Assembly: GCA_049322615.1 (NCBI GenBank)
Contig: JBMORX010000009.1
Span: 57,120 to 121,119, forward strand
Direction of reading: 5' to 3'
Length of the DNA stretch: 64,000 bases
Origin: Patescibacteria group bacterium
Lineage (GTDB): Bacteria > Patescibacteriota > Microgenomatia > CAYGWK01
Shown here: piece by piece, positions 1 through 64,000 of the stretch
How the letters are laid out: every line of letters starts with the position of its first letter
How positions within the stretch are numbered: position 1 is the stretch's first letter
Program-made: the position numbers and the translations under genes
Notes under the pieces: model-generated
What the model was told of the DNA's origin: nothing
The model's database searches: none
What the model saw: only the letters and a program-made list of their open reading frames with translations

Positions 1-245
1 GCCAGAGCCATGGGTAGGTTCGGCATAACAACCGCTAAAGTGAGAAAACTCCCCGCAGCCAGAAGATAAAGAATCTCTTTGACATATGGATAACGTTCGT
101 TAAGCCTCTGGAGTTTTTTCTCAAGTGAGTCTTTGTCCTGTTGGAAAATTTTTGCTGCTTTCTCCCAATCTACTTTGGAAAAATCTTCTTTCGCTTCTGA
201 TGACTTTGCCTTCTTAATTTTCCTTATTATCTTAATTTTCTTCAC
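1..245 (-). CDS. partial ORF running off the left edge (hypothetical, hydrophobic C-terminal region; GTG start near 245)
   Basis: open minus-strand frame from ~245 to the window edge; absent from the ORF track because it is incomplete. Confidence 0.25.
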   Translation of the reverse strand, partial: MKKIKIIRKIKKAKSSEAKEDFSKVDWEKAAKIFQQDKDSLEKKLQRLNERYPYVKEILYLLAAGSFLTLAVVMPNLPMAL

Positions 246-466
246 TGTTTCAAATTAGTAAATTTATTTATAATTAATTTGGTTTATTTAAAGCTTAATC
301 TGGATTTAGCTTATTCTATTCTGGTCGCAAAGTCAAGCGACCGCATAGTTTTGCGGCCGGGGGGTAAACGTAAGAGGGAAACCTTGGTTTTTGATTAATA
401 GCGGATAAATCCTAAAACATCAAGCATTCTTAAACGGCCAACCATTCCTCAGGGATCAGGAGCTGA

Positions 467-772
467 CTAGTCAATGATTCTGGTATCATATATAAATGGA
501 CATTGGTGCTCAGGATCGACGTGAACTATTTGTCTTTCAAAGTGTGTTATCCTAAAAGGACTTTCGGGCTTAAATAATCTGTCTGAACCAAATGTTACTT
601 TGTAGCAGATATTCCAGGGTTCCTCTGGATTAGTCTTAATTTTTGAGTCTATGCCAATGGATTCATTAATTTTACCTCTTAAATTGGCTGAGAATGAAAC
701 TTCATCTTCTTCCATGGGCGTCTTTCGGTTAATCAGCAAAACTACTTCATCGTCACTTCCGTAAACACTCAA
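467..772 (-). CDS. hypothetical protein; the open frame continues upstream to ~1070 with no canonical start
   Basis: ORF track; upstream in-frame translation reads like protein. Confidence 0.4.
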   Translation of the reverse strand: MSVYGSDDEVVLLINRKTPMEEDEVSFSANLRGKINESIGIDSKIKTNPEEPWNICYKVTFGSDRLFKPESPFRITHFERQIVHVDPEHQCPFIYDTRIID

Positions 773-1121
773 GTGAGAAACAGTTAAACTTTCCTTATCG
801 GTAAGGAATGGTTGGCCTTCCCGTACCTTTCCCTCTGTCTGAGCTTTCCTATAAGCAACAATTTTATTCTGCCAATATTTGATTAATTTTTCTGAGTATT
901 CTGCGCGAAGTTGGAGAAGTCTTCCGGTATTGCCATTGGTATCGAGTTCACGGGTAAGCGCCTCAAAAGCTTCTGCCAGTAACGCAGAATGCGGAATTTC
1001 AGAAAGTTCCTGTGCTTCCCGGTCAGTGATTTGAAGAGGAAAGAATTCCTCTGGTAATCAGGCCATACTGGTTAAGGAGGCAGTGTTAATACGATACTCT
1101 CTTAAAAGTTGTCTGTCAAGT

Positions 1122-3170
1122 TTAATTTGGTTCGATGGGTTTGAGGGTGAATCTTTTGAGTTTTTCTTGCAGAGCAGGGAACTGGTTTAATTTGTCGATA
1201 ACCGACTCGGCGGCTTGGCGGGTTTGCTTAATAAGCCCCAGGTCAGTAAACGAGGCGACTCTTAAATCGGGAAATCCGTGTTGGGCGGTGCCATAGATTT
1301 CTCCAGGACCGCGAAGTTTTAAATCGAGTTCTGCCAGCTCTGCCCCAATGTACATTTTTTCCATAGCTTTAAGACGCTGAATTGCCCTTCCTTCGGTCAC
1401 CTCGGTGAAAAGGAGACAGAAAGACTGTTTGACGCTCCGGCCTACCCTGCCCCGAAGTTGGTGAAGCTGAGCCAAACCAAATCTGTCCGCAGCCTCAATC
1501 ATCATAATCGTCGCCTGGGGAATATCGATTCCGACCTCAACCACCGGAGTTGAAACAAGAACATCAAGAGTGCCCTGGCGAAATCTGTCAATTACTTCAT
1601 CTTTTTCTTTGCTTTTTAGTCTACCGTGTAAAAGTCCAAGTTTAAGGTCCGGAAAGATTTTTTTTGAAAGATTCTCAAACTCTACCGTTGCCGCTTTAAT
1701 AGACTTTAATGTTTCGCTTTCCTCAATTAAAGGACAAATAATAAAAGCCTGCTCGCTTGTCCCTTTTACCCTTTGTCTGATCCAGTTGTAGGCAGGCTGC
1801 CTTTTTATTGGCGGCACGACCCAGGTTTTTATTCTTTGTCTTCCCGGAGGCATCTCATCAAGAACTGAAAGGTCTAAATCTCCATACAAGGTAAGAGCAA
1901 TAGTTCTCGGGATTGGGGTGGCGGTCATGGTTAAAATGTGAGGGCTGGAGCCTTTCTTGATTAGCTCTCCTCTCTGTTCTACTCCAAAGCGGTGTTGTTC
2001 ATCAATGATGACAAGCCCAAGATTTTCAAATTTAATCCCTTTTTGGATTAGGGCATGGGTGCCGATATAAACATTGGGTGGGAAGTGGGAAGTGGGAAGT
2101 GGGAAGTGTTTTTTGCTTCCAGTCAAGAGAGCGATCTTTATTCCAAAGGGAGAAAGAAGTTGGTTTAAGGTCTGGTAGTGCTGGTTTGCCAAAATTTCTG
2201 TTGGCGCCATCAGAACAGACCGGAAGCCATTAAGATAAGCAATGTAGACAGCAATAGCGGCAACCACGGTTTTTCCTGAGCCAACATCGCCTTCTAAAAG
2301 TCGATTCATGGGTTTATCAAAAGCTAGATTGGCGAGGATCTCCCGGAGAGAGCGTTTTTGAGCACCGGTTAATTCGAATGGAAGGCTGTGAATAAAATCT
2401 AAAACTTTTTCCTGATCAATAAAAAATTTATTGGAGAGGGTTTTCTTTTGCCAATCTTGTTTTCTCTTCAAGCCTGCCAGTTGGATTAAGAAAAGTTCGT
2501 CAAAGGCGAGACGATTCCTTGCCTGTTCTGCCTGGATTTTATTTTCAGGAAAGTGGATCCAGCGTAAAGCAGGTGGCAAATTGAGTAAATTATATGTTTG
2601 AGTAATCTCTTTCGGCAAAAAATCATTTATGGATGGTAATATCTGTTCGAGTAATGGAGCAATTCGGGAACGAAGCCATTTTGAGGAAACGCCATAAGTT
2701 TCTGGATATATTGGGACTAGTCGACCTGTGTGGATAGCTTTCTGTTGTCTGTCTTCTGTTATCTGTTTTCTGAGTAGTTCATACTCTGGGGAAACCATGA
2801 CAATATTTCTACCAAACCAGTCTACTTTACCCGAGAGATTATACCACTCCCCTACTTTGATAGTTTTAACTAAAAACGGCTGGTTAAACCAAACGATTTC
2901 AATTTTGTCTGTGCTGTCCGCTACTTCCGCTTTTTGAATTTTTTTGCCAGATCGGGTGTATTCGTTTTTAATTGAAAGAACCTGACCTTTAATGGTGAGC
3001 GTTTCTCCAGGCTGGACTCTTGAAATGTCGGAGACCAAAGAGAAATCTTCGTAGCGGTGAGGGAAATGATAAATTAAATCTTCAACCGTTTTTATGCCAA
3101 GCTTTGAAAGTCTTTTGGCAAAAATCGGTCCAACCATATAGAGTTTAGAAACTGGGGTAGATAAGTCCAT
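1122..3170 (-). CDS. recG: ATP-dependent DNA helicase RecG
   Basis: Walker A GDVGSGKT and DEQHRFG helicase motifs; 682 aa. Confidence 0.9.
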   Translation of the reverse strand: MDLSTPVSKLYMVGPIFAKRLSKLGIKTVEDLIYHFPHRYEDFSLVSDISRVQPGETLTIKGQVLSIKNEYTRSGKKIQKAEVADSTDKIEIVWFNQPFLVKTIKVGEWYNLSGKVDWFGRNIVMVSPEYELLRKQITEDRQQKAIHTGRLVPIYPETYGVSSKWLRSRIAPLLEQILPSINDFLPKEITQTYNLLNLPPALRWIHFPENKIQAEQARNRLAFDELFLIQLAGLKRKQDWQKKTLSNKFFIDQEKVLDFIHSLPFELTGAQKRSLREILANLAFDKPMNRLLEGDVGSGKTVVAAIAVYIAYLNGFRSVLMAPTEILANQHYQTLNQLLSPFGIKIALLTGSKKHFPLPTSHFPPNVYIGTHALIQKGIKFENLGLVIIDEQHRFGVEQRGELIKKGSSPHILTMTATPIPRTIALTLYGDLDLSVLDEMPPGRQRIKTWVVPPIKRQPAYNWIRQRVKGTSEQAFIICPLIEESETLKSIKAATVEFENLSKKIFPDLKLGLLHGRLKSKEKDEVIDRFRQGTLDVLVSTPVVEVGIDIPQATIMMIEAADRFGLAQLHQLRGRVGRSVKQSFCLLFTEVTEGRAIQRLKAMEKMYIGAELAELDLKLRGPGEIYGTAQHGFPDLRVASFTDLGLIKQTRQAAESVIDKLNQFPALQEKLKRFTLKPIEPN

Positions 3171-3354
3171 TAAACTAATTATACCACCCAGCTGAGCTGG
3201 GTATTAACCCCGCTTAGCGGGGTCAGCGAAAGATTGTGGAGAGGAACGGAAGAAATGAAGTTAGAATAAGCGCCAAAGAGGCAACAACGACAATTATCGT
3301 CCAGAGTTTTTGTTGTTTTTTAGAAATCTTCATGAATCGCTGATTAGCGCTGAT

Positions 3355-4635
3355 TTATTGCTGATTAGCGCTGATTTTCAAGAATTTTCTTTTTCCAACT
3401 TTTATAATCATTCCGTCTTTAATAGTAATTGGTAATTGGTAATTGGTAATTGGATTGCCATCTATTTCCACTGCTTTCTGTCCGACCAGCCTTTTTGCTT
3501 CGGATCTACTTGTCGCCATGCCTGTACTAACCAGAAGCCCTATTACGTTAACAGAGGATTCTGACATATTGACTACTGGGATGTTGTCAGGTATTTCTTT
3601 TCGTTGAATTTGTCTCTCAAATTTTTTTTCTGCCTGGTGGACTTCGTCTGCGGAATGATAGAGAACCGTGATGTTTCTTGCTAGAATTTTTTTAAGGTCC
3701 ATTGGATGAATATCTCCTGTTTTCCATCGACTAATGAGAGACTTAACTTGTTCAAGAGGCAAGTCTGTTGCTAATTCAAAGAAAATTGGCATCAATTCAT
3801 CAGGGATAGACATTATTTTAAAAAACATGTTTGCTGAGGAATCTAATAAGTCAACAGTATTACCAAGGCTCTTACTCATTTTTTCTTGACCATCAATTCC
3901 TGGAAGATATTTTGTTAAAATGACTTCTTCTGGACGCTGACCAAACGATTTTTGTAAGTCTCGAGTCAGGACGAAATTGAAACGTTGATCAATTCCCCCC
4001 AGCTCCACGTCTGCCTTTACAGCCACTGAGTCATACGCTTGTAAAACAGGATAGAGCATTTCATGGAAAGCCAATACTTTCCCATCCTTCACTCTTTTAG
4101 AAAAAGTTTCATGAGACATTAATTGTCCATAAGTAACTTTTGACATTAATCTAATCAATTTTTCAAGATCAAATTGGCCATACCATTCGGATTGAAGACG
4201 AATCTCGGTTTTGTCGCGATCTAAAATCTTATAAACCTGCTGGAAATATTTTTCTGCATTTCGTTGGACCTCTTCTGCGCTTAATACTTTTCTTGTTGCG
4301 CTCATACCAGAAGGGTCACCTATTCTAGCGGTGTAATCACCGATTATAAAAACGGCTACATGTCCTAATTCCTGAAATTGTTTTAATTTTCTGATTGGAA
4401 CTGCATGTCCAATATGGGCAGACCGCATAGTGGGATCAATGCCGTATTTAACTCTAAGAGGTTTTTTTTCTAGAAGACGGTCTTTTAACCCTTGTTCTGT
4501 AATTATGTCTGCAACGCCTCGTTTTAGAATTTCATTTTCTAAATCTCGCTTTTCATCTTCTTGAAAACTATTCAAACCTAATGGCTGAGTCTCTTTATTA
4601 TTGTGGGTCATTTTTTTCTTTTTGTGTTTTAACAT
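3355..4635 (-). CDS. tyrS: tyrosine--tRNA ligase with C-terminal S4-like domain
   Basis: class I HIGH (AHIGHAVP) and KMSKS (KMSKSLGN) motifs; 426 aa. Confidence 0.88.
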   Translation of the reverse strand: MLKHKKKKMTHNNKETQPLGLNSFQEDEKRDLENEILKRGVADIITEQGLKDRLLEKKPLRVKYGIDPTMRSAHIGHAVPIRKLKQFQELGHVAVFIIGDYTARIGDPSGMSATRKVLSAEEVQRNAEKYFQQVYKILDRDKTEIRLQSEWYGQFDLEKLIRLMSKVTYGQLMSHETFSKRVKDGKVLAFHEMLYPVLQAYDSVAVKADVELGGIDQRFNFVLTRDLQKSFGQRPEEVILTKYLPGIDGQEKMSKSLGNTVDLLDSSANMFFKIMSIPDELMPIFFELATDLPLEQVKSLISRWKTGDIHPMDLKKILARNITVLYHSADEVHQAEKKFERQIQRKEIPDNIPVVNMSESSVNVIGLLVSTGMATSRSEAKRLVGQKAVEIDGNPITNYQLPITIKDGMIIKVGKRKFLKISANQQ

Positions 4636-4893
4636 TTTTAACCCCCACCTATTATTATATCATTATGGGGAGGGACATTCTTCCAGCGGTAGCATTTTTG
4701 TCTCATCTCCCTGTGTTTCTACAAACTTATCTTCATAAGTTTGAATTTTCCGCAAGGATTCGAGTAATATTTTCCGTAGGCCATCTTGTATCTTTTTTTC
4801 TTTTTCCGTCTATAAGGCGATTAACATATAGTTGGAGTTTTGCATGAAGTTAATTTTTGTCTTATTTAACTTGCACTATTTCTTTCGTCTCCT

Positions 4894-5814
4894 TTATTTT
4901 GTAGCTCTTTCGATAATAGCCTCAACTTTTTCTTCGAAAGTAATGCGACCAAGAGAGCCAAATAGCTTTTCGTAGAGCCTAACTATACCCATTAAATGGC
5001 GTCTAGCTCCACCTAAAGATTTATCGCCCATAATACTTTTTGCTTGCATCAATTTTCTTGCGGCATCTTCTCCACGCCTTAACAAAATTCTATTTTCTCC
5101 AGCAACGTGAATGTACGGGGAGGCCTTTGGTCTAGTTTTGTCAAGAGTTCTTCCGGCTTCTAGATAAACAAAAGATAAATCACCACCTATCTTGTCTTTG
5201 TACTCTCTATCAAAAACTCTTTCATCAAAACCCAAATTAGTTTCGGAGGCTTGGATTATCCAACCCATCTTTACAGTCACTCCTTTATATTCTCGATACC
5301 ATTCCATATCGGCCATTTCTCTCTTCACATACTCGTGTTTATCTGTCTCAATGTTATTATAGATATGAGTGTATTCAGGGGATTGAGCAAATTCGGAAGC
5401 AAGAATTATCTCGAGATTTTCAAGACCAAAGTTTTCTCTCATTCTTGTAAGAATTTCCCTGACAGAGGCAGTTTGTCTATCAATCTCAGAATCTCTAAAA
5501 AGCTTATTGCTTTTTGCATGTGTATCAGCAATATGGTGATAAATCATTTTCATTCCCATTGTTCTTCTTATTCTTTCTGCTACAAATACCATCGCCAAAA
5601 CATCAAACGGTAAGGCTAAAGATAGTTCTCTGGCCGTACAAAGACCTGTTCCATAATAAATAGATCCACTCTCTTGTTTTACAGCCTTAGGGTTAATCCC
5701 CGCCAACGATGGAGCAACTTCAATCAATGGTTCGTTCCGGATGAGATTTTGAAAAATTTGTAACCGATCTTTTTCCTCTTGTTCGACCATAGATTGGTTT
5801 AATTCTTTTTCCAT
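4894..5814 (-). CDS. hypothetical protein, last gene of the ligase/enolase/GATase operon
   Basis: 306-aa ORF, co-directional and tightly spaced with the upstream genes; no motif recognised. Confidence 0.55.
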   Translation of the reverse strand: MEKELNQSMVEQEEKDRLQIFQNLIRNEPLIEVAPSLAGINPKAVKQESGSIYYGTGLCTARELSLALPFDVLAMVFVAERIRRTMGMKMIYHHIADTHAKSNKLFRDSEIDRQTASVREILTRMRENFGLENLEIILASEFAQSPEYTHIYNNIETDKHEYVKREMADMEWYREYKGVTVKMGWIIQASETNLGFDERVFDREYKDKIGGDLSFVYLEAGRTLDKTRPKASPYIHVAGENRILLRRGEDAARKLMQAKSIMGDKSLGGARRHLMGIVRLYEKLFGSLGRITFEEKVEAIIERATK

Positions 5815-5843
5815 TATATACTATTACTCAATTTTAATCTAAT

Positions 5844-6563
5844 TTACCTTAAGGCATTTATAAAATTAAAAAAAATCTGTTTTCTTGGTCCGTGAGAAAC
5901 GGAGAAACCTTGTCTTATTGCCAAAAAAATATCTACCCCTCGTTTTTCTAACTCTTCCCTTCTACTCTCTAAAATTTTTCTGGCTTTCTCTGGTGAAATT
6001 TCTGGATGGAACTGGATTCCCCACACAGGGTTAGTGGAGTAACGGAACGCTTGTACCTCGCAAAGCGGAGATTGTGCTAGATTTATTGCATTTTTTGGAA
6101 GAAGTGTAACCTGATCTTTATGGTATTGAAACGACCAAAATTCATCAGGCATGTTAGAGAAAAGTGGGTCAGCTTTACCATTGCTATTAAGAACAATTTT
6201 TGACCATCCTATCTCCGAATTTTCGGCTGACAACTTAACCTCACCACCTAGGATATGTGCTAAAAGTTGATGCCCTAGGCAGATCCCTAATACTGCTTTG
6301 TCTTTGGCTATCATATCGGCTATAAAATCAGCTTCTTTTTTAAGATAGTCATATTGTGGTAAGTGCATTTCGTACACACCCATCGACCCACCACTTATAA
6401 TTACCGCCTCAAAGTCAGAATTCGAAGGCACTTCTTCGCCAAGATGTACTCTTGAAATTTCCCCTCTTCCTCCGGCTGGTTTAATTAGCTCTTTTATGCC
6501 TTCTGCGCGTCTTTCAGCATTCTCAATAATTAGAGTTCGTATTTGCTCTTTCATAAGTTCCAA
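5844..6563 (-). CDS. class I glutamine amidotransferase-like protein (peptidase C26 / gamma-glutamyl hydrolase-like)
   Basis: GICLGHQLL catalytic Cys motif; stand-alone 239-aa GATase1. Confidence 0.75.
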   Translation of the reverse strand: MELMKEQIRTLIIENAERRAEGIKELIKPAGGRGEISRVHLGEEVPSNSDFEAVIISGGSMGVYEMHLPQYDYLKKEADFIADMIAKDKAVLGICLGHQLLAHILGGEVKLSAENSEIGWSKIVLNSNGKADPLFSNMPDEFWSFQYHKDQVTLLPKNAINLAQSPLCEVQAFRYSTNPVWGIQFHPEISPEKARKILESRREELEKRGVDIFLAIRQGFSVSHGPRKQIFFNFINALR

Positions 6564-7852
6564 TCAGGTTTTCGACCTGTTCTTCGCAAATAACTGGCAG
6601 GATAATTTTCATTAGGCTTAAGATGAATCTTCAAAAATTTGCCATCTTTTCCTAGGCGAATCCGCCGGTATTCTTCTTGAGGATTTCGAATAGTAAACTT
6701 TTCAATTTTTTTCCAATCCGGGCGGATACCAAGACCTTTTCCTCGTATAGGTAGAAAATTTTTAGTCTGCGGATCGAAAAGAAATTTCTCTTTAATCAGA
6801 TGTTTCTCATCACGAAACCAATCTGTTGAGGGTTCCCAACCATCACCCGGTAGAGTAGTTGTTGCTAAAGTAGCGGCTGCTTGTTGGTCATAGGCCCGAC
6901 CGATAGCTGTAGGAAAAGTCCCCCCCACCATATTTTTAGTTTTTTCCTGAGTCATCGGAAGAATAGCTTTTTCAATCTCTTGGGCATGATAAAGCCCCCC
7001 CACTTTATGTATCTTAAAATTTAAAGAAAGATTAGCTTTTGTGCACTCAACTGCATTTTTTAAGGTGACAAATGATTCATCTGCCATTACCGGTGTTTCA
7101 TATCCGTATTGTCTTAGTGCTTCTTTGGCAAAAACAAGCCCTTCAATATTGCTCTCTTCTTTTGTGGGTTGTTCCATGAAAAGGAGAGAAGAAAGATTGA
7201 CCCCCATTTTTTTTAAAATCAAAACCAATTCTTTAAATTCTTCCGGTTCGTATCGAGCATTGAAATCAAGAACGAAAGGAATTTGTTTCTCACAAGATAA
7301 CAATGCTACAGCTTTAATTGTTGCAGTATCTTCCTCTTTTGTTTTACCAACTTTAGGTTTAGGAATAAAACCATGTTGAAATTTTCCTTCAACTTCAGCA
7401 ATTAGTAATGCTGTCTCGCTTTGAAAAGAAATACTGGCAAGCGCTTGCCCCCCCAGCCTTTTCTGTCCATACATTTCTAAAATTGACTTTTCATCCATTT
7501 GACCATAAAGGTCATCTAAGGCCATATTTAAAGCAGTGAAAGCAGCTGGAAATCGTTCAAGCAAAGCCCTTCTTAGAGCCTTATCAGTTAGTATACTTTC
7601 TCTTTCTTCAACATTTCTCCCCTCAATTTCTAGTCGTGATAAGGCCCAATATATATCCCAAGCGTCGTAGGTGGAGAAGGGGAAGTCAATACTGGCTTCG
7701 CCGATTCCCTCCATCATTCCAGATTCATCTAAGGCCTTGATTATGAACAATACCCGTGGTAGTTTTTCTAATGCCCCGAATCCTAAAGGGAATGGCCGTT
7801 CCAGATCAATTCCAAGAAGGTATGGTTTAGTTTCTAAAATTTCGTAGCGCAT
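6551..7852 (-). CDS. enolase-superfamily enzyme (mandelate racemase / muconate lactonizing / dipeptide epimerase-like)
   Basis: KPKVGK, LDFNARY, FMEQP, PVMADES and KIHKVGG blocks match MR/MLE metal-ligand regions; 13-nt overlap with the next gene. Confidence 0.75.
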   Translation of the reverse strand: MRYEILETKPYLLGIDLERPFPLGFGALEKLPRVLFIIKALDESGMMEGIGEASIDFPFSTYDAWDIYWALSRLEIEGRNVEERESILTDKALRRALLERFPAAFTALNMALDDLYGQMDEKSILEMYGQKRLGGQALASISFQSETALLIAEVEGKFQHGFIPKPKVGKTKEEDTATIKAVALLSCEKQIPFVLDFNARYEPEEFKELVLILKKMGVNLSSLLFMEQPTKEESNIEGLVFAKEALRQYGYETPVMADESFVTLKNAVECTKANLSLNFKIHKVGGLYHAQEIEKAILPMTQEKTKNMVGGTFPTAIGRAYDQQAAATLATTTLPGDGWEPSTDWFRDEKHLIKEKFLFDPQTKNFLPIRGKGLGIRPDWKKIEKFTIRNPQEEYRRIRLGKDGKFLKIHLKPNENYPASYLRRTGRKPDWNL

Positions 7853-9316
7853 TTATTGGTATAATCCCTTTATCTCTTCTAACGCCAACGCTAATGATTT
7901 TTTTCTGGGGAGACCTTTTTTTTGGAAGCGATAAAACTTTTCTGCTAATTGATCAGACAGTGATCCTGTCATAAGTCTTTTTTCTAAAGTAGTAAGATAC
8001 TCTTCATATTGTTCTTCAGGGATTTCAAGCCAAGCGAGACCTTCTCTTGCCCTGTTTATTTGTCTTGCTAAGATATCTCTGGTTGTTTCTTTTTTTAGCT
8101 CGTTATCGACAAAATCCCACATTTCTCCCCAAAGCCCATGAATCATTACTGAATTTCTATTTTCTTCAATTAAAGATAGGTTAAGTAGCGACTCATTTTC
8201 CTTTTGTGACCAGGCAAGCCTTCCTACATAAAACAGAATCATCCCAATATTTTCAAAAACTGTTGATTGCATCGATGTTGGTCTAAACTCAATTACAGCA
8301 GAATTATCTTTAAACTTAACCCTAACATCTCTCCAATTGAGACCGGTAGCGATGGCTAAAGAATTTTCAGGGGAATAAAGAATAAAAGGATATGCTGCCA
8401 TTCTCTGAAAGTAATCTCTTAGGTCCTTATAGTAGATCCCAGGGAGTCCAATCCTTGTAATTGCTCCTTTTTCGGCTTCTTCAATGGTTCGCGTATCGTG
8501 ACTTATCTCCCAAACCATCATTCTAAGCTCTGATAATCCGGTGTCCTTATTACTCAAAAATCTAGCATTGCCTCCTAATGCCATAGCGAATGGAACTATG
8601 ATGAACGATCTATTAAGTTTATCTACCGCGTCTTCAAAATTTTTTGCTTCTAAGTTAACCTGCATAGCATTGCAAACTGCAACCACAGCAGCGTCTCGCA
8701 CGTCTACCTGCTCTTTTGTGCCAATTATAGTATTAAGACCCCATCTTTTATTTTCGTTATGAAAGTTGGGAACAAGGACATATTTTTCCCTAGTTGACCT
8801 TTTAATTTTGTGGATCTCAACAAAAGGATTCGTACCACAGCTTATAGTTAAAAGGTTTCTCTTACGAGTAGCTGCTAGCATGAGGTTTACCCGCGAGCCT
8901 AGTTCATCCTCGAGTACGTTCACACCGCTACCTAAAATATCTATCGGGTCAGTCCGTAGTTCCATCTGGAAAGCCCCTAATTCTACATCCGCAAGTTTAT
9001 ATTTATCAGATCTTCCCTCGTTTAATTCATTCATAATTACATCTCTTGCGCTTTCAGGAGCCTGGCTTAGGTCTTCTTGTAAGAAGGAGTACTCCATTTC
9101 CAACCCTATTTTTACAACCTTCTCCGTTTTTCTATATTTATCTGGATTATTGAGTATTTCTTGGTATTGATCGTAATAAGCCCGACGCATCTCATCTTCT
9201 CTCTTTTCTCTTTCAGTCAATTTAGACATAAGTGGTAAGACCCATTTATCTTTATCTTTTTCTATCATATTTCTTCTTTTCAAAATATCCGCCTTATACT
9301 TATAGCGGATAGTCAA
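7853..9316 (-). CDS. glutamate--cysteine ligase family 2-like carboxylate-amine ligase
   Basis: IGLEMEYSF block typical of the GCS2/YbdK family; its start codon abuts the stop of the next gene. Confidence 0.6.
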   Translation of the reverse strand: MTIRYKYKADILKRRNMIEKDKDKWVLPLMSKLTEREKREDEMRRAYYDQYQEILNNPDKYRKTEKVVKIGLEMEYSFLQEDLSQAPESARDVIMNELNEGRSDKYKLADVELGAFQMELRTDPIDILGSGVNVLEDELGSRVNLMLAATRKRNLLTISCGTNPFVEIHKIKRSTREKYVLVPNFHNENKRWGLNTIIGTKEQVDVRDAAVVAVCNAMQVNLEAKNFEDAVDKLNRSFIIVPFAMALGGNARFLSNKDTGLSELRMMVWEISHDTRTIEEAEKGAITRIGLPGIYYKDLRDYFQRMAAYPFILYSPENSLAIATGLNWRDVRVKFKDNSAVIEFRPTSMQSTVFENIGMILFYVGRLAWSQKENESLLNLSLIEENRNSVMIHGLWGEMWDFVDNELKKETTRDILARQINRAREGLAWLEIPEEQYEEYLTTLEKRLMTGSLSDQLAEKFYRFQKKGLPRKKSLALALEEIKGLYQ

Positions 9317-9412
9317 TGTAGATATTATTATAACTTACAATGTCAATTTTTTCACAATTGACATTGAGCCGACCACAACGAGAAAGCTAGCCAGCCCCAG
9401 ACTAGGTTGAAC

Positions 9413-9784
9413 TCAATCGCGTCTAGTTTTCTCAATTCTTCTATAAAAATTTAACATATCGGGCTTACTATTTCGAAGATGAGGAGGCGCTGTTTCTTCG
9501 CTCCCAAAATATGGAGGGTAGTTTTCCACCCCTACTCCGTCGTACAGAAGGTTTTTTTCGTCTCTTATAATTATCCTTATGAAGGTGTGTGTTAATCCTG
9601 GAGATATCTCGGCTTCTCTCGCCTCACATTTAATAGGTAGATTTTGCTCTGAGATAAGTCTCTCAATTTCGTTAATTGTAATTGAGGTCCAAACTCTACA
9701 AAACCCTTTCCGACATGCCTCAGAAACTGATTTGTTTTGCGAAAGGTATTCCGGTAAGGAAGACATAAGTCTCTCAGAAATCAT
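9413..9784 (-). CDS. hypothetical protein
   Basis: ORF track only. Confidence 0.35.
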   Translation of the reverse strand: MISERLMSSLPEYLSQNKSVSEACRKGFCRVWTSITINEIERLISEQNLPIKCEAREAEISPGLTHTFIRIIIRDEKNLLYDGVGVENYPPYFGSEETAPPHLRNSKPDMLNFYRRIEKTRRD

Positions 9785-10174
9785 TTACTTTTAATTTGAA
9801 AGACAAAAGAGTCAAATTTGCTCATTTCTTGAGTTATCCAGCTGAGTTCTGGGCACAAAATGGCTACATGATTTCTGGAGACTTGGTTTAGATGATACTG
9901 AACATATTCTACCTTCAACTAAAGAGGGAGGACCTTCAATGGCTCCAGGGGCGTCTATTTTAGCGATTAAAGACTTTGAAGGAGCACCTTTTGATATAAG
10001 GCAAAGACCCCACGACTCACTATGGCAACCAGGAACAATCTGACTTTCTACGTTTGTAGCCATGTTGGCTCATATTATAGTGTTTCTCTTAAGAAATGTC
10101 AAATCAATCAATCAAAGAATTATTTTGACCTTGCTTGTTTTACACTAGGACTAACTCTATTATATAATTCAAGT

Positions 10175-12775
10175 ATGTCTTGGAAAAGGATTTGGAAAAG
10201 AAGAATTTCCCAACTTGGGGCTTATGCTTCACCTTCTCCTTACCGGCGGATTTCTGGGATCAGATTTATCTCAAATCTTTCCCTTTTAGGCTTTCTGGCA
10301 ATTGTTATCCTGACTTTTATCACCGCTTTTCTCTTTATTTGGTACGCCAAGGATTTACCAAGACCAGATAAGATTGTCCGCCGAGAAGGATTTTCCACCA
10401 AGATTTATGATCGCCAGGAGAATCTTCTATATGATGTTTTCAGTACCCAACGCCGGACGCCGGTTGAACTTTCCGAAGTTCCTTTATATCTGAGGGAGGC
10501 GACAATTGCCATTGAAGATAAAGATTTCTATAAACATCAAGGCTTTGATCCTAAAGGTTGGCTTAGGGCAGTCTACAACATCTTTATCCATCGCAAACTT
10601 CAAGGAGGTTCAACTTTAACTCAGCAATTGGTGAAAAATGTTTTACTTTCCTCTGAACGGACCCTGACCCGGAAAATTAAAGAATTTATTTTAGCAGTCC
10701 AGATTGAGAGAAAATATACTAAAGATCAAATTTTACAAATGTATTTAAATGAAGCCCCCTATGGTGGGACAGCCTGGGGGGTTGAGGCTGCCGCCGAGGT
10801 TTATTTTGGAAAGAAAGTTTCCCAACTAACGCTTGTTGAGTCAGCTATTTTAGCCGGTCTACCGCAGCGACCATCGCTTTATTCTCCCTTTGGTCAGGAT
10901 AAAGAAAGCTATAAATGGCGAACCGAGCAGGTTTTGCGCCGAATGAGAGAAGATGGATATATCTCCCGTGAACTTGAAATTGCTGCCAAAAAAGAGATCG
11001 CTAAAGTTGAGTTTGCCCCAAAAGGAACAAGTTTTAAGGCTCCCCATTTTGTCATGTATGTTAAAAAATTACTTGAAGAACGCTACGGCGAGAGGATGGT
11101 TGAACAGGGAGGACTTAAAGTGGTGACTACTTTGGACCTCGATCTTCAAGAAAAAGCCCAAGTTGCGGTATCAGAAGAGATTACTAAAGTGGAAAAACTC
11201 CATATAACAAATGGAGCAGCCTTGGTTTTAGACCCCAAAACCGGAGAGATTCTCGCCATGGTAGGCTCAAAAAACTATGATGATCCAAATTATGATGGCA
11301 AAGTTAATGTCACTTTATCTTTGCGTCAACCTGGTTCAGCCATAAAGCCAGTTACTTATGCGACTGCTTTTAAAAAAGGCTATACTCCTTCAGCCCTTCT
11401 TATGGATGTTAAGACTTCATTTCCTGGAGGAGATAAGCCGGAGTATATTCCGGAAAATTATGATGGTAAATTTCATGGTCAGCTTCAGGTTAGATATGCT
11501 CTTGGTAGTTCAATTAATGTCCCGGCAGTTAAAATGCTGGCTCGGGTTGGACTTCGAGATATGCTTGAGCAAGCCTATGATATGGGATTTACCACTCTTG
11601 AGCCTTCCCAGGAGAACCTTTCTCGTTTAGGTTTATCGGTAACGCTGGGAGGGGGAGAAGTCAGGCTTTTGGATATGGTCTCTGCATACTCTGCTTTTGC
11701 TAATGGAGGATTGAAGGTGATGCCAACGGCGATTTTGAAGGTAACAGATCATTCGGGTAAAGTTTTAGAAGAAGGCAAACCCATTCAAGGTCGAAAGGTC
11801 TTGACCCCAGAGCAGGCATATCTTATCTCAAACATTCTTTCCGATAATGAAGCAAGATTAATTACTTTTGGTTCAAGGTCTTCTCTTTATTTTGAGAATA
11901 GACAAGTAGCGGTTAAGACCGGAACCACTAATGATAAAAAGGATAACTGGACGGTAGGTTGGACCCCAAGTGTTATTGTTGGCGTCTGGGTTGGTAATAA
12001 TGATAATTCTCAAATGAAAGAGGTTGCCTCTGGAGTCTCGGGTGCCTCGCCAATTTGGCGAAGAATTTTATCTACTGCTTTAGAAGGAAAGCCGAAAGAA
12101 GATTTTCCAGTCCCCCAAGGGATCGTCAGTGCCGAGGTAGATAGTGTTTCTGGCTACCGAGCCCATGATGGTTTTCCTTCCCGAGTCGAATATTTTATCA
12201 AAGGCACCGAGCCAACAGGCGAGGATCCGGTGCATGTCAAACTTAAGGTTTGTAAAGCTTCGGGAAAGTTGGCAACTCCAGTTGATATTGCCCGAGGTGA
12301 TTATGAGGAAAAGGAATATTTCGTCTTTAAAGAGGATGATCCGACTGTTGCTCCTGGCGGGGAAAATAAGTGGCAAAAAGGAATTGATGAGTGGTTGGCG
12401 ACTCAATCTGATTCTCGCTACCACCCACCAACTGACTATTGCGAATCGCAAAATCAGATTGAGGTAAGAATAAAAGAGCCAGAAGACCACGCTCAAGTTG
12501 GTTCAAGTTTTAGAGTTAAAGTTGAGCCAGTTTCCTTAAACGAGATTGTTTTGGTTGAGATTTATGTCAACGGAGAAAATAAAGCAAGCATGACCAGTAT
12601 CCCTTATGAGCGCGATTTTACCCTGCCTGACGGAATTTACACCATTAAAGCTCGGGTTCGTGATAGCAAAGGAAACGAAGGCGAAAGAGAAATAAAAATT
12701 GGGGTCAATGTTCCCTGGGATTGGTCTCCTTCGCCCACGCCTACTCCAACCCTTTCCCCCACCCCAACTCCGTAA
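10175..12775 (+). CDS. mrcA: class A penicillin-binding protein (transglycosylase + transpeptidase) with a C-terminal Ig-like extension and PT-rich tail
   Basis: GT51 motifs EDKDFYKHQGFD and GGSTLTQQ; TP motifs SGSAIKP, SIN and KTGTT. Start moved to ATG 10175 (MSWKRIW, TM helix follows); SPSPTPTPTLSPTPTP tail. Confidence 0.88.
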   Translation: MSWKRIWKRRISQLGAYASPSPYRRISGIRFISNLSLLGFLAIVILTFITAFLFIWYAKDLPRPDKIVRREGFSTKIYDRQENLLYDVFSTQRRTPVELSEVPLYLREATIAIEDKDFYKHQGFDPKGWLRAVYNIFIHRKLQGGSTLTQQLVKNVLLSSERTLTRKIKEFILAVQIERKYTKDQILQMYLNEAPYGGTAWGVEAAAEVYFGKKVSQLTLVESAILAGLPQRPSLYSPFGQDKESYKWRTEQVLRRMREDGYISRELEIAAKKEIAKVEFAPKGTSFKAPHFVMYVKKLLEERYGERMVEQGGLKVVTTLDLDLQEKAQVAVSEEITKVEKLHITNGAALVLDPKTGEILAMVGSKNYDDPNYDGKVNVTLSLRQPGSAIKPVTYATAFKKGYTPSALLMDVKTSFPGGDKPEYIPENYDGKFHGQLQVRYALGSSINVPAVKMLARVGLRDMLEQAYDMGFTTLEPSQENLSRLGLSVTLGGGEVRLLDMVSAYSAFANGGLKVMPTAILKVTDHSGKVLEEGKPIQGRKVLTPEQAYLISNILSDNEARLITFGSRSSLYFENRQVAVKTGTTNDKKDNWTVGWTPSVIVGVWVGNNDNSQMKEVASGVSGASPIWRRILSTALEGKPKEDFPVPQGIVSAEVDSVSGYRAHDGFPSRVEYFIKGTEPTGEDPVHVKLKVCKASGKLATPVDIARGDYEEKEYFVFKEDDPTVAPGGENKWQKGIDEWLATQSDSRYHPPTDYCESQNQIEVRIKEPEDHAQVGSSFRVKVEPVSLNEIVLVEIYVNGENKASMTSIPYERDFTLPDGIYTIKARVRDSKGNEGEREIKIGVNVPWDWSPSPTPTPTLSPTPTP

Positions 12776-12805
12776 TAGTTTGTATTAGTCTGATGTCTTG
12801 ATTTT

Positions 12806-13219
12806 TTGAGGGAAAATGGTACAATTTTTCGGCAAATATTTTATTTTAATAGAATGAGTATAAGCAAAGAACGCCTCCCAAGGTTGCCAAAAGGATTGCG
12901 TGTCTACATCCGGCAGGTTAAAGCCGGGGCACGAAAAACAGGGGAAGACTGGGGAGACAAGGCTCTTCCAGAACTTTGTCTTTCGGATCTTTTAACACTT
13001 GTCCGACGAAGTGGTCAGGGAACTCAACGTTTCAAAGAGGCGATTGCAGCTGTTTTCACTGATACCGATAATTTGGATTCATTGATGAGGCTCCTTGAGG
13101 TTTCTCAAGAATTTGGTTTTCCGACCAGCTCAAACAATCATGCTCTTTTTGAAGCCACCCAGCGGGCGGTGATAAGGCAAATAGGTGAGCTTAGGAAGAA
13201 AAAGCCTCAAGAAGCCTAA
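12806..13219 (+). CDS. hypothetical protein
   Basis: ORF track; start may be the internal Met at 12854. Confidence 0.35.
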   Translation: MRENGTIFRQIFYFNRMSISKERLPRLPKGLRVYIRQVKAGARKTGEDWGDKALPELCLSDLLTLVRRSGQGTQRFKEAIAAVFTDTDNLDSLMRLLEVSQEFGFPTSSNNHALFEATQRAVIRQIGELRKKKPQEA

Positions 13220-15330
13220 AGAGTTTTAAGAATAGCGCCAAATTTGCTTTTTACTGCGGAAATTATTTTTTCTCTTATTTTCTCTACCTCTTTATCGGTC
13301 AAAGTTTTCTTAGGGTGCTGATAGATAATTCTGAAAGTTCGAGTGTCTCCATGAATATCGATTAATTCAACACTTTGAATAATTGAACTAGACACTTTAA
13401 TTAATTGAAGTAGATCTCCAATTAAAGTCTTTGGTGGAACAACAAAAGCCAAATCCTCAACAATAGCAGGATATTTGGGAATGGGGGTAAAGGTTTTAGT
13501 TTTTTTGGCAAGTAAAATTAAAGCTTCAAAATCAAGGTCAAGAACAACCGTTTTGTTTAAAATTTCGAAATTTGCCAAAACCCGAGGGTTGACTTCACCA
13601 ATTGTTCCTAAGACATTATTGGTCGTTTCCATAACCGCTGCTTTTCCCTGGCTAAAATAGGGCTCTCTTCCTACCCAAGGCTTAAAATGGATATCCTCAA
13701 TTCCCAAATGCTCGAAAATAATCTCCGAGATGCCCTTTAAGTAGGAAAAGTCTTCCCCAGTTACCAAACAAGTAAGTCTGGTTTTTTCCAGAGGGAGATT
13801 TCCTTTTTGGGGAAGATAAACATTAGCCATCTCAAAAATTTTCACTTTGGGAAAATTGGCTTGGTTTTGGGCGACTGTTTTAAGCAGACTCTCAAGAAGG
13901 GAAATCCTTAAGTATTCAAGATCGCTGGTGAGCGGGTTTTTGAGTTTAAGATGGTCTTCGGTCTTTAGTCCAGTTTTTTGAATTGAGTCTTTTCCGATGA
14001 AGGAATAATTGTAAACTTCGGAGAAGCCTTTGCCAACAAGCACCTCTTTAATTTTATTCTCATATTCAAAGAACATCCCTATTTTTCCTTTTTGAGGTTG
14101 AGGTTGGGGTAAAAGACCGAACAAAGGATGAAGCGGAGGAATATTGCCGGGAAGTCTAAAGTAGCCATAGATTCTGGCGATTTCCTCAATTAAGTCTTCT
14201 TCGTGAGATATGTCTTGGGCGCGAAAGCTTGGAACGGAGAAAGTGAGAAGTGCCGTGCGTCGCCAGAGGCTACTCGCCGTTGCGTAGCCACGCTTTGGCG
14301 GAGCGCGGTGCCGGCGGCGCGAGAAATGAGAAGTGAGAAGTGAGAAGCCAAGAGATTCAAGGATACTGATGATTTTATTCTTTGGAATTTCGATGCCGAT
14401 GATTTTATTGACTAAATCAAGATCCAGTTTGATTTTTTTGCTTTTTTGGGGATTAGGATAAATATCTATTAATTTACTGGCGACCCTTCCTTGGCAGAGG
14501 TCTTCCATTAGCTTTACTCCTTGAGAAATGACAGGAATAATTCCTTCTAAATCAATCCCTCTTTCAAATCTCACCGCTGCCTCGGTCCGGTGAGCCAGAG
14601 CCATCGACGTCTGTCTGATTCTGACGGGATTATAAGCCTGAACGAAGAAAAGGACTCTTTTAGTGTTTTCGTCTATTTGGCTATTTTCCGCACCCATGAT
14701 ACCGCAAAGATCAATTAATCTTTCTTTTCCATCCTCGATAACGATATCTCCACCTGGAAGGGTCCGGGTAGCCCCATCGAGAGTGGTAATTTTTTCTCCT
14801 GGTCGTGACAGCCTCATAATCATTTTTGCCCCAAGAATTTTGTCGTAATCAAAAGTATGGATTGGTTGTCCGGTTTCGATCATTAAATAATTGGAAATAT
14901 CAACCACATTGGAAAGTGGTCTGATGCCAACTTTTTCTAATCTCTCAGCCATCCATTTTGGAGAAGGGGCAACCTTTACCTGGTCGATAACGACAGCAGA
15001 AAACCGAGGACAGAGAGTCTCATCTTTGATTTCTACGGAAAGATTAAATTTTGGATTTTTCATCTCTAGAGGAAGAATCTTGGGTGATGCAAATTCCGCT
15101 TTTATACCGTATCCTGAAAGAGCCGCCGCCGCTTCCCGGGCGATGCCGCGAACCGATAAACAATCATAGCGATTGACAGTTATCTCGATTTCCAAAATCT
15201 GGTCATCTTTTTCCGAATGGATTTTTTCCACTGATTGGCTACAAAGAGAAAGAACTTCAGCCACCTTCTCTGGGCTTGCTTCAGTTTTAAGAAAGTCTTT
15301 CAACCAAGAAAAAGGAATAAGAATATTCAT
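13216..15330 (-). CDS. pheT: phenylalanine--tRNA ligase beta subunit carrying an in-frame 37-aa insertion encoded by a GC-rich repeat
   Basis: B3/B4, B5 and FDX-ACB-like blocks; lies downstream of pheS; insertion at 14237-14348. Confidence 0.88.
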   Translation of the reverse strand: MNILIPFSWLKDFLKTEASPEKVAEVLSLCSQSVEKIHSEKDDQILEIEITVNRYDCLSVRGIAREAAAALSGYGIKAEFASPKILPLEMKNPKFNLSVEIKDETLCPRFSAVVIDQVKVAPSPKWMAERLEKVGIRPLSNVVDISNYLMIETGQPIHTFDYDKILGAKMIMRLSRPGEKITTLDGATRTLPGGDIVIEDGKERLIDLCGIMGAENSQIDENTKRVLFFVQAYNPVRIRQTSMALAHRTEAAVRFERGIDLEGIIPVISQGVKLMEDLCQGRVASKLIDIYPNPQKSKKIKLDLDLVNKIIGIEIPKNKIISILESLGFSLLTSHFSRRRHRAPPKRGYATASSLWRRTALLTFSVPSFRAQDISHEEDLIEEIARIYGYFRLPGNIPPLHPLFGLLPQPQPQKGKIGMFFEYENKIKEVLVGKGFSEVYNYSFIGKDSIQKTGLKTEDHLKLKNPLTSDLEYLRISLLESLLKTVAQNQANFPKVKIFEMANVYLPQKGNLPLEKTRLTCLVTGEDFSYLKGISEIIFEHLGIEDIHFKPWVGREPYFSQGKAAVMETTNNVLGTIGEVNPRVLANFEILNKTVVLDLDFEALILLAKKTKTFTPIPKYPAIVEDLAFVVPPKTLIGDLLQLIKVSSSIIQSVELIDIHGDTRTFRIIYQHPKKTLTDKEVEKIREKIISAVKSKFGAILKTL
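14237..14348. repeat. GC-rich 74-nt hairpin core flanked by GAGAAGT/GGGAAGT heptamers, in frame in pheT
   Basis: core gtgccgtgcgtcgccagaggctactcgccgttgcgtagccacgctttggcggagcgcggtgccggcggcgcgag matches 56210-56312 exactly by eye; nested palindrome GGCTAC..GTAGCC. Confidence 0.85.
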
Positions 15331-15331
15331 T

Positions 15332-16366
15332 TTAAAATTGGTTAATAAATCTTAAATCAGGTTCATACAGGGGTCTTATGTCCGAAAGATTAAGTCCTGA
15401 TTTCATGAAATATGTTCTTTCCACCCCCCAGCCAAAGGCAAACCCAGAGTATTTTTTAGGATCGATACCGCCGTTTTTGAGAACTTCGGGATGAACCATA
15501 CCCGAACCCCCTAGCTCATGCCAACCACTTTTGCAAACTTTGCAGCCTCTTCCCAAGCAAAGAGGACAGTTGATATCTACCTCAAACGATGGCTCGGTAA
15601 ATTGAAAATGGAAGGGTCTAAGTCTTATTTTCCTTTTAGGACCGAAGAAATTTATGGCGAAGTAGTCAAAGACCCCTTTTAAATGAGTAATATTAATTCC
15701 CTCATCGATGACTAACCCTTCAAACTGATGAAAGGTTGGGGTATGGGTAGCATCCCAATTAGGACGACCACAGCGACCAATATTAATCATTCTTATCGGA
15801 GGTTTAACTCTTTGCATCTCTCTAAGTTGTCCCGAAGAAGTATGGGGAGTAATCACCATTTGTCCGTATTTGGGACTGGCTTTTTCTTCAATGAAAAAAC
15901 TTTCATAGTCGTCTCTAGCGGGATGGGTTTTGGGCATATTGAGACCATCGAAAGCGTACCATTCCCATTCAACCTCTGGATAACTGACTCGAACAAAACC
16001 GATTTTCTCCAAAACAGCGGAAATTTCTCTGATGGCTTGGGTGAGAAGGTGAAGGTGTCCTTGATCTAGTTTTTCTCCTGGTGCGGTGACGTCAAGCCAT
16101 TCCCTTTCAAACTCTCCCATTTTTTCTTGGAGTTTACCCTGAGCTTGCCGAAGGGTTTCTTCGATCGCTTTTTTGGCATCATTGGCCAGCCTGCCAACGT
16201 CAACCCTTTTTTCTAAGGGAATTCTGGGAATTTCTTTAATTATTAAAGTGAGTTTTCCTTTTCTGCCGAGATAAGCCTGACGAAGTCTTTCTAATTCTTC
16301 TTGATTTTTAGCGGAAACTATTTGAGCCAAGGCTTCATTTTTAAGATTTAAAATCTTTTCTTCCAT
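15332..16366 (-). CDS. pheS: phenylalanine--tRNA ligase alpha subunit
   Basis: class II motifs including GFAFGWGVER; 344 aa. Confidence 0.9.
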   Translation of the reverse strand: MEEKILNLKNEALAQIVSAKNQEELERLRQAYLGRKGKLTLIIKEIPRIPLEKRVDVGRLANDAKKAIEETLRQAQGKLQEKMGEFEREWLDVTAPGEKLDQGHLHLLTQAIREISAVLEKIGFVRVSYPEVEWEWYAFDGLNMPKTHPARDDYESFFIEEKASPKYGQMVITPHTSSGQLREMQRVKPPIRMINIGRCGRPNWDATHTPTFHQFEGLVIDEGINITHLKGVFDYFAINFFGPKRKIRLRPFHFQFTEPSFEVDINCPLCLGRGCKVCKSGWHELGGSGMVHPEVLKNGGIDPKKYSGFAFGWGVERTYFMKSGLNLSDIRPLYEPDLRFINQF

Positions 16367-16550
16367 AAGGCTATTATATACTAAAAACCTCCCTTTTAGG
16401 GAGATTCTTTTTGCGTTTTTGCGGTCCTAAAAATGCCAAAACCAACCTCCCCTTGGGCTTAAAGTGTCCTAAAGAAAAATGACACTTTGTCGGGGTTGGT
16501 TGGTCTTCGCATTGGAAATTATTATAGCAGACTATTTGAGCCTGTCAAGA
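16367..16550 (-). promoter_or_regulatory. pheST promoter plus leader-peptide transcription attenuator
   Basis: on the minus strand: TTGACA, 16 nt, TATAAT; leaderless ORF; long hairpin with FFF codons in its loop; a second hairpin CTCCCTAAAAGGGAG followed by TTTTT just before pheS. Confidence 0.7.
16459..16512 (-). CDS. Phe-rich leader peptide MRRPTNPDKVSFFFRTL (pheM-like)
   Basis: 17 codons plus stop, three consecutive Phe codons TTT TTC TTT, sits inside the attenuator. Confidence 0.6.
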   Translation of the reverse strand: MRRPTNPDKVSFFFRTL

Positions 16551-16575
16551 GGCAATTTACTCGGCGAATCCAGGA

Positions 16576-16618
16576 TAGTCCTGGAATCCTACTTGACACA
16601 GGATAATCCTGGGTTTTA
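16576..16618. repeat. REP-like element family A (paired hairpins CCAGGATAGTCCTGG), left flank of transposase 1
   Basis: palindromic units; the same family recurs at 17278, 24046, 26245 and 57032. Confidence 0.8.
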
Positions 16619-16629
16619 GAGTAGAGTTA

Positions 16630-17286
16630 GTGGTGCAGTATTATCATCTTTATAACCGCGGTGTAGACAAACGGGTTATTTTTCTTGACGATACTGATAG
16701 ACAGCGATTTCTTGATGCTGTTAGGTTAGCAAGACTTTCGAATTCGCCCAGGCTTTCTTGGTTAAAAAGACAAATTAAAATTGGTAACATTTCTCCAACA
16801 CACCTTGAAAAATTGGAAGAAAAATATGGACCACCTCTTTTAGATATCGTTACCTACTCTCTAATGCCTAATCACTTCCACTTTCAAGTTAAGGAACTGA
16901 TAGAAGATGGAGTGAGTCAGTTTTTTCGAAAACTGGGAACAAGCTATGTAATGTATTTTAATATTAAACACGAAAGAACAGGACGATTGTTTGAATCCCA
17001 ATATAGGTCTGTGTTAATAGGAACTGACGAGCAATTAATTCACCTTTCTCGTTATATCCATACCAATCCTTACAATTCTTCCAAGAGAGACATTTCTCTT
17101 GAACAACTAAAAACTTATTCTTGGACGAGTCTCCCTGATTATCTAGGTACTCGTAAGCAGCCATTTTGTGACCCTACGGAAGTTATGTCATTTTTTAACT
17201 CACCTGAAGATTATTGGGAATTTTTAAAGGGAAATATTGATAAAGAAGAAGTTTTGCCCCCCGAGCTACTACTCGATCCAGGATAG
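16630..17286 (+). mobile_element. IS200/IS605-type HUH Y1 transposase, REP-associated (RayT-like)
   Basis: HUH motif LMPNHFHF and a downstream Tyr (RYIHTNPY); 218 aa; REP-A copies on both sides. Confidence 0.8.
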
Positions 17287-17326
17287 CCCTGGATTCGTGC
17301 CTAGTCCAGGATAGTCCTGGATTTTT
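17278..17326. repeat. REP-like element family A, right flank of transposase 1
   Basis: ccaggatagccctggattcgtgcctagtccaggatagtcctgg. Confidence 0.8.
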
Positions 17327-17654
17327 GGGTGATGGCTTTGAAGGTCTCTGGATCGGAGATTGCCAAGTCGGCGAGGATCTTACGGTCAAGGTCAATTTTT
17401 GCTTTTTTGAGACCCGAAATAAAACGACTATAAGAAATTCCTGATTCCGAAAGTCTGGCGGAAATTCTTGTTATCCAAAGTCTTCGGAAATCTCTTTTCC
17501 TTAATTTTCTGCCAGCAAAAGCATATTCACCCGCATGAAGGACCGCCTCTGAAGCCGGCTTTAAGAGTCTATGCCGAGTCATTCTATAGCCACGAGCTCG
17601 ATGTAAAATCTCTCTGTGTTTTCGGTGGCGGTATGGTCCAGTTTTAACGCGCAT
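17301..17654 (-). CDS. rplT: 50S ribosomal protein L20
   Basis: MRVKTGPYRHRKHREIL... typical L20 sequence. Confidence 0.93.
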   Translation of the reverse strand: MRVKTGPYRHRKHREILHRARGYRMTRHRLLKPASEAVLHAGEYAFAGRKLRKRDFRRLWITRISARLSESGISYSRFISGLKKAKIDLDRKILADLAISDPETFKAITQKSRTILD

Positions 17655-17655
17655 A

Positions 17656-17856
17656 TTACCTCCCGAGTAATTTCTTTATTTTCTTGGCAGTCTTTCCTTT
17701 AAAAATCTTTGTTCTTTTTAGTCTTCTTAGTCTTGATTTTTTCTTTTTTGAGCGAAGATGGCGGGCAAAAGAGGAGCCACGTAAAACCTTGCCGGTTTTG
17801 GTGACCTTAAACCGGCGACTTATCGACTTTCTTATTTTCATTTTTTTCTTTGGCAT
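17656..17856 (-). CDS. rpmI: 50S ribosomal protein L35
   Basis: MPKKKMKIRKSISRRFKVTKTGKV... Confidence 0.9.
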   Translation of the reverse strand: MPKKKMKIRKSISRRFKVTKTGKVLRGSSFARHLRSKKKKSRLRRLKRTKIFKGKTAKKIKKLLGR

Positions 17857-18397
17857 TTTTTCCTCCCTGCCTGTCGGCAGGCAGACCTTTAACTGGAGAA
17901 AAAGTCAAAACCAAATCTTTCCCAAGCCATTTTGGTTCTCCCTCGGTTTGGCAAAACCTGGAGAGTGCCTCTGTAAATTTCTTTATTAGATTATATCCGA
18001 ATTCTTTTTTCCCAAGCTGTCTCCTTGTGAATCTGACGACAACCCGAACCTTATTCCCCTCTTTCAAAAATTCTTCGGCTCTTCTTACCCTAAAGTCAAA
18101 GTCTCCCTGGGCGATAAAGGGAGTAAGCCTAATTCCTTTTATTTCTCCTCCCTTAATTCCTCTTTTTGCTTTTCTTTCTTTCTTTTCCTCAAGGTAGCGG
18201 AATTTCTTAAAATCTATTATTTTGGCAACCGGAGGCTGAGCCGTCGGAGCAATCTCAACCAGATCAACCTGTTTCTCTTTTGCTTTCTCCAGCGCTTCCG
18301 AAAGAGTTAAAATTCCAACTTGCTTTCCATTCTCATCAATTACTCTTAATTTCGGAGCCCTGATGTACTGATTAATTCTATAAAACTTTCCCGCCAC
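17807..18397 (-). CDS. infC: translation initiation factor IF-3; the start codon is uncertain and the 3' end overlaps rpmI by 50 nt
   Basis: IF3 N- and C-domain blocks (RVIDENGKQVGI, DFDFRVRRAEEFL). Confidence 0.85.
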   Translation of the reverse strand: MAGKFYRINQYIRAPKLRVIDENGKQVGILTLSEALEKAKEKQVDLVEIAPTAQPPVAKIIDFKKFRYLEEKKERKAKRGIKGGEIKGIRLTPFIAQGDFDFRVRRAEEFLKEGNKVRVVVRFTRRQLGKKEFGYNLIKKFTEALSRFCQTEGEPKWLGKDLVLTFSPVKGLPADRQGGKNAKEKNENKKVDKSPV

Positions 18398-18421
18398 CTT
18401 GTTTTTTAAATAATATCAGAG

Positions 18422-20158
18422 TTAAATCTTTTTTTCAATCTCCAAAGTAATTTTACCTAGGAATTTCTCCAGCATCATTTTCCCAAGATCTTTTTCGCCT
18501 CGAGCCCGAACAGAGATATTTTTCGCTTTCACCTCTTTTTCGCCAACAATTACCATGTACGGTACTTTTTGAAGCTCAGCATCACGAATTTTTGCCGAAG
18601 TTGTCTCATTTCGGTTATCCAACTCAACTCTTTCTCCAGCCTCCTTGAGTTTATCAGCAATTTCTTGTCCATATTTTATTTGTTTATCGGTAATGGGAAT
18701 AACCACCACTTGAACTGGTGCAAGCCAAATCGGAAAAGCCCCAGCGTAGTGCTCAATCAAAAGTCCCACCCATCTCTCTAGGGAACCAAGAGGAGCACGA
18801 TGAATTAAAACTGGTCTTTTAGTTTTACCGTCTTTATCAATATACTCAAGTTTAAATCTTTCTGGAAGCATAAAGTCAACCTGGATTGTTCCGCACTGCC
18901 ACTCCCGTCCCAAGACGTCTTTTATCATGACGTCAAGTTTTGGTCCATAGAAAGCGGCTTCGCCTTCTGCTTTTTTGGGTGTTAATCCGGCTTTCTTAAG
19001 CGCCTCTTCAATTTTTATCTCCGCCTCTTCCCAGGTTTTATCGTCTCCAAGGTATTTATCTTTATTTTTTGGGTCTCTGACGGAGAAGCGAAGATAAAAG
19101 TCTCCAATCCTGAATGCCTTAAGGAGAAACATGGTGTAATCAATTACGCCGATGAACTCCTCTACCACCTGGTCCTCCCGACAAAAGATATGGGAATCAT
19201 CTTGGGTAATGTAGCGAACCCTAATCATCCCTGATAATTCTCCAGTTTGTTCATAGCGGTAAACAGTGGCATTTTCGGCAATTCGCAATGGCAAATCCCG
19301 GTAGCTTCGAAGCTCGCTTTTATAAATCATCATATGCATTGGGCAGTTCATTGGTTTAATAAGATAATCTTCTTTATCAATCTTCATTGGTGAGTACATT
19401 TTGTCCTGGTATAAATCCCAATGACCTGAAGTAACCCAAAGAGATTTTCTCCCAATATGGGGAGAATAAACATGTTGGTATCCCCTTTTTGCCTGTTCAT
19501 CAACAATAAACTTTTCAATTTCTCGCCTGATGATTGCTCCCCTAGGAGTCCAAATTAAAAGACCAGGTCCGACCTCGTCGGGGATAATAAACAAGCCTAA
19601 TTCTTTACCTAGTTTTCGATGGTCCCTTTTTTTTGCTTCCTCAAGTTGCCAAAGATATTGGTCTAACTCTTTCTGGGTCTCAAAACAAGTCCCATAAATT
19701 CGGGTTAACATCTTATTTTTTTCCTCCCCTCGCCAGTAGGCGCCGGCCAAAGACAAAAGTTTAAGGGGGCCAATTTTTCCAGTGTTAGAAACATGAGGTC
19801 CAGCGCAAAGGTCGAGAAAATCACCAGTCTCATAGAGACTGACCTGTTTACTGTCTTCTTTTTCTAGTTCATTGATTAATTCCAGCTTATAAGGCTGATT
19901 CTTAAAAAGTTTTCTCGCTTCGGAAATCGAAATCATTCTCTTTTTGAATGGGACTCTTGATACAGCGATATGTACCATTGCATCAACGATTTTCTCTAAA
20001 TCTTTTTCCGTAATTGGTTTTTCAAAATCGAAATCATAGTAGAAACCATCCTCAATTGCCGGGCCAATGCCTAGTTTTGTCCCAGGATAAAGTTTAAGAA
20101 CCGCCGCCGCCAAAACATGGCTTGCCGAATGACGCATGGTTTCTAGGTTTTTATTCAT
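18422..20158 (-). CDS. thrS: threonine--tRNA ligase
   Basis: class II ThrRS blocks (RDHRKLGKELGLF, catalytic core, anticodon-binding domain). Start moved to ATG 20158 (MNKNLET), which leaves room for the leader. Confidence 0.88.
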   Translation of the reverse strand: MNKNLETMRHSASHVLAAAVLKLYPGTKLGIGPAIEDGFYYDFDFEKPITEKDLEKIVDAMVHIAVSRVPFKKRMISISEARKLFKNQPYKLELINELEKEDSKQVSLYETGDFLDLCAGPHVSNTGKIGPLKLLSLAGAYWRGEEKNKMLTRIYGTCFETQKELDQYLWQLEEAKKRDHRKLGKELGLFIIPDEVGPGLLIWTPRGAIIRREIEKFIVDEQAKRGYQHVYSPHIGRKSLWVTSGHWDLYQDKMYSPMKIDKEDYLIKPMNCPMHMMIYKSELRSYRDLPLRIAENATVYRYEQTGELSGMIRVRYITQDDSHIFCREDQVVEEFIGVIDYTMFLLKAFRIGDFYLRFSVRDPKNKDKYLGDDKTWEEAEIKIEEALKKAGLTPKKAEGEAAFYGPKLDVMIKDVLGREWQCGTIQVDFMLPERFKLEYIDKDGKTKRPVLIHRAPLGSLERWVGLLIEHYAGAFPIWLAPVQVVVIPITDKQIKYGQEIADKLKEAGERVELDNRNETTSAKIRDAELQKVPYMVIVGEKEVKAKNISVRARGEKDLGKMMLEKFLGKITLEIEKKI

Positions 20159-20335
20159 GGTTTGATTATAGCACCAATAACAATTAAAAAACCAACCTTT
20201 CGGCTGGTTGTCGATTAGTTTTAACCCCACTAACAAACCAGCCGTTTTAGACGCTGGTAGTTGTAGTTACAGTTAAAACCGCAATCATTATTTTGAATTA
20301 TACTAATAAAAATTTTATTGTCAAGTGGATGGCAT
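20159..20335 (-). promoter_or_regulatory. thrS promoter plus leader-peptide transcription attenuator
   Basis: minus strand: TTGACA, 16 nt, TATAAT. Hairpin ACCAGC/GCTGGT versus a perfect 8-bp alternative GGCTGGTT/AACCAGCC versus a terminator CAACC..GGTTG followed by TTTTTT. Confidence 0.7.
20247..20288 (-). CDS. Thr-rich leader peptide MIAVLTVTTTTSV
   Basis: 5 Thr codons among 13; the ORF ends inside the first attenuator hairpin. Confidence 0.6.
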   Translation of the reverse strand: MIAVLTVTTTTSV

Positions 20336-20379
20336 AGGACTCGAACCTATGACCTTTTCGATGTCAACGAAGCGCTCTT
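20326..20379 (-). pseudogene. tRNA 3' fragment (anticodon arm GAC, T arm, acceptor 3' strand plus CCA); 3' half of a tRNA split by an insertion
   Basis: T arm ATAGG-TTCGAGT-CCTAT, anticodon loop TTGACAT, no matching 5' acceptor strand adjacent. Confidence 0.6.
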
Positions 20380-20508
20380 CACCCGACTAACTTTTGCAGG
20401 TTGATTTTAGAAAGCCCAATTTAAACAAATAAAAATTTGTTGTTTTAGAGCTTCTTCTTAATTAACTCATTGGCAAAAGTTTGACGGGTAAACCAACTGA
20501 GCTCTTAG

Positions 20509-20582
20509 TGGGCGCATCAGGACTTGAACCTGAGACCTTTACTATGTCAAAGTAACGCTCTAGCCACCTGAGCTATGCGCCC
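20509..20582 (-). tRNA. tRNA-Val(GAC), no CCA encoded
   Basis: manual cloverleaf: acceptor GGGCGCA/TGCGCCC, anticodon loop TTGACAT, T loop TTCAAGT. Confidence 0.85.
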
Positions 20583-20826
20583 AGTAATTCTTTAAGACCT
20601 TTTTTAAATGAGTTCTCCCCCAGCCTGTTTTAAAATATTTTTCTCTGCTAGTTGCGTCTTGTTGATTTAAATACGCTTCGTAATAAATTAATCTAAATGG
20701 TTTTCTATATTTTGTTATTGCAACCTCACCAGAATTATGTTCTTCAAATCTTCGTTTTAGATTATCCGTATAACCTACGTACAATTTTCTATCTTTCAAA
20801 CTTTCTAGTACATAGACATGATACAT
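20560..20826 (-). CDS. GIY-YIG domain protein (small URI-type nuclease); its 3' end overlaps tRNA-Val
   Basis: YVYVLES...KLYVGYTDNLKRRFEEHN... GIY-YIG block; 88 aa. Confidence 0.8.
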   Translation of the reverse strand: MYHVYVLESLKDRKLYVGYTDNLKRRFEEHNSGEVAITKYRKPFRLIYYEAYLNQQDATSREKYFKTGWGRTHLKKVLKNYWAHSSGG

Positions 20827-20945
20827 AGACGCTCTTTACCCGTCAAACTTTCGCCCAATAATTAAGAAAGCCTTTATTAATAAATAAGTCTCATTTCTTA
20901 AGTTAGTATTTTAAAACAAACCGCGAAAGTTAGTCGGGTAAACCA

Positions 20946-20968
20946 ACTGAGCTATCCGCCCGTAGGCT
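20946..20968 (-). pseudogene. tRNA 5' fragment (acceptor plus D-arm 5' part) broken in the D-loop by the element TIR
   Basis: GGGCGGA-TA-GCTC-AGTTGGTT followed directly by TACCCGACTAACTTT. Confidence 0.55.
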
Positions 20969-21011
20969 TATTTTACAAGAAAGAAAAGGTGATTTCAATT
21001 GGAGAAAGCAT

Positions 21012-21584
21012 TTACCCCGCCTGGGTGGCCATGTAGCGTTCTTGGGAAAGCATGAATTTGGTGCCTGATTTTTGAACTTGAGCCCAATAGAAGGGTCTCT
21101 TTTTGGCCCGAGCATTCCAAGCCGCCAGCCAAACCGAAGCATCTTCAATTTTGCGAGTTAAAGATTTAATAAATGAAATTAATTTTTCAAAGAAAGTCTC
21201 ATGATAGACCCCAGGTTCAACTGGGGTTTGAACGGCGGCAATTTTAACTTCCTTGGCTAAATTTTGCGTTGCCGAGGCTAATTTTTTGACTTCTTCTTGA
21301 AGAGCGGCAACTTTGGTTTTGCTCTCTTGGTCTTTGGCAGAAAAAACGATTCTTTCTTGTTTCCTGACAATCTCTGCCTGGCAAAACCGCCGCTCAAATA
21401 TTTCTTGAAGCTCTGGTTTTTGGTTTTCCGGAAGGACTGTTTCAGATATTTTTCTTGGCCGAAGCCCAGTTTGGTCCTGAATGTCAGAACCAATGCCTCC
21501 TCCTAAATCACGCAAGGCTTCAAGGAGATCTCTTGGCAGGGTTTTTGATTTTGGCTTCTGTCCTTTTGGAGCCATTGGCAACAA
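21012..21584 (-). CDS. hypothetical protein
   Basis: ORF track; charged, helix-rich sequence. Confidence 0.45.
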   Translation of the reverse strand: MLPMAPKGQKPKSKTLPRDLLEALRDLGGGIGSDIQDQTGLRPRKISETVLPENQKPELQEIFERRFCQAEIVRKQERIVFSAKDQESKTKVAALQEEVKKLASATQNLAKEVKIAAVQTPVEPGVYHETFFEKLISFIKSLTRKIEDASVWLAAWNARAKKRPFYWAQVQKSGTKFMLSQERYMATQAG

Positions 21585-21604
21585 AATATCAGAGTCTTGC
21601 TAAA

Positions 21605-21790
21605 AAGTCAAGCCCCGCACCAAGCTTACCTCGCGCCGCGAATTGCGACCCGTCAGACGGGTCTGGCACGTTCGACGTGCCGTTTGCGCTCGCGAGGGGG
21701 CGCTGGTGCGGGGCGCAGACCCCGCATACACGCCCTTGCGACGCGAACACGAAGTATTCGGGAGCAAGTAAGTGTTGTGCGGGGTCAAAC
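21605..21790. repeat. GC-rich structured intergenic element (family E) with terminal inverted repeats and several internal hairpins
   Basis: GC-rich island in an AT-rich genome; ends CCCCGCAC..GTGCGGGG; hairpins GACCCGTCAGACGGGTC, GCACGTTCGACGTGC and TGCGGGGCGCAGACCCCGCA; shares CCCGCAGACCCCG and CGGGGTCAA with 37125-37245. Confidence 0.6.
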
Positions 21791-21793
21791 ACC

Positions 21794-22666
21794 TTAAAGT
21801 TTCGTTAGGAATTCCAGAGATCTTCTTCTTAGCAAAATTCCTTTAAGATAAGCACGCTGAAGGGGTGTATTTAAGTTTTCTTTTAAATTTTTGTCTCCGG
21901 TTGAGGAAATTAAATCGTCTATTTCTTTATCAGAAACCTGAATCTTTTCTTCTTCAGCCACCTTATCAAGAGAGAATTGAAGCTTAAGGTCATTTACAAT
22001 TCTTTCTCGGTATTCTGCTCGTAACTGCTCGGCACTTTTATTAATTGAATTAAGATATTGGTCAATTGTTAAGCCTAAAGTGTTAGTTTGATTAATTAAA
22101 TTAGAAAGGGCACGCTTAACTTCGTCCTCCATTAACATCTCTGGTAAATCTACTTTGACAATTTCTAATAATTTTTGGATTACCTTTTGGGTCTTTTCGT
22201 CTTCCGTGCCTTCCTGAGAATTCCGTGTTTCCGTGGTTGCGGGCTTTTTATGCGGGACCCATATCTTCGTTGGGGCAAGCGCTTTTCTTATCTCTTCTTT
22301 ATACCTTCCCAAGTGCACCTCCGGTGTTTCGCAGGTTGTGGCTCTAATTTCCCAATCTTCACCTTCTTTTGCTTTTAAAAGTTCAACTTTAGGGGTAAGG
22401 ATTGGTTTTAAATTATGCTCTTTGACTGCCTCTATATACACTTTGGGAACCAGACGCTGGAGCACCTTCTCGTAAACTTTTGATTTATCAATTTTTTCCT
22501 CGACTAATTTCTTTGGGGCTTTTCCTTTTCTAAATCCAGGAATTTCTGTTTCTTTAACAATTTCCTCCAAAGCCTGCTCATAAGACTTTTTTACCTCATC
22601 GGTGGCAATCGTAATCGTTAATTGAATTTCACCGGTTCCGGTTTTTGCCAGGATTGATTTTGCCAT
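21794..22666 (-). CDS. tig: trigger factor (short form)
   Basis: N-terminal ribosome-binding block IPGFRKGKAP; 290 aa. Confidence 0.8.
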   Translation of the reverse strand: MAKSILAKTGTGEIQLTITIATDEVKKSYEQALEEIVKETEIPGFRKGKAPKKLVEEKIDKSKVYEKVLQRLVPKVYIEAVKEHNLKPILTPKVELLKAKEGEDWEIRATTCETPEVHLGRYKEEIRKALAPTKIWVPHKKPATTETRNSQEGTEDEKTQKVIQKLLEIVKVDLPEMLMEDEVKRALSNLINQTNTLGLTIDQYLNSINKSAEQLRAEYRERIVNDLKLQFSLDKVAEEEKIQVSDKEIDDLISSTGDKNLKENLNTPLQRAYLKGILLRRRSLEFLTKL

Positions 22667-22832
22667 AATTAACCTTTGTGTTGGGTATAGCGGACCCGCC
22701 TGCCGGCGAGGCAGGCTTTTTGAACCCGGATAGGAATTTTGGGGACAGGAAATTTACTCCGGAAATGCTCAGGAGTTCGAAATCCAAGTTTTTCTCTGTC
22801 TTTTTGAAATCTAGCCATCTTGAGAGTATATT

Positions 22833-23894
22833 TTAACACAACCGACGTAAACAGTGAAGTTTTTCGTAGTAACCGAGTCTGGCTTTTTTAATTGCCTCAC
22901 TCAAGAAAGAGATTGATTGCTCATAGGTTTTCTGATCAACTGGATAAGGGGTGCCATCTTTTCCGCCATGGGCAAAGGAATAAGTCGCCGGATCGCGGAT
23001 AGAATATGGAGTTTTGTAAATTAATTCGGAAATTAAAGCCAAAGCCCGAATTGTTTTTGGTCCAACCCCTTCCATTCCAAGAAGTTTTTCAAAATTTTCT
23101 GGCTTTCTTTCATAGGTGGAAAGAAGGATTTTTTTAAGATTTTCTGGGTTAATATCGGAAACGAGAACCTCATGGTGTCTGTCTAATTTCAAGTTTCTTA
23201 ACTTCTTAATTTCTTTAATATTTTTTTCCGGTTTCTCCGAGGCAAGTTGGGCAGTAATTTTTCTTGCTTTATCTGATTCCCGAGCAACCAGGTTCATCAC
23301 TGTCCCTCTGGCTTCTGAGACAATGCCAGAATGAGGTTCGCAAACAAAATCGGAAACGTTTTCCGAAAGCCAATGGTATCTGCGCGCCCAGCAATTTTTG
23401 GAATTCATTCCCTGCTGGACGACTGCCCACTTGCCTTTGGGAGTAAAGAAAAATGTATGATGATAAAGCTGGTATCCATCTTGAAGGGCATTATTGTCAA
23501 CCTTGGCAGCAATTTTTGAAGAATAGATAAGCGATTGAGCAATTGAGCTATTAAGCAATCGAGAATAATTTTTAATTTCCTCTGGAGTTTTTCGAGAGGT
23601 TTTGCCTTTGCCGCCGGCGATGAAAAGACCGAGATCTCTCTGGACAGGTTTTAGTCCCTCTTTTAAGGCGCCACAGGTGGTGGTAGTTAATCCCGAAGAA
23701 TGCCAGTCAAAGCCTAAAACAGCGCCAAAAGACTGGAACCACAAAGGATCGGAAAGTTTGCTTAAAAACTGGTCTACTCCCTTAAGGCTTACGATGGCCA
23801 GAGTTATTTCCCTTGCCAGTTTTGTCATCATTTCAAAAAGCCAAGGAGGGGTTGAGCCGTAGTGAAGTGGTAGGTTGGCAGTTCCAGTTTTCAT
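22833..23894 (-). CDS. hypothetical protein (conserved-looking, 353 aa)
   Basis: ORF track; no motif recognised. Confidence 0.45.
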   Translation of the reverse strand: MKTGTANLPLHYGSTPPWLFEMMTKLAREITLAIVSLKGVDQFLSKLSDPLWFQSFGAVLGFDWHSSGLTTTTCGALKEGLKPVQRDLGLFIAGGKGKTSRKTPEEIKNYSRLLNSSIAQSLIYSSKIAAKVDNNALQDGYQLYHHTFFFTPKGKWAVVQQGMNSKNCWARRYHWLSENVSDFVCEPHSGIVSEARGTVMNLVARESDKARKITAQLASEKPEKNIKEIKKLRNLKLDRHHEVLVSDINPENLKKILLSTYERKPENFEKLLGMEGVGPKTIRALALISELIYKTPYSIRDPATYSFAHGGKDGTPYPVDQKTYEQSISFLSEAIKKARLGYYEKLHCLRRLC

Positions 23895-23935
23895 ATTCTA
23901 TTTTGGGTTTTCTTCGGATATAGTATAATAAAATA

Positions 23936-24853
23936 ATGAGACTGTCAAGAAAAGAATTAAGAAAGAGAGCACAGAAAGCTTGGAAACTTCTAAATCCTTG
24001 TCGGGTTTGTCCGAGGATTTGCGGGATCAACCGTCAGAGGCCAAATTCCAGGATAGTCCTGGAATCGTGCCTAGCCCAGGATAGTCCTGGATTTTGTCGG
24101 ATGGGGGTAAAACCACGGATAAGTTCCTATCATGCCCATTTTGGCGAAGAATCTTGCCTTGTCGGTACAAATGGTTCAGGAACAATTTTCTTTTCCTCTT
24201 GCAATCTTGCCTGTGTTTTTTGTCAAAATTGGGAAATTTCCCAATTGAGAGAAGGAGAGGAAGTGGAAACTGAGGATTTAGCTGAGATGATGGTTTTTCT
24301 TCAAGAGCGTGGTTGTCATAATATAAATCTTGTCTCCCCTACTATTTGGGTGCCCCAGATTCTGAAGGCTTTGGTGGTTGCAATTGATCAAGGATTACAC
24401 CTCCCATTGGTTTATAACACTGGTGGATACGATTCAGTTGAGACCCTAAAACTTCTTGATGGGGTTATCGATATTTATATGCCAGATATTAAATATTCAG
24501 ATTCAAAAATCGCCCTGAAATATTCCCTGGTTCCAAACTATTGGAAGGTGGTTCAGAAAGCAGTTGCCGAAATGCATCGCCAGATTGGAGATTTGGTGAT
24601 TAGTGACCAGGGACTAGCGACTAGGGGTTTGTTAATCAGGCATTTGGTTTTACCAGAAGGTTTAGGGGGAACAGAAAAAGTGATGAAATTTATCGCCTCT
24701 CTCTCCAAAAATTCTTATGTCAATATTATGGACCAATACTATCCAACCAATAAAGCCCATCTTTATCCGGAAATCAATCGAAAAATTACTCCCGAAGAAT
24801 ATCATAAAGCGGTTGAAACAGCTAAAGGGTATGGTCTGCACCGATTTAATTAA
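23936..24853 (+). CDS. radical SAM enzyme (PflX / AmmeMemoRadiSam-like) with an in-frame REP-A insertion near the N-terminus
   Basis: CNLACVFCQNW CxxxCxxC motif; N-terminal CxxCPRxC..GFC pattern interrupted by 15 aa (NSRIVLESCLAQDSP) encoded by REP-A at 24046-24092. Confidence 0.75.
   Translation: MRLSRKELRKRAQKAWKLLNPCRVCPRICGINRQRPNSRIVLESCLAQDSPGFCRMGVKPRISSYHAHFGEESCLVGTNGSGTIFFSSCNLACVFCQNWEISQLREGEEVETEDLAEMMVFLQERGCHNINLVSPTIWVPQILKALVVAIDQGLHLPLVYNTGGYDSVETLKLLDGVIDIYMPDIKYSDSKIALKYSLVPNYWKVVQKAVAEMHRQIGDLVISDQGLATRGLLIRHLVLPEGLGGTEKVMKFIASLSKNSYVNIMDQYYPTNKAHLYPEINRKITPEEYHKAVETAKGYGLHRFN
24046..24092. repeat. REP-like element family A copy in frame inside the radical SAM CDS
   Basis: ccaggatagtcctggaatcgtgcctagcccaggatagtcctgg. 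Confidence 0.8.
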
Positions 24854-24872
24854 ACAATACTACTTTAAATAT

Positions 24873-25388
24873 TTAAACTATCTTTGAAATCTCTTTTAGA
24901 GAACGTCTGGGTGGTGGGGTTGGCGATTCAGCCGGATAGCCGATGGACAAGATGACAATTGGATAAAGGCCCTTTTTGAGATTTAAAATCTGAGCCACTT
25001 TCTTCTCATCAAAGGCGGCGAGAAAAGATGCCCCCAGTCCCATTGCAGTAGCCGCTAACCAAATGTTTTGCGTTGCAATAGCTGTGTCTTGGATGGTGTA
25101 GCGAGTTCCTCGTTCACCATAGCGCCAGGTTGTTCGCTCTGGTTCGGAACAGACCACAATCACCACCGGGGCTTCTAAAATAAGTTCTTGAACCCAGGCC
25201 TCGGAAACAAATCTTTCTTTAATTTTTTTATCTCTGACAACTACAAAAAACCAACTCTGTAAATTTCCAGCCGAAGGCGCCCAGCGGGCGGCCTCAAGAA
25301 GTTTTTCAACTTGCTCATCGGAAACTCTTCTGCTGGAATCGAAACTCCTGATTGACCGACGTTTTTTAATCGCCTCAAAAACTTCCAT
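24873..25388 (-). CDS. nitroreductase family protein
   Basis: RRSIRSF...APSAGNLQSW nitroreductase N-terminal signature; 171 aa. Confidence 0.8.
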   Translation of the reverse strand: MEVFEAIKKRRSIRSFDSSRRVSDEQVEKLLEAARWAPSAGNLQSWFFVVVRDKKIKERFVSEAWVQELILEAPVVIVVCSEPERTTWRYGERGTRYTIQDTAIATQNIWLAATAMGLGASFLAAFDEKKVAQILNLKKGLYPIVILSIGYPAESPTPPPRRSLKEISKIV

Positions 25389-25393
25389 GCGTT

Positions 25394-26209
25394 TTAAGGG
25401 TGACGAATTATTTTTTTAGTTTTGAATTTTATTTTAGACAAGACCTGGTTTAATAATTTATCAAGTTTCTCTTGATATTTTGGTTCTTCTGCCATTTTAA
25501 ATTTCTTAAGTTCTTTGGGAAGATTTTTCAAAATGAAAAGATAAAGGCGTTTCTTAATATATGGAGAAAGATTAATATGTTCAACCCAAATATCCTCAAC
25601 CCCAGCCTGCTTTAGAGTTTTAAATAATTTTTCTAATTCTTTTGGTTTTTCTGCCAGGTGCGGTAAGAGTGGACCGACAAAGGTATAAGTTTTTATTCCC
25701 GCTTGGTGGAGGTCTTTTAGGGCTCTAATTCTTGCCTGGTGCGGTGGAGCGTGGGTTTCCAGCAATCTGGTAATCGGATCGCCCATTGAGGTAACCGTCA
25801 AACCAACTTCGCCATCTAATTTTTTAAACAAATCAATATCTCGAGTGACAAGTGGTGATTTAGTTAGAATAGAAATTGGAGCTTGGTATCTGGCGTTAGC
25901 AAGAATTTCCAGACATTTTCTGGTCAACTGATATTTTGTCTCAAGTCCCTGATAAGGATCGGTTACTGAACTAAAAAAGATTGAGCCAGGTTTTTTATAC
26001 CTTAAATCACGAATTAAAAGTGCTGGGGCATTAATCTTTATATCAACCCATTCTCCCCAATTTTCATTCTGGTGTCCCTGACGTGACATAAAAATGGCAT
26101 AACAGTAGGCACAACCAAAAGCACAACCATTATAAGGATTAATGGCATAATCGCAACCCAGTTTTGAGGGATTAAGAATAGATTTCGCTTGGATTTCCCG
26201 AATTTTCAT
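25394..26209 (-). CDS. radical SAM protein of the SplB / DNA-repair-photolyase-like family
   Basis: ILNPSKLGCDYAINPYNGCAFGCAYCYA block. Confidence 0.75.
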   Translation of the reverse strand: MKIREIQAKSILNPSKLGCDYAINPYNGCAFGCAYCYAIFMSRQGHQNENWGEWVDIKINAPALLIRDLRYKKPGSIFFSSVTDPYQGLETKYQLTRKCLEILANARYQAPISILTKSPLVTRDIDLFKKLDGEVGLTVTSMGDPITRLLETHAPPHQARIRALKDLHQAGIKTYTFVGPLLPHLAEKPKELEKLFKTLKQAGVEDIWVEHINLSPYIKKRLYLFILKNLPKELKKFKMAEEPKYQEKLDKLLNQVLSKIKFKTKKIIRHP

Positions 26210-26244
26210 TACTATGTAGCGATGAAAAAATGATTCCAGTAATT

Positions 26245-26287
26245 CCAGGATAGTCCTGGAATCGTGCCTAACCCAGGATAGTCCTGG
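26245..26287. repeat. REP-like element family A copy, followed by 3 tandem copies of CTGGATTTGCA
   Basis: ccaggatagtcctggaatcgtgcctaacccaggatagtcctgg. Confidence 0.8.
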
Positions 26288-26344
26288 ATTTGCACTGGAT
26301 TTGCATACTGGATTTGTAAGGTGGCGTTGGTGCGGGGTAAAGCC

Positions 26345-26638
26345 TTAAAATTTGACTTCCATGTCCAAAACTGGAGGAAGAAGCTGGAGTTCTCTCAAAT
26401 CCACACTTTCTAAATCTTTTTCTAAATTTAAAACATTTGATTCTATGCTTAAAACTTCTTCGTCCCCTGCCCATTTTGAGGGGACAAAAATCTCTGGTGT
26501 TGGGGTTGGGGTGGGAGAAGGCACACCAGTGGTAGTGGTTATTTGCTGTCCCTTTATTTTGCCAAATAAAAATATTACCAGGATCAAAATTAAAACTGGC
26601 AGTAAATACATTAAGATTTTAGGTAAAAGTTTACTCAC
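26345..26638 (-). CDS. small membrane-anchored protein with a PT-rich segment
   Basis: N-terminal TM helix; SPTPTPTP. Confidence 0.4.
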   Translation of the reverse strand: MSKLLPKILMYLLPVLILILVIFLFGKIKGQQITTTTGVPSPTPTPTPEIFVPSKWAGDEEVLSIESNVLNLEKDLESVDLRELQLLPPVLDMEVKF

Positions 26639-27443
26639 TTTTAATCTCCCTAATTATCTCTTTTAAGAAGGAAACTGCCTCTTTCAAGTATTGATTTTCT
26701 TCTTCAAAGGCTTTTTGGGCTTTATTCCAGGATTCTTGCTTGCTTGTGTCAGTTGGTTTTAAGCCAGAAAGTAAATCTTGCCCCTCTTTCTCTTTTTCCT
26801 CGCTCCTTTTTATTTTTTCTTTAGCCTGGATTAGCCAACGCTCCAGGATAGTTGTATCTTCGCCGGTTTCTTTTATTTGATTAATTTTGTCTTGCGTTTT
26901 CGAGATTTGTTCATTGATTTTTTCTCGTAATGAATTTTCTTTTCCTAGCAAAACCTGCCCTAATGTTTGATAGGCTAAGATTTCAATGCTAGGATAGCGA
27001 TTTTCTGCTTCTTGAGAAATTTTGACTAAATCTTCAAGAGTTCCGGCTGAAGGAAGACTGTTTTTATGAGTGGCAAGCCAGGAAACTTCGTTATCAAGTT
27101 TAAGATAATATATATTTTGTTGATAATTTAAAATCCCAGTTGTTTCTTTAAGTTTCATTCGGAGGGCAGTCAGGTAAGTTTTTAGAGTTTCGGCGCGGTT
27201 AAGGAGCATATTTTTTGTTTTCTCCAAAGCCTTTGTTTGAGCGGTTAAAGTTTTATAAGTGAGGTATTCGCTTTTGGCGGAAATATATTCAAGATGAGCA
27301 GAACGATAGAGATTGTAATTATAGGTATAGTCCTGAAAGGCGCGGTTAAAGTCGAAATCTTGAGCATATGTAGCAATGTAGGAATTTAGCAATATAGCAA
27401 TTGAGAAGAGAGTGACTCCAAAAATGGGCAGAGAACGCTTCAT
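26631..27443 (-). CDS. secreted coiled-coil protein (hypothetical)
   Basis: signal peptide, then K/E-rich helical sequence. Confidence 0.45.
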   Translation of the reverse strand: MKRSLPIFGVTLFSIAILLNSYIATYAQDFDFNRAFQDYTYNYNLYRSAHLEYISAKSEYLTYKTLTAQTKALEKTKNMLLNRAETLKTYLTALRMKLKETTGILNYQQNIYYLKLDNEVSWLATHKNSLPSAGTLEDLVKISQEAENRYPSIEILAYQTLGQVLLGKENSLREKINEQISKTQDKINQIKETGEDTTILERWLIQAKEKIKRSEEKEKEGQDLLSGLKPTDTSKQESWNKAQKAFEEENQYLKEAVSFLKEIIREIKSE

Positions 27444-27484
27444 ATTTTTAAGTTTAGCAGATTAAATTTCCAGTTCAAGTCCAT

Positions 27485-28006
27485 TTGTTGTATGATTTAA
27501 GTCTATTCAAAACAAGGAGGAAATTGCAAGAAGGAGACTATAAAGAGAGACGAGAAGGCTCTCCTGAGAGATTTCTTGAGACATTTTCAAGCCTTTCTGG
27601 AATGATGCCAGAGGCGGTGGTAGTCTCCAGAAATTTTGAGATCCCTAGAGAAGCCAAACAGGGACAGGTAGTTGGAGCAATTATCGTTGGGTCTTGCACA
27701 AATCCTTTAAGTCAACCCAAGGATTTAGATGTAATGATTGTCCTGGATGAGAGTCCAAACCCCAAGGCTTCAAGTCTTATTGAAGATTTAAAGCAACGTT
27801 TTGATGAGATGGTTAGTTCTTTGACAGGACGTTTAGAGATGGGAAGATTTGATTTTTTGGGGTTCGTTTTCGGTGATTTACCAAAACTTCACTCTGCTCA
27901 AATTCGGACATTGAGGGAGACAGAAAAACCATTGATCTATGCCTATGATAGAGAGGGTGTTCAAAAGATATCAGCTTTAATAAAGGCAGTTAAAGGGTCT
28001 TCTTAG
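27485..28006 (+). CDS. hypothetical protein (possible minimal nucleotidyltransferase fold)
   Basis: GS..D.D-like segment GSCTNPLSQPKDLDVMIV; weak. Confidence 0.35.
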   Translation: MLYDLSLFKTRRKLQEGDYKERREGSPERFLETFSSLSGMMPEAVVVSRNFEIPREAKQGQVVGAIIVGSCTNPLSQPKDLDVMIVLDESPNPKASSLIEDLKQRFDEMVSSLTGRLEMGRFDFLGFVFGDLPKLHSAQIRTLRETEKPLIYAYDREGVQKISALIKAVKGSS

Positions 28007-28767
28007 AGATTAAGTTCTAATCCGTCGTAAGCAATGTGGAAGCTTTTGCCGCCTTTTTCCTGAACAAATTTCTCTAGATCCTGGTGTTTTCCGGTTTTAT
28101 GACCAATATGGGTAAAGTAAACTTGTCGTGCTTTCAGTTTTTTGCCAAGAACCAATCCCTCAATAATACTTTCGTGAATTCTGGTTTGTCCGGCTTTTCC
28201 TAAAGAGGAGCCATCCAAAATTAAAAGATGGACATCTCTGCAAGTTTTTTCTTGGGATTTAGGGAGCGACCTTATATCTGGAAGATAGCAAACGAGTTTA
28301 TCCCCTTTCATCTTAAGTCCCCAAGTTGGAAAATGGTCATGTTCAATGGGAATAAAGGTAAATTTAACTTTGTCTATTTCAAAAACTTCAGGCGGACGAA
28401 TGGTCTCAGGTAAAAATGGGTCAAGGGGGTATTTGTGAATCTGCCGTAGTCCAACCAACGTTTCTTGAGTGGCATAAAGTTTAAGCTCTGGTTGGTGATT
28501 GTAAAGATGAGTTAGGTCGTAAAATCCCAAGATATGGTCAGGGTGGGCATGGGTAAGAATTAGAGCCTTTAGATTTGTAATTTGTAATTTGTAATTTGTA
28601 ATTTGGGAGTAGATATCTGGTCCGGCGTCGATTAAAACAGTGTCATTAACCAAAATTACTGGCCTGGTTCTTCTATCTTTGGGGTCTTTGGAAGTACAAA
28701 TTTCACAAGTACAGCCAATCCGTGGTAGCGGCCAGCCAGCAGAAGTTCCCAAGAAAAGAATTTTCAT
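28003..28767 (-). CDS. MBL-fold metallo-hydrolase
   Basis: THAHPDH motif; contains an in-frame ATTTGTA x4 repeat (28573-28600). Confidence 0.8.
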   Translation of the reverse strand: MKILFLGTSAGWPLPRIGCTCEICTSKDPKDRRTRPVILVNDTVLIDAGPDIYSQITNYKLQITNLKALILTHAHPDHILGFYDLTHLYNHQPELKLYATQETLVGLRQIHKYPLDPFLPETIRPPEVFEIDKVKFTFIPIEHDHFPTWGLKMKGDKLVCYLPDIRSLPKSQEKTCRDVHLLILDGSSLGKAGQTRIHESIIEGLVLGKKLKARQVYFTHIGHKTGKHQDLEKFVQEKGGKSFHIAYDGLELNL

Positions 28768-30038
28768 ACAAAGATTTCCCTTAAGAGTTCAGGTTCGTAT
28801 TTTTTGACAATTTTCTCTGTTATTCCGTTCGCCAAAATTATCTCTTTATACATTTTAGCACTTTTACGAGGAGTGCGTTTTAAAGTCTCATAATTGGTTT
28901 GGCAAAGACCAAACCTCATCGACAAACCTTGCGCCCATTCGAAATTATCCATTAAGGTCCAATGAAGATAACTTCGGACATCTGCTCCTTCTTGAATTGC
29001 CCGATGAACCCATCTTAGGCAGCGAAGAATAAAAGATGGACGAAGATGATCGTCGCGATCAGCTACCCCATTTTCCATGATATAAATTGGCAATTTGTAT
29101 TTTTTGAGGTCCAAAAGAACTTTATAAATTCCTTTGGGGTAAATTACCCAGCCAAAATCGGACTTTTCTGCCCCTTCCTGGGCTAAATCGAAAAAGAAAG
29201 TATTAAAAGAAGTTGAGTTGAATCGCAATTTAGTGTAATGATAATAATCCAGACCAATAAAATCTAGATAATTTTTCGCTTGATGCAAAAACCAATGATT
29301 TTGAAGATAATCAGCGATTTTGGTGGCTAAAATTTCTGGCAAAAACCAGCCTCTTGCCGGTTCAAATAAATTTTGGAGCGTTGTAAAACTCACTTTAGCC
29401 TTGGGTTTAATTTTATGAATTTCTTGATAAGCCAAGCGGTGGGCTTTCATTAAATTTTTAGCCACTTTTACAGCTGGAAAAACATTATGCTTTTCTGGAG
29501 GGAAATACCCTCGAATAAAACCTCCTTCAGCCACTACCTGAGGCTCGTTTATTGTTAGCCAAAAATCAACCAAATCAGAAAAATTTTGAACACAAAACTT
29601 AACATAGCGAGCGAAAATTTCTGGACTTTTTGGATTTTCCCAACCACCGATTTTGGCAAACCATAAAGGATTGGTGAAATGATGAAGGGTTACAAATGAG
29701 GTTAGTTTGTGTTTTTTTAATGAAAGTAATACCTGGCGGTAATGTTCAGTTTCTTGTTCGTCCCAGACATGAGGTTGGGGCTGGATCCTTGACCACTCTA
29801 AAGAAAGCCGGTGGGCATTATGTCCTAATTTTTGGGCAAGGCTAAAATCTTTTTCAAATAAATGATAGTGGTCGCAAGCAATTTTAGCTGAGGAGCCGTC
29901 TTTAATCTTTCCTTTTTGTTCAAATTCCCACCAATCATTGTTAAAATTTCCTCCCTCAACTTGATGGCTGGCAGTTGAGGCACCCCACAAAAATCCTTTC
30001 GGGAAAAGAAGTACTTTATTTATCTTCCTAATTTCCAT
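28764..30038 (-). CDS. glycoside hydrolase family 1 beta-glucosidase
   Basis: TLHHFTNPLWF, LTINEP and IMENG catalytic blocks. Confidence 0.85.
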   Translation of the reverse strand: MEIRKINKVLLFPKGFLWGASTASHQVEGGNFNNDWWEFEQKGKIKDGSSAKIACDHYHLFEKDFSLAQKLGHNAHRLSLEWSRIQPQPHVWDEQETEHYRQVLLSLKKHKLTSFVTLHHFTNPLWFAKIGGWENPKSPEIFARYVKFCVQNFSDLVDFWLTINEPQVVAEGGFIRGYFPPEKHNVFPAVKVAKNLMKAHRLAYQEIHKIKPKAKVSFTTLQNLFEPARGWFLPEILATKIADYLQNHWFLHQAKNYLDFIGLDYYHYTKLRFNSTSFNTFFFDLAQEGAEKSDFGWVIYPKGIYKVLLDLKKYKLPIYIMENGVADRDDHLRPSFILRCLRWVHRAIQEGADVRSYLHWTLMDNFEWAQGLSMRFGLCQTNYETLKRTPRKSAKMYKEIILANGITEKIVKKYEPELLREIFV

Positions 30039-30418
30039 TTTGGTTGAATTTCTGAATTGAACGGCTTTCGACGGGCTTTATCAGCCGGGGCGCCAAATTT
30101 TTCTCCAGCCCTAACGGTCCAGTAGTTTTGACGAGGTTCAGGTTTGACACCGCGATAGCAAACAAAATTCTCCAACGCTTCAAAACCAGTATAACCGTGG
30201 ATTCTAATCGCTTTGCCTCCCTCTTCGGCTCTGGTGGCGACGATTTGGCTTTGAGAGTAGCTAAAGCGTTTTCTTTCTGGCCACACTGGGGTACCTTGAG
30301 GAAAATAAACGATTTTCTTTCCCCTCTCAATGATCTCTTCTAGTTTTGTTTTAGGTTCCGGAGGAGGCTCAAACCCCTCAAGTGGTTTTTGGAGAGCTTC
30401 TTGAGAAGACTCAGTCAT
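30020..30418 (-). CDS. hypothetical protein
   Basis: ORF track. Confidence 0.4.
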   Translation of the reverse strand: MTESSQEALQKPLEGFEPPPEPKTKLEEIIERGKKIVYFPQGTPVWPERKRFSYSQSQIVATRAEEGGKAIRIHGYTGFEALENFVCYRGVKPEPRQNYWTVRAGEKFGAPADKARRKPFNSEIQPKWKLGR

Positions 30419-30541
30419 CTTAAGATAATTGTAACCAAAAGGTCAGCGCTTGACAACTTTATTCGTATCTTAGGGCATCAATGGGATTAAGTCTTGAGGA
30501 ATTATTTCAAAAGCCTGGAGGATTTAAAAAGAAATGGTCAG

Positions 30542-30628
30542 TGCCAGAGGGGAGATTCGAACTCCCATCCCGATTTAATCGGGACACGGTCCTAAGCCGT
30601 GCCTGTCTACCAGTTCCAGCACTCTGGC
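30542..30628 (-). tRNA. tRNA-Leu(TAG), type II, no CCA
   Basis: manual fold: acceptor GCCAGAG/CTCTGGC, anticodon loop CTTAGGA, long variable arm, T loop TTCGAAT. Confidence 0.85.
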
Positions 30629-30648
30629 ATACAGGTTATTATATCATT

Positions 30649-31170
30649 TTAGAGGTCGAGAGTGAAACTGGAAGTCATTTCAATTTTAGCCATAAAAGAG
30701 CTTACCTTGCCTGGCCAAAAAGGCGAAGGAGGAGCATAAATTCGACCAATTTGAGAAACGGAGACTGCTCCCCGATCAAGATATCTGGTTCGCAGTTGTG
30801 AGGTGACATACCAAATAGAATCTTCCCAAGAGGAAAATCTAAAATCTCCGTTATTCCAGCCATAGGCGTTATATGAGCCAAAGGGAATTTGTTTACCAAA
30901 AGTTGACTCAACTCCGGTTATCGCTGGAACAAGTTTCCAATCAACCCCATAGCTATCGGCGGCAGCGACAAACTCTTGAGCATAAGGAGCAAGGGGAGAA
31001 TTATATTTCCCAAGGAAGTTTCTTAAGATTTCTCCACGATTATCTTGATTTATAGATGAGTTTTTAAGCACAGCCGAAGCCCCGATTGAATCGGGGTGCC
31101 CAAAAACTGGAGTTGCCATAAGCGAATAAATGGCAACAGCCAAAATTAAAATAGTGAAAATTTTTCTCAT
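30649..31170 (-). CDS. secreted lysozyme-like / peptidoglycan hydrolase-like protein, paralog of 32735..33439
   Basis: signal peptide; shared blocks KYNSPL.PYA, VESTFGK / CESNVCKK, YNAYGW / YNCWGF and KYAPPS with 32735..33439. Confidence 0.5.
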   Translation of the reverse strand: MRKIFTILILAVAIYSLMATPVFGHPDSIGASAVLKNSSINQDNRGEILRNFLGKYNSPLAPYAQEFVAAADSYGVDWKLVPAITGVESTFGKQIPFGSYNAYGWNNGDFRFSSWEDSIWYVTSQLRTRYLDRGAVSVSQIGRIYAPPSPFWPGKVSSFMAKIEMTSSFTLDL

Positions 31171-31293
31171 AAAAAAATCCTAAAGTATGCCCTGTCCGAG
31201 CATACCTCAGGATCTATGAGGAGTATAACACAAAACTTATAGCATGTCAAGTATTGGTGAATAAATTATAATTCTGATATACTGGTTTTAAAT

Positions 31294-31482
31294 ATGTCTA
31301 GCATAAAGTTAATAATTAAAAAAGCCCAAAAGTTTTATTTTGAAGAGTGGAGAGGACACGAGAAAATATGTCCTGCTTTTGGCGAAAAAGTTTATGTAAC
31401 TAAAATAGGATGGCGTCATATTGCCAAACATCCCAGGCGTAAATTGGTGGACAAAATTATTCGTCTAAAAAACTTCCTTTAG
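31294..31482 (+). pseudogene. small gene apparently disrupted by a -1 frameshift: the ORF continues in another frame to ~31735
   Basis: a second open frame (AKEILETSTTYQTIQRKGPYYLYGFQAIKG...) starts overlapping the stop codon. Confidence 0.35.
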
Positions 31483-31963
31483 CAAAAGAAATCCTTGAGA
31501 CATCAACTACGTATCAAACCATTCAAAGAAAAGGACCATATTATCTTTATGGATTTCAGGCTATCAAGGGAGACACAAGAATCAAAGTTGTTGTTTTGTC
31601 TAAAGGTGAAGGGAGCAAGAAAATACTTTATTCAGTAATGTTTCAAAATATCAAACGCCAAGAACAACGTAAGATTGAACGACATAATGCAAGACTAATT
31701 GCTGAATTCAGAAAAAATATCCGAGAAGAAAGTTAAGATATAAAAAGTAGGCTGTCTCCGCTTTCTAACCGTTTTTCGGTGTTTAGCGCATGGACCTCAA
31801 GGGTCTCAGCCTACTATATCGAATCTTACTCTACTCTACTCATTTTGTCAAGTCCCAAATGCAGTTTAATATTAAACCCCTGGCGCCCTTCGGCTAGCGA
31901 AATCAATTAATACCGAATTGCAGGTTCAAAACGATCCGGTATCGTTAGGTGCCTGCAATCTGG

Positions 31964-32719
31964 TCAAGTTTTTTGGCAGAGGACAAAAATTGAGGGACCA
32001 AAAAAAGGTGAGAAGTGGGAAGAAAGAAGTGAGAAGTATTTCTCAAGAAATAGGAGGATTGGCAGAGGAATAATTTTTTTGACTAGAGGGTGGCGGAAGT
32101 TTGAGACTGAAAGAGAAGAGGAAACCTTAAAACCTGCTTTTTCCAACTCTCGATAAATAAATTGAGGATGATGGTTGAGAAAGGGAATGGTTGAAGCGGC
32201 GATGGATTCGAGTGAGCGCTGGTCTGAAGGTTCTAGATTTGAAGTGAAGCCAAAATCACCTCTTATCCAGGCACGAAGACGAGCCCGGAAATGAATTTTG
32301 TTAGCAAATTCCAAGATTAAAAAACCATTTGGTTTTAGGACCCTGGAAGCCTCAAGGAACACTTTTTGGGGGTTTTGAAGGTGATGGACCACCCGAATCA
32401 TTAAAGCAACATCAAAACTGCCATCTTGCCCTGGAAGCCTCTCCCCTCTCCCCTTTCTAAATTCAATATTTTTAAACTTTTTTAGATTTTTTTGAGCAAT
32501 GTTTAATAATTTTTCTGAAGGATCAACTAAAAGAGAGTGTTTAAAAACTGGAGCATAAACTTCGGCAAGCCTGCCAAATCCCCCACCAATGTCTATTAAA
32601 CTGTCCTTTTTGGGAATTTTTAAAAAAAATTTCTTTAAGGCAATTTTTTCTGCCTCATCCTCATACTCTCTTCCCTGCCAAAACTTGGGGTAGTTGTAAA
32701 AATCGTATGGTACAGCCAC
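31964..32719 (-). CDS. class I SAM-dependent methyltransferase
   Basis: motif I LIDIGGGFGRLAE; GAGAAGT/GGGAAGT heptamer stretch in frame near the C-terminus (32005-32040). Confidence 0.8.
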   Translation of the reverse strand: MAVPYDFYNYPKFWQGREYEDEAEKIALKKFFLKIPKKDSLIDIGGGFGRLAEVYAPVFKHSLLVDPSEKLLNIAQKNLKKFKNIEFRKGRGERLPGQDGSFDVALMIRVVHHLQNPQKVFLEASRVLKPNGFLILEFANKIHFRARLRAWIRGDFGFTSNLEPSDQRSLESIAASTIPFLNHHPQFIYRELEKAGFKVSSSLSVSNFRHPLVKKIIPLPILLFLEKYFSLLSSHFSPFFGPSIFVLCQKT

Positions 32720-32734
32720 AGAAGTATTATACCA

Positions 32735-33439
32735 CTAGCGGAGTTCTTGGAGGAATTGGTCAACACAGCGAGCCCACGGTCCACCTTTTTCCACCGAAGG
32801 CGGAGCATATTTTGGCATAATCTGTTCCGGCGTTAGCAAACCCTTATCATAATAGTCTTCTTTTAGGGTTTGGGCTACCCTTTCAATTGCATGTTCCCAA
32901 GAGTAAAATTTCGTCTCGCCGTTCTCAAATCCCCAGCAGTTATACGAACCTTCAGGGATTTTTTTGCAAACATTCGATTCGCATTGGGCAATAGCGACAA
33001 TTAAACCGTAATCTAAACCATATTTTTCTGAAACCGCAAAAATAAAATCAGCGTAAGGAAGAAGGGGCGAATTATATTTCTGCAAATATTTTCTTATTAA
33101 AACTGGTCTGGCATCGGCGGTTGAAATTGCTTGACTGATTGAACCAATCGCCGGAGGAACGCTTAAATAAAGCTCAAGAGGAGTTTTTGAACCCAAAACG
33201 GCGCCTGTTTCGTAAGAGACAAGGGTTGAGAGGTTTTTTGTTTGCCCAATTTGCCAAAGACCAAAGAGGGAAATGGACAAAGTTAAAGGAGCAAAAATTA
33301 AAAAAAGGGCAGTTAAAAATATTTTTCTCATTAAGCAGATCCCGCTCAGCGGGACAGGCTGGTTAAAACGCTTACCTGTAATAAGCAAAGCTTGTTGCTT
33401 CGCAATAACAATACTGACAAAAAAGAAAGGCTTTGTCAA
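32735..33439 (-). CDS. secreted lysozyme-like / peptidoglycan hydrolase-like protein, paralog of 30649..31170
   Basis: see 30649..31170. Confidence 0.5.
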   Translation of the reverse strand: MTKPFFFVSIVIAKQQALLITGKRFNQPVPLSGICLMRKIFLTALFLIFAPLTLSISLFGLWQIGQTKNLSTLVSYETGAVLGSKTPLELYLSVPPAIGSISQAISTADARPVLIRKYLQKYNSPLLPYADFIFAVSEKYGLDYGLIVAIAQCESNVCKKIPEGSYNCWGFENGETKFYSWEHAIERVAQTLKEDYYDKGLLTPEQIMPKYAPPSVEKGGPWARCVDQFLQELR

Positions 33440-33471
33440 GTAAGGTGCTTTTTGGTATAATTAAGATGCTC

Positions 33472-33497
33472 GCGTCCATAGCTCAATTGGATAGAGC
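33472..33497 (+). pseudogene. tRNA 5' fragment (acceptor plus complete D arm)
   Basis: GCGTCCA-TA-GCTC-AATTGGAT-AGAGC, then 4 nt, then the next tRNA. Confidence 0.5.
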
Positions 33498-33501
33498 CGA
33501 A

Positions 33502-33573
33502 GCCTCTGTAGCTTAACGGATAAAGCCCTGGTCTTCGGAACCAGTAATGGGGGTTCGATTCCCTCCAGAGGCA
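33502..33573 (+). tRNA. tRNA-Arg(TCG), no CCA
   Basis: acceptor GCCTCTG/CAGAGGC, anticodon loop CTTCGGA, T loop TTCGATT. Confidence 0.85.
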
Positions 33574-33605
33574 CTAGAAAATTTCTAAAAGAAATTTCAA
33601 GCGCA

Positions 33606-33878
33606 ATGCACCAAAAATATTATTTATATATTTTAAGAAGTAAGCTTGATAAAAATTTATATATTGGTGTCACTACAAACTTATATAAAAGAGTTCAAGA
33701 ACATAATTTTGGTAATCAGCAATCAACTAAAAATAGAGGAAATTTTGAATTGATTTATTATGAAGTATTTTTCAATAAATTAGATGTTTATTTGCGAGAA
33801 AAATATTTTAAAACTGGTTGGGGAAGAAAACATTTAAGACATGCCTTATCTAATACGCTAAGTACACTAAGAACATAG
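33606..33878 (+). CDS. GIY-YIG domain protein (small URI-type nuclease)
   Basis: YYLYILRS...NLYIGVTTNLYKRVQEHN; flanked by the near-palindromes CTAGAAAATTTCT (33578) and AAAAATTTCTAG (33912). Confidence 0.8.
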   Translation: MHQKYYLYILRSKLDKNLYIGVTTNLYKRVQEHNFGNQQSTKNRGNFELIYYEVFFNKLDVYLREKYFKTGWGRKHLRHALSNTLSTLRT

Positions 33879-33921
33879 AGTATAGGGCAGTGTCCTTGAA
33901 TTTTTCAAAGAAAAATTTCTA

Positions 33922-33994
33922 GGGCCACTAGCTCAACTGGTAGAGCAGCTCCCTCTTAAGGAGTAGGTTCGGAGTTCGAGTCTCCGGTGGCTCA
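33922..33994 (+). tRNA. tRNA-Lys(CTT), no CCA
   Basis: acceptor GGGCCAC/GTGGCTC, anticodon loop CTCTTAA, T loop TTCGAGT. Confidence 0.85.
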
Positions 33995-35292
33995 CCGATA
34001 CCAAAAACCAAGGATTCTTTGAAGCAAGCGGTTGAAAAATGAGGTTTTTTGATTAATTAATTTCCAGGTTTCAAAAACTTTAATCTTGCCTTCGGGTAGC
34101 CCTTCCCAAGAAAAATCAAAGTCTCCAGCAATGCTTGATGTTTCCAAAGTGTAATCAAATGTCCACGTTTCTCCTGGTTTAACTAGAACTCCTTCTGGCA
34201 GTTTCAAATCCGATAATTGCAAACCAGAGGTTTGAGATTTTAGTTTAAATTCTTTTTCTCCCCAAATAGACTGTCCAGTATTTTTTAAAGTAATTTTTCC
34301 CTGATATTGAAAATTTGTCGGTAAAAATGGAAGAAAGAAAAACTCAACAATTTCGTATCTTTCTTCCTGGGCTGGTTCACCTCTGACCTTGCTTAAATTT
34401 TTCACTGCCTCAAACTGCGGATAGGGATTCCCCTCTTTATCAAGCCAAGAAAAGTTTTCAAAAGGAGGAAAAGGATAATTTAAAATAAACGGAGTAACCG
34501 CTACCACCTTTTCATCTTTTAACCAAACATTTTCAAACGCTTGTTTGATAAATTGAGCTGTTACCTCTTTGTTATAAAATTTTTCATTTTTAATTTTTAA
34601 TTTTTCATTTTTGTACGGCCAGCCGGTTTCCGTGATAAAAACCGGTAGATTGAGTTTTAAAACCGAAAGCTCCCATTCATAACCTCTAATCGTGGCTCTT
34701 CCCTTTTGCCAGGGCTTACCGACAAAACCATGATTTGGATAAGAGTGAGAGACCCAACCATCAAGCCGCAAGAATATGCCTGGAACCTCAAAATTTACTT
34801 CTCTAAGAAATTTTGCCTCGTCCATAGTTGAATTTGAATTAGGGGCGGCTTGGTCGAAACCAGCGTTGAGGAGAAAAAAGTCTTCACTTTTTTGCTTAAA
34901 AATGGTAATGGCATTGTCTAAAATCTTGGCGTATTCTTTAGGATTTCTCTCGCTTCCCCATTCTTTGTCATGGTTTGGTTCATTAAAGACAATGAGGTAG
35001 CGATTCTTGACTGGCCAATTAAGACCGTCTAAAAAATTCGCCATTTGGATAATTGTCTCCTCCGTTGGTTTTTTCCAGACCCCTTTTCTTGGTTTCGGTC
35101 ATCTTCTTGAATAACCACGGTTACATATCCCCAATCACCGCTACTTGAATTTACCAGCTCTGCGGCCAGAGGAAGATCTTCTGCTTGAGTGATATGAATA
35201 CCAAATTTGTTGTTTGGGGAAGCCCAGGCTGGTTGAGCAAACCTGGAAAATGATAAAATTAGAAGAATAGTTAATAATTTTTTCATTCGCAA
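33992..35292 (-). pseudogene. secreted glycoside-hydrolase-like protein (GH5-like NEP motif) split into two ORFs by a frameshift at a homopolymer run
   Basis: signal peptide in ORF 35029..35292; VFNEPNH in ORF 33992..35044; frames differ by 1 nt around the A/T run at 35063-35068. Confidence 0.5.
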
Positions 35293-35302
35293 GGATTATA
35301 CC

Positions 35303-36430
35303 ATGGATGATCTCGAAGAAAAAATTCTCCAAATTGAAAAAGAAATTCGGGAGACGCCATATCATAAAGGAACCGAACATCATCTTGGCAGGCTTAAAGC
35401 CAGGCTGGCTCGCCTTAAAGATGAACTTTTAGAAAAATCGGTTAAAAGCGCCTCTGGGGCGGGTTTTGCCATTAAAAAATCAGGAGACGCCACTTGTGTT
35501 TTGGTTGGCTTTCCTTCGGTTGGTAAATCAACCCTTTTAAATTCCCTAACTTCAGCCCACTCCCGAATTGCTCCCTACTCTTTTACGACCTTAACCGTCA
35601 TTCCGGGGATGATGGACTACAAAGGAGCCAAAATTCAAATTTTAGATGTTCCGGGACTTCTTGGCGGGGCTGCCCAAGGCAAAGGACATGGAAAAAAGGT
35701 TTTGGCGGTCTCAAGAACTGCAGACTTACTCCTTCTAATGATTGATTCTCGAGAGCCAGAGCAGCTGCAAGTTATTAAAAAAGAGCTTGGAGAAGCTGGA
35801 GTAAGAATCAATCAAAACCCACCCAACATTAAAATTTCCAAAACCCAGAGAGGGGGGATAAAAGTGAAACTTGGAGTGGCGGGAATTAGGCTTTCCCTTT
35901 CCCAGATTAAAGAAATTTGTCAGGAATTTCGTTTGGTTAATGCCGAGATAACGATTGAAGATGATATAAAAGTTGAAGATTTAATAGATAGCATTTTGGG
36001 AAATCGAGTTTATCTGCCGACTTTGGTGGTCGCCTCAAAAATTGACATTTTGTCTTTAAGAGAACTGGAAAAGTTGCAAAAAACTGATTTGAGCCTGGTC
36101 TCGGCCGAGAAAAAAATTGGACTTGAGGATTTAAAAGAAAAAATCTGGCAAAAACTTTCTTTGATTCGGGTTTACTTAAAATCCGGTAGCAACGTAGATT
36201 TTGAAAAACCCCTGATTTTGAAAGAAGGACAAACAGTTAAAGAGGCAATTGAGAAAATTCATGGTGAGCTTGGCGAATCCGTAAAAGAAGCAAAAGTTTG
36301 GGGTAAATCTGCTAAATTTGAAGGTCAATCCGTTGGTCTTTCCCACAAACTCGCGGATGAGGATATTTTATCTTTTAAGAAAAGTATAGCAGATAATCTT
36401 TCTCCAAAATTGCCAGAAAAACTTCTTTAG
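35303..36430 (+). CDS. DRG-family (Obg/HflX-like) GTPase with a C-terminal TGS domain
   Basis: G1 [13 protein letters not shown]3 DVPGL; N-terminal [16 protein letters not shown] matches the DRG N-helix; C-terminal TGS-like block. Confidence 0.75.
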
Positions 36431-36445
36431 GATAAAATCAAGAAA

Positions 36446-44767: not shown

Positions 44768-44851
44768 TGGCGGAATCGGTATACGCGCAACACTTAAAAT
44801 GTTGTGGGTGTAAAATCACCCATGAGGGTTCGAGTCCCTCCTGGCCCACCA
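44761..44851 (+). tRNA. tRNA-Leu(TAA) with encoded CCA
   Basis: acceptor GGGCTAG/CTGGCCC, anticodon loop CTTAAAA, long variable arm, T loop TTCGAGT. Confidence 0.8.
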
Positions 44852-44852
44852 T

Positions 44853-44926
44853 CGGGGAGTAGCTCAGTTGGTTTAGAGTGCGCGCTTTGGGAGCGTGAGG
44901 CCGGCGGTTCGAATCCGCCCTCCCCG
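44853..44926 (+). tRNA. tRNA-Pro(TGG)
   Basis: acceptor CGGGGAG/CTCCCCG, anticodon loop TTTGGGA, T loop TTCGAAT. Confidence 0.8.
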
Positions 44927-44991
44927 ACCCTTCGGCTTCGCCTCAGGGCAAGCTGAAAAATGTTTACACCGAACCCGCTAAGGCGGGTGAG

Positions 44992-45204
44992 GTGCGGGTG
45001 TAGTTCAGTTAGTAGAACGTCTCCCTTCCAGCCCGAAAAATCGCCTTCGGTGATTAACGGGCTAGGCACGTTAATTTGTGCGGGAGTAGCTCAGTTGGGA
45101 GAGCGTCTCCCTTCCAAGGAGAAGGTCGCGAGTTCAAATCTCGTCTCCCGCTCACAAATTTTACGTGCCAAGGAGAAGGTCGTGGGAGCAAGGCCCATCA
45201 CCCG
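44992..45204 (+). pseudogene. decayed tRNA-Gly(TCC) split in its anticodon loop (5' half 44992-45028, 3' half 45166-45204) with an intact tRNA-Gly(TCC) embedded between the halves
   Basis: outer acceptor GCGGGTG/CACCCGC perfect and anticodon stems intact; outer T loop degenerate (AGCAAGG); CCA duplicated at both junctions; inner gene bounded by the inverted repeats GCACGTTAATTTGTG / CACAAATTTTACGTGC. Confidence 0.65.
45078..45150 (+). tRNA. tRNA-Gly(TCC)
   Basis: acceptor GCGGGAG/CTCCCGC, anticodon loop CTTCCAA, T loop TTCAAAT. Confidence 0.85.
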
Positions 45205-45232
45205 CTCAAGTTTACTCCGAACGAATGTGAGG

Positions 45233-45333
45233 AGCCCCTGTAGCTCAATGGATAAGCTGGCTTTTCAAGCCATCTTAATCCGCAAGGCGGATTAAGCGAG
45301 CTTGACCATTTCGCACAGTGGCTCGCGATGCTC
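45233..45333 (+). pseudogene. tRNA 5' fragment duplicating the first 25 nt of tRNA-Arg(TCT), followed by the hairpins TTAATCCGCAAGGCGGATTAA and GCGAGC..GCTCGC
   Basis: GCCCCTGTAGCTCAATGGATAAGC versus the intact GCCCCTGTAGCTCAATGGATAGAGC; anticodon region non-canonical. Confidence 0.55.
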
Positions 45334-45406
45334 GCCCCTGTAGCTCAATGGATAGAGCGGGTCGGTTCTAACGACTAGGTTGGGGGTTCGACTCCCTCCA
45401 GGGGCA
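45334..45406 (+). tRNA. tRNA-Arg(TCT)
   Basis: acceptor GCCCCTG/CAGGGGC, anticodon loop GTTCTAA, T loop TTCGACT. Confidence 0.8.
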
Positions 45407-45422
45407 CCCTTCGATAAACCAT

Positions 45423-45498
45423 GGTGGTGTTAGCTCAAAGGTAGAGCGTCGGCCTGTGGAGCCGAATGTTGCGGGTTCGAATCCCGTACACCACCCCA
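45423..45498 (+). tRNA. tRNA-His(GTG) with encoded G-1 and CCA
   Basis: G-1 pairs with C73; acceptor GTGGTGT/ACACCAC; anticodon loop CTGTGGA. Confidence 0.85.
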
Positions 45499-45500
45499 AG

Positions 45501-46829
45501 TTATTTTCTTGAAATTTCGTAGGTGGTGGGGTGATAGAGAAAAATGACCGGAACCTCTTCAACTAAAAATCTTTGAAAATCAAAGTAAATTTTTTCCCTC
45601 TCTTCCCTATTTTGGGTTTTCCGACCATCCTCAAGAAGCTTGTCAATCCTTGGATTCTTAAACTGAGTGATGTTTCCCGTTTGGGTTGAATGCCAAAGAC
45701 TGTATTGATCAGGATCTTTGGGAATTTCTTGGGTAGCCAAAAGAATATCAAAATCCTCTCCGAGTTGGGTAAAAGCGCCAATTTCCACTTTCACTCCCAA
45801 ATCCTGCCAGGAATTTTTAATTTTTTCTGCCTCGGAAAGAAGTGAGGGAACAGTTGAAAGCCTAATGGTAATTTCCTTTTTTTCTTTTTTCTCCAAAACC
45901 TTATTCAGGAGTCTTTTAGCATTTTCTAAATCATAGTTATAGGCTTTAACATCTTCGCTATAAGCCCAAGAGAGAGGCGAAAGCGGACCATAAGCCCTTG
46001 TCTTTCCTTGCTCTTTTTTGGTAGTATAAGCCAGGGCTTGACGAAAGTTTTTCTCTTCAAGATATGGCTTTTGGGTGTTTAAAAATATACCGACAAAGCG
46101 ATCCTGGCGAACACGCGAGAAAACCTTAATATTTTTCCAATTTGTAAATCCGTTCGGGTTAGTCAAATCCACAAGTTTTCTAACCTCACCTAATTTTAGG
46201 GCAATTTTTCCAGTCTCCTCTGTTGGATAAAAACGATATTTAAGGTTTGGTTTTTCCCGAGAGAGAGAGTCAAGAGAAATTGCCTCCACAAACTGCCCGG
46301 TTTTGGTTATTTTTTTAACTTTATAAGGTCCAACTCCAACTAATCCCTTTTTAAAAACAGGCCGCGAGACAACTTCTGGTAGGGGTGAAAATGGTTCTTT
46401 GAGACGGAAACGGATAGTTTTTGGGTCTAAAATCTCAACTGAAACGTCTTGAAAATTATAATTTATATCAGAAGCAGTCACTTTTGAGCCGTCGTGCCAG
46501 AAAAGATTATCCCTTAAAAAAAATGTGTAAACTTTGCTTCCTTCCTCAACTTTCCAATCATTAGCAATTCCTGGTGTCGACGTTCCATCTTGGTCAAGTT
46601 TAGTTAAGCCAAAGGAAATTAAGTTTTGAATTTCTAAGGGAATCTCTGAAGGCCGAAACCTACCAACAATTCCAATTGTTTCAGTTGGTTTTCTTTTAGG
46701 TATAAACCCGCTTAATTGAGGCAAGAAAAAGAAAAAGAAAATTCCTAGCAAAAATCCTAAAATTACCAAAAATCTGTAGCGAATAAGAAATAAACTCAAA
46801 AGTCTTATAGTAAAGCGAATTTTTTTCAT
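45501..46829 (-). CDS. ABC transporter substrate-binding protein, family 5 (peptide/nickel type)
   Basis: N-terminal TM/signal; overall resemblance to SBP_bac_5; 442 aa. Confidence 0.5.
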   Translation of the reverse strand: MKKIRFTIRLLSLFLIRYRFLVILGFLLGIFFFFFLPQLSGFIPKRKPTETIGIVGRFRPSEIPLEIQNLISFGLTKLDQDGTSTPGIANDWKVEEGSKVYTFFLRDNLFWHDGSKVTASDINYNFQDVSVEILDPKTIRFRLKEPFSPLPEVVSRPVFKKGLVGVGPYKVKKITKTGQFVEAISLDSLSREKPNLKYRFYPTEETGKIALKLGEVRKLVDLTNPNGFTNWKNIKVFSRVRQDRFVGIFLNTQKPYLEEKNFRQALAYTTKKEQGKTRAYGPLSPLSWAYSEDVKAYNYDLENAKRLLNKVLEKKEKKEITIRLSTVPSLLSEAEKIKNSWQDLGVKVEIGAFTQLGEDFDILLATQEIPKDPDQYSLWHSTQTGNITQFKNPRIDKLLEDGRKTQNREEREKIYFDFQRFLVEEVPVIFLYHPTTYEISRK

Positions 46830-46833
46830 CTTT

Positions 46834-47049
46834 TTAGAATATGGCAGAAATTATTGAGGTGATGAAGAAGCAAACTGCCAAAACAATTGTCAGCCTGAAA
46901 AGAATTTTTTCCACTCCCCTTTTAGAGCGATAAAACTCACCACCTCCTCCCCAGGCTCTGCCTAGGCCTGTTCCCTTGGCTTGAAGAAGAATGGCTGCCA
47001 TAAAAAGGATAGAGATAATTATTTGAATAATAAAAATTACTTGCCTCAT
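46834..47049 (-). CDS. secG: preprotein translocase subunit SecG
   Basis: two TM helices flanking LLQAKGTGLG...GGGG. Confidence 0.7.
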   Translation of the reverse strand: MRQVIFIIQIIISILFMAAILLQAKGTGLGRAWGGGGEFYRSKRGVEKILFRLTIVLAVCFFITSIISAIF

Positions 47050-47052
47050 GCC

Positions 47053-47472
47053 TTATTTTGCTAACCAAAAAAGAAAACTAGAGCAAAGACTTAAAATAAA
47101 AGAGGTTAAAACTAAAGCCAAAAACCCGGTGGTTGAAAAAGCAGGAATGGAAAAACCATTATAGGCAAAACCAGAAAAGGAAAATCCAATAATCTTAAAA
47201 TCGGAAACCAAAAGAGTGACTAAATATAAAGTGGCGACATTAACCAACCAGCGCAGTGTTCCTAAGGTTAAAAGATTTATGGGCAGAAGGAGAATGTTAA
47301 TTAAAGGCTTGACAAAAAGATTAACCAAGCCCAAAACCGCCGCCGTCAAAAGCAATGTTTCATAACCCTTGGCAAAATAAATTCCAGAAACAAGCTGTCC
47401 GACAAGCCAAAGCGAGGCAGCGTTAAATAAAAAAGACCGAATTAAAGACTTCATTCTCTTAAATGTTAACAA
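47053..47472 (-). CDS. small polytopic membrane protein (phage-holin-4-like family)
   Basis: 4 TM segments; MK.LIR...NA..LWLV N-terminus. Confidence 0.4.
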   Translation of the reverse strand: MLTFKRMKSLIRSFLFNAASLWLVGQLVSGIYFAKGYETLLLTAAVLGLVNLFVKPLINILLLPINLLTLGTLRWLVNVATLYLVTLLVSDFKIIGFSFSGFAYNGFSIPAFSTTGFLALVLTSFILSLCSSFLFWLAK

Positions 47473-47487
47473 ATGAAAATTGGGGTG

Positions 47488-48741
47488 TCAAACAAACTTT
47501 CTTAATTTCAAATGATAGGCTCGGGCGAAACGGTGGGATTCGTCGCGGATTCTTTTTAAAAGATTTAAGGCAGGCGAATCTTCCGGCAATCTTATCTCCG
47601 AATATTTGATATTTGATATTTGATATTTGATATTAGGCGCAATGAGAATCTCCAGTTTCTTTGCCAAACCAACTACGGGAATTTTCAGACCAAGCTGATT
47701 TAAGACATCGATTGCGCCACTTATCTGTCCCTTTCCTCCATCAATCAAGATTAAATCCGGAAATTCCCATTCAGGATGTTTAAATCGTCTCAAAATCATT
47801 TCTTTAATCATCGCCACATCATCAGGAGTCCCCTTGGTTTTTATTCTAAATCGGCGATATTGAGACTTATCCGCCTCACCATCTACAAAAACAACCATTC
47901 CCCCTGTTCCTTTGGTTCCGGAAATATTTGAGATATCAAATCCCTCTATCCTTGAGAGATGTTCCATTTCCAAAAGTCTTCGAAGTTCAGAAACCTCTTC
48001 CTGGCGAATATTTTGTAAAAGAAAAGGGTTTTCTAGATATTCGTCTGCCAGATGCCTTTTTTGGATAAGCCATTCGATTTTTTGAATTTTGTCTCGTAGC
48101 TCTTTGGCTTTTAAAAAATCCTCAAGTTTTGCCGCCATTTCCATGTCTTTTTTTAGATTGTTTACTACCTTGTTACTTTTTCGCTCAAGCAGATTTTTGA
48201 GTTGAGAAATGGTCTTTTTATAAGTTTTTCTATCTTCTTCTGACTGATTGACACAAGTTCCAGGACAAAGTTTTAAATCAAAATAAAGACAGGGTTTTTT
48301 GGGCAGTTTTCGACAAGATCGATAAGGGAAAATCCGTCGCAAGAGTTTCAAAACAGTTCGAACTGTTTTTGCTTGAGGATATGGTCCATATCCTCCTTCA
48401 GTCTTTCTCGCAGGGTAAACTCTAGGAAAAGGTTCTTGGGTTATTTTTATGTAAAGCGGGCTTTTATCGTCTTTGAGTCTAGTGTTATACTTTGGTTGAT
48501 GTTTTTTGATTAAGGCAGCCTCAAGTAAAAGTGCCTCAAATTCTGATTCAGCCAATATGTGGTCTATTTTGGAGATTTTTGGACCAAAAAAAGACTGGGA
48601 GACAAAATATGACTTAACTCTTCTTCGAAGATTGGTTGCCTTGCCGATATAAAGAATCTCTCTCCTGGCGTTTTTGAATATATAGACGCCTGATTTTTCT
48701 GGCAATGATAAGTAAAGTGGCTGCTCCAAGAAGACCTCCAA
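47488..48741 (-). CDS. uvrC: excinuclease ABC subunit C (short form)
   Basis: N-terminal GIY-YIG (GVYIFKN...ILYIGKATNLRRRV), Cys-rich block and UvrC central domain; in-frame ATATTTG x4 repeat at 47602-47631. Confidence 0.8.
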   Translation of the reverse strand: MEVFLEQPLYLSLPEKSGVYIFKNARREILYIGKATNLRRRVKSYFVSQSFFGPKISKIDHILAESEFEALLLEAALIKKHQPKYNTRLKDDKSPLYIKITQEPFPRVYPARKTEGGYGPYPQAKTVRTVLKLLRRIFPYRSCRKLPKKPCLYFDLKLCPGTCVNQSEEDRKTYKKTISQLKNLLERKSNKVVNNLKKDMEMAAKLEDFLKAKELRDKIQKIEWLIQKRHLADEYLENPFLLQNIRQEEVSELRRLLEMEHLSRIEGFDISNISGTKGTGGMVVFVDGEADKSQYRRFRIKTKGTPDDVAMIKEMILRRFKHPEWEFPDLILIDGGKGQISGAIDVLNQLGLKIPVVGLAKKLEILIAPNIKYQISNIKYSEIRLPEDSPALNLLKRIRDESHRFARAYHLKLRKFV

Positions 48742-50503
48742 AAATTGGCAAGAAATAATTAAGAATCAGGGAATTTATGAAAAAATTATACTCTATTTTT
48801 TTGTCATTTAAAAGAGCAGTAAGTTTTCCTTGCCCCTGATAGGTTATCTTTTCTGAGGAAATTTTAACTGGAACGAGTCTTTTTGAGAATGGGGGAAGTA
48901 TCTCAAAATAGGTTTCCCCGTAAGGTCTGACTTTAATATTTGTTCCGGAAAGAGCAAGATTTAAATCATAAATTGCCTCAGTCCCGGAATTTTCTAGAAC
49001 AATTGTTCCACTTTCGCCCTTTTCACTAAAAATTTCTTTCGGCAATAAAAATTCAAGTTCGGGCAAAGTTGGCTTTCCCTCTTTCGGTTTGCCAAAGGAA
49101 ACCTGGACATCTTTCTGGGGCAGACCAGACTTTTTATAGGCTCCAGCCGGCGGGGGAGAATTGCTTTCTTTACCATGAATAGCAAAAACAAAATGTCCAA
49201 GGTCAAGCTTATCAAAATAATTTATTCCCCCGGTTGTATCTTGCCAAGTTGGGTCAATTTGAATCCAAGTTTTCTTTGCCTCATCCCAGTATTCAGGCCA
49301 AGAATGCAAAACATCTTGAGCCAAGCTTAAAGGTCGAAGGTAAGGATTAGTGGTGTAGGCAAAACCATTAAGTTCTCTGGAGGGAAATCCTGCTGCCCGG
49401 GCTAAAGCAATAAAAAGATCAGTGTATTCGGTACAGATTGCCCTTTGGGGATTATCTAGGGCAAGTTTGGCACCAAGTCTCTTGGCTCCAATTCTGGCTC
49501 GACTAAAATCATAATCCAAAGTTTTAACAATATATTCATGAATTGCTTTTGGGGTTTTCAGCTTTTTCCCTAAATTGGAGATTTCTGGATCATTGATTTC
49601 CCAATAATTTTTTTCTTCAAGAAAACTTTCGAGATTATCTTCGGTTTCTTCAACTTTAAGAGTTGGATTGGCAAAAATTTTTACCTGCCCCTCGACTTGA
49701 ATTTCTAACTCTTCTTTCGGCTTTAATTTAAAAATGGCTAGCCAATTTCCATCACTGTCTGTCTCCACATTTTCAGGTTCTGGCTTAATTTCCCAATAAC
49801 TCATTTTTTGATATGAGGTATCTGGGGGGAGGGCGATTTTCTGCCAAACTTGCCCATCTTTAGGGTTTTCAAGATGATATTTCAGGGAAAAATCAAAGAT
49901 TTGAAACTCGCCAAAAGCGGCAATCACCCCGGATGATACCAGATGATTTTTGTTAAAGAAGAAAAATTGGTAATCTCCTTCAATCCGCTGTGTTTGAGGA
50001 TTTGGCGAAACATAAGCAGGTTTGCCAAAGGCAAGAGGAATCTTGAGGGTAAGATTATACACATCAATATCTTCAGGACTTGCCAGTTTAGGAATAGTCA
50101 ATTCCCAAACCTGTCCAGTGCGACGCAAGAGTTCTGGAGCATCATATGAAAGAGTGAATTTTAAGGTTTTATTGATACCTACTACTTTCTCATTAAAATC
50201 AACTTTGATGGTTGTTTCCTCATTTGTGGTCTCAACAGACGTTTTTGCTAGTCCAAGACTGTCCTCTGCCTTGACATTTTCTGGCTCCCCTCGTTCAAGT
50301 TTCAAAGAATACGAGGTGGCATAAATATTGGATAGTTTATTAGTTAAAGAAATATTCTGGATTATATGGAGTCTGCCATCTAAACTTGCCTCGTAAGAAA
50401 CGTCGTAAGAAGTAGAAAACTCTTGAGAAGCAAAAACGGGCTTAAAAGAAAGTAAAAAGTAAAAAGTAAAAAGTAAAAACAGAATTTTCGAGAGAAATCT
50501 CAT
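48614..50503 (-). CDS. secreted, membrane-anchored transglutaminase-like (Cys-His-Asp) domain protein
   Basis: AICTEYTDLFIALARAAGFPSR...HSWPEYWD core; signal peptide encoded partly by an AGTAAAA tandem repeat; C-terminal TM helix; 128-nt overlap with uvrC. Confidence 0.55.
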   Translation of the reverse strand: MRFLSKILFLLFTFYFLLSFKPVFASQEFSTSYDVSYEASLDGRLHIIQNISLTNKLSNIYATSYSLKLERGEPENVKAEDSLGLAKTSVETTNEETTIKVDFNEKVVGINKTLKFTLSYDAPELLRRTGQVWELTIPKLASPEDIDVYNLTLKIPLAFGKPAYVSPNPQTQRIEGDYQFFFFNKNHLVSSGVIAAFGEFQIFDFSLKYHLENPKDGQVWQKIALPPDTSYQKMSYWEIKPEPENVETDSDGNWLAIFKLKPKEELEIQVEGQVKIFANPTLKVEETEDNLESFLEEKNYWEINDPEISNLGKKLKTPKAIHEYIVKTLDYDFSRARIGAKRLGAKLALDNPQRAICTEYTDLFIALARAAGFPSRELNGFAYTTNPYLRPLSLAQDVLHSWPEYWDEAKKTWIQIDPTWQDTTGGINYFDKLDLGHFVFAIHGKESNSPPPAGAYKKSGLPQKDVQVSFGKPKEGKPTLPELEFLLPKEIFSEKGESGTIVLENSGTEAIYDLNLALSGTNIKVRPYGETYFEILPPFSKRLVPVKISSEKITYQGQGKLTALLNDKKIEYNFFINSLILNYFLPIFGGLLGAATLLIIARKIRRLYIQKRQERDSLYRQGNQSSKKS

Positions 50504-50507
50504 ATTT

Positions 50508-53456
50508 TTATCTTAGAATTTCTCTTAAAAATTGTCCAGTGTAGGAGTTTTTAGCCCTCGCCACATCCAATGGTGTTCCGCTGGCGACAATATAGCCTCC
50601 TTTGTCTCCTCCTTCAGGACCAAGATCAATTATCCAGTCGGCGTTTTTAATTACATCAAGATTGTGTTCGATAATGACGACCGTATTGCCTAAACTAACC
50701 AGTCTTCGCAAAACATTTAAAAGTTTCTCCAAATCAGCAAAATGAAGCCCGGTCGTTGGCTCATCCAAAATATAAAAAGTTTGACCAGTGGCTCTTTTCC
50801 CAAGTTCTGCGGCAATTTTGACTCTTTGCGCCTCACCTCCAGAAAGTGTCGGCGCCGGTTGACCAAGATGAATATATCCTAAACCGACGTCAGAGAGAGT
50901 TTTTAGTTTTTCGAAAAGACCAGGAATATTTTTGAAAAATTCTAAAGCCTCCTCTACTGTCATCTCCAGGACTTCAGCAATATTTTTACCCTTAAAGGCG
51001 ACTTCAAGAGTTTCCGAGTTATATCTTTTTCCTTGGCAAACTTCGCAATTAACATAAACATCAGGTAAAAACTGCATTTCTATTTTAATCTGCCCCTCGC
51101 CTTGGCAGGCTTCACACCGACCATTTTGGACATTAAAAGAAAACCTTCCAGGCTTATACCCCCTTATCTTTGCCTCAGGTAGCTGGCTGAAGAGGTCACG
51201 AATGTAGGTAAAAACACCGGTATAAGTGGCTGGATTTGACCTTGGAGTTCTACCAATTGGTGATTGGTCAATCAAAATGACCTTATTGATAAATTCTCCC
51301 CCCTTAAGACCCCCAAATTTACCTGGTTTTTCTTTATGAAAGGGGTGAAGTTGCTGCGCTAGAGCATGATAAAGAGTCTCAACTACCAAAGTTGACTTCC
51401 CTGAACCTGAAACTCCAGTGATACAAATAAATTTCCCCAAAGGAAAGGTAACGTCGATATTTTTAAGATTAAACTGGGAACACCCTAACAAAATCAGGTT
51501 TTCCTTCTTGCACCCCTGGGGTGAAACAGCCTCACACCTGCGGAAATTGTTATTCTCAATTTCAATTCTTTTTCTTCCCGCCAAATAGTCTCCTGTTAAG
51601 GAATAGTGGTTGGTCTTTATTTGCTGAACAGTTCCTTCTGCCACGATCTCGCCCCCATGATCACCAGCCCCAGGACCGAAATCCAAAATCCAGTCGGCTG
51701 ATTCCATCATTTCTCGGTCGTGTTCAACGACAATCACCGTATTTCCTAAATCGCGAAGTCTTTTTAAAGTCTGGATTAATTTTTTATTATCCCGCTGATG
51801 GAGTCCAACCGATGGTTCATCTAAAACATATAAAACTCCAGATAAACCCGAACCTATTTGGGAGGCAAGCCTGATTCTTTGACCCTCACCGCCAGCCAAA
51901 GTAGCCGAAGGTCTATCCAAAGTTAAATATTCAAGCCCAACGGATTTCAAAAACGAAAGTCTTTCTCTTATTTCTTTTAAAATTGGATTGGCAATTTTTA
52001 ATTCTTTTTCGGAGAGTAATTTTTGAGTTTCCAAAAGCTCAATCCACCCCAAGGCTTTGTCAATAGAGAATTGAACAACATCGACAATCGACTTTCCTTC
52101 AATGGTTATTCCTTGTGATTCTCTCTTAAGGCGACTACCTTGGCAGGTTGGACAAATTTCCTGCCTCATATATTTTTCAATTTCTTGCCGGACAAAGTCC
52201 GATTCAGTTTCGGAAAATTTTCTCTCAAGTTCAGGGATTACTCCAGGATAAACTTCATAAATTGAGGTCATTCTGCCATAACGGTTTTCTCCCTCAACTC
52301 GCCAAACTTCGTCACCTGTTCCATAAAGTAAAACTTTCTTTTGTTCCAAAGATAAATTTCCCAGAGGCGCATCAAGCCTTATTCCATATTTTTGGCAGAC
52401 AGTTTTTGCAATCCTTGAGAACCAGGTGTCGTGAAAAAACATTCTGGCAAAAGGCAAAATTCCCCCTTCATTTATGGTTAGCCGGGGATTAAGCAAAAGT
52501 TCGGGGTCAACCTTCAAAAGCGCCCCTATTCCTGAACAAGTTGGACAGGCGCCGTAAGGAGAATTAAAAGAAAAAGTTCTTGGTTCAATTTCCGGTAAAG
52601 AGAGATTGCAGGTTGGACAAGCAAATTTTTGGGAAAAAAGATGGTCTTCCATTTTCTTTGGTTTTTCCGGGAATTCAAAAGAGGCATCCTTAACTTGAGA
52701 AAGAATCACCAAACCATCAGATAATTTTAAGGCTTGTTCAACCGCATCAGTAATTCTCGTTTTGAGATTTGAAAAAGAGACAGGGTCTTTTATTTGACTT
52801 TTCTCAAGAGAAATTCGGTCAATCACAACTTCAATTGTATGTTTATTGGTCTTAATTAAAACCAAATCTTCCGAGAGTCCAAAAACTTGACCATCAATTC
52901 TGGCTCGGGTAAATCCTTTAGACTGAAGATTTGTGAAAAGTTGGCTAAATTCGCCTTTTCTGGATCGAACAACCGGAGAAAGAATCAGAAATTTAACCAC
53001 TTTAAATGATTGAAGTGCCACTTTAATTAATTGAAGTACCTGATCGACTATTTGTTGAGAACTCTGCTGACTGATTTCCTGACCGCAAGAAGGACAATGG
53101 GGATGACCCACTCTGGCAAAAAGAAGTCTTAAATAATCATAGATTTCCGTAACCGTGCCGACAGTTGAACGCGGGTTATGAGAAACGCCTTTTTGATCAA
53201 TGGAAATTGCTGGCGAAAGTCCTTCGATTAAGTCAACATCTGGTTTATCCATTACCCCCAAAAACTGGCGAGCATAGGCAGAAAGGCTTTCAACGTATCT
53301 TCTTTGCCCTTCAGCATAAATAGTGTCAAAAGCCAAAGAAGATTTTCCACTGCCGGAAATTCCCGTAAAAACCACCAGTTTATTCTTGGGAATCTCAACA
53401 TTGATGTTTTTAAGATTGTGTTCTCGGGCTCCTTGGATGACAATTTTTTCGTTCAC
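50508..53456 (-). CDS. uvrA: excinuclease ABC subunit A with a ~15-aa in-frame REP-B insertion
   Basis: two ABC ATPase modules ([10 protein letters not shown]; [10 protein letters not shown]) and zinc-finger Cys clusters; insertion [15 protein letters not shown] at 51507-51546. Confidence 0.9.
51507..51546. repeat. REP-like element family B (TTGCACCCCNGGGGTGA...ACACCTGCGGA), in frame inside uvrA
   Basis: same family as 54147-54186 and 54861-54902. Confidence 0.8.
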
Positions 53457-53508
53457 GGCAAATCATTTATTTTACGCCTTTTTTCAACTTTTATCAAGAG
53501 GCAAGGAG

Positions 53509-54084
53509 TTACTTTGTTCGAGTTTCTTCTAATGAAGCATCCACGACACTGCTTGAGATATAGACAGTTTTCGTTACTTTCTTACCTTTCTCATCGGGAA
53601 CTTTGATTTGAACCTCAAACCAATCGCTTTGGGGCATTTCTTTGCCAGCCCGATCACCCCAAGCACTTAAATCTATAGTTCTTGATTTTTCGGCACCATT
53701 TATCCACGATCCCCAGACTCTTTTGGCTCCAGTAAAAATCTTTCCCTTAAGAGCCTTTCCCACGAGATATTGATCTGGGTTATCAGGATTATATTCTGGC
53801 TTAGATCGCAAATTTGCCTCATTGGCAGCAACGACGATCTTGAATGTTTTTCCTTTATCTTCAGCCACAGGTTCTCCCATGGGAGAGTCAGGAGCTCTTC
53901 TTCTCTCTTCCCCCAAAAGAAGTCCTACTCCCCGTGCGGTTAGCAAAATCCCAGTTCCAACAGCAGCCGCAGTCTTTATTAATTCTCCTGCTTTAATAGC
54001 ACCTACAGTCCCTGCTGCCTTTTCCACTAACTCGCGGCGACTAAGTGGCTTTTCCCAAAAGTTCTCTGGTCTATCTTCTGGCAT
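53509..54084 (-). CDS. hypothetical protein with an SH3b-like segment
   Basis: ANLRSKPEY...[12 protein letters not shown]...WGSWI. Confidence 0.35.
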
Positions 54085-54146
54085 ATCTTTAAAATATCAT
54101 ACAACTTGACTCTTGGTCAATATTTCCGTAATCTTGTCCCTTACCC

Positions 54147-54186
54147 TTGCACCCCCGGGGTGATATGGCTTCACACCTGCGGATAA
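54147..54186. repeat. REP-like element family B copy, flank of transposase 2
   Basis: cttgcacccccggggtgatatggcttcacacctgcggataatcg. Confidence 0.8.
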
Positions 54187-54821
54187 TCGATTAATTGATG
54201 CTTGATTACCTCTAGCTGTTTTCCATAGTCCTCTTGATCATAAACAAATTTTTTATATTCATCTACCGATTTAAACTGGCTTAACACTATTTCTTTATGG
54301 CAAAGATTTTTATTGGTAGCTCCTAAATATTCCTTGAAAGAGGAAAAATCATACGATTCTAAAGACTTCACAATATATCCAACAAGTGGATTAAGATGAA
54401 TATATCGAGATAAATGAACAAGTTGCTCGTTGGTCTCGATATGTACTGCTTTAAACTCTCCTTGAAAAATTGGCCCATTCCTCTTGTACTTAGTGTTAAA
54501 GTATTTTGTGTAACTGTTACTTAGTTTACTAATAAATTCGGTTATTCCACCCTCTCTTACTTGTTGAAGAAGAAAATGAAAATGGTTAGGCATTAAGCAG
54601 TAGCAAACAAAATAGATTATTTTCTTTGTTGAGTTAATAAGCTTGGTGGATGGACTAAAAAAAGAAAATCTCGGTTTTGGATCTTCTATTTGGTAATAAA
54701 GCATTGTTTTTATAAATCGCTGGTGATCTCTATACCGAGTAAAAATAGGCATTTGAGCTATACCACGATTTAAAATATGATAGTATTCTCCATCGACAAA
54801 AGGCATTATCCTTGAAGGCAT
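54171..54821 (-). mobile_element. IS200/IS605-type HUH Y1 transposase, REP-associated (RayT-like), second copy
   Basis: YCLMPNHFHFLLQQ HUH motif and the Tyr region LSRYIHLNP; flanked on both sides by REP-B. Confidence 0.8.
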
Positions 54822-54860
54822 ATATCTATTAAATCACAAATAACCGAGGGTGTAAAGCTA

Positions 54861-54902
54861 TTGCACCCCAGGGGTGAAATACGAACACACCTGCGGATTA
54901 AG
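54861..54902. repeat. REP-like element family B copy, flank of transposase 2
   Basis: ttgcaccccaggggtgaaatacgaacacacctgcggattaag. Confidence 0.8.
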
Positions 54903-54906
54903 AGAC

Positions 54907-57003
54907 TTAACTAGCCGTAATTTCCTTAATCTTGTCCCTAATTTTGGCTGCGAGTTCAAAGTTTAGATCGCGAGCTGCTTCTTTCATTTCTTTGGTTAAG
55001 CGCTTGACTAGCCTTAGGCGATCTTCAGGTGTCAGTTGTCCAGAATCAAGATGTTTAAGTTCTGACAAAGCAGATTGATAACTTCTGATTCCGAAAATAA
55101 ATGGGTCTATTCTTTCTTCGCGGACTACCAGTTTTTCCCTAATTGGCTTTTGAATACTCCGAGGAGTAATTTTGTGTTTTTTATTGTATTCAAGTTGAAT
55201 GTTTCTTCTCCGGGAAACTTCAGCGATTGCCCGCTTCATTGAACCAGTCAGATTATCAGCATACATAATTACCTGTCCATTTATATGCCTAGCTGCCCGA
55301 CCCATGACCTGAATCAAAGAGGTTTCTGAGCGCAAAAACCCCTCTTTATCCGCATCTAAAATTGCCACCAAAGAAACTTCGGGCAAATCAAGTCCTTCTC
55401 GTAAAAGATTAATCCCCACCACCACATCATATTTTCCCAAACGCAAATCATCTAAAATATCAGACCGGTCAAGAGTCTGGATCTCTGAATGAAGGTAATG
55501 AACTTTTACCCCTTTTTCCTGAAGATATAAAGCCAAATCTTCAGCCATTCTTTTAGTTAAAGTCGTTACCAGAACCCTTTCTCTCGCTTTGACCCTTTTG
55601 TCTATTTCTAAAATCAAGTTATCAATCTGTCCCTCAGTTTTCTTAATGGAAATCTCTGGGTCGGGAATTCCAGTTGGGCGAATAAGTTGTTCCACGGGCT
55701 TGCCAGTTTTTTCAAGTTCCCAGTCTGCTGGGGTGGCTGAAGTATAAATTGTTTGGGGAATCCTCCTTAAAAATTCTGCAAATTTCAGAGGTCGGTTATC
55801 TAAAGCCGCCGGCAGTCTAAACCCAAATTTGACCAAGGTTTCCTTTCTTGAGCGGTCGCCATTATACATCCCTTCAATTTGGGGAATGCTCATGTGCGAC
55901 TCGTCAATAAATAAAAGCCAATTATTCTGGTAAGGCTCTTTAAAATAATCAAGTAAAGTGTAGGGTGGCTCGCCAGGTTTTCGACCATCAAAATAGCGAG
56001 AATAATTTTCAACCCCATTGACATATCCAGTTTCTTCAATCATCTCCAAATCATAATTCACTCTTTGTTCTAAGCGGTGAGCCTCAAGTATCTTTCCTTG
56101 GGAACGGAGTTCTCTAAGTCTTTCTTCCAGATCTTTCCTTATTTCCACAAAAACATCTGAAAGACTGGCTGGATCAGTCATATAGTGTTTGGCAGGATAG
56201 ATTAAGACAGAAGTGGGAAGGGCGAAGTGCCGTGCGTCGCCAGAGGCTACTCGCCGTTGCGTAGCCACGCTTTGGCGGAGCGCGGTGCCGGCGGCGCGAG
56301 AAGTGGGAAGAATTTTGCCATTTAGGGGATCTATTTTGGCGATTTTCGTAATCCTCTCTCCCTCCATTTCAATTCTGACAGCCACATCTTCGTAGGCTGG
56401 GAAAATGTCAATCGTGTCTCCTCTGACTCGGAAAGTGCCTCGGTGAAAACCATAGTCTGCCCGATCGTATTGAAGACGGGTAAGCCTTCTTAATATTTCC
56501 TGGCGATCAATTTTTTGTCCAATTTCTACTTCTAAAACAAAATGTCCATATTCTCTGGGCGAACCAAGGTTATAAATACAAGAAACTGAAGCAACAATGA
56601 TGGTATCTGGTCTGGTTAAAATATTGGTCGTAGACTCCAGTCTTAATTTGTCAATTAATTCATTTATTTCTGTTTCTTTTTCAATATAAGTGTCGGTTTG
56701 GGGAATATAAGCCTCGGGTTGATAATAATCATAATAAGAAACAAAGAAACAAACCGCGTTCTCGGGAAAGAAATCGCGAAATTCTTGATAAAGCTGGGCG
56801 GCTAGGGTTTTGTTATGAGAAATAACCAAAGTCGGTCGTTGCAGTTTGGCAATGACATTAGCCATGGTAAAAGTTTTTCCCGAACCAGTTACCCCAAGTA
56901 AAACTTGATGTTTTTCCCCAGCCCGAATTCCGGTCACCAATTTCTCAATCGCCTCCGGCTGGTCTCCGGTGGGTTTAAAAGTTGAATGGAGTTTAAATTC
57001 CAT
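54907..57003 (-). CDS. uvrB: excinuclease ABC subunit B carrying an in-frame ~34-aa insertion encoded by the GC-rich 74-nt core
   Basis: [10 protein letters not shown] Walker A, helicase motifs, C-terminal UvrB/UvrC interaction helix; insertion at 56210-56312. Confidence 0.9.
56210..56312. repeat. GC-rich 74-nt hairpin core flanked by GGGAAGT heptamers, in frame in uvrB
   Basis: core identical to 14250-14323; the frame of insertion differs from the pheT copy. Confidence 0.85.
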
Positions 57004-57031
57004 AGCGGGTTACATTATATCATCTTTTGAT

Positions 57032-57090
57032 TCCAGGACTCTGATTCCAGGACTATCCTGGAACAGGCACGAATCCAGGACTATCCTGGA
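57032..57090. repeat. three REP-A hairpin units (inverted orientation) in the divergent uvrB-lexA promoter region
   Basis: ccaggactctga / ttccaggactatcctggaa / tccaggactatcctgga. Confidence 0.8.
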
Positions 57091-57183
57091 TCACCCCCAG
57101 CTTTGCCAAGGCTTCGGCGAGGTCTGCGTCCCGATAAAAATCGGGACTTGACATTTGGGTTTTCTTCGTATTATGATTAAACC

Positions 57184-57798
57184 ATGCCAGTTACTCTTTA
57201 TCGTCGCCAAAAACAAATTTTAGATTTCTTGAGCCTTTATATTCAAAAACATGGCTATTCTCCAACTTTACAGCAAATTGCTGATGCTTTAGGGGTCCGC
57301 TCATTGGCGACAGTTCACGAACATTTAGCCGCCATGGTTAAAAAAGGAATAATCCATCGTTTTGAAGGGGCGGTCCGGGGAATTGAAATTGTTGACAAAA
57401 AACTTGGAGAGTTAACCGCCGGCGTTGAACTACCAATTTTAGGCTATATTGCCGCCGGCTCGCCCATTGAACCCTACACTGACCCAAATGCCACAATTTC
57501 TGTCGCTCCCGGACTTTTATCTGGTAAAAAACCTGCTTTTGTACTTCAGGTTAAAGGGGAGTCAATGATTGAAGATGGCATTCTGCCTGATGACTATGTC
57601 GTTGTTGAACAGCAAGAAGAGGTAAGAAATGGCGATATTGTTGTCGCTTTGCTTGAAAATGGCTTGGCGACTTTAAAACGCTATTTTCGTGAAGCCTCGC
57701 GAATTAGACTTGAACCAGCAAATTCAAAAATGTCGCCAATTTTTACCACTAAAGTTAAAATTCAAGGAAAAGTGGTGGGAGTAATTAGAAGATATTAA
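57184..57798 (+). CDS. lexA: LexA repressor (S24 peptidase)
   Basis: N-terminal winged HTH; catalytic GESM Ser and a downstream Lys region; 204 aa; divergent from uvrB. Confidence 0.85.
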   Translation: MPVTLYRRQKQILDFLSLYIQKHGYSPTLQQIADALGVRSLATVHEHLAAMVKKGIIHRFEGAVRGIEIVDKKLGELTAGVELPILGYIAAGSPIEPYTDPNATISVAPGLLSGKKPAFVLQVKGESMIEDGILPDDYVVVEQQEEVRNGDIVVALLENGLATLKRYFREASRIRLEPANSKMSPIFTTKVKIQGKVVGVIRRY

Positions 57799-59089
57799 TA
57801 ATCATCAACGTCGAGGCAAGTCCAACAAAGACAAAAGTCACCCAGGCAACCATTCTGTTTAATCTTGTGGTTTTAAAATTACCGACAACCCTTTGATCAT
57901 CCGCCAGTTTAATAATAATGGCAATTAAGGGAACGGCGATTACCCCATTGATGATTGCCGCATAATACAAAGCCTTGATTGGGTTTATCCCCAGCAGATT
58001 GATGATGGCGCCAACTAAAGTTGCTAAACCCAAAACAAGATAAAAAGCTTTTGCCTCACTTAATTTTTTACTCAATCCTTCTTTAAAGCCAAAAACCTCG
58101 GAAAAGGCATAAGCAACTCCTCCGGCTAAAATAGGGACAGATTGAAGACCAATGCCGATAATGCCAAAAGTGAAAAGAATAAAGGCAAAGTCACCGACTA
58201 AAGGTTTTAAAGCCAAAGCAGCCTGTTGGGGAGTCTCAATATCAGTGATGCCACTTGCATGTAAGGTTTGGGCGGTGGTTAAAACGATAAAAGCGGCGAC
58301 CAAATTAGAAAAAATCATCCCAATCATTGTATCTCGTCGCATATAAACAATTTCTTTTTTGGCGATGTGTGGTTTTCTTTCAAATTCCTTAATTTTTCCT
58401 TCCTCAATTTCTTCTTCGACCTCTTCTGCCGCCTGCCAGAAGAAAAGATAAGGAGAAATCGTTGTCCCGATAAAACCCACCATGGTCATGAGGTAGACCA
58501 GGGAGAAATCAATATGAGGAATCAGGGTATGCTTTAAGACTGAAAGCCAATCCTGTTTGATGATTACCGCGGTTGCCCCGTAAACCAAAAGCGTTAGCCC
58601 CATGAACTTAAGATAAGAAGAATATTTACGGTAAGAAACGAAGATCTCAAGCATAAGGCTAAACAGAGTTACCGCCGCTAACCAGAACAAAAATGGTAAT
58701 CCTAAAACCATCACCAGGCTTGCGGCCATAATTCCCAGGTCAGCGCTAATGTTTATGGTGTTGGCAACAATCAAAAGAACAACCGCAAAACCTAGTAATT
58801 GTTTAGAATAAAATTTCTTAATTACTCCTGCCAGACCCATTCCCGAGACCATGCCAATTCTTCCGCACATTTCCTGAACTGAAATCATCATCGGCACTAA
58901 AAAGAGTGACAGCCAGTTAAGTCGATATCCGAATCGGGCGCCGGCAATCGAATAGGTCGCCACCCCTGAAGGATCGTCGTCAGCCGCGCCAGTAATAAAC
59001 CCCGGTCCGACGGATTTAAGAAGTTCTTTTAATTTTTTGAACCTTGCGGTAAACATAAGAAGCAAAAAGGAAAATACCCCCAAGAACAA
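57785..59089 (-). CDS. mntH: NRAMP-family divalent metal transporter
   Basis: GPGFITGAADDDPSGVATYS motif; 11-12 TM segments. Confidence 0.7.
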   Translation of the reverse strand: MFLGVFSFLLLMFTARFKKLKELLKSVGPGFITGAADDDPSGVATYSIAGARFGYRLNWLSLFLVPMMISVQEMCGRIGMVSGMGLAGVIKKFYSKQLLGFAVVLLIVANTINISADLGIMAASLVMVLGLPFLFWLAAVTLFSLMLEIFVSYRKYSSYLKFMGLTLLVYGATAVIIKQDWLSVLKHTLIPHIDFSLVYLMTMVGFIGTTISPYLFFWQAAEEVEEEIEEGKIKEFERKPHIAKKEIVYMRRDTMIGMIFSNLVAAFIVLTTAQTLHASGITDIETPQQAALALKPLVGDFAFILFTFGIIGIGLQSVPILAGGVAYAFSEVFGFKEGLSKKLSEAKAFYLVLGLATLVGAIINLLGINPIKALYYAAIINGVIAVPLIAIIIKLADDQRVVGNFKTTRLNRMVAWVTFVFVGLASTLMIINIF

Positions 59090-59639
59090 TCAAAATCTCA
59101 AATTTCCGAAAGTAAACCTCTAAAATATTCCAATTCTGACCCAAAGCCACTCCCAATCGGGTAAGAAAAGCCGACCAAATTAAAGAACCGGTTAAGGTAT
59201 AAAGGGAAAACTTAATAACATTCATTTTGGCAATTCCCGCCGGCAAAGAGATAAAAGTCCTAACAATAGGTAAAAGACGAGAGAAAAAGGCAATTTTTCC
59301 TCCGTGAGCCCTAAACCACCGCTCTGCCTGGTCAACCTCCTCAAGGTTTATAAGCAGATATTTTCCATAAGACCTAACTGCCCTGCGGACAACTTTCTCT
59401 TGACCCCAAAAGCCTAAAGCATAGACAGCCAAAGACCCAACCAAGTTTCCCAAACCGCCAACTAAGACAACTGCCAGAAAATTCATCTTCCCCAAACCCA
59501 CCAAAAATCCAGCAAAAGGCATGGTCACTTCTGAAGGAATAGGAATTAAAGCCGATTCTAAAGTCATTAAAATAAAAATGGCTGGATAGCCGATGGTAGA
59601 GACAGAACTGGTAATCCAAGAGGCAATCTGTTCAATCAT
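59016..59639 (-). CDS. DedA/VTT-family membrane protein
   Basis: DedA core (GYPAIFILM...PIPSEVTMPFAGFLVG...RLLPIVRTFISLPAG). Confidence 0.7.
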   Translation of the reverse strand: MIEQIASWITSSVSTIGYPAIFILMTLESALIPIPSEVTMPFAGFLVGLGKMNFLAVVLVGGLGNLVGSLAVYALGFWGQEKVVRRAVRSYGKYLLINLEEVDQAERWFRAHGGKIAFFSRLLPIVRTFISLPAGIAKMNVIKFSLYTLTGSLIWSAFLTRLGVALGQNWNILEVYFRKFEILIVLGGIFLFASYVYRKVQKIKRTS

Positions 59640-59875
59640 TTTTCGACTTTAATCGCAGAGTCTGGACAAAAAATTTCACAAATCCCACAAAGATTACATT
59701 TTAGCGGGTCAACGCAAGGCACAGGGGTGCTATAGACACCTAAGTCTTTGCTAAAAATTAAGGCTTTAAAGGGACACTTTTCAAGACAAATTCCACAACC
59801 CTTACAAAGTCCTAAAAAGACCGTCCAGGAGCCTTTCTTAACTTTTGTTGTTTTCCCTCTGAAATTATTTTCCAT
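59636..59875 (-). CDS. porD: 4Fe-4S ferredoxin, delta subunit of 2-oxoacid:ferredoxin oxidoreductase
   Basis: two CxxCxxCxxxCP clusters; 79 aa; follows por gamma. Confidence 0.7.
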   Translation of the reverse strand: MENNFRGKTTKVKKGSWTVFLGLCKGCGICLEKCPFKALIFSKDLGVYSTPVPCVDPLKCNLCGICEIFCPDSAIKVEK

Positions 59876-59927
59876 CGCTATTTCGAGATTTATCGAGAAA
59901 CAAGCTTTGCTTATGTAGTAATGAAAT

Positions 59928-60422
59928 TTATCCCAATGCTTTTAAATTTATTTCTCGCAACTTTGGATCTTCTTTGAACTTTTCCGCCAGTTTCTCTTCG
60001 AGGGCACGCCTGACGCTTTCCTTATCGACTACCCCAGATTCTTCAATTATCTTTCCCAAAATAATTATATTCCAAACTTTAGCCGGCAACTTCACACCTC
60101 TAAGGTGTGCGGCTATTGACACCTCGGGAATTTTGTCCGAAACGACCGCTGGTCCTAAAATTACTTGAGTATTTTTACCAATATAGCCTTTTACCCGCTC
60201 AATTGCCCGGTCGCAAAAAATTGCTACCAAATCTCCCTTCTCAAACTTTGGATAGTCGCAATCACTAATTTTGACAAAAGCCAAGGAGACCCCTCCACGC
60301 TGCTCGACCCCAAAGTTTGGAATTATTGAGGCTTTTTTTTCTTCCAAAAAGGCTGAATAAGCCAAAATTTCTGCCGCCAGCTGAACTCCCTGACCTCCTT
60401 CTCCGGCAAATAAAATTTTCAT
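59928..60422 (-). CDS. porC: pyruvate/2-oxoacid:ferredoxin oxidoreductase gamma subunit
   Basis: MKILFAGEGGQGVQ N-terminus. Confidence 0.8.
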   Translation of the reverse strand: MKILFAGEGGQGVQLAAEILAYSAFLEEKKASIIPNFGVEQRGGVSLAFVKISDCDYPKFEKGDLVAIFCDRAIERVKGYIGKNTQVILGPAVVSDKIPEVSIAAHLRGVKLPAKVWNIIILGKIIEESGVVDKESVRRALEEKLAEKFKEDPKLREINLKALG

Positions 60423-61135
60423 TTTAGTTCTCCTTGAGGAAAGTATTTTTCCAGCTCTTTTACTCTTTCAATGGTTTGGGGAGCATTCGTTTTCCAATTT
60501 AAGGGACAGGCAGAGACAACTTCGACAAAAGAAAAATTACCTGCTCTTTGAGTTTCTAAAGCGGCTTTAAAGAAATTTTTTAATTCTCCAGGTTTTTCAC
60601 TGGAGGTTCTGGCAATATAAGCTTTCTCCCAGGAGAGATGCTGGAGCAGTTCTGGTCCCATAAAAGTTTTTCCCTCGATTTTTGGGTCTTTACCTGAGGG
60701 AGTTGAGTCAGTCACTTGTCCCGCAAGAGTGGTTGGGGCTAGCTGCCCACCGGTCATTCCATAATTGGTGTTATTAACCAAAATTATGGTGATTGGATTA
60801 TTCCGCAAACAGGCATGAATTAAATTCTGAAGCCCGATGGCATAACCTCCACCATCACCAATCAAACAAATAACATTTTTTTCAGGATCCGCCATCTTAA
60901 ACCCAACGGCGGTCGCCACTGTTCTTCCGTGGTGAGTCTGGGAGGTTGGTAAATCATAAAAATCCCAGGCGAGGAGATTGCAGCCAATATCAGTTAAAAA
61001 CACCGTGTTTTCCTGGATACCCAGCTCATCGACAACCAAACCCAGGTTTTTTAAGATAATTCCGTATCCGCACCCCGGACAAAACTTATGGGGTTTAGAG
61101 GAAACCTTGTAACATTTCGGGAAATTAGGCTCCAT
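60419..61135 (-). CDS. porB: pyruvate/2-oxoacid:ferredoxin oxidoreductase beta subunit (TPP-binding)
   Basis: GDGG...TPP-binding block; N-terminal Cys cluster. Confidence 0.8.
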   Translation of the reverse strand: MEPNFPKCYKVSSKPHKFCPGCGYGIILKNLGLVVDELGIQENTVFLTDIGCNLLAWDFYDLPTSQTHHGRTVATAVGFKMADPEKNVICLIGDGGGYAIGLQNLIHACLRNNPITIILVNNTNYGMTGGQLAPTTLAGQVTDSTPSGKDPKIEGKTFMGPELLQHLSWEKAYIARTSSEKPGELKNFFKAALETQRAGNFSFVEVVSACPLNWKTNAPQTIERVKELEKYFPQGELK

Positions 61136-62120
61136 ATATTTCTAAAATTTCCTCTGGGGTAAAACCCAAAGCAGGCTTACCAATACTTTCAATCTCTCCC
61201 TGCCAGCCTTGGAGTTTATCACGAACTAGTTTTGATAACTGTCCAAGCGAAGACTCGACAATGGTTATTTTTTTGACAGTTTTGCTAATCTTTTTAAGAC
61301 CTTCATCAGGGAAAGGCCAGAGGGTTTTCGGTCTAAAAAGAAAAACTCCGGCATCTTTGGCTGCTAAAGCCACTGTTCCATAGGCAATGATAATTTTTTC
61401 CGCTGGTTTACCACTGACTTCATATTCACAAATTTCATCTGCCATTTTTTGCCAGTCAGAAAAATTTCTCATATTAAGCTCATAAACTTCCTCTTCTAAG
61501 TTATAGCAATTCCTCATATTCGTGGTTAAAATCGGCTCAATTTTTTCATTTTTCATTTTTAATTTTTCATTGATGTTAACTTCCCCCTTCATCTTCCCCA
61601 AATATCCATCATAGAGAATAAAAGTCGGAAATCGATACTTCCAGGCATTGGCAAAGGTTTTAAGGGTCAAATCGTATAATTCTTGGAGAGACGATGGTGC
61701 GTAAACTAATCTTAATCCTTCGCCATTGCCACCGAAAGCGGTCAAATAAAGCTCTTGCTGGGAATAGATGACCTGTCCGGTTGAAGGACCACCCCGTTGA
61801 CCAATCAGACAAACTGTCGGTAGCCTCATCCCTTCTGCCATTGAGATTGCATCCTGCATCAAAACAGTTCCCGGACCAGCGGTGGCCGTAAAAGCCGGAA
61901 CTCCGGCTAAAACACTTCCGCAAACCCCAAATCCGGCTGCCATCTCATCTTCAGTCTGAAGATACTTTCTCTTATTTTTCTCGGCTAATCTAACCCAGGT
62001 GGAGAAGACTTCAGTTGTTGGTGTAATTGGATAGCCAAACATAATCTGGGCCCCGGCGTCAAACGCCGCCTGAGCCAAAACTTCATTTCCCATTAAAAAA
62101 GATCGCATGTTATAATTCAT
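61125..62120 (-). CDS. porA: pyruvate/2-oxoacid:ferredoxin oxidoreductase alpha subunit
   Basis: domain I/II blocks; 331 aa; first gene of the por operon. Confidence 0.8.
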   Translation of the reverse strand: MNYNMRSFLMGNEVLAQAAFDAGAQIMFGYPITPTTEVFSTWVRLAEKNKRKYLQTEDEMAAGFGVCGSVLAGVPAFTATAGPGTVLMQDAISMAEGMRLPTVCLIGQRGGPSTGQVIYSQQELYLTAFGGNGEGLRLVYAPSSLQELYDLTLKTFANAWKYRFPTFILYDGYLGKMKGEVNINEKLKMKNEKIEPILTTNMRNCYNLEEEVYELNMRNFSDWQKMADEICEYEVSGKPAEKIIIAYGTVALAAKDAGVFLFRPKTLWPFPDEGLKKISKTVKKITIVESSLGQLSKLVRDKLQGWQGEIESIGKPALGFTPEEILEIYGA

Positions 62121-62123
62121 TGT

Positions 62124-62822
62124 ATGGCTAAACTCTATCTTGTGTCAACCCCAATTGGAAATCTGGGAGATTTGACTCTTCGGGCAAAAAGAATTTTATC
62201 AGAAGTTGAAGTTATTGCTTGCGAAGATACCAGAAAAACTGGATTGCTCCTTCAAGCCTTGCGTAAGGAGAGGGCAAAACTGATTTCTTATTACGAAGAA
62301 AACGAATTAATAAGAATTCCAGAAATTATTAATCTTCTAAAACAAGGCAAAAATGTCGCTTTAGTTTCAAACGCCGGTACGCCCACTATCTCTGACCCAG
62401 GATATAAACTTGTTCGAGAATGCATAAACCAGAGTATTCAAGTCGAAGCGATTCCAGGCGCCTCAGCGATTCTCACCGCCTTAGTCTCTTCTGGTCTACC
62501 AACCGATAAATTTTTATTCTTGGGATATCTCCCCAAAAAAGCCGGCAAGCGCCAAAAACTCCTAAATGACCTGTATCACTGTACTAGTACAATAGTACAA
62601 ATGCAACCGACAATTATTCTTTTTGAATCTCCATACCGCTTACTTGAAACACTTCAAGACCTAAAAGAAATGTTTGGTGATATCAAAATCGTTATCTGTC
62701 GGGAATTAACAAAAATTCATGAAGAAATAAGAAGAGAAAAGATTTCCGATTCAATCAAACATTTTGAACAAGTCAAACCTAAAGGAGAATTTGTTATTCT
62801 TTTTAATATTCCTCTAAAGTAG
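62124..62822 (+). CDS. rsmI: 16S rRNA (cytidine1402-2'-O)-methyltransferase
   Basis: tetrapyrrole-methylase fold N-terminus [18 protein letters not shown]...ACEDTR. Confidence 0.85.
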
Positions 62823-64000
62823 AGACATCGCCGATTGGTAAACCCAATTCTTTTGCCTTCAGAAGTCTTCTGACAATTTTTCCTGAACGAGTTTTTGGGA
62901 GTTTGTCGATAAACTCAATTTCTCGCGGATAAGCATGACCAGCCAAATGGGTTTTGACATGCTCCTGTAATTTCTCAACTAGGGTTTTTGAGGGCCTCCA
63001 GGAAGGCTTTAAAGCCACAAAAGCCTTGATTATCTCTCCTCGAATTGGGTCTGGTTTACCAATTACTCCTGCTTCAGCCACGGCTGGATGCTCCAAGAGG
63101 CTTGATTCAACCTCAAACGGTCCAACTCGTTCACCTCCAGTTTTAATCACGTCGTCTGCTCTTCCCACAAACCAAAAATAGCCATCGCGATCTTTATAGG
63201 CTAAATCTCCGGTGATATACCAACCTCCTACGAAGTAGCTTTTGTATTTTGAAGGACGACGCCAGATAGTTTTCATCATTGATGGCCAGGGAGGTTTTAT
63301 CGCCAAATTCCCTACTCTGCCAGGGGAGAGCCTTTTGCCCTTATCATCAACTATTTCCGCGGAAATTCCAGGAATTGGTTTTCCCATTGAGCCTGGCTTA
63401 ATATCCATACAGGGATAGTTGGCGATTAAGATCCCACCAGTTTCTGTTTGCCACCAATTATCATGAAAGGGTAAACCAAAAGCTTTAAGTCCCCAATAAA
63501 CTGCCTCTGGATTTAAAGGCTCGCCTACTGAAGCCAAATGCCGAAGAGATGACAAATCATATTTTTTAACTAAACCAGAATCCGAAGCCGCCAACATTCT
63601 AATAGCAGTTGGCGCGGTGTACCAAACATTAACTTTATAGTCTTGGATTAGTTGATACCATTTTTCTGGACTAAATCTGCCTTCATAAACCAGGGAAGAA
63701 GCCCCATTTGACCAGGAGCCCAAGATTTCATAAGCAATTCCGGTAACCCAACCTGGATCAGCCGTGCAGTTATGAACAACCATATTGCTAAGAACATATG
63801 AACCAACTTCTGTTTCTAAATTGAAAACTTCTCCTTTATAAGGAATTTTTTTGATGGAGCGAATTGGTACCCAGATGAAATTTGGAGAAACATGGGCATG
63901 TTGATAAACGCTCGAGCGTTTATTTAAAAAAGGATGAGTTTTACCTAACACCTTGCTTAATTTCTTCAAAGATTTTCCACCGCTGGTTAAATAATAACAA
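62803..64000 (-). CDS. acs: acetyl-CoA synthetase (AMP-forming), partial with the 5' end beyond the window, containing the C-terminal part of an intein
   Basis: [11 protein letters not shown] and the C-terminal AMP-binding domain; ...[21 protein letters not shown]|CTADPGW shows intein blocks F/G with a +1 Cys; the frame stays open to the window edge. Confidence 0.7.

Follow-up and report, generated by a model that had tools for sequence, protein, structure and literature searches.

Heptanucleotides are the most abundant class of long simple sequence repeats (SSRs) in many prokaryotes, and polymerase-related slippage has been proposed as their cause (Mrazek 2007, as cited in PMC4679880 and PMC4692102). 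As far as the sources citing this work describe them, the heptanucleotide LSSRs reported by Mrazek, Guo and Shah (2007) are tandem repeats of 7-nt units that far outnumber those of other unit lengths. They come chiefly from large genomes (Burkholderia, cyanobacteria, Xanthomonas, actinobacteria) and lie for the most part in intergenic DNA, and non-triplet units were reported to avoid coding sequence. The excess of heptamer SSRs has been known since 2007 and has been viewed as an intergenic phenomenon. The stretch analyzed here (the window, 64 kb of a Microgenomates-type Patescibacteria MAG) carries the same tandem 7-nt units in strong excess. Here this period-7 signature lies within essential genes of small CPR genomes. 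The relatives compared below are likewise Patescibacteria/Microgenomates.

Five perfect heptamer arrays of 4.1–4.7 copies (runs of 29–33 nt) are present in the window, all in genes on the minus strand whose identities were confirmed by Pfam, and each ORF translates through its array in a single frame. The recG array (2078–2108) consists of GTGGGAA x4.4 on the plus strand, where it reads as an iterated G3N4 motif, (GGGAAGT)n, and of CACTTCC on the coding strand; it encodes the peptide HFPLPTSHFP in a variable loop between LLTG and GTHAL. The tyrS array (3425–3453; GTAATTG x4.1, CCAATTA on the coding strand) falls in the C-terminal S4 domain and yields NPITNYQLPITI, also given as PITNYQLPIT. A metallo-beta-lactamase-fold (Lactamase_B_2) hydrolase gene contains ATTTGTA x4.7 (28573–28605; peptide QITNYKLQITN), and the short uvrC array (47602–47634; ATATTTG x4.7) encodes NIKYQISNIKY in a loop of the RNase H-like domain. 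Finally, the array of the Transglut_core protein (50449–50479; AAAGTAA x4.4) lies in the N-terminal signal or anchor segment of this transglutaminase-like protein and codes for its hydrophobic core, LFLLFTFYFLLSF. The initial annotation had located the five sites correctly, with ends that differ by 0–5 nt from those given here, and its description of the repeats as real, in frame, within housekeeping genes and above chance is borne out by the five arrays, against no comparable array in shuffles or at other periods from 4 to 12 nt.

A search for further heptamer runs, which the initial annotation had proposed, was productive, as at least five more decayed or split arrays were found in the window beyond the five perfect runs, all on the minus strand. 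The second slot of recG (PEYE...IHTG; 2739–2772) is a decayed TTTCTGT x4.9 array with 77% matches, and a decayed array of the GTGRGAA unit family sits near the C-terminus of a methyltransferase (32008–32037). The pheT array, in the B5 domain, is split by a 69-nt insert into a left half of GTGAGAA units (14236–14252) and a right half (14322–14347) reported by TRF as GAGAAGT x3.9 with 95% matches. The uvrB array has a left half of GAAGTGG type (56210–56229), beside a second copy of the 69-nt insert, and a right half that reads AGAAGTG GGAAGAA (56299–56312). Imperfect arrays are also present in a 350-aa ORF at 33992–35044 (34579–34612; ATTTTTN x about 5) and in a pyruvate:ferredoxin oxidoreductase subunit gene at 61125–62120 (61542–61567; TTTTTCA x3.7). 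The GTGRGAA family is represented in four window genes (pheT, uvrB, recG and the methyltransferase).

The excess is specific to period 7. Perfect runs of at least three copies number six at period 7, one each at periods 5 and 6, and none at periods 8–15 in the window, while an approximate-array scan of the window returned eight arrays at period 7, none at periods 4–6 and 8–12, and none in 20 block shuffles. A chance origin of the window arrays is excluded. Across 1.22 Mb (window plus loci) there are 31 period-7 arrays versus at most one at any other period, and at a lower scan threshold the CPR loci contain 49 period-7 arrays versus at most nine at other periods, with one in the control loci. 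The arrays are also restricted by lineage: the window has 12.5 of them per 100 kb and most groups of its Patescibacteria relatives have 3–9 (none in one small 15-kb group), and none was found in the 582 kb of non-CPR bacterial loci scanned. Within the 1.22 Mb, 30 of the 31 arrays lie in ORFs of at least 80 aa, and arrays fall in gap-rich, variable-length alignment columns of RecG, UvrC and TyrS. Every array is in frame, both in the window and across more than 100 loci, and array size stays within 22–38 nt, with a maximum of about 5.4 units. Unit GC content is 26% versus 40% for the genome, and 24 of 33 units lack G or lack C (46% under the null; p = 0.002); strand composition gave no clean rule for the units, and there was no significant bias in gene orientation.

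The arrays had been thought to add 9–10 aa to their proteins, a suggestion that does not hold up when orthologues are compared. At five genes (tyrS, uvrC, the MBL hydrolase, the signal peptide and pheT), loop lengths match those of array-less orthologues within 0–2 aa; the hydrolase array brings zero length change relative to homologues, and the uvrC array loop has the same length as that of a 69%-identical orthologue in L109. A simple model of a 21-nt insertion was tried and rejected, as five of the six sites show no net gain in length. Loops of RecG measure 13, then 16–18 aa, with no peak at 13+7 in the length spectrum; simple growth by 21 nt therefore does not explain the recG loop slot.

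Comparison of orthologous slots among relatives also contradicts the proposal that the repeats are recent insertions. In the first recG slot, L105 and L106 carry the window unit CACTTCC in decayed form (24/33 nt of L105 are identical to the window). The tyrS array is intact in L107, with 29/29 positions identical to the window, compared to 89/100 in the 100 nt downstream and 44/60 in the 60 nt upstream. In pheT, L104 has (AACTTAA)x5 at the site of the window array and lacks the 69-nt insert. It had been argued that the same peptide encoded by non-repetitive DNA in distant relatives would mark the repeat as coincidental. Relatives do share the peptide, but it is encoded by decayed or intact repeat, and the repeat is therefore old rather than coincidental.

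Slots are not only shared and decayed but also replaced. L104 has a perfect array of the unrelated unit GCGATAT in the first recG slot, whose length of 33 nt is identical, and L105 and L108 share 89% nucleotide identity overall and 85–98% in the flanks versus 42% in the loop. Slots with replaced units are 2–3 times more diverged than their flanks. Neutral drift alone was considered for these unit differences and is insufficient because flanks that are only ~10% diverged (L105/L108 and the tyrS C-termini) border completely different slots. Between most relatives, fourfold third positions have nearly reached saturation.

One copy-number difference was detected among relatives. In the second recG slot, L116 has (TCATCAA)-type units amounting to 21 nt (three units) more than in L107/L001, and the RecG genes compared are >90% identical and belong to one 90% protein cluster. 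This ±21-nt case is the sole polymorphism found in the relatives; the pairs L102/L103 and L097/L098, identical or 99.9% identical and free of indels, are uninformative in this respect. The expectation that any change in copy number would produce a frameshift consequently stands for one or two units but fails for three, and the claim that no copy number other than the present one is viable goes too far. The proteins of the window organism are singletons in the database, and its RecG is absent from the database records (alternative start).

Taken together, the arrays are probably the product of strands that slip, or are copied out of alignment, in steps of 7 nt, with selection for reading frame and loop length deciding which changes persist. 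Both this mechanism and its length-neutral mode of copying are inferred. Under this reading, Microgenomates-type Patescibacteria would share, across the lineage, a mutational process that generates heptanucleotide microsatellite-like tracts and in which strands misalign by 7 nt specifically, whether through slippage during replication or repair or through misaligned templated copying. If strands must melt and re-anneal, AT-rich units are expected. Most events would strike coding DNA because these genomes are gene-dense, and purifying selection would then act as the filter. Changes of one or two units would shift the frame and be lost, and the survivors would be three-unit changes (21 nt, 7 aa) or length-neutral copies of a unit over its neighbor. 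Survival would be limited to sites where the protein accepts any sequence, for example in loops at its surface, in linkers or in a signal peptide's hydrophobic core. The predicted outcome is a slot of about 22–38 nt between conserved codons, holding about 4–5 copies of a single heptamer read in all three frames. Ongoing out-of-register copying may keep some arrays perfect (concerted evolution) while others degrade or have another unit written over them, so that the slot would outpace its flanks at near-constant length. A raised mutation rate within arrays must also be assumed because the substitutions from CACTTCC to GCGATAT exceed what flank divergence predicts.

A more specific version of this process can be envisaged, although it is unlikely. 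A dedicated activity writing in a 7-nt register (built on a polymerase, a primase or an HUH enzyme, and distinct from generic slippage) in Microgenomates-group Patescibacteria might rewrite permissive loop-coding DNA into arrays without changing its length, such that slots flip between unrelated perfect arrays in sister lineages and the arrays serve as landing pads for in-frame REP-like hairpins. If true, this writing activity and its landing pads would together drive the evolution of protein loops in reduced genomes in a manner not described before.

The initial annotation had offered insertions of a repeat-generating element as one of two possible origins of the repeats. An associated element does exist, but it is an improbable source of the arrays. 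REP-like elements, small and GC-rich, are inserted in frame, in many cases within heptamer arrays. The pheT array is interrupted by a 69-nt GC-rich insert of 23 codons (14253–14321, minus strand), and an identical copy is present in uvrB (56230–56298, minus strand) in a frame that differs from that of the pheT copy. GC-rich hairpins of 21 nt and 30 nt lie within arrays of L107, L108 and L110. A RAYT-like gene (Y1_Tnp/REP-associated-transposase-like) is located next to uvrB at 54171–54821; its product scores 30.6 bits with Pfam Y1_Tnp, above the cut-off of 23, and 47.5 bits with NCBIfam REP_Tyr_transpos, below the family cut-off of 80, and a sequence search of the PDB returned no relative. This gene is flanked on both sides by a 39-nt REP-like element with a CACCCCNGGGGTG palindrome, a third copy of which is found in uvrA. 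The 69-nt insert matched no Rfam family, and its DNA fold is not better than that of shuffles (z = 0.26). Scans of viral contigs gave no matches to the 69-nt core and five to the 18-nt hairpin, the latter probably by chance.

These observations raise the possibility that a mobile element makes or spreads the arrays, either as a small GC-rich hairpin element that is mobilized by the RAYT-like Y1 transposase and carries arrays or leaves them as scars, or through a nuclease with a 7-nt stagger that duplicates its target repeatedly. The identical 69-nt inserts within GTGRGAA-type arrays of pheT and uvrB, the occurrence of the same family in recG and the methyltransferase, the shorter hairpins inside arrays of three relatives and the transposase-like gene with its flanking repeats are all in keeping with this proposal. 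So is the reappearance of similar unit types across separate RecG clades; together with the spread of GTGRGAA over four genes, this recurrence is not predicted by purely local random seeding and points to a preference for certain units, to seeding from the conserved flanks, or to a degree of dispersal. However, the inserts are clean. Removal of any GC-rich insert re-creates a phased array (about five units in the case of pheT), L001 and P0527 represent exactly the unfilled form of the site where L107/P0125 carry the 21-nt insert, and filled and empty sites differ by exactly the insert, with no target duplication at the insert sites. An origin of the arrays as target-site-duplication scars of hairpin elements was rejected on these grounds, and since inserts enter arrays without target duplication, the elements do not account for array origin. 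Furthermore, the majority of arrays lack an insert and their units are unrelated, arrays add no length relative to orthologues, and the pheT array has its counterpart in L104, which is insert-free. An origin of the arrays in a mobile element is consequently doubtful, and the simpler reading is that REP-like elements target the arrays.

It is improbable that the arrays are selected functional elements, whether as sites for single-strand-binding or cold-shock-type proteins, G-quadruplexes, pause sites or 7-aa peptide repeats. The perfect conservation of the tyrS array between the window and L107 despite differing flanks could be read in this way, yet it is unremarkable if homogenization acts at the level of the unit, as only seven sites are then independent and the expected probability is about 0.86^7 = 0.35, where 0.86 is the flank identity between the window and L107. 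The tight bounds on array size (22–38 nt) could also point to function, as does the recG array, a canonical G3N4 x4 motif on the plus strand; a preference for four units has been read as G4-related in Xanthomonas and Nostoc (PMC4692102). In contrast, G-runs occur in a single array, unrelated units occupy one slot in sister lineages, many arrays have decayed, and arrays sit in the least conserved columns of each protein.

It is very improbable that the arrays turn genes on and off, whether as contingency (phase-variation) loci or as sites of programmed frameshifting. A change in the copy number of a 7-nt unit shifts the frame, and heptanucleotide phase-variable genes are known in pathogens, but the genes concerned here are core housekeeping genes (recG, tyrS, pheT, uvrB, uvrC) rather than surface or restriction-modification genes, the arrays lie in the middle of genes or towards the C-terminus, none in the window or in the more than 100 loci is out of frame, and the sole polymorphism is a multiple of three units. 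Assembly or sequencing artefacts can be dismissed almost outright, for although every sequence comes from metagenome assemblies and repeats trouble assemblers (PMC9879509), the arrays are about 30 nt, below read length and most assembly k-mers, keep the reading frame, recur in independent NCBI, JGI, ENA and Logan assemblies, and include an identical tyrS array in two organisms from two pipelines.

Selection on frame and loop length makes visible, in these genes, three-unit steps, homogenization in place and replacement of units within a fixed slot, and the many orthologous slots offer a natural system for measuring register-specific slippage. The arrays also explain odd, 7-aa-periodic low-complexity loop peptides of Patescibacteria such as FPISNFQ, LETGNSK and ITNYKLQ, which could mislead alignment, phylogeny and structure prediction. 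In addition, heptamer arrays are a route by which REP-like elements can colonize coding DNA.

Several described repeat systems resemble parts of this picture. The STRR sequences of Calothrix PCC 7601 form a small number of fixed heptamer families, mostly outside coding DNA, and belong to heterocystous cyanobacteria. The arrays of the window are similar in being heptamer tandem repeats dispersed in the genome, and there is a hint of unit families, with GTGRGAA at four window genes and AATTTCC-like units in several relatives. They differ in that, over these 64 kb of genome, most units are locus-unique and lie in coding loops, and their Patescibacteria/Microgenomates source lies outside the host range of STRR. 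Rickettsia palindromic elements are in-frame insertions in genes, and the inserts described here resemble them in being in frame in housekeeping genes.

For REP/REPIN sequences and RAYTs (PMC3116915), the likeness is with the inserts only, which are also small, multi-copy, GC-rich hairpins with a flanked Y1 transposase gene; REPs are classically extragenic, whereas here copies occur in uvrA, uvrB and pheT, several of them exactly within heptamer arrays. The GGGNATC repeats of Xanthomonas and Nostoc (PMC4692102) have a 7-nt unit with a preference for about four units, as here, and share the G3N4 architecture with the recG (GGGAAGT)n array, but the other perfect arrays contain no GGG run. A G-quadruplex motif (at least four G-runs of at least 3 nt, spaced by 1–7 nt) is formed by the recG array only, and the arrays as a whole do not fall into that class. 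The TAACTGA repeats of marine Beggiatoaceae (PMC4679880) are likewise heptamer direct repeats that are characteristic of a lineage, in 2–6 copies; unlike the arrays in the window, they use one fixed unit in intergenic DNA and upstream of start codons, where a regulatory role has been proposed. SSR contingency loci, e.g., in Haemophilus (PMC2651432), share the intra-coding position and non-triplet unit; their long tracts, location in surface or modification genes and out-of-frame switching were not seen here.

The tandem repeats of Borgs (PMC9879509) are perfect, fast-evolving and within ORFs, and they produce new peptides in tolerant regions, as here. All unit lengths of Borg ORF repeats are divisible by three, in contrast to the 7-nt unit of the arrays, by virtue of which the encoded peptide runs through all three frames and only three-unit steps keep the frame. 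Compared to the LSSRs, the arrays agree in their head-to-tail 7-nt copies beyond chance and in an excess that is specific to period 7, and the whole-unit copy change of that class is seen in one case, between L116 and L107/L001 among the relatives. They depart from it in their small genomes and in their location within ORFs, including those of essential genes, so that the intergenic predominance of LSSRs, a typical property of the class rather than its definition, is absent.

The five heptamer repeats reported in the initial annotation are present in the window, each within an ORF of a minus-strand gene, and their positions required correction by only a few bases at the ends. These arrays consist of GTGGGAA x4.4 in RecG (2078–2108), GTAATTG x4.1 in TyrS (3425–3453), ATTTGTA x4.7 in a Lactamase_B_2 hydrolase (28573–28605), ATATTTG x4.7 in a short UvrC containing GIY-YIG, UVR, and RNase H-like domains (47602–47634), and AAAGTAA x4.4 in a Transglut_core protein with a hydrophobic segment at its N-terminus (50449–50479). 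All five ORFs are continuous across the arrays, with Pfam domain matches on either side. A search for further heptamer runs identified arrays absent from that annotation, namely those in pheT (14236–14347) and uvrB (56210–56312), which are interrupted by identical inserts, decayed arrays in recG (2739–2772) and a methyltransferase gene (32008–32037), and imperfect arrays at 34579–34612 and 61542–61567. The GTGRGAA unit family is present at four window genes. On the plus strand, the recG array at 2078–2108 consists of repeated GGG N4, and a fifth GGG lies immediately upstream. The pattern matches the canonical G-quadruplex motif and is located on the template strand of recG; no other window array has G-runs.

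The arrays are specific to a period of seven nucleotides. Perfect tandem runs with three or more copies occur in the window six times at period 7, once each at periods 5 and 6, and not at all at periods 8–15. A mismatch-tolerant scan of the window returned eight arrays at period 7, none at the remaining periods between 4 and 12, and none in 20 composition-preserving shuffles, bearing out the earlier view that the repeats exceed chance. Sampling was extended to 116 loci drawn from genomes and metagenomes. Relatives carry the names Shapirobacteria, Microgenomates, Gottesmanbacteria, and Woesebacteria. The scan covered 1.22 Mb and returned 31 arrays at period 7 and one each at periods 6, 8, and 12. 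Array density is 12.5 per 100 kb in the window, 3–9 per 100 kb in most groups of Patescibacteria (CPR) relatives, and 0 in the controls, which comprise Clostridia loci and bacteria with long UvrC (582 kb); one small group of relatives (15 kb) also has no arrays. At a lower threshold, the CPR loci contain 49 arrays at period 7 versus at most nine at any other period, and the control loci contain a single period-7 array. The scanned arrays lie within ORFs in 30 of 31 cases, range from 22 to 38 nt with none longer, and have AT-rich units (26% GC versus 40% for the genome). The heptamer arrays are genuine, are not a product of chance, and characterize the lineage.

The initial annotation offered recent insertion of the repeats as one of two readings; that reading fails, as loop lengths at most sites are close to those of orthologues and the array sites are old. 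The TyrS array peptide NPITNYQLPITI aligns to the non-repetitive loops of 24 homologues with no gap or a difference of 1–2 residues, and the orthologous tyrS DNA of three collected loci (L097, L101, and L102) has no periodicity. The UvrC loop has 14 codons in both the window and the collected locus L109 (69% identical), the array segment of the hydrolase matches its family's modal length, and the signal peptide carrying an array differs in length by at most 1–2 residues from those of L109 and L110. PheT, once its 69-nt insert is removed, is two residues shorter than that of L104, the closest relative. The RecG loop has 18 residues in the window versus 13 in the basal state; lengths among 95 relatives are 13 and then 16–18, with no peak at 20. 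Comparison of these sequences indicates that the arrays are not inserts.

The loop-coding sites that hold the arrays (slots) are instead old, with fast turnover of their contents. The RecG slot is defined by AGC AAR AAA, 33 nt, and AAT. It is filled by a perfect (CACTTCC)x4.4 array in the window and by a perfect (GCGATAT)x4.1 array over the identical 33 nt in L104, which shares 78% identity with the window in RecG and 86% in the penicillin-binding protein (PBP). The CACTTCC unit is found in decayed form in L105 (24/33 nt identical to the window) and L106, while (GAAACTG)-type arrays occupy the slot in L001, L107, and L108, an (ACACCTY) array occupies it in L002, and no array is present in L003 and L004. 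In a codon alignment of recG, L105 and L108 match at 89% of positions overall and at 85–98% in the flanks versus 42% in the loop window; for the window paired with L106, identity is 82% in the loop versus 69% overall. In a tree of 43 RecG proteins with the loop masked, the FPxPTS, KLETGNS, and SPITNHQ unit types each occur in at least two separate clades. The TyrS array is identical at 29/29 positions between the window and L107, with flanks identical at 89/100 positions downstream and 44/60 upstream; L104 has a decayed array of equal length and different unit between corresponding flanks of ~90% identity. At the pheT site, L104 carries (AACTTAA)x5 versus (CACTTCT)n in the window. In many Patescibacteria, the UvrC linkers include peptides with a 7-aa period (e.g., FPISNFQFP, FQISNFKFQIKSK, LQTTNYKLQT, and WKMENGKWKME), which are translated heptamer arrays, intact or decayed. 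Finally, within a RecG cluster at 90% identity, L116 reads TCATCAA TCATTAA TCATCAA TCATCTA... versus TCATCTA... alone in L107 and L001, a length difference of exactly 21 nt (7 aa). Since the long form is also found in the more distant L105 and L108, this difference is probably a three-unit deletion.

Several arrays contain GC-rich inserts. The GTGRGAA-type arrays of pheT and uvrB share an identical 79-nt stretch, made up of a 69-nt GC-rich core (23 codons) bracketed by GAAGTG and AGAA. The core is an in-frame insert at 14253–14321 in pheT and 56230–56298 in uvrB, its two identical copies differ in the frame in which they are translated, and its removal restores a phased array of ~5 units. It has no match in Rfam, and its predicted hairpin is no better than those of shuffles. 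A 17-nt GC hairpin, CCTGCCGGCRAGGCAGG, is shared by three organisms: at 22699–22715 in the window, where it lies between genes ahead of a T-run, at 3073–3089 in L107, and at 5360–5376 in L110. It forms a clean 21-nt in-frame insert in the RecG (GAAACTG) array of L107 and the UvrC (TGGAAAA) array of L110, and L108 has a 30-nt hairpin at the RecG position matching the L107 insert. The L107 site differs from the empty site (L001 and a further sequence, P0527) by exactly 21 nt, implying no target duplication. The gene adjoining uvrB (54171–54821, minus strand) encodes a Y1_Tnp-domain protein, a putative transposase of the IS200-like/REP-associated type, whose best NCBIfam match, "REP-associated tyrosine transposase", falls under the family cut-off. 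A 39-nt REP-like element (TTGCACCCCNGGGGTGA...CACACCTGCGGA) flanks this gene on both sides (54146–54184 and 54860–54898), and uvrA contains a third, in-frame copy (51507–51545). These findings are consistent with REP-like elements having entered arrays by single-strand (HUH) transposition and not with the elements having created the arrays; such creation is an unlikely alternative.

The window has other notable features. The window TyrS (3355–4635), PheT (13216–15330), and PheS (15332–16366) are only 41–51% identical to those of L104, versus 86% and 78% for the neighboring PBP and RecG, and two stretches, the N-terminal ~70 residues of PheS and the C-terminal ~50 of TyrS, are near-identical to L104. 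This mosaic implies recombination breakpoints inside tyrS, pheT, and pheS. A period-10 tandem repeat, CGCTGATTAG x3.8 (3338–3376), runs across the stop codon of tyrS into the sequence immediately downstream, a region nearly identical in L104 and L107. The proline/threonine/serine-rich C-terminal tail of the PBP (SPSPTPTPTLSPTPTP; 12723–12776) is kept in L104. At 21600–21775, an island of 160–176 nt and 68% GC separates a DUF5660 gene from the gene for trigger factor. On either strand its predicted folding is much stronger than that of shuffled sequence (z about -5 to -5.6), and no family in Rfam matches it; a structured RNA that has escaped annotation and a large palindromic element are both candidates. 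Eleven tRNA genes are densely clustered on the plus strand at 43539–45498, with short GC-rich spacers.

A mutational process that shifts strands out of register by exactly 7 nt, with strong filtering thereafter, is consistent with the data, and we infer this mechanism from them. One- or two-unit changes would frameshift essential genes and be removed; such changes were not seen, and a three-unit change was. Some length-neutral overwriting of a unit by its neighbor would also be required because arrays arise and stay perfect at constant loop length, because they end at conserved codons, and because two species with differing flanks have kept the same tyrS array. This copying could occur through transient misalignment in synthesis or through slipped-heteroduplex repair. 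Under simple decay, the probability of 29 unchanged tyrS sites at ~86% flank identity is ~0.01, versus ~0.35 with homogenization, which leaves seven independent sites. The recurrence of units in separate RecG clades, the presence of GTGRGAA at four window genes, and unit replacement faster than flank divergence predicts are all beyond simple local slippage. As relayed in PMC4679880, Mrazek and colleagues suggested that the 7-nt bias reflects how long a stretch of DNA the polymerase holds.

A literature search of incomplete coverage returned no account of heptamer arrays from Patescibacteria or from the coding loops of essential genes. The arrays come closest to the class of heptanucleotide long SSRs known from prokaryotes and to its special cases, namely cyanobacterial STRR, GGGNATC of Xanthomonas and Nostoc, and TAACTGA of Beggiatoaceae (PMC4692102, PMC4679880). 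These repeats are mainly intergenic, in contrast to the 30 of 31 arrays within ORFs here, and most of them are fixed-unit families. Borg tandem repeats are likewise perfect and located in ORFs, but with units whose length is in every case a multiple of three (PMC9879509), unlike the 7-nt units here. Contingency loci switch out of frame, whereas such switching is not seen in these arrays. With their fixed slots, their replacement of one unit by another, their steps of three units, and their role as landing pads for hairpins, these arrays open the long-unexplained heptamer bias to study.

What the first reader, a model, noticed from the sequence alone, without database searches (positions are those of the whole stretch)
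4894..9316. Operon of GCS2-like carboxylate-amine ligase, enolase-superfamily enzyme, class I GATase-like hydrolase and an unknown 306-aa protein
Four co-directional genes have overlapping or abutting boundaries (7852/7853; 6551-6563). A gamma-glutamyl-type ligase, an MR/MLE-type epimerase or cycloisomerase (as in L-Ala-D/L-Glu epimerases) and a C26-type gamma-glutamyl hydrolase together suggest metabolism of a gamma-glutamyl or dipeptide compound. This could be murein-peptide recycling or synthesis of a small modified amino-acid metabolite. The organism otherwise looks metabolically minimal. The unknown fourth protein (4894..5814) has no recognisable motif.
Basis: inference. Interest (0 to 1): 0.55.

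Follow-up and report, generated by a model that had tools for sequence, protein, structure and literature searches.

The report
Tyrosyl-tRNA synthetase operon with stereo-inversion enzymes
The four genes are a real operon, but it also includes the neighbouring tyrosyl-tRNA synthetase gene, and its "unknown" protein is an undescribed, catalytically remodelled copy of that synthetase that in many ultra-small bacteria and archaea sits beside, or is fused to, the true synthetase and beside enzymes that flip amino acids between L and D forms.

Summary
Four abutting or overlapping minus-strand genes encode a GCS2-type ligase, an enolase-superfamily enzyme with all catalytic residues, a stand-alone class I GATase/C26 hydrolase with an intact triad, and a 306-aa protein.

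The interpretation needs revision.
- The unit extends to tyrS (3355..4635). TyrX lies beside or near TyrRS in 22 loci, and it is fused to TyrRS in both orders and with both bacterial-type and archaeal-type enzymes.
- TyrX's other partners are interchangeable stereo-inversion sets: ligase + NSAR-like racemase + GATase (here); GNAT-fold acyltransferase + NSAR-like racemase + VanX-like peptidase (Saccharibacteria); or a single Asp/Glu-type racemase (DPANN archaea). YbaK-like deacylases, a DAO-family oxidoreductase and HisC-like aminotransferases also occur.

Best reading (inferred, untested): an acylate, epimerise, deacylate shunt, probably acting on tyrosine, coupled to a TyrRS-associated pseudo-synthetase, possibly a D-Tyr checkpoint. 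Murein-peptide recycling is not supported. I found no description of the family. Interest is high.

The parts
9327..9355 (-). Promoter-like site (GTGAAA-17-TATAAT) just upstream of the ligase gene
   Evidence: Consensus scan, 10 of 12 matches; sequence read. Consensus match only, not shown to be functional.
7853..9316 (-). GCS2-type carboxylate-amine ligase. The maximal ORF is 487 aa from a TTG; the probable start is the ATG at 9268, giving the 471 aa of the NCBI record.
   Evidence: PF04107 E=0.0065 and NCBIfam PRK13515 E=1.9e-8. Precomputed PF04107 on this protein and all 50 homologues. Weak match to plant glutamate-cysteine ligase 6gmo/2gwc over the core.
6551..7852 (-). Enolase-superfamily (MLE subgroup, NSAR/OSBS-like) racemase or epimerase, with a family-specific ~55-aa C-terminal extension ending in WNL
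   Evidence: MR_MLE_C E=1.9e-10. Best NCBIfam match menC_lowGC_arch E=4e-16. Best PDB hit 1wue E=2e-11. K165/K167, D196, E227, D258, K280 and D337 are invariant in 15 homologues.
5844..6563 (-). Stand-alone class I glutamine-amidotransferase-fold / C26-type hydrolase
   Evidence: PF00117 E=1.7e-25, PF07722 E=2.2e-8. PRK09065 E=1e-40. C95, H186 and E188 are invariant in 7 orthologues.
4894..5814 (-). 'TyrX': a class Ic aminoacyl-tRNA-synthetase-fold protein (TyrRS-like) without HIGH or KMSKS
4636..4893 (-). 258-nt spacer between TyrX and tyrS. It contains an AT-rich -10-like 'GATATAAT'. No T-box or other Rfam element was found.
   Evidence: Sequence; Rfam E-value scan of 3000-10500 found nothing relevant. 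In L042/L043 this spacer is absent and the two genes are fused.
3355..4635 (-). Bacterial-type tyrosyl-tRNA synthetase with HIGH, KMSKS and an S4-like C-terminus; the fifth member of the conserved unit
   Evidence: TIGR00234 tyrS E=1e-95, 321 bits against a cutoff of 113.8. Adjacent, near or fused to TyrX in 22 loci.

Best explanation
The window carries a five-gene, tyrS-centred operon: ligase, enolase-type racemase, GATase-type hydrolase, TyrX and TyrRS.

Shown here:
- All five genes are present and conserved together.
- The racemase and the hydrolase keep complete catalytic residue sets.
- TyrX has a TyrRS fold without the two ATP-activation signatures.
- TyrX is repeatedly fused to TyrRS.

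Inferred, step 1. The first three enzymes form an acylation-dependent stereo-inversion shunt. The ATP-dependent GCS2-type ligase puts a gamma-glutamyl (or similar carboxy-acyl) group on the alpha-amino group of an amino acid, most likely tyrosine. The two-lysine, Mg-dependent NSAR-like enzyme inverts C-alpha of the residue that carries the free carboxylate. The Cys-His-Glu hydrolase then removes the acyl group stereoselectively. This is the logic of the Geobacillus N-succinyl-amino-acid racemase pathway, with ATP/glutamate in place of succinyl-CoA.

Inferred, step 2. TyrX keeps the amino-acid-binding and ribose-binding elements ('IADTHA', 'GxDER') but not HIGH or KMSKS. It therefore probably binds tyrosyl-adenylate or the tyrosyl-A76 end of tRNA(Tyr) made by TyrRS, rather than activating tyrosine itself. 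It would work with TyrRS in cis or in trans. The most plausible role is a chirality checkpoint that rejects or hydrolyses D-Tyr species, while the shunt interconverts D- and L-Tyr.

The direction of the shunt (D to L salvage, or L to D production with self-protection) is not resolved.
For: Operon and conservation.

Competent enzymes:
- Racemase: KxK, D/E/D metal ligands, second Lys and the PGD motif are invariant. Its nearest relatives are NSAR/OSBS enzymes.
- Hydrolase: triad invariant.

TyrX fold and motifs.

TyrX-TyrRS coupling:
- Adjacent or near in 22 loci, in several gene orders.
- Fusions in both orders and with three kinds of TyrRS: L009/P0171 (TyrRS-TyrX), P0172, P0202 (archaeal-type TyrRS) and P0288.
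- L042/L043 show the window's exact gene order with the last two genes fused, in two independent samples.

Interchangeable stereo-inversion partners next to TyrX:
- GCS2 + ENO + GATase in 10 loci.
- An Asp/Glu-type amino-acid racemase (TIGR00035, 147-166 bits, above the cutoff of 93) overlapping TyrX, in 10 loci (9 labelled DPANN archaea plus one Kaiserbacteria MAG), 7 of them with an Lrp/AsnC regulator.

Other partners:
- YbaK-like aminoacyl-tRNA editing domain between or next to TyrX and TyrRS in 3 loci.
- DAO-family FAD oxidoreductase and an aromatic amino-acid ammonia-lyase/aminomutase.
- HisC-like aminotransferases in 2 loci.
- Prephenate dehydratase in 4 loci.

Precedents: the NSAR D-amino-acid conversion operons (Sakai 2006, cited in PMC12006748) and TyrZ as a D-Tyr-selective second TyrRS (PMC9437257).
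Against: - No substrate was identified for any enzyme. 'Tyrosine' rests only on linkage to tyrS and on aromatic-amino-acid neighbours.
- The residues that read the tyrosine hydroxyl in TyrRS are not clearly kept in TyrX. Q188 and E191 vary in DPANN members. The sequence-level alignment to TyrRS is not significant (hhalign probability 1.8-17%), so the motif mapping is tentative.
- If TyrX were itself the deacylase, the YbaK-like domain in three loci would seem redundant.
- From my own knowledge, characterised M15 peptidases release or act on D-residues. This argues for L to D in the Saccharibacteria variant, whereas the DAO and aminotransferase neighbours argue for D to L.
- Whether these genomes lack DTD could not be tested. 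None was found in the 617 kb of sequence held, which is uninformative.
- In most DPANN loci tyrS is not adjacent to TyrX.
Confidence: 0.45

Rival explanations
1. TyrX is a non-catalytic, HisZ-like or Leishmania-like pseudo-subunit. It would bind tyrosine and/or pair with TyrRS as a pseudo-dimer partner. Its role would be to sense tyrosine and regulate TyrRS or the tyrosine-supplying enzymes (racemase, shunt, aminotransferase), with no chemistry of its own.
For: - HIGH and KMSKS are lost.
- HisZ is a precedent for a synthetase paralogue serving as a regulatory subunit.
- TyrX overlaps the racemase or ligase genes, which suggests stoichiometric complexes.
Against: - 19 invariant residues across bacteria and archaea include many acid/base side chains (D71, D97, D169, K182, E198, D202, R242). 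That looks more like an active site than a sensor.
- TyrX is of archaeal/eukaryal TyrRS fold type, yet it pairs with bacterial-type TyrRS that already homodimerises.
Confidence: 0.2
2. TyrX is a tRNA-dependent aminoacyl transferase, working like a cyclodipeptide synthase or a Fem enzyme. It would take Tyr from Tyr-tRNA(Tyr) made by the linked (sometimes second) TyrRS to build a small Tyr-containing peptide or metabolite. The ligase, epimerase and hydrolase would then tailor that product.
For: - A second tyrS copy is present in L005/L014 and L019.
- The GNAT-fold S397 protein resembles FemX and an aminoacyl-tRNA-dependent peptide synthase.
- P0173/L044 is a GNAT (Acetyltransf_6)-TyrX fusion in a polysaccharide cluster.
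Against: - There is no match to any Pfam model, so none to a CDPS model.
- In DPANN the only constant partner is a plain racemase plus an Lrp regulator, not a biosynthetic cluster.
- No export or tailoring genes are conserved.
- The operon sits among translation genes: YchF, EF-Tu and the S10 operon.
Confidence: 0.15
3. The ligase, epimerase and hydrolase handle a murein-type dipeptide (L-Ala-D/L-Glu) or supply D-Glu or D-Ala for peptidoglycan. Linkage to tyrS and TyrX would be inherited synteny without shared function.
For: - Weak NCBIfam matches to L-Ala-D/L-Glu epimerases (E=1.5e-9) and PDB 1jpm/3jva.
- A PBP1-type gene lies nearby in the window (10022..12775) and in L018/L019.
- The Saccharibacteria variant uses a VanX-like dipeptidase.
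Against: - The full set occurs in a MAG labelled Nanobdellati archaeon (L022; label not verified). TyrX plus a racemase occurs in many DPANN archaea, which by general knowledge lack murein.
- Gene order around TyrX varies (TyrRS-GCS2-TyrX-ENO-GAT versus GCS2-ENO-GAT-TyrX-TyrRS), and TyrX overlaps GCS2. That is not passive synteny.
- TyrX-TyrRS fusions sit inside the same operon.
- No murein-recycling genes (amidases, LD-carboxypeptidase, Mpl) are conserved nearby.
Confidence: 0.1

Closest known systems
N-succinylamino-acid racemase 'D-amino acid conversion' operons (Geobacillus kaustophilus; Sakai et al. 2006, cited in PMC12006748)
   Same: Three-step logic: N-acylate the amino acid, racemise with an NSAR/OSBS-type enolase-superfamily enzyme that has two catalytic lysines, then deacylate stereoselectively. 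The Saccharibacteria variant even uses a GNAT-fold acyltransferase as its first enzyme.
   Different: - Here the acylating enzyme is an ATP-dependent GCS2-type ligase and the deacylase is a class I GATase/C26 hydrolase (or a VanX-like M15 peptidase), not, from my own knowledge, an M20 desuccinylase.
- The racemase is only about 20-25% identical to known NSARs and has a unique C-terminal extension.
- The operon is tied to tyrS and a TyrRS paralogue.
- No activity has been measured.
Double-length pseudo-dimeric TyrRS of trypanosomatids (Larson et al. 2011; PDB 3p0h)
   Different: - TyrX is an ancient, separate family, about 14% identical to any TyrRS, not a recent duplicate.
- It is usually a separate gene.
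- It pairs an archaeal/eukaryal-type fold with bacterial-type TyrRS.
- It keeps many invariant polar residues.
- It is linked to racemisation enzymes.
Cyclodipeptide synthases (CDPS)
   Same: Class Ic synthetase fold without ATP-activation motifs. CDPSs act on the product of a synthetase (aminoacyl-tRNA) rather than activating amino acids.
   Different: - No match to any Pfam model, CDPS included.
- TyrX is larger and has a C-terminal helical domain.
- The genomic context is different.
HisZ (HisRS paralogue, regulatory subunit of HisG)
   Same: A synthetase paralogue without aminoacylation activity that is recruited to amino-acid metabolism and encoded with its partner enzymes (PMC9437257).
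   Different: HisZ is class II and regulates a biosynthetic enzyme. TyrX is class I and is fused to the synthetase itself.
D-aminoacyl-tRNA deacylase (DTD) and B. subtilis TyrZ
   Same: Functional analogy only. These are devices that keep D-Tyr out of translation, and TyrZ is a second, more L-selective TyrRS. Some TyrX loci also carry two tyrS copies.
   Different: There is no sequence or fold relationship to DTD. A D-Tyr role for TyrX is inferred from gene neighbours only.
L-Ala-D/L-Glu epimerase murein-peptide pathways (YcjG/YkfB)
   Same: An enolase-superfamily epimerase acts on an N-acylated amino acid together with peptidases.
   Different: The match is weaker than to NSAR/OSBS enzymes. 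No murein-recycling neighbours are conserved. The system is present in archaea.

Membership tests
Class Ic aminoacyl-tRNA synthetase (TyrRS) - for the 306-aa protein | Rossmann-type class I catalytic-domain fold of TyrRS/TrpRS | tested here: met
Class Ic aminoacyl-tRNA synthetase (TyrRS) - for the 306-aa protein | HIGH signature | tested here: not met
   No HIGH-like tetrapeptide in 56 or in 33 aligned members. The equivalent stretch reads 'xSxG LPFD'.
Class Ic aminoacyl-tRNA synthetase (TyrRS) - for the 306-aa protein | KMSKS signature | tested here: not met
   The equivalent loop reads 'GRT(F/L)D..RPKASPY'.
Class Ic aminoacyl-tRNA synthetase (TyrRS) - for the 306-aa protein | Match to tyrS/trpS profiles above the curated cutoff | tested here: not met
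   Only PRK08560 at E=0.009, 15 bits against a cutoff of 220. No PF00579 hit.
Cyclodipeptide synthase | Match to a CDPS profile, or closest fold match to CDPS | tested here: not met
GCS2 / YbdK carboxylate-amine ligase - for 7853..9316 | PF04107 or NCBIfam carboxylate-amine ligase profile match | tested here: inconclusive
   My own scan gave 16.3 bits against a gathering score of 21, and PRK13515 at E=1.9e-8 is far below its cutoff. However, PF04107 is the precomputed hit for this protein and all 50 homologues.
GCS2 / YbdK carboxylate-amine ligase - for 7853..9316 | ATP-dependent ligation of a carboxylate (glutamate gamma-carboxyl) to an amine | not testable with these tools
   Needs an enzyme assay.
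Enolase superfamily, MLE subgroup (NSAR/OSBS-like) - for 6551..7852 | MR_MLE C-terminal barrel domain | tested here: met
   PF13378, 41.3 bits against a cutoff of 29.4.
Enolase superfamily, MLE subgroup (NSAR/OSBS-like) - for 6551..7852 | KxK motif, second catalytic Lys and the D/E/D metal ligands | tested here: met
   K165, K167, D196, E227, D258 and K280 are invariant in 15 sequences from both operon variants.
Enolase superfamily, MLE subgroup (NSAR/OSBS-like) - for 6551..7852 | Equivalog-level match to OSBS, NSAR or dipeptide epimerase | tested here: not met
   The best match is TIGR01928 at 58.9 bits against a cutoff of 200.65. L-Ala-D/L-Glu epimerase scores 37.5 against 500. It is a distinct subfamily.
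Enolase superfamily, MLE subgroup (NSAR/OSBS-like) - for 6551..7852 | Racemase activity on N-acyl amino acids | not testable with these tools
   Needs an enzyme assay.
Class I glutamine amidotransferase / peptidase C26 - for 5844..6563 | PF00117/PF07722 match and Cys-His-Glu triad | tested here: met
   90.2 bits against a cutoff of 22.8, and 34.6 against 20.5. C95, H186 and E188 are invariant.
N-acyl-amino-acid racemase conversion pathway (Sakai 2006 type) | Co-encoded acylating enzyme, NSAR-type racemase and deacylase | tested here: met
   The three roles are filled in 10 loci of the window's type and 6 of the GNAT/M15 type. The enzyme families for steps 1 and 3 differ from the described pathway.
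N-acyl-amino-acid racemase conversion pathway (Sakai 2006 type) | Demonstrated net D/L conversion of a free amino acid | not testable with these tools
   Needs reconstitution.

The most novel reading that the evidence does not exclude
TyrX is a new kind of translational chirality checkpoint. It would be an editing-type module built from a TyrRS catalytic domain that works in cis (when fused) or in trans with TyrRS. It would reject or hydrolyse D-tyrosyl-adenylate or D-Tyr-tRNA(Tyr) in ultra-small bacteria and archaea. The released D-Tyr would be recycled by an ATP-driven gamma-glutamyl stereo-inversion shunt, or by a simple racemase in DPANN. TyrRS, long regarded as a synthetase without an editing domain, would then have one in these lineages.
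Probability: 0.25. Interest if true: 0.88.

Novelty: new variant of a known kind. Interest (0 to 1): 0.72.

Why it matters
If this reading is right, it matters for three reasons.
- It defines a sizeable, unannotated family of synthetase-derived proteins (536 clusters at 50% identity). The family is concentrated in the two great radiations of ultra-small symbionts (CPR/Patescibacteria and DPANN) and is physically tied to TyrRS. A 2022 review of synthetase duplications and paralogues lists no such TyrRS-like protein.
- It extends the 'acylate, racemise, deacylate' strategy for inverting amino-acid chirality to a gamma-glutamyl/ATP-driven version. Organisms with little acyl-CoA metabolism could run such a version.
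- It gives testable access to how organisms that scavenge all their amino acids cope with D-tyrosine, the classic stereochemical weak point of translation.

Even if the D-Tyr idea is wrong, the repeated independent fusions make TyrX a clear target for aaRS biochemistry.

Tried and rejected
- T-box or other RNA leader in the 258-nt TyrX-tyrS spacer or upstream of the ligase: no Rfam match, only a chance lncRNA hit at E=0.75.
- Direct sequence evidence for TyrX: phmmer against PDB sequences found only chance hits. Profile-profile alignment with TyrRS is not significant (probability 17% and 1.8%). Homology therefore rests on the fold.
- Sequence-profile search of the Saccharibacteria 397-aa protein against PDB sequences found nothing. 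Its GNAT fold came only from the structure prediction.
- Whether operon-linked TyrRSs form a separate clade from 'second' copies: a neighbour-joining tree is suggestive but not clean, because L007 and L023 break the pattern. I did not use it.
- Search for DTD in the window and all fetched loci (617 kb): none found, which is uninformative at this coverage.
- Literature searches for this family or operon found no description. The 'pseudo-dimer' query was swamped by unrelated chemistry papers.
- The afdb50 fold library was unavailable. The Larson 2011 paper is not held.
- TyrRS-inhibitor biosynthesis with a resistance tyrS copy was considered and set aside. There are no biosynthetic or export genes, and the operon lies in a translation-gene neighbourhood.
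- A GATase + TyrX glutamine-dependent amidotransferase pair (GMP-synthase-like) was considered and rated unlikely. The GATase is replaced by a metallopeptidase in the sister variant and is absent in DPANN.

Full report
**1. The observation**

The window comes from an NCBI metagenome-assembled genome labelled 'Patescibacteria group bacterium' (locus tags ACOZBZ_03415 to _03430).
- The ligase stop and the enolase start abut at 7853/7852.
- The enolase and GATase genes overlap by 13 nt (6551-6563).
- The 306-aa gene follows after 29 nt.
- The ligase ORF as listed starts at a TTG (9316). The database record is 471 aa long, so the ATG at 9268 is the likelier start. It sits about 60 nt downstream of a -35/-10-like site at 9355..9327.
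- No credible terminator interrupts the unit.

**2. The three recognisable enzymes**

*Ligase.* In my own scan it matches GCS2/GCS only weakly (E about 0.005, below the gathering score). It matches NCBIfam 'carboxylate-amine ligase' at E=1.9e-8. PF04107 is the precomputed hit on this protein and on all 50 homologues found. I accept 'GCS2-type ligase' at superfamily level only.

*Enolase-superfamily protein.* This assignment is solid.
- MR_MLE_C scores above its cutoff.
- The nearest solved relatives are the OSBS/NSAR-group proteins 1wue and 1wuf, ahead of dipeptide epimerases.
- In an alignment of 15 orthologues from two operon variants, every catalytic element of the MLE subgroup is invariant: K165-x-K167, metal ligands D196/E227/D258, second base K280, and the 'PGD' aspartate D337.
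- It reaches no equivalog cutoff and carries a private ~55-residue C-terminal tail. It is therefore a new subfamily with the machinery for 1,1-proton transfer.

*GATase-fold protein.* It is a stand-alone class I amidotransferase/C26-type protein with an invariant Cys95-His186-Glu188 triad.

**3. The 'unknown' protein (TyrX)**

- No Pfam model matches it. The only hint was a 15-bit match to archaeal-type TyrRS over residues 93-157.
- The family is large but entirely unannotated. The word-indexed search found 175 hits. An exhaustive profile search found 536 clusters at 50% identity, 228 of them below 1e-30.
- With a 56-sequence alignment, AlphaFold2 gave a confident model (pLDDT 93.2, pTM 0.91).
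- It lacks both class I signatures. The HIGH position reads 'xSxG-LPFD' and the KMSKS loop reads 'GRT(F/L)D..RPKASPY'.
- It keeps 'IADTHA' (TyrRS 'LADLHA', whose Asp binds the amino group of the substrate; established knowledge of TyrRS). It also keeps 'G-F-D-E-R', which aligns with TyrRS 'GG-x-D-Q-R', the ribose-binding element. This mapping is tentative, because the profile-profile alignment is not significant on its own.
- Nineteen residues are invariant from CPR bacteria to DPANN archaea: G55 G57 P69 D71 A96 D97 A100 S140 Y162 D169 K182 G184 W185 E198 D202 G221 P233 Y234 R242.
- Inference: TyrX binds an aminoacyl-adenosine moiety (an adenylate, or the 3' end of charged tRNA) but does not activate amino acids.

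**4. The operon has a fifth gene**

The next gene downstream (4635..3355) is a canonical bacterial TyrRS (TIGR00234, 321 bits). I collected 44 loci carrying TyrX relatives, some of them duplicates, and made a census with phmmer and BLAST clustering.
- TyrRS is adjacent to, or within a few genes of, TyrX in 22 distinct loci.
- The arrangements differ: GCS2-ENO-GAT-TyrX-TyrRS as here; TyrRS-GCS2-TyrX-ENO-GAT in Uhrbacteria and Berkelbacteria, with TyrX overlapping GCS2 by 4 nt; and divergent TyrRS/TyrX in L007.
- TyrX and TyrRS are fused into one polypeptide in at least five lineages and in both orders:
  - TyrRS-TyrX (L009 and P0171).
  - TyrX-TyrRS (P0172).
  - TyrX joined to an archaeal-type TyrRS (P0202).
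  - TyrX-TyrRS in a high-GC organism (P0288).
- P0172 sits in L042/L043, recovered from two unrelated samples. Its gene order is GCS2, MR_MLE, GATase, [TyrX-TyrRS], YchF, aminotransferase, EF-Tu, S10 operon. That is the window's operon with its last two genes joined. This excludes passive synteny and argues for a physical or functional TyrX-TyrRS partnership.
- Some genomes (Berkelbacteria L005/L014; L019) carry a second tyrS a few kilobases away.

**5. What else travels with TyrX**

The other conserved partners share one activity: changing or sensing amino-acid configuration.
- *Type A (10 loci, including the window and one MAG labelled Nanobdellati archaeon).* GCS2 ligase + NSAR-like enzyme + GATase.
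- *Type B (6 loci, mainly Saccharibacteria).* Three components:
  - A clearer OSBS/NSAR-like enzyme (TIGR01928 E=4e-37).
  - A VanX-like M15 metallopeptidase that keeps the SHxxGxAiD and E..WH zinc and catalytic motifs.
- *Type C (10 loci: 9 labelled DPANN archaea plus one Kaiserbacteria MAG).* TyrX is overlapped by an Asp/Glu-type cofactor-independent amino-acid racemase (TIGR00035, 147-166 bits against a cutoff of 93). In 7 of these loci an Lrp/AsnC regulator is encoded divergently upstream.
- *Further partners:*
  - A YbaK-like aminoacyl-tRNA editing domain between TyrX and TyrRS (L010, L020) or across from the fusion (L040/L041).
  - A DAO-family FAD oxidoreductase. Its best NCBIfam match is D-amino-acid dehydrogenase, but below the cutoff.
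  - An MIO-type aromatic amino-acid ammonia-lyase/aminomutase.
  - HisC-like aminotransferases in L037 and L042.
  - Prephenate dehydratase in four loci, and YchF in at least eight (also L042/L043).
- Identical 'longest contig' lengths link at least 9 of the 50 ligase homologues and about 25 of the 83 GNAT-like homologues to TyrX hits (my manual comparison of the tables).

**6. Mechanism**

Enolase-superfamily racemases act on substrates whose amino group is acylated and whose free carboxylate binds the metal. Examples are NSAR and the dipeptide epimerases (established knowledge; review context in PMC12006748). [quoted passage not shown] 2006 (cited). Types A and B are two non-homologous solutions for steps 1 and 3 around homologous racemases, and Type C replaces all three with a direct racemase. 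This strongly suggests that the trio's net function is inversion of a free amino acid.

The steps for the window's operon would be:
1. The ligase makes gamma-Glu-X, with ATP.
2. The racemase epimerises X.
3. The Cys-His-Glu hydrolase releases X.

All three steps are inferred.

That X is tyrosine, or an aromatic amino acid, is inferred from the tyrS/TyrX linkage and from the aromatic-pathway neighbours.

The direction is open. By general knowledge, M15 peptidases act on D-residues, which points to L to D. The DAO-type oxidoreductase plus aminotransferase neighbours form the classical D to L route.

For TyrX, three facts fit a role at the TyrRS product level in handling D-Tyr: the probable retention of adenylate/A76-binding elements, the fusion to TyrRS, and the company of racemising enzymes and YbaK-type deacylases. 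D-Tyr is the known stereochemical weak point of TyrRS, and B. subtilis answers it with the selective paralogue TyrZ (PMC9437257). I rate the whole picture at about 0.45, and the specific 'TyrX is a chiral editing module' reading at about 0.25.

**7. Rivals**

- TyrX as a CDPS/Fem-like Tyr-tRNA-dependent transferase in a small-molecule pathway: 0.15.
It is weakened by the archaeal distribution, by the variable gene orders with overlaps, and by the lack of murein-recycling neighbours.

**8. Novelty**

Seven full-text searches found no description of this family or operon (one search retrieved only the NSAR precedent). The 2022 review of synthetase duplications and synthetase-like proteins lists only TyrZ and fused TyrRSs for TyrRS, and it leaves the 'aaRS-like' column empty.

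The parts belong to known superfamilies, and the logic resembles a known pathway. I therefore call it a new variant of a known kind. The TyrX family itself is a new member of the class of synthetase-derived proteins. The evidence is entirely computational, and no substrate is established.

Noticed in passing
window 36446-42554: A low-GC stretch (0.32-0.36 against about 0.40 elsewhere). It encodes a NYN-domain protein, an N6/N4 DNA methylase, five ORFs with no Pfam match and a DUF3800 protein. It is probably an acquired restriction-modification or defence island.
   Followed up: partly
window 43539-45498: A dense array of 10 tRNA genes (Leu x3, Val, Phe, Gly x2, Pro, Arg, His). It coincides with the local GC maximum (0.467).
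   Followed up: no
window 9413-9784 (minus strand): A 123-aa ORF directly upstream of the operon with no family match. A weak homologue (E=2e-6) lies near the TyrX cluster in L007 (15451-15771).
   Followed up: no
L005/L014 (Berkelbacteria) 5266-6570 and 12728-13930; L019 4857-5807 and 5820-7013: Two tyrS copies lie within a few kilobases. In L019 the copy next to TyrX is truncated (316 aa) and lacks the C-terminal S4-like domain.
   Followed up: partly
L003, L005/L014, L008, L013: A prephenate dehydratase (PDT + ACT) gene lies next to the TyrX/tyrS cluster in four distinct CPR loci. These organisms are expected to lack aromatic amino-acid biosynthesis.
   Followed up: no
L001, L004, L006, L008, L011, L013, L015, L017, L042: The translation-associated ATPase YchF is a conserved neighbour of the cluster. 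In L042 the cluster sits immediately upstream of EF-Tu and the S10 ribosomal-protein operon.
   Followed up: partly
L044 8001-9746 (P0173): In a high-GC bacterium, TyrX is fused to an Acetyltransf_6 (FemAB-like GNAT) domain. It lies inside an exopolysaccharide-type cluster with three more Acetyltransf_6 genes. This context differs from all the others.
   Followed up: no
L040 5762-7195: An IS66-family transposase sits directly upstream of the GATase gene that precedes the archaeal TyrX-TyrRS fusion. It may have displaced the ligase and racemase genes. SET-domain, PIN/VapB and Y1 transposase genes lie nearby.
   Followed up: no
L006, L007, L019, L023, L024, L025, L029 (record titles): Several third-party-annotated (TPA) MAG records that carry typical CPR/DPANN-type TyrX loci are labelled Gammaproteobacteria, Pseudomonadales or Methanosarcinales. 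These are probably taxonomic mislabels or mis-binned contigs.
   Followed up: no
window 10022-12775 (+): A 917-aa class A penicillin-binding protein (PBP1-type) is encoded divergently from the operon region. Homologues also lie near TyrX in L018 and L019.
   Followed up: no

Follow-up and report, generated by a model that had tools for sequence, protein, structure and literature searches.

A 2008 study by Elhai et al. is said to have described very small, apparently mobile SDR sequences of 21–27 nt that are embedded in tandemly repeated heptamers. Elements of the IS200/IS605 type and their miniature derivatives (PATEs) generate no target duplication, adjoin a short specific sequence and keep a fixed orientation. 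In yeast mitochondria, GC clusters and bypass elements lie in coding genes, the bypass elements being skipped by the ribosome. For the SDRs of Nostocaceae, their existence, the insertion of SDR5 into the HIP1 motif and their restriction to the Nostocaceae have been documented (PMC5861425). Heptamer repeats are over-represented in bacteria, with one unit dispersed genome-wide and about four units preferred (PMC4692102); examples are GGGAATC in Xanthomonas and GGGGA(C/T)T in Nostoc, which are mostly intergenic, coding regions being under-represented (PMC4692102). Rickettsia palindromic elements (RPEs) are dispersed repeats of about 100–150 bp that lie in frame in unrelated housekeeping genes at fold-compatible positions, with a single peptide, conserved and read in a single frame, for each family (PMC10969869). 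REPs are short GC-rich imperfect palindromes that are extragenic and spread by HUH/Y1 transposases (PMC3116915), and a single-strand mechanism has been described for IS200/IS605 (PMC6006769). As the coding palindromes of Nematomorpha mitochondria illustrate, an AT-rich genome can tolerate structure-forming repeats inside genes that encode proteins (PMC6649704).

The window analyzed here, a stretch of 64,000 nt, belongs to a Patescibacteria MAG that is Microgenomates/Shapirobacteria-like. A 74-nt string occurs exactly twice in it, at 14250–14323 and 56227–56300, both on the + strand and with no mismatches, which bears out the full identity that an earlier note had judged by eye; no match to the string was found in 100 shuffled windows. 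The full identical tract spans 79 nt, consisting of GAAGT, 69 nt and GAGAA, and the flanks differ directly outside it. The inserted DNA proper is the 69-nt core (copy 1, 14252..14320; copy 2, 56229..56297; both + strand), and the remaining 5 of the 74 nt are array sequence. The earlier note was right that the core is GC-rich, but its figures of about 70% in a genome of about 38% GC are replaced by 75% for the 69-nt insert (74–75% for the core) and 39.6% for the window.

Both copies lie in minus-strand genes, copy 1 in pheT (phenylalanine–tRNA ligase beta subunit; 13216..15330, 704 aa, MFZ5366328.1) and copy 2 in uvrB (54907..57003, 698 aa, MFZ5366376.1). As had been proposed, one DNA sequence was inserted into two essential genes; the insertion is genuine and recent, and both ORFs are intact. 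The reading frame differs between the copies, and the peptides quoted earlier were reproduced exactly. These are unlike each other, the PheT version being rich in Arg, Lys and His. On either strand the core has two open frames, with a TAG in the remaining one. By our own estimate, a 23-codon frame at 75% GC has a roughly 70% chance of being free of stops, so the open frames of the core need no special explanation. Because 69 is a multiple of three and neither of the two used frames contains a stop, the host proteins stay intact, and neither ribosomal bypass nor RNA-level removal is required.

The core is bordered on both sides by runs of heptamers. In pheT, the array to its left (14237..14251, + strand) reads GAGAAAGT GAGAAGT and that to its right (14321..14347, + strand) reads GAGAAAT GAGAAGT GAGAAGT GAGAAG, for which TRF reported a period of 7 and 3.9 copies. 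In uvrB, the corresponding + strand arrays are CAGAAGT GGGAAGG GCGAAGT (56208..56228) and GAGAAGT GGGAAGA (56298..56312). Uninterrupted arrays were located in recG (2078..2108, + strand), where (GGGAAGT) ×4.4 encodes HFPLPTSHFP in frame in a variable loop, and close to the C-terminal end of a class I methyltransferase (32008..32037, + strand), where a degenerate array of the GRGAAGT family is likewise in frame. The flanking runs that had been described are present, and the core-less runs are in frame. A GRGAAGT-run pattern matched the window 11 times, against 0.47 matches expected. Read on the sense strand, the unit of these arrays is ACTTCYC; sequence totaling about 70 kb contains five such arrays. 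In-frame 7-nt arrays are enriched about 30-fold here, every array checked lies in frame inside an ORF, and one array unit is common to unlinked loci of a single genome. UvrB-related loci, mostly from distant bacteria among the matches listed, served as a background control only.

Comparison with orthologs that carry no insert, as had been suggested, showed that the core is absent and the arrays are uninterrupted at both sites. The closest PheT orthologs are shorter by exactly 23 aa, and the core peptide is absent from 119 UvrB homologs. In a pheT ortholog (L005), an uninterrupted array of five TCACTAC units has the length of the window array minus the core, and in a uvrB ortholog (L001), units of ACTACCC type have the same total length as the window array without the core. 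Blastn alignments to these two loci are interrupted where the core lies, and the lengths differ by 69 nt in each. The insertion point is the same in both genes, + strand 5′-GAAGT^GAGAA-3′ (sense TTCTC^ACTTC), at a unit boundary, and the core has an identical orientation in pheT and uvrB. Target-site duplication is absent at both sites, the window minus 69 nt equaling the ortholog length with an ambiguity of at most 1 nt. Since arrays of the same length occur in core-less orthologs, the arrays existed before the core as uninterrupted (‘empty’) sites; they were not made by it as duplications or left by it as footprints. At the level of sequence comparison, the alignments establish that the core entered later, as a clean 69-nt block, into pre-existing in-frame arrays in beta-turn loops. 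The runs in recG and the methyltransferase are further arrays of a family that predates the core. Of the two interpretations offered earlier for core-less runs, that of excision footprints falls away and that of empty target sites is the better option, given the equal-length ortholog arrays. In RecG representatives, the loop varies in length at the position of the array.

Mapping onto structures, another check that had been proposed, placed both sites in surface turns and not in structural cores. The PheT insert corresponds to the beta-turn of the B5 domain, as judged by alignment to PDB entry 2rhq_B. In UvrB, the array and core replace a turn of about four residues between two strands; the alignment to PDB splits at 232/265, and the insert takes the place of residues 236–239 of 9gy7_E. 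In an AlphaFold2 model, residues 236–261 lack secondary structure and have pLDDT values under 50; the strands on either side of them are 217–224 and 265–268, and the UvrB insert is accordingly predicted as a disordered loop at the surface.

These comparisons also bear on the reading that the two copies result from faulty assembly or binning of the MAG, in which a GC-rich fragment, either repeated or foreign, was mis-joined into both genes. Both proteins are known from a single NCBI contig only, L093, a Logan assembly made independently for the same organism, covers neither core, and searches of the other datasets did not find the core. We nevertheless regard this explanation as extremely improbable, because the joins are exact and keep the frame, each gene remains collinear with its orthologs to the left and right of the insert, the excess being exactly 69 bases, and one would not expect chimeric joining to produce this twice. 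Analogous nested inserts are, moreover, present in independent assemblies of other genomes.

The core had been described as forming a long imperfect hairpin. The named pairings exist, but the stability is no better than that of shuffled sequences. The + strand RNA of the core folds at −38.3 kcal/mol (z −0.7 versus dinucleotide shuffles), the − strand RNA at −30.2 kcal/mol (z 0.0) and the core as ssDNA has a z of +0.2 versus shuffles. A 62-nt long hairpin forms in the + strand RNA only, by means of five G–U pairs. As the hairpin does not surpass shuffles in either RNA or ssDNA, a hairpin-dependent enzyme is not indicated by the sequence. Direct reading of the two ends of the core, GCCGTGCG... 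and ...GGCGGCGC, shows no inverted repeat between them. A search of the whole window with Rfam 15 at the gathering threshold returned tRNAs only, and with E values up to 10 nothing was placed on the core, a few weak snoRNA-type noise matches flanking the pheT copy. The earlier note had concluded that selection acts on the DNA or RNA element; this is not supported, as recent copying explains two identical copies equally well.

The insert might instead have been retained because it is useful: its + strand, antisense to both genes, could yield a structured RNA, it could serve as an element within the mRNA, or it could provide two nucleic-acid-binding proteins with a beneficial basic loop at their surface. 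Consistent with such roles are the strand asymmetry of the 62-nt hairpin and of the folding energies, the basic composition of the PheT peptide and the 100% identity of the copies. We consider a function of this kind very unlikely, since the fold is no better than that of shuffles and has no Rfam match even at the relaxed threshold, the peptides in the two proteins are wholly different, with that of UvrB predicted to be disordered, and the insert is absent from all sampled orthologs.

Searches for further copies of the core were made at several levels. The extra 6.2 kb of the same genome available from L093, which begins at window position 56717 and hence outside both cores, contained none, leaving 2 copies in a total of approximately 70 kb. 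The inner 24-mer of the core had 0 matches in viral, genome and metagenome collections, and a loop-tolerant core pattern gave four matches in metagenomes, all attributable to chance because similarity was confined to the pattern. Blastn of the core against plasmids and phages gave just sub-significant GC-rich matches of 26–30 nt. A protein search with concatenated core peptides from all frames found no match and missed the host proteins too, the biased composition having probably blinded the method. A 15-nt core match in L004 was considered as a sign of a relative and rejected as a chance match in ordinary coding sequence. With further copies not found, the notion of a dispersed family rests on n = 2.

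Small inserts nested in arrays were nonetheless encountered elsewhere. Two collinear loci from other genomes, L090 and L091, align over 21.6 kb at 88% identity. In L090, a 24-nt element, TTGCG[A/C]AGCAACAAGCT[T/C]TGCTTA, lies inside two arrays, one in uvrB and one in a transglutaminase-like gene, whose units (ATCAATC and TTTTTAC) are unrelated; both corresponding arrays of L091 are uninterrupted. The same element is present in the genome under study, once in the window without an array (33382–33405) and as three tandem copies in L093. Because it lies in arrays of unrelated units and also outside arrays, flanking homology cannot be its vehicle. The uvrB array of a further locus (L002) holds a different GC-rich sequence, a true palindrome whose 33–34-nt hairpin lies in a 38-nt GC-rich gap and has a z of −5.4. 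As a separate and weak lead, the core is similar at its center to the 24-nt element, with shuffles reaching the score in 7/5000 and 1/5000 trials. We conclude that this group of bacteria commonly has small dispersed inserts and 7-base repeats inside its genes, the core being one example. We found no description of small dispersed inserts and 7-base intragenic repeats for Patescibacteria.

Two explanations account for the pair of identical copies. The one that we favor, with about even confidence, is that the 69-nt core is a small, non-autonomous dispersed insert that integrates into tandem heptanucleotide arrays and behaves much as the cyanobacterial SDRs, the REPs and the IS200/IS605-derived PATEs do. 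It would be copied in trans by an enzyme acting on single-stranded or structured repeat DNA, and purifying selection would then spare a copy only where it keeps the frame, has no stop and lies in a permissive loop of an essential gene. The element would be selfish or neutral, not functional. The likeliest enzyme class would be an HUH/Y1 transposase, IS200-like or RAYT-like, a class that is encoded at least twice in the genome.

The other explanation, which we regard as possible if rather unlikely, invokes no dedicated element or enzyme: the core would have arisen once, for example as GC-rich DNA captured at a broken or slipped array. Ectopic gene conversion, or template switching during replication, would then have carried it into another array of the family, with the short homology between ACTTCYC units as primer. 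As the two copies share one unit family and one register, templated copying predicts identical junctions too, which counts against a dedicated element. Register, orientation and unit family, all shared by the two copies, would be kept automatically in this way; the five ACTTCYC arrays in about 70 kb provide dispersed homology, and units common to unlinked loci of one genome suggest exchange between loci. The existence of just two known copies and the lack of a hairpin signal and of terminal repeats in the core fit as well. Against templated copying, the identity stops 5 nt beyond the core on each side and the adjoining units differ, so that any conversion tract would have to stop inside 5-nt microhomology at either end, and the 24-nt sister element sits in L090 arrays of unrelated units and free of any array in the window.

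The window encodes two RAYT-like HUH/Y1 transposases that are 35% identical to each other. The first (16630..17286, + strand; NCBIfam NF047646, E 3e-6, under the curated cut-off) has double-hairpin flanking repeats of a family that we call D2. The second (54171..54821, − strand) scores 30.6 bits with Pfam Y1_Tnp, over the cut-off, and matches NF047646 at E 1.7e-12, under the curated cut-off; hairpin repeats of family D4 surround it at 54146–54183 and 54860–54897. In uvrA, one such RAYT-flanking hairpin is read in frame as part of the protein. The hairpins flanking the two RAYT-like genes show no similarity to the core, and these neighboring genes were therefore rejected as its cognate transposases. 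With regard to the favored reading of a mobile insert, the two ORFs are candidates for the class of mobilizing enzyme only.

If the core is indeed a non-autonomous insert, tiny repeats colonize core housekeeping coding sequence in the ultra-small, gene-dense and intergenic-poor genomes of Patescibacteria, and they do so in two layers, with in-frame heptamer arrays in permissive loops and small inserts nested within them. The system offers a testable case for the persistence of selfish DNA in streamlined genomes, for the growth of protein loops and for what makes and homogenizes heptanucleotide repeats, a question that stands for cyanobacteria too. In practical terms, the inserts alter the length of proteins, and the assembly and alignment of marker genes used in CPR phylogeny can break because of them. 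A more speculative and, in our estimation, unlikely extension is that the arrays, rather than being passive products of slippage, are landing pads written genome-wide: across Patescibacteria, a genome-specific 7-nt unit would be installed as blocks of about 4–5 units in surface loops of essential genes, kept uniform across unlinked loci by a templated or enzymatic process, and would serve as integration sites for element families of 24, ~33 and 69 nt. Were this so, there would have to be an undescribed machinery that writes or targets arrays, and the proteins of reduced genomes would gain loops by a new route.

Among known systems, the RPEs had been named earlier as the arrangement that the locus recalls. 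In-frame insertion into two essential genes at surface turns makes an analogy with gene-inserting elements reasonable, and the core, as an RPE does, lies in frame within protein-coding genes, in loops and with the ORFs intact. Membership fails on size, on the single conserved peptide frame and on taxon: the core measures 69 nt and is read in two frames as two unrelated peptides. The core is also GC-rich and lies inside heptamer arrays. RPEs occur in many copies per genome; two copies of the core are known, in about 70 kb. As in REP/REPIN–RAYT systems, the window has two RAYT-like ORFs, each with its own flanking hairpin repeats, but the core is intragenic, flanks neither RAYT-like gene (families D2 and D4 do) and has a palindrome whose pairings exist with a stability equal to that of shuffles. 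With IS200/IS605-type miniature elements the core shares the absence of a target-site duplication and a fixed arrangement, GAAGT^core^GAGAA on one strand, with n = 2 and both targets from one array family. IS200/IS605 elements carry subterminal hairpins that a cognate TnpA recognizes; the core gave no significant hairpin signal, and the Y1 ORFs present have other ends. A classical MITE differs in having terminal inverted repeats and a target-site duplication, both of which the core lacks. Nematomorpha palindromes encode conserved protein regions, whereas the core forms a non-conserved loop, and in contrast to the bypass elements of yeast, simple read-through suffices for it. The recG array, (GGGAAGT)×4, is G-tract-like in the manner of the heptanucleotide repeats of Xanthomonas and Nostoc; the arrays here differ from those repeats in being intragenic and in frame, and most of their units cannot form G-quadruplexes. 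The cyanobacterial SDRs differ from the core, which is 69 nt long with 75% GC in a patescibacterial host, its arrays and inserts being inside essential genes and translated. As with SDRs, however, the core sits between units of pre-existing heptamer arrays, as the 24-nt element likewise does in L090, and the 24-nt element also falls within the reported 21–27-nt size range of SDRs. Similarity of the core to SDRs in sequence would not be expected.

The GC-rich sequence that the earlier note had described as identical in pheT and uvrB was confirmed. Its 74-nt string matches the window exactly twice, at 14250–14323 and 56227–56300 on the + strand with no mismatches, and was absent from all of 100 dinucleotide shuffles. 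Perfect identity between the copies spans 79 nt (GAAGT, 69 nt and GAGAA), and identity is 96% over a 93-nt stretch. The hosts are the ORFs of PheT (13216–15330, − strand, 704 aa) and UvrB (54907–57003, − strand, 698 aa), both identical to proteins annotated in the NCBI MAG 'Patescibacteria group bacterium' on a 201,931-nt contig; judged by these proteins, the nearest named relatives are Shapirobacteria and Microgenomates. The reported GC richness (~70%) held, at 74–75%, but the window has 39.6% GC instead of ~38%. Translation reproduced the peptides listed earlier, with the copies read in different frames in PheT and UvrB. GRGAAGT runs lie on both sides of each copy, and the core-less in-frame runs claimed for recG (2078–2108) and a methyltransferase gene (32008–32037) are present. 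The finding stands, mostly in the form given earlier; its anatomy differs, in that old heptamer arrays, themselves in frame, serve as sites and the core, a 69-nt insert of recent date, lies within them (14252–14320 and 56229–56297).

The pheT ortholog of L005, a locus from another genome, reads TCACTAC TCACTAC CCACGAC TCACTAC TCACTTT at the same site, and the uvrB ortholog of a second locus, L001, reads CTTCCC ACTACCC ATCACTC ACTACCC ACTACTA. Both are heptamer arrays whose length equals that of the window arrays minus 69 nt, and the arrays therefore predate the core. The blastn alignments of both orthologs with the window are interrupted at the core, with gaps of 81 versus 12 nt in uvrB and 79 versus 10 nt in pheT, a difference of 69 each time. 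Window PheT has exactly 23 residues more than its closest orthologs (73–74% identity by BLASTP, 76–77% in the alignment), and the UvrB insert was found in 0 of 119 other UvrB homologs. Judged by these sequence comparisons, the core was added cleanly, as 69 nt between two array units. Since the arrays are older, the heptamers are neither target-site duplications nor excision scars, both being ruled out by the equal-length arrays of core-less orthologs. The core-less recG and methyltransferase runs, once offered as excision footprints or empty sites, keep only the second reading; they are more arrays of the GRGAAGT family, best called unoccupied sites. A fifth GRGAAGT-unit array lies just past the window end in L093, an independent assembly of the same organism that is 100% identical to window 56717–64000. 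At L093 12800–12880, ~5.6 kb past the right end, an inverted ACTTCCC-family pair, (GRGAAGT)n TAAAT (TCCCACT)n, is in frame in a PPDK-like gene; arrays are thus found in either orientation with respect to the gene.

An assembly artefact is very unlikely as the source of the core, as it would take two exact joins, both frame-preserving; in its favor, the overlap with L093 covers neither copy. The junctions (...TTCTC^core^ACTTC... on the sense strand, GAAGT^core^GAGAA on the + strand) are ambiguous by ≤1 nt, the orientation is the same in both genes and ortholog length comparison revealed no target duplication in pheT or uvrB. In the main rival explanation, to which we give a lower but appreciable probability, the core arose once and was then passed between same-unit arrays by gene conversion or template switching; this predicts the same register and orientation but needs tract ends ≤5 nt from the core on both sides. 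The explanation we prefer, at about even odds, is a small non-autonomous element that inserts itself into heptamer arrays, with translation running through it as a disordered loop and selection acting as a filter on the copies. Selection would keep in-frame, stop-free copies in permissive loops, and we infer a mobilizing enzyme. By our own estimate, ~70% of 23-codon frames at 75% GC are stop-free, and 69 nt is a multiple of three, as is the 24 nt of the smaller nested element discussed below.

The host genes are undamaged: both ORFs are intact despite the insert, and the expected surface-loop location was borne out. Alignment of UvrB to solved structures is divided into query residues 2–232 and 265–695, so array and core replace ~4 residues (236–239 of 9gy7_E) between two strands. 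In an AlphaFold2 model of window UvrB from an 80-sequence alignment (mean pLDDT 80.8), residues 236–261 are predicted with pLDDT <50 and no secondary structure, between strands 217–224 and 265–268. The PheT insert sits at the B5-domain turn, flanked in 2rhq_B by '...LGFETTLK' and 'GETLTVNVPS'.

As far as the compared orthologs indicate, this turn in UvrB is a hot spot for insertions throughout Microgenomates, with 7-aa-periodic peptides in most orthologs, encoded by heptamers with a lineage-specific unit, and longer inserts in several. In the uvrB of L002, an ATTAACA-type array is broken by a different GC-rich palindrome, a 33–34-nt hairpin in a 38-nt GC-rich gap that is significant (z −5.4). 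The uvrB of L003 has a longer insert at the turn, the ends of which look like short inverted repeats, MITE-like. This insert (L003 1490–1600, from another Microgenomates bacterium) and one in P0254, a RecG representative, occupy the same permissive loops and encode the peptides 'CHSERSEESP...' and 'VILSGAKNL...'. Peptides of this kind recur in metagenomic proteins, and they suggest that another inverted-repeat element, likewise translated in frame, is widespread.

Selection acting on the core as a DNA or RNA element, which the earlier note had proposed, found no support, nor did its hairpin. The named pairings exist, but stability is no better than that of same-composition shuffles: the RNA fold is −38.3 kcal/mol on the + strand (z −0.7) and −30.2 kcal/mol on the − strand (z 0.0), and the ssDNA fold has z +0.2, for a structure known from one sequence variant. 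The long hairpin forms on the + strand only, via five G-U pairs, and that strand is antisense to both host genes. A functional RNA or peptide is a doubtful explanation of the core, with little probability in our view.

The heptamer arrays extend well beyond the two insertion sites. Within its 64 kb, the window has six perfect period-7 arrays with three or more copies, a density of 94 per Mb, and none of period 8–12. The background, taken from 80 diverse bacteria over 1.33 Mb surrounding uvrB, is 3 per Mb: four perfect period-7 arrays, three of them in Patescibacteria loci. Counting imperfect ones, the window holds ~12 arrays, every one checked being in frame within an ORF. Further in-frame arrays of 4–5 copies with other units lie at 2739–2772, 3425–3453, 28573–28605, 34578–34612, 47602–47634, 50449–50479 and 61542–61571, in hosts that include recG, tyrS, a metallo-beta-lactamase-fold gene, uvrC, a transglutaminase-like gene and a POR subunit. 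L090 and L091 share the TTTTTAC array of 50449–50479, in unit as well as in site; L004 has CCTATTA there. Judged from the repeat units, unlinked loci of one genome have array units in common: ACTTCYC occurs at five loci of the window's organism, ATTAACA three times in L002, AATTTCC and AATTTCA in L065, and ATCAATC in L090, L091, L092 and L005. Orthologous arrays keep site and length between genomes and differ in unit. Local slippage alone is insufficient for units common to several loci. Bacterial heptamer repeats are over-represented, with about four units preferred; the ones described lie mostly between genes and are scarcer than expected in coding regions (PMC4692102). We found no publication describing arrays of this kind in Patescibacteria, nor one on REP/RAYT systems (RAYT, REP-associated tyrosine transposase) in that group. 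Interest lies mainly in this pervasive array system, common to several loci, in Patescibacteria coding sequences.

A second, independent case of a nested element was seen on comparing L090 and L091, which are collinear over 21.6 kb at 88% identity. In L090, a 24-nt element, TTGCG[A/C]AGCAACAAGCT[T/C]TGCTTA, occurs at 6721–6744, 10574–10597 and 16364–16387. One copy is inside the uvrB array (unit ATCAATC), one inside an array (unit TTTTTAC) at the N-terminus of a transglutaminase-like gene and one at the edge of a third array. The uvrB and transglutaminase-like arrays are both uninterrupted in L091. The element is exact in the window (33382–33405, − strand), upstream of a likely start codon with no surrounding array, forms a tandem triplet within a PPDK-like gene of L093 (13439–13510) and occurs once in L092 (69–92). 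As a dispersed sequence (TTGCGAAGCAACAAGCTTTGCTTA), it is common to at least three related genomes. Because the arrays have unrelated units and copies lie outside arrays, flanking homology cannot carry it, and for nested elements of this class its distribution favors insertion as the mechanism. The core centre (TTGCGTAGC--CACGCTTTG) resembles the element, with shuffles matching the alignment score in 7/5000 and 1/5000, a likeness we take as a lead only.

Two paralogous ORFs in the window (35% mutual identity) resemble HUH/Y1 transposases. The ORF at 54171–54821 (− strand) matches Pfam Y1_Tnp above cut-off and the NCBIfam model of REP-associated tyrosine transposases (NF047646) at E 1.7e-12, below the curated cut-off; that at 16630–17286 (+ strand) matches the same NCBIfam model at E 3e-6, also below the cut-off. 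Each has its own hairpin repeat on both sides, and every repeat has further dispersed copies. The 16630–17286 ORF is flanked by a 51-nt double hairpin, D2 (16566–16616 and 17274–17324), that contains TCCAGGATAGTCCTGGA twice (ssDNA fold z −3.7) and recurs at 24044–24094, 26241–26291 and 57043–57093, one copy lying in the uvrB–lexA spacer; together they look like a REP/RAYT system in a Patescibacteria genome. The other ORF lies between direct copies of D4, TTGCACCCCNGGGGTGA...CACACCTGCGGA (54146–54183 and 54860–54897). A solo D4 copy (51507–51544) is translated in frame in the uvrA inter-domain linker, where the L004 ortholog has 7 aa fewer. Each core copy lies 1.4–2.3 kb from a RAYT-like gene, a proximity that chance would produce in ~3% of cases by our rough estimate. 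No relationship was found between the core and the hairpins of these ORFs, and among 30 further ORFs scanned with Pfam none matched another transposase or a reverse transcriptase. A candidate HUH-type mechanism would fit the core in three respects: the lack of duplication, the specific junction and the fixed orientation.

Several other features of the window were recorded. Between a DUF5660 gene and trigger factor lies a 140-nt intergenic stretch of 70–85% GC (21612–21751), which matched nothing in Rfam at E up to 1; it may be a structured RNA that annotation has missed. Tandem pairs of a 20–22-nt dyad-symmetric motif (CACTTTAATTAATTGAAGTG) in pheT (13371–13412) and uvrA (52998–53038) encode 'LQLIKV' in both genes, with length unchanged relative to orthologs; they could be fortuitous, a result of gene conversion or a site for binding. 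Ten tRNA genes form a dense cluster (43539–45498) that includes extra tRNA-like 3' fragments without gene calls at 44186–44216 and 45177–45207. A low-GC block (36446–42554, 32–36% GC) with an N6/N4 DNA methylase, an NYN-domain protein, a DUF3800 protein and several ORFs without a family match may be an acquired island. From 62803 past the window edge at 64000 (L093 6087–8936), a 949-aa AMP-binding (acetyl-CoA-synthetase-like) gene contains an intein with a LAGLIDADG domain; its L090 and L091 orthologs have 569 aa and no intein.

Cyanobacterial small dispersed repeats (SDRs) were reportedly described by Elhai et al. in 2008 as often embedded in tandem heptamers. The core is a member of none of SDRs, Rickettsia palindromic elements (RPEs), REPs or classical MITEs, the last of which have terminal inverted repeats and target duplication that the core lacks. 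Three kinds of element work most like it. REP or IS200-type elements are one (PMC3116915), although REPs, unlike the core, are extragenic and have a cognate RAYT. The RPE analogy drawn earlier holds for in-frame insertion into housekeeping genes (PMC10969869), but membership fails on core size and on the single conserved peptide frame of RPEs. SDRs, an established class restricted to Nostocaceae (PMC5861425), differ in size and taxon, yet the core resembles them in its nesting within heptamers.

Follow-up and report, generated by a model that had tools for sequence, protein, structure and literature searches.

How does a bacterium that cannot make amino acids and depends on a host, as is the case for CPR bacteria of this sort, control the genes of its aminoacyl-tRNA synthetases? 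The question is raised by a short segment in front of pheST in the genome of an ultrasmall Microgenomates bacterium (contig JBMORX010000009.1), of which we analyzed a stretch of 64,000 nucleotides, called the window in the following. To our knowledge, gene regulation in CPR/Patescibacteria is almost unknown. According to a recent perspective, CPR cell-cycle regulation and what governs differentiation remain unknown as well (PMC11665869). A first-pass annotation of the window had proposed that pheST is preceded by a Phe-rich leader peptide and an attenuator of the pheM type. Judged from the sequence of the segment and of its relatives, it is probably a ribosome-mediated, Phe-responsive attenuator of read-through from a strong promoter into pheST.

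Architecture of the pheS leader

The minus strand of the window carries the order thrS-infC-rpmI-rplT, followed by a transposase gene on the opposite strand, the leader and pheS-pheT (Table 1). The transposase gene adjoins the leader promoter. The nearest homologues of the PheS protein (80-60% identity) all come from Microgenomates/Patescibacteria metagenome-assembled genomes.

Table 1. Genes and leader elements around pheS, in window coordinates
Feature	Position	Strand	Remarks
thrS	20236-18422	-	reading frame; likely true start ATG 20158
infC	18397-17807	-	
rpmI	17856-17656	-	
rplT	17654-17301	-	
IS200-like Y1 (RAYT) transposase	16630-17286	+	REP-like palindromes, CCAGGATAGTCCTGG doublets on both flanks
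-35 hexamer of leader promoter P1	16543-16548	-	TTGACA; seen in sequence
Extended -10 of P1	16521-16529	-	TGcTATAAT; 12/12 consensus match, 16-nt spacer, TG extension
Leader ORF	16459-16512	-	MRRPTNPDKVSFFFRTL + TAA stop; 17 codons; ATG 16512-16510, TAA 16461-16459
Region 1 (long-stem 5′ strand)	16492-16512	-	AUGCGAAGACCAACCAACCCC; contains start codon; proposed anti-antiterminator; RNAfold and alignment
Inner hairpin	16461-16488	-	AAAGUGUC/GACACUUU, U-rich loop; fold, 25/25 members examined
Consecutive Phe codons	16471-16479	-	TTT TTC TTT; proposed sensing codons, in inner-hairpin loop
Region 2	16433-16452	-	GGGGAGGUUGGUUUUGGCAU; partner of region 1 or, via GGGGAGGUU, of the terminator 5′ strand; folding
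Intrinsic terminator	16383-16406	-	9-bp stem + UUUUU; sequence and fold
Region 3 (terminator 5′ strand)	16406-16398	-	AAUCUCCCU; followed by loop AAA
Region 4 (terminator 3′ strand)	16394-16386	-	AGGGAGGUU
U run	16387-16383	-	
Second -10-like hexamer (P2)	16373-16378	-	TATAAT; 6 nt upstream of pheS ATG
pheS	16366-15332	-	downstream of attenuator
pheT	15330-13216	-	downstream of attenuator

The leader promoter reads TTGACA-16-TGcTATAAT, and the leader ATG lies 8 nt downstream of the -10 hexamer, so the predicted 5′ UTR measures 0-2 nt; a consensus promoter with a near-immediate ATG is what the first-pass annotation had described. Perfect matches to TTGACA-N16-18-TATAAT occur three times in the 64-kb window against 0.09 expected, and two of the three stand upstream of aminoacyl-tRNA synthetase genes; both lead into a short ORF that is rich in the amino acid of that synthetase. 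The arrangement exceeds chance. The leader ORF itself contains three Phe codons in a row among its 17 codons.

RNAfold predicts for positions 16520-16367 (154 nt) a structure of -52.5 kcal/mol, with z = -5.7 relative to dinucleotide shuffles, none of 200 of which was as stable. A long stem is formed by AUGCGAAGACCAACC..CCCC (16512-16492) and GGGG.GGUUGGUUUUGGCAU (16452-16433), and encloses the inner hairpin. The annotation had placed the three Phe codons in the loop of this hairpin, with which RNAfold agrees. It had also recognized the long stem but drawn it too short, as the stem reaches from the AUG itself (AUGC.GAAGACCAACC..CCCC) to GGGG.GGUUGGUUUU.GGCAU. Its proposals of a terminator directly before pheS and of an alternative pairing between the 3′ strand of the long stem and the 5′ strand of this terminator were borne out. 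The terminator, a 9-bp stem with a U run, is separated from the pheS ATG at 16366 by 19 nt (16385-16367), and its 5′ strand is complementary to GGGGAGGUU (16452-16444), with a duplex energy of -13.4 kcal/mol. This duplex is stronger than that of region 2 with any of 27 unrelated terminator-like hairpins in the window, and among 35 such hairpins the pheS leader terminator is the top partner of region 2. The leader can form three mutually exclusive pairings: region 1, which corresponds to ORF codons 1-7, with region 2; region 2 with region 3; and region 3 with region 4 plus the U run, that is, the terminator.

A family of homologous leaders in Microgenomates

Homologues were collected from 80 pheS loci of species-representative genomes, from a metagenome scan for the conserved 3′ stem strand (72 matches, about half of them chance and the remainder real) and with a covariance model built from the leaders. 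Four nearest PheS relatives were added via the PheS protein, independently of the leader. In total, 29 distinct class-A and 5 class-B leaders were found in Microgenomates genomes and metagenomes, so the Phe-codon ORFs upstream of pheS in relatives, on whose presence the first-pass annotation had staked its reading, do exist. About 70 of the 80 species-representative loci are without such a leader, and some of these have a plain terminator after rplT and then a leaderless-type pheS promoter. The leader-independent check recovered the leader in three of the four nearest PheS relatives; the fourth, L158, has kept promoter and terminator and lost the ORF. Because the scan pattern used to retrieve part of the set fixes the 3′ strand, the conservation of that strand is biased. 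Two contaminating reverse-strand matches in the alignment from the covariance-model search were left out of the pair counts.

Class-A leaders share a compact plan. Throughout the 25 listed members TTGACA is invariant and is followed after about 17 nt by a -10 hexamer, often with TG, and the AUG begins 6-8 nt further on. An AUG at that spacing is kept in 29 of 29 members (once as GUG), and the common opening AUGCRARAACYAACC encodes M-R/Q-x-P/L-T. The ORFs comprise 15-26 codons with 2-6 Phe (for example MRKPTNSHCLYFFFR, MRRPTNPCGLFFFYFRVSL, MREPTNSYRFFFFNLR and MRIPTNTQTAFFRFFFT), some relatives being down to two Phe codons, and the stop codon always lies 2-26 nt ahead of the G-rich segment, region 2. 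The 3′ stem strand reads GGGGAGGUUGGUUUUGGCRU. An inner hairpin is present in all 25 members examined, with a lineage-specific stem sequence and the Phe codons in or near the loop, and the terminator scan detected a hairpin plus U run downstream of each of 25 members, with an assigned stem that differs from the RNAfold prediction in L109 and L141. Downstream, pheS follows in the same orientation within 2.5 kb in 23 of 25 distinct members, usually after 130-260 nt. Other genes are inserted after the terminator in L159 and L119, and a T-box-regulated two-gene insert separates leader and pheS in L155.

In the five class-B loci the leader has no promoter of its own, and a homologous Phe-rich ORF directly follows the rplT stop codon. 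The peptides are MRLFFFTSFYFRIS, MKNFFSISFYFRMK, MKNFFSTSFCFRIK, MIMFFTTFCFRIR and MKTFSFSGFCFRIN, and the four pairing regions read UCUCCAC / GUGGAGA / UCUCCAC / GGAGAG+U. A UUUURCUUUAGA core is common to both classes.

The pairings differ in how they are conserved. In the lower stem, the 14 pairs are canonical in 97-100% of the 29 sequences and reflect conservation instead of covariation: most changes turn A-U into G-U, and the sole compensatory change, A-U to U-A, is found in L031 and L041. The AUG itself is preserved, with either A or G in the partner position, and the only start change is the GUG. In the upper stem (CCCC:GGGG in the window) and the inner hairpin, the sequence varies and pairing is kept. 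Similarly, the 25 analyzed class-A leaders have 20 distinct terminator 5′ strands, among them CUCCC, CUCUCC, CCUCC, ACCUUC, CCCUCCG and CUCGCC, all complementary to region 2. Most of the region 2:3 duplexes fall between -8 and -13 kcal/mol, where 27 unrelated terminators average -3.3, and their energies are similar in size to those of the terminator hairpins themselves. Pairing that persists under sequence change, on which the first-pass annotation had also staked its reading, is seen for region 2:3 and the inner hairpin; in the lower stem, covariation is limited to one compensatory pair. MAFFT/RNAalifold recovers the outer stem alone since the inner hairpin misaligns, and this hairpin was therefore checked sequence by sequence.

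A parallel unit upstream of thrS

The thrS gene in the window is preceded by a consensus promoter, a leaderless-type Thr-rich ORF, MIAVLTVTTTTSV, alternative pairings and a terminator. Its leader folds with z = -4.0, the pairings being CGGCUGGUU / AACCAGCCG / GGUUGGUU+U6, and places the Thr codons in the pairing partner of the antiterminator strand. It is the only other unit in the window that combines a consensus promoter, an ORF of fewer than 30 codons 8 nt past the -10 and a terminator, and it is absent from two relatives, L153 and L154. From its sequence, we regard this parallel as the strongest independent support for the idea that the pheS leader ORF is read: two synthetase genes with putatively leaderless ORFs rich in their own amino acid are hard to explain except by translation-coupled sensing. 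A short ORF with Tyr codons upstream of tyrS in the window lacks conservation and was dropped as evidence.

Reading frame and leaderless starts

Counted by frame in 25 class-A leaders, with the AUG frame first, Phe codons number 96, 64 and 57. The AUG frame is top or tied in 22 of 25 sequences, which represent about ten lineages that differ in what is inserted from the AUG to the U run. This excess is suggestive without being decisive, since a run of U gives Phe codons whichever frame is read. A rough tally of ATG ORFs with at least three Phe per six codons upstream of pheS in the fetched loci gave 10 forward and 8 reverse, which is not significant; the argument is accordingly based on the family and its conservation, not on an excess of Phe codons as such.

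Across 405 genes of Microgenomates, -10-like (TG)TAnnWT hexamers are most frequent at a distance of 6-7 nt upstream of the ATG, above all those with TG, and several genes of the window show TGnTAnAAT-N6-7-ATG. Leaderless initiation thus appears to be common in Microgenomates. The leader ORF has the sequence characteristics of a leaderless mRNA, namely the -10 spacing and the lack of a Shine-Dalgarno sequence, with a 5′ end that is predicted. Together with the 6-8 nt gap throughout the family, this lineage-wide peak favors the essentially leaderless mRNA that the annotation had predicted.

The same signature recurs at pheS. Of 23 family members, 18 have a TAnnnT element at 5-9 nt upstream of the pheS ATG, ten of them with the TG extension, and leaderless-type -10 elements also precede pheS in relatives without the leader and precede thrS. 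No Shine-Dalgarno sequence is present upstream of pheS in the window, and many internal genes of this genome are likewise without one. Given P2 at its start, pheS probably has a basal leaderless promoter, which would probably yield a leaderless pheS transcript independent of the leader. With its own -10 located after the terminator and no Shine-Dalgarno sequence, any gain of pheS from read-through is only putative.

Folding in different ribosome states

When the full-length leader is folded at equilibrium, the minimum-energy structure contains the terminator whatever ribosome state is modelled. Such folds are uninformative for a kinetic switch, and so we folded transcripts of 25 class-A leaders that end before region 4, with masks representing the ribosome. 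Classical attenuators likewise have the terminator in their equilibrium minimum-energy structure; a switch in this leader must be kinetic. Without a ribosome, region 2:3 pairing was seen in none of the 25, with region 2 held by region 1 and region 3 left free, so that in the model the terminator would form. When the 5′ strand was blocked, region 2:3 formed in all 25.

A 30-nt footprint on the Phe codon alone was sufficient for region 2:3 in 17 of 25 leaders, and the window sequence is not among them. Here the prediction yields the antiterminator only when the 5′ strand with the AUG is kept from pairing as well. Since the 14-bp lower stem can re-form behind the ribosome, the window leader needs an extra assumption, such as a second ribosome, steric exclusion or a pseudoknot. 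The completed RNA moreover holds its AUG in a base pair, so that translation must start within a brief co-transcriptional interval. Class-B leaders gave three states, with 1:2 in the absence of a ribosome, 2:3 with a ribosome stalled at Phe, and region 2 masked with a ribosome at the stop codon. In this model, they fold as textbook attenuators.

Proposed mechanism and alternatives

The mechanism that we consider likely would operate as follows. With no ribosome on the leader, or with one that has finished and gone, region 1 would clamp region 2, the terminator would form, and a leader RNA of about 130 nt would be released. If charged tRNA-Phe is scarce, a ribosome would stall at codons 12-14 and hold the CCCC of region 1 off region 2. 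The AUG-proximal strand would perhaps be kept away by a queued second ribosome, for which the Phe run, about 10-12 codons from the AUG, leaves just enough room behind the stalled one, or by steric exclusion; alternatively, regions 2 and 3 might pair as a pseudoknot with the lower stem intact. GGGGAGGUU would then pair with AAUCUCCCU before region 4 is made, and RNA polymerase would enter pheST. The inner hairpin is probably a pause or timing element. The weaker, -10-only promoter at the pheS ATG would probably provide basal leaderless pheS expression, to which the attenuator would add regulated read-through that starts at the much stronger promoter upstream.

A more specific version is possible, which we put forward tentatively: Microgenomates may have a distinct ‘one-shot’ attenuation for synthetase genes (pheS, thrS), in which the 5′-terminal AUG of a leaderless ORF is itself part of the anti-antiterminator clamp strand. 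The charging of tRNA may then be reported only by a 70S ribosome that has loaded at the nascent 5′ end ahead of the synthesis of the clamp. The decision may be taken by the stalled lead ribosome, possibly with a second one queued on the AUG, or by a pseudoknotted antiterminator, and a regulated strong promoter may be stacked on a constitutive leaderless promoter that adjoins the synthetase start codon.

A simpler reading would make the segment an independent small transcription unit, whose product is a structured small RNA and/or a peptide and whose terminator insulates pheS, the latter being expressed from its own leaderless promoter; read-through would then be non-regulatory or would interfere with that promoter. 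The -10-like element before the pheS ATG, in 18 of 23 members as well as in relatives without a leader, and the missing Shine-Dalgarno sequence of pheS fit this reading, as do the 5′ end locked in a 14-bp stem, which would suit a stable RNA, the terminator present in the minimum-energy fold of all modelled states, and the persistence of the leader in L155 despite a T-box-regulated operon inserted before pheS. We nevertheless hold it to be unlikely. Of 25 distinct members, 23 have the leader strictly linked to pheS and oriented like it, the Phe codons of the leader are enriched in the AUG frame, and 20 different terminator strands have all kept their complementarity to region 2, for which a plain terminator would have no use. 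Class-B homologues without a promoter of their own lie within the rplT-pheS transcript, and a parallel Thr-rich unit precedes thrS.

The display of Phe codons in a hairpin loop also brings to mind an RNA switch of the T-box or operator kind, in which the tRNA-Phe anticodon or a protein would bind the UUU/UUC loop, with the ORF there by coincidence. U runs give Phe in any frame and the excess in the AUG frame is modest, a UGGU in region 2 could in principle pair with the ACCA 3′ end, and relatives L006 and L155 contain T-box-like GGUGGUACCGUG motifs. Such a switch is nonetheless improbable, given that no T-box or other Rfam family matches even at E <= 10, and that a Stem I platform, a conserved specifier position and a T-box bulge are absent. 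Moreover, every member has its AUG at the predicted transcription start, with the spacing conserved, the stop codon always lies 2-26 nt before region 2, and in class-B and thrS leaders the cognate codons reside in a stem strand and not in a loop, as translation-based sensing expects. The Y1 transposase gene, which adjoins the promoter and has CCAGGATAGTCCTGG doublets on its flanks, could suggest a by-product of an IS200-like/RAYT element with REP palindromes, or else a chance hairpin in an AT-rich spacer. The REP motif lies outside the leader, though, and neither the fold (z = -5.7) nor a perfect promoter far beyond chance speaks for such an accident, which we regard as very improbable; a REP/RAYT origin in particular was rejected because homologous leaders occur directly after rplT in dozens of transposase-free loci.

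If ribosome-mediated attenuation is the correct reading, the ribosome would directly sense the charging of tRNA-Phe, and apparently of tRNA-Thr, and act on the cognate synthetase genes, a circuit that is concrete and open to test. Classical attenuation would have arisen, or would persist, beyond Proteobacteria and Actinobacteria, and attenuation and T-box-like elements would coexist in one lineage. The one-shot version, if true, would give CPR bacteria their first defined cis-regulatory mechanism and would add a new architectural class to the attenuators. The 29-sequence family and its covariance model are a possible addition to RNA family databases and could improve the annotation of CPR genomes.

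Relation to known systems

We compared the leader with known RNA families by cmscan. For positions 15800-18600, the search with 4227 Rfam families at E <= 10 gave only noise; at the gathering threshold, the scan of the whole window returned only tRNAs, and scans of 40 related loci returned no known family. There is no match to RF00230 (T-box) at E <= 10 and no T-box 14-mer in 16367-16520. Membership in the pheM, Phe_leader or T-box families was rejected on these scans. For CPR/Patescibacteria, neither leader-peptide attenuation nor leaderless mRNAs came up in our literature searches. The kind of regulation, ribosome-mediated attenuation, is known, and the phylum is one for which no earlier report was found. 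The leaderless ORF, the AUG inside the clamp and the tandem leaderless promoters might justify the term ‘variant’ if confirmed.

T-box riboswitches are the usual regulators of synthetase genes in Firmicutes. They share with the leader the class of target genes, the competition between terminator and antiterminator, and a cognate codon in a loop. In contrast to them, the leader has no T-box sequence, Stem I, K-turn or UGGN bulge, and its sensor is most likely the translating ribosome rather than direct tRNA binding. In some Microgenomates (L006, L155), T-box-like motifs are found before pheS or neighbouring genes.

The first-pass annotation had likened the leader to the pheM type, that of the E. 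coli attenuator of pheST with its leader peptide pheM, which is abundant in Phe (PMC5371410). The logic of this comparison stands, and homology does not, as no Rfam similarity was found. Alike are the genes, the neighbourhood thrS-infC-rpmI-rplT-leader-pheS-pheT, the short Phe-rich ORF, and an intrinsic terminator with competing upstream pairings, as well as, in the proposed mechanism, the logic by which stalling at Phe codons favours read-through. The Microgenomates leader differs in showing no detectable sequence or covariance-model similarity and in its putatively leaderless ORF without a Shine-Dalgarno sequence, whose start codon lies within the anti-antiterminator stem. Further differences are the inner hairpin with Phe codons in its loop, the second promoter-like element after the terminator and the CPR host.

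Attenuators of other phyla come close in single features. In mycobacteria, leaderless Cys-rich short ORFs attenuate operonic expression (10.1101/834739); there, as predicted for the Microgenomates leader, the transcript opens with the sensing ORF (5′-AUG/GUG), in which a single amino acid is abundant and by which the downstream genes of the operon are controlled. In Streptomyces, trpS and leuS attenuators have been predicted upstream of synthetase genes (PMC1262725), so that the targets are of the same type. Phylum, amino acid and sequences differ from those of these mycobacterial and actinobacterial attenuators, and the Microgenomates leader combines an intrinsic terminator and U run with a 14-bp AUG clamp, whereas the mycobacterial elements have been described without such an architecture.

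A proposed leader unit upstream of thrS, promoter elements and a short ORF upstream of tyrS

Upstream of thrS, within 20190-20324 on the minus strand of the window, lies a unit analogous to the Phe leader, the leaderless Phe-rich reading frame and proposed attenuator terminator that precede pheS. A promoter, a leaderless Thr-rich ORF, alternative pairings and a terminator follow one another here (see the table), and the predicted fold of the leader has a z-score of -4.0. The terminator is followed by TGcTATAAT, 6 nt upstream of the ATG at 20158, which is likely the true start of thrS. The unit is absent from two relatives (L153 and L154). Directly upstream of its promoter, a tRNA-like remnant (20330-20400, minus strand) has an anticodon loop of the Val type, UUGACAU, together with a T arm and the 3' strand of an acceptor stem; it was called by neither ARAGORN nor Rfam. 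An intact tRNA-Val(GAC) is also found in the window.

Features of the window that accompany the leader units, the third consensus promoter and the transposase
Feature	Position	Strand	Remark
ORF MAYGKYYSNPCGKFKLMKISL before tyrS (4635-3355)	within 4640-4784	minus	3 Tyr in first 7 codons
TTGACA-17-TATAAT	10074-10102	minus	third perfect promoter of the window
thrS leader -35, TTGACA	20324-20319	minus
thrS leader -10, TATAAT	20302-20297	minus	16 nt after TTGACA
thrS leader ORF MIAVLTVTTTTSV, leaderless ATG	20288	minus	8 nt after -10; 5 Thr
thrS leader alternative pairings CGGCUGGUU/AACCAGCCG		minus
thrS leader terminator AACCAGCC-GAAA-GGUUGGUU+U6	20209-20190	minus
tRNA-Val(GAC), intact	20508-20582
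IS200-like Y1 transposase (RAYT-like, Pfam Y1_Tnp)	16630-17286	+	inserted between rplT and pheS leader
CCAGGATAGTCCTGG doublets	16570-16612, 17278-17320, 24048-24090, 26245-26287, 57047-57089		last three elsewhere in window

The ATGs of both pheS and thrS are preceded at 5-9 nt by a -10-like element, often TG-extended, that directly adjoins the attenuator terminator on its 3' side (16373-16378, 20165-20173 and related pheS loci). Across 405 Microgenomates genes, such hexamers are most frequent 6-7 nt upstream of the ATG, a peak which suggests that leaderless mRNAs are widespread in this lineage; we found no report of this in the literature.

The third consensus promoter is directed away from a PBP gene (10022-12775, plus strand), whose annotated start it overlaps in antisense, and toward a 123-aa ORF (9784-9413) about 290 nt downstream. 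Upstream of tyrS, a hairpin, CCCUCCCC/GGUGGGGG, comes after the short Tyr-containing ORF; it carries TGaTATAAT in its loop and would sequester a Shine-Dalgarno-like sequence of tyrS. No clear promoter was seen for this ORF, and neither L153 nor L154 has conserved it; it may be due to chance.

The interval between rplT and pheS in relatives

Four related loci look like evolutionary intermediates in this interval. In L002 and L020, two Phe codons are present at the end of the C-terminal tail of L20 (..GF(S/T)FTS..), and this tail overlaps a structure competing with the terminator, at the 5' strand of that structure. L127 has kept the terminator and region 2, the G-rich segment that pairs either with region 1 or with the terminator 5' strand, without an ORF, and L158 only the promoter and terminator. 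Five other loci (L159, L119, L124, L150 and L055) carry extra genes between leader terminator and pheS; in L159 (569-1504) an AlaX-like tRNA_SAD protein is encoded there together with an ORF of 65 aa. For some of the extra ORFs, the start lies 7 nt downstream of the GGAGG in the 3' strand of the terminator, and the hairpin would therefore also mask their ribosome-binding site.

T-box-like elements, consisting of AAUUAAGGUGGUACCGUGG and then a terminator, were observed in two relatives. The one in L155 (~3270-3620) lies downstream of the Phe leader and upstream of a two-gene insert ahead of pheS, which encodes a 707-aa protein without assigned function and a DIT1_PvcA-family protein. The one in L006 is directly upstream of pheS and had no match in the Rfam gathering-threshold scan, which covered this locus of the two.

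A REP/RAYT-like element next to the Phe leader

The palindrome CCAGGATAGTCCTGG occurs as doublets, with a spacing of 28 nt, on both sides of the Y1 transposase. Ten copies of the palindrome are present in the window, versus 0.07 expected. Taken together, the transposase and doublets resemble a REP/RAYT system, here in a CPR genome.

Follow-up and report, generated by a model that had tools for sequence, protein, structure and literature searches.

The REPtron joins a Y1 HUH protein, RayT or TnpA-REP, to REP/BIME repeats, and the systems described under this heading include yafM of E. coli (PDB 4er8) and the RAYTs of Pseudomonas and Stenotrophomonas. Among TnpA-Y1 proteins, a Y---NP motif marks class 2 and Y---Q marks IS200 (PMC6006769, Table 1), and the rule that each such gene has its own repeat is stated in the same paper (PMC6006769). 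Subclass 2.1 (Bertels group 1), defined, as are TIRtrons and TIRYTs, in PMC3733652 and PMC6006769, carries the signature NH[YF]H / FQ / Y[IV]HLNP / SS (PMC6006769); it has been equated with the TIRYTs and reported to be without nearby REP-like sequences and of unknown function (PMC6006769). Head-to-tail REP dimers and self-complementary TIR families have already been described (PMC3733652). The presence of REPs within genes is also already documented. In the REPINs of Bertels and Rainey, inverted REP doublets are said to be the replicative unit.

Patescibacteria have small, streamlined genomes and are usually called poor in mobile DNA, and full-text searches for literature on REP/RayT in the candidate phyla radiation found no paper. 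We analyzed a stretch of 64,000 nucleotides from a metagenome-assembled genome of this group (the window), in which a first-pass annotation had proposed a RayT-like gene flanked by REP hairpins. Most probably, at about 0.78 in our estimate, the locus is a REPtron-like unit, in which a chromosomal Y1 HUH gene of the RayT/TnpA-Y1 class 2 type lies between its cognate hairpin doublets, here called REP-A. The annotation had treated REP/RayT as proteobacterial systems; they are not confined to proteobacteria. The features are listed below in window coordinates.

16566..16616, plus strand: left REP-A doublet, hairpin 1 (16570-16584) exact, hairpin 2 (16598-16612) with 2 mismatches
16593..16622, plus strand: promoter-like site, TTGACA-18 nt-TAGAGT, hairpin 2 filling the -35/-10 spacer
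16630..17286, plus strand: Y1 HUH (RayT-like) gene, 218 aa, GTG start
17274..17324, plus strand: right REP-A doublet, hairpins 17278-17292 and 17306-17320
24044..24094, plus strand: REP-A doublet in frame within the PflX-like radical SAM gene (23936-24853)
26241..26302, plus strand: solo intergenic REP-A doublet (26241-26291) with a tail of CTGGATTT half-unit repeats (26292-26302)
54171-54821: second Y1 gene, 33% identical to the first
57032..57093, minus strand: REP-A doublet (57043-57093) and half unit (57032-57041) in the divergent uvrB-lexA spacer

The enzyme and its hairpin doublets

The ORF at 16630-17286 encodes a Y1 HUH enzyme. Its HUH motif is H82-F-H84 and its catalytic tyrosine is Y142, in the Y motif YIHTNP, and the RayT-like motifs already read in this ORF by the first-pass annotation are borne out by an alignment of 101 homologues, in which N81, H82, H84, and Y142 are the only invariant residues. 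H144 and N146 come close to this, N146 of Y142-I-H-T-N146-P being at least 90% conserved. The fear that the catalytic Tyr might be lacking proved groundless, as the family profile aligns the HUH motif and the Tyr to the HUH motif and Y132 of ISDra2 TnpA. The suggested check with HMMs gave a divided answer: the protein passes Pfam Y1_Tnp (PF01797; 25.6 bits against a cut-off of 23, E = 1.4e-5) but falls below the cut-off of NCBIfam NF047646 (REP_Tyr_transpos; 27.1 bits against 80). A protein identical to the product, P0001, is annotated as “MAG: transposase [Patescibacteria group bacterium].”

The AlphaFold model of the protein has a pLDDT of 93. Among PDB structures it comes closest in fold to 4er8, E. 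coli RayT with a REP hairpin (E = 2.8e-6), and after that to the TnpA proteins of IS608, ISDra2, and IS200, and the 29 best matches (E up to ~3e-3) are all RayT or Y1 transposases of the IS608/ISDra2/IS200 family. Searching the PDB by sequence, with the single sequence and with a profile, returned ISDra2 TnpA alone, and that weakly; E. coli RayT was found by neither search and appears by fold only.

The matches to insertion sequence enzymes speak for a different reading, in which the whole doublet-gene-doublet (~760 bp) is an autonomous IS200-like element with the hairpins as its ends. Solo doublets would then be MITE-like deletion derivatives, each composed of a left-end plus a right-end hairpin, and not products of a domesticated REP system. 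Several properties of the gene argue against this. The Y motif is Y---NP, of class 2, and not the Y---Q of IS200. The protein, at 218 aa, has a conserved C-terminal extension, as opposed to the ~150 aa of IS200 TnpA, and the ORF list shows no tnpB-like partner adjoining the gene. The window has one gene copy of this type, with no near-identical copies seen, and each end bears a doublet rather than a single hairpin. Further, the gene is under strong purifying selection (dN/dS 0.03–0.11) over synonymous divergence that is saturated, its synteny is common to the relative L002, and the unit is absent from viral contigs. We consider an IS200-like element unlikely.

The enzyme family is very large, comprising 4,166 clusters (50% identity) at E <= 1e-30 and 22,933 at E <= 1e-10, with at least 535 relatives among GTDB species representatives. 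The 80 loci listed belong mostly to named Patescibacteria lineages (Daviesbacteria, Beckwithbacteria, Levybacteria, and others) or bear placeholder MAG names. A phage origin was considered and rejected, as 2.9 million viral contigs contained 0 REP-A doublets and 1 distant homologue.

The paired palindromes reported on both sides of the gene are indeed there, as doublets at 16566-16616 and 17274-17324, except that the left one begins at 16566/16570 and not at 16576, where its boundary had been drawn. The 15-mer CCAGGATAGTCCTGG, allowing up to 2 mismatches, has 10 matches in the 64-kb window versus 0.07 expected from shuffles, a count reached in 0 of 100 shuffles. These 10 matches form five REP-A doublets (~47–51 nt), each a hairpin pair with a period of 28 nt and the same orientation. 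The hairpin has the stem CCAGGA/TCCTGG and the loop TAG, and each strand of a doublet, folded as single-stranded DNA, gives two separate hairpins of 6–9 bp with a 3-nt loop (z -3.4 to -5.5 versus shuffles). The doublet is the repeated unit, not the single hairpin, in all five cases in the window and in all metagenome copies. Among copies, the spacer TCGTGCCT is kept while the 3 nt preceding hairpin 2 vary freely. The hairpin feet read AATT, GAAT, or CGAT 5' of hairpin 1 and GCCT+NNN 5' of hairpin 2, and no GT[AG]G tetranucleotide occurs at a foot on either strand.

Enrichment near the gene, which the first-pass annotation had made a matter for checking, is seen: the gene covers 1% of the window, yet two of the five doublets are found no more than 110 nt from it (binomial P ~0.002). 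The other three are dispersed in the 64 kb, in which GC skew tracks gene strand rather than replication and switches twice. Two of these, at 24044 and 26241, are 98% identical. The latter is the further intergenic copy that had been noted (26241-26291), and it sits where synteny with the relative L005 stops. A tblastn search with the HhH-GPD neighbour in L005 found no match in the window, so this copy lies at a synteny break and not in a truncated gene.

The left doublet contains a promoter-like site for the gene. Its hairpin 2 is degenerate (ACAGGATAATCCTGG), and its spacer, unlike that of the dispersed copies, bears the -35 box. Only 7 nt separate the -10 box from the start codon, so the mRNA probably lacks a leader. 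A hairpin placed in the promoter in this way recurs in L002, L003, L087, L091, and more distant loci and, under a strict test, in 11 of 84 loci versus 10 of 1822 shifted controls. This arrangement, in which hairpin 2 separates the -35 and -10 boxes of a promoter that is part of the left doublet and the mRNA would lack a leader, suggests that the Y1 enzyme controls its own transcription.

That hairpin 2 lies within the promoter spacer of the gene in several lineages is also what one would point to if the hairpins were host regulatory or structural elements (operators, RNA stabilisers, terminators), shared because of regulation of the Y1 gene and not because of repeat mobilisation, with the Y1 protein acting in other ssDNA processing. 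The account gains something from subclass 2.1, whose similar motif signature comes with reports of no REPs and an unknown function (PMC6006769), and from the small number of dispersed copies in most relatives. However, scoring for intrinsic terminators gave none at the REP-A copies, the hairpins are not followed by a T-run, and no Rfam family matches them. Moreover, copies lie in frame in a coding sequence and at the 3' end of a gene, and L005 has an empty site, all of which is insertion behavior rather than operator behavior; identical doublets also occur in unrelated contexts of other metagenomes. We therefore hold host elements to be a very improbable explanation.

Separately, a known RNA family for the REP-A region was sought in Rfam, over the window at gathering thresholds and over 16300-17400 at E <= 1. 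The candidate was rejected, the search giving only tRNAs and one chance miRNA match.

Hairpins, filled sites, and empty sites among relatives

The same perfect hairpin stem was found on both sides of the Y1 gene, within 300 nt of it, in 43 of 82 homologous loci, versus 0 of 424 controls taken from the same loci at positions shifted by 2.5–8 kb. Nearly all loci with a hairpin on both sides are from Patescibacteria. The hairpin sequence is lineage-specific, and its stem changes are compensatory, affecting both arms: CCAGGATAGTCCTGG in the window and L087, CCAGGTTAGTCCTGG in L002 (85% protein identity), CCAAGGACAGTCCTTGG in L003 (77%), CTAGGATTATCCTAG in L093 (75%), and ACACACATTTAATGTGTGT in L091 (57%). 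Across this graded series the layout is constant (doublet, gene, doublet, with hairpin 2 separating the -10 box from a -35 box in the left spacer), and the right doublet lies at the stop codon of the Y1 gene. In the window, this stop codon, TAG, is itself the loop of the first right-hand hairpin. Between genomes whose Y1 synonymous sites are saturated, the REP-A doublet remains 93–97% identical, as recognition by the enzyme would maintain.

The second Y1 gene of the window has flanking hairpins of another family, CACCCCNGGGGTG with CACACCTGCGG, in agreement with the one-gene-one-repeat rule (PMC6006769).

Copies dispersed within ±10 kb were seen in only 6 of the 43 related loci. For most relatives, then, the hairpins may be no more than boundary marks of the gene unit. 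Hairpins found mostly at gene ends, with few dispersed copies, are among the points in favor of the IS200-like reading. So is the distribution of the unit itself, which, as evidence of movement, also speaks for the REPtron-like reading. L005 is syntenic with the window from pheT to the second radical SAM gene, and in it pheS and rplT are 68 bp apart with no gene between them, the motif CCAGG-N5-CCTGG is absent from 12.3 kb, and the radical SAM loop is uninterrupted (NR-QKDERT-GFC). Lacking the Y1 gene, the hairpins, and the radical SAM insert, L005 represents the empty sites. L002 and the window share the pheS|rplT site of the unit; in L087/L088, L003, L093, and L091 it is found in other genomic neighborhoods. 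DNA conservation follows the same direction, at 75–78% over the REPtron region versus 65–72% over flanking housekeeping genes. The presence or absence of the whole unit and its changes of position among relatives, with the scarcity of dispersed copies, leave the IS200-like element the main rival, though an unlikely one.

Doublets also travel alone. Exact REP-A doublets stand by themselves in unrelated contexts on three JGI metagenome contigs, often with a CTGGATTT half-unit tail, and none was matched among GTDB representative genomes.

Repeats in host genes and promoters

As the first-pass annotation had it, REPs occur in coding and promoter DNA, with doublets in the radical SAM frame and in the uvrB-lexA spacer, but some particulars change. 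The PflX-like radical SAM gene belongs to a family with four invariant cysteines (C22, C25, C29, and C54), and its doublet lies between C29 and G52-F-C54, using only the stop-free one of the three sense frames. The copy is in frame, as claimed; it does not, however, add 15 aa. The REP encodes ~16 residues (NSRIVLESCLAQDSPG), and, relative to the empty-site orthologue, the loop gains 12 aa net (18 versus 6 residues between NR and GFC), fewer than encoded because native codons were replaced. The loop from C29 to G52-F-C54 thereby has 22 residues, versus a mode of 10 in 113 homologues, and the insert loop is predicted to be disordered, residues 38–52 having a pLDDT below 50. In P0122/L004, a diverged doublet occupies the same right junction of the loop. 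Other lineages carry unrelated inserts there (TLRQAQGKL, for example), which makes the loop an insertion hot spot.

A second host gene is affected at its end. On the minus strand, the right doublet provides the last 7 codons (KSRTILD) and the stop of rplT (L20; 17301-17654). The L20 protein of L002 runs through ~24 REP-encoded residues, and that of L005 ends normally. The unit as a whole lies between rplT and a terminator-like hairpin at 16389-16403, which adjoins pheS. That the right doublet supplies both the stop of the Y1 gene and the end of rplT had been missed in the earlier reading.

The uvrB-lexA spacer contains two full units and a half unit (57032-57041), not the three units previously counted. 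The half unit stands where L017 and L019 have the -35 box of uvrB (AGGACA), and the REP replaces the -35 region of uvrB, which keeps an extended -10 (TGATATAAT).

It had also been expected that a LexA box would lie under this REP. We found in the spacer no LexA box of the Cheo, E. coli, alphaproteobacterial, or cyanobacterial type, although the host's own type may differ from these. An element of the form TTYGGGT-N3-TCTTYG lies in the -35/-10 spacer of lexA (57154-57169) and is common to the lexA promoters of L017 and L019. The PflX-like radical SAM gene has it upstream too, in the window (at 23902) as in L004 and L005; the sequence of the element in the window, at 57154 and 23902, is TTTGGGTTTTCTTCG. 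A weight matrix built from the six sites has only two strong matches in the window (57154 and 23902). This element is the only conserved candidate operator, and it lies 60 nt from the REP, with no overlap. An overlap of the REP with a LexA operator is thus unsupported, the spacer having no known box and the conserved candidate lying outside the REP.

A 15-mer common to the lexA and radical SAM promoters could, alone, be due to chance. Its conservation at the two promoters in other genomes is the only reason we keep it as a lead.

Returning to the REPtron-like unit, a mechanism can be proposed by homology with IS608 TnpA and E. coli TnpA-REP, from which the catalysis and ssDNA targeting of the Y1 enzyme are inferred. 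First, the enzyme would recognize hairpins extruded on single-stranded DNA. Second, it would cleave beside them through a phosphotyrosine link at Tyr142, with H82 and H84 holding the metal ion; the predicted cleavage sites are near the conserved GCCT and the 3 variable nt that precede hairpin 2, and 3' of CCTGGATTT. Third, rejoining of the strands would lead to excision of the 47–62-nt doublets or their copying to new sites. Finally, the only insertions to survive would be those tolerated by the host: intergenic, in the single open frame of the radical SAM loop, at the 3' end of rplT, and upstream of uvrB.

Meaning and comparison with known systems

A broader proposal, which we advance tentatively and to which we give slightly less than an even chance, is that a very large Patescibacteria-centered Y1 clade with the subclass 2.1 signature makes up REPtrons with a design of their own throughout the candidate phyla radiation. 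Three features would define the design. First, its hairpins would be lineage-specific, devoid of GTAG, and arranged as head-to-tail doublets. Second, a hairpin would sit in the -35/-10 spacer of a leaderless promoter, which suggests self-regulation. Third, the repeats would have been repeatedly fixed in frame in essential genes (L20, UvrA, and radical SAM) of reduced genomes of ~1 Mb.

In general, the observations extend REP/RayT biology to a major uncultured radiation. The window alone has at least two active-looking Y1/hairpin systems and three short-repeat families in frame inside essential genes, and the hairpins suggest that a Y1 subclass thought to be REP-less has cognate repeats after all. 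A 15-nt hairpin, a 47-nt doublet, and a 218-aa enzyme make a compact set of substrates for biochemistry. For annotation, such repeats explain why conserved proteins in these genomes can end in odd C-terminal tails or carry loop insertions, and the genes labeled here simply as “transposase” are not ordinary insertion sequences.

How close does the system come to those already described? It resembles the REPIN in that the doublet, rather than the single hairpin, is the repeated unit. But the REP-A hairpins are direct, with both loops reading TAG on the same strand and no joint long hairpin, and because its doublets are direct REP-A is not a REPIN.

With IS200/IS605 elements (IS608 and ISDra2), the locus shares the catalytic fold and the HUH and Tyr chemistry, subterminal hairpins on one strand at both ends, and a whole unit that is present or absent and has moved between relatives. 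It differs in having Y---NP instead of Y---Q, a longer protein, and no tnpB; in its doublet ends where single hairpins would be found; in a gene that is single-copy in the window; and in solo hairpin doublets dispersed without a gene.

The resemblance to subclass 2.1 and the TIRYTs is one of motifs. By motif comparison only, the family consensus (NHFH, LFQG, YIHLNP, and WSS) fits the subclass 2.1 signature, and the corresponding motifs of the window protein are NHFH, LFES, YIHTNP, and WTS. The protein length, ~220–240 aa, is also alike, and there are TIRs, too, that are self-complementary and occur as small dispersed families of dimers. However, the TIRYT repeats share GGGGWSAS, which is absent from REP-A, and Pfam finds no DnaA_C/HTH-like C-terminal domain in the Y1 protein.

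Against the REPtron, the differences lie mostly in the repeat. The REP-A hairpin foot lacks the 5' GT[AG]G guide tetranucleotide; a short stem (6–8 bp), perfectly paired, encloses a 3-nt loop; and the doublets are head-to-tail with a fixed 28-nt period and the TCGTGCCT spacer, where canonical pairs are inverted. The protein, in addition, scores far under the NCBIfam RayT cut-off, the host belongs to the Patescibacteria, and the copy number is modest. The likenesses are those of organization and enzyme: a Y1 HUH protein with Y---NP, whose closest fold match is 4er8; a low-copy chromosomal gene between its own short hairpin repeats; further, dispersed copies of the repeat, most of them dimers; another gene of this kind in the same genome, with a separate repeat family; and a repeat and enzyme that co-vary between lineages. 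The REP-A system is thus REPtron-like yet non-canonical, failing on the GT[AG]G foot and the NCBIfam cut-off, and represents a known kind of system, in an unusual layout, within a lineage where it had not been described.

Insertions in the radical SAM loop

The loop that separates Cys29 from the GFC motif in the radical SAM family (window 24027-24092 and homologues) is a hot spot for insertions. It carries unrelated short in-frame inserts in different lineages, among them TLRQAQGKL and KTGGPAPRSPERSRGG (homologous proteins P0124-P0130, P0157, P0169 and P0225). The loop measures 9-12 aa in 92 of 113 homologues and spans 15-28 aa in 15. In the REP-A doublet within the radical SAM gene, the loop of the first hairpin is inverted between L004, a locus of a related genome (198-240), and the window (24048-24090), CCAGGACTAACCTGG versus CCAGGATAGTCCTGG. 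The second hairpin is the same in both, which suggests that the loop of the first flipped within its palindrome.

A candidate operator at two promoters

The motif TTYGGGT-N3-TCTTYG is conserved at two kinds of promoter: in three genomes it lies between the -35 and -10 boxes of lexA, and in three it precedes the gene for the PflX-like radical SAM enzyme. The motif occurs at the following positions in the window and in loci of related genomes:

57154-57169, window
23902-23917, window
16055, L017
12805, L019
about 55, L004
about 7672, L005

The motif is non-palindromic, with TTYGG recurring about 11 nt apart. It is a candidate operator and may be this lineage's LexA site.

Repeats and a possible leader elsewhere in the window

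About 200 bp between pheS and the first REPtron (16367-16565) are absent from the related locus L005. The region matches no Rfam family and could serve as a pheS leader or encode a small RNA 5' of that gene. It contains:

16548->16521, minus strand, perfect promoter TTGACA-16-TATAAT with TG
16441-16510, nested hairpin CCAACCTCCCC...GGGGTTGGTTGG
16389-16403, terminator-like hairpin

Separately, a DUF3800 gene (41796-42554) is enclosed by two repeat pairs (41551-42938):

41551 and 42813, hairpin CACCTCGGGGGTG
41660-41721 and 42877-42938, 62-nt AT-rich palindromic repeat

Gene and repeats lie within a low-GC stretch (0.33-0.34) and may represent another mobile cassette. Eleven tRNA genes are clustered on the plus strand at 43539-45495, and the repeat families at 44186-44216 and 45151-45207 are tRNA-like fragments.

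In-frame elements in uvrA, pheT and uvrB

A second REPtron occupies 54146-54897 on the minus strand, with a further copy of its hairpin at 51507-51544. Its Y1_Tnp gene (54171-54821) encodes 216 aa with 33% identity to the first Y1 protein, and is flanked on either side by a hairpin family, CACCCCNGGGGTG with CACACCTGCGG, that differs from REP-A. That further copy, the third of this family, lies in frame in uvrA, where it accounts for about nine extra residues in a linker relative to the UvrA structure PDB 2r6f.

A 93-nt GC-rich element bordered by short tandem repeats (GAGAAGTG/GGGAAGTG) is present in two copies that are 96% identical:

14241-14333, in pheT
56218-56310, in uvrB

The element is in frame within both of these essential genes, in a reading frame that differs between the two, and its predicted fold is a long hairpin (-39 kcal/mol). 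Taken at the DNA level, it has the look of a mobile insert and would form the third such family. The stretch of UvrB coinciding with it, residues 233-264 (about 32 aa), fails to align to solved UvrB structures.
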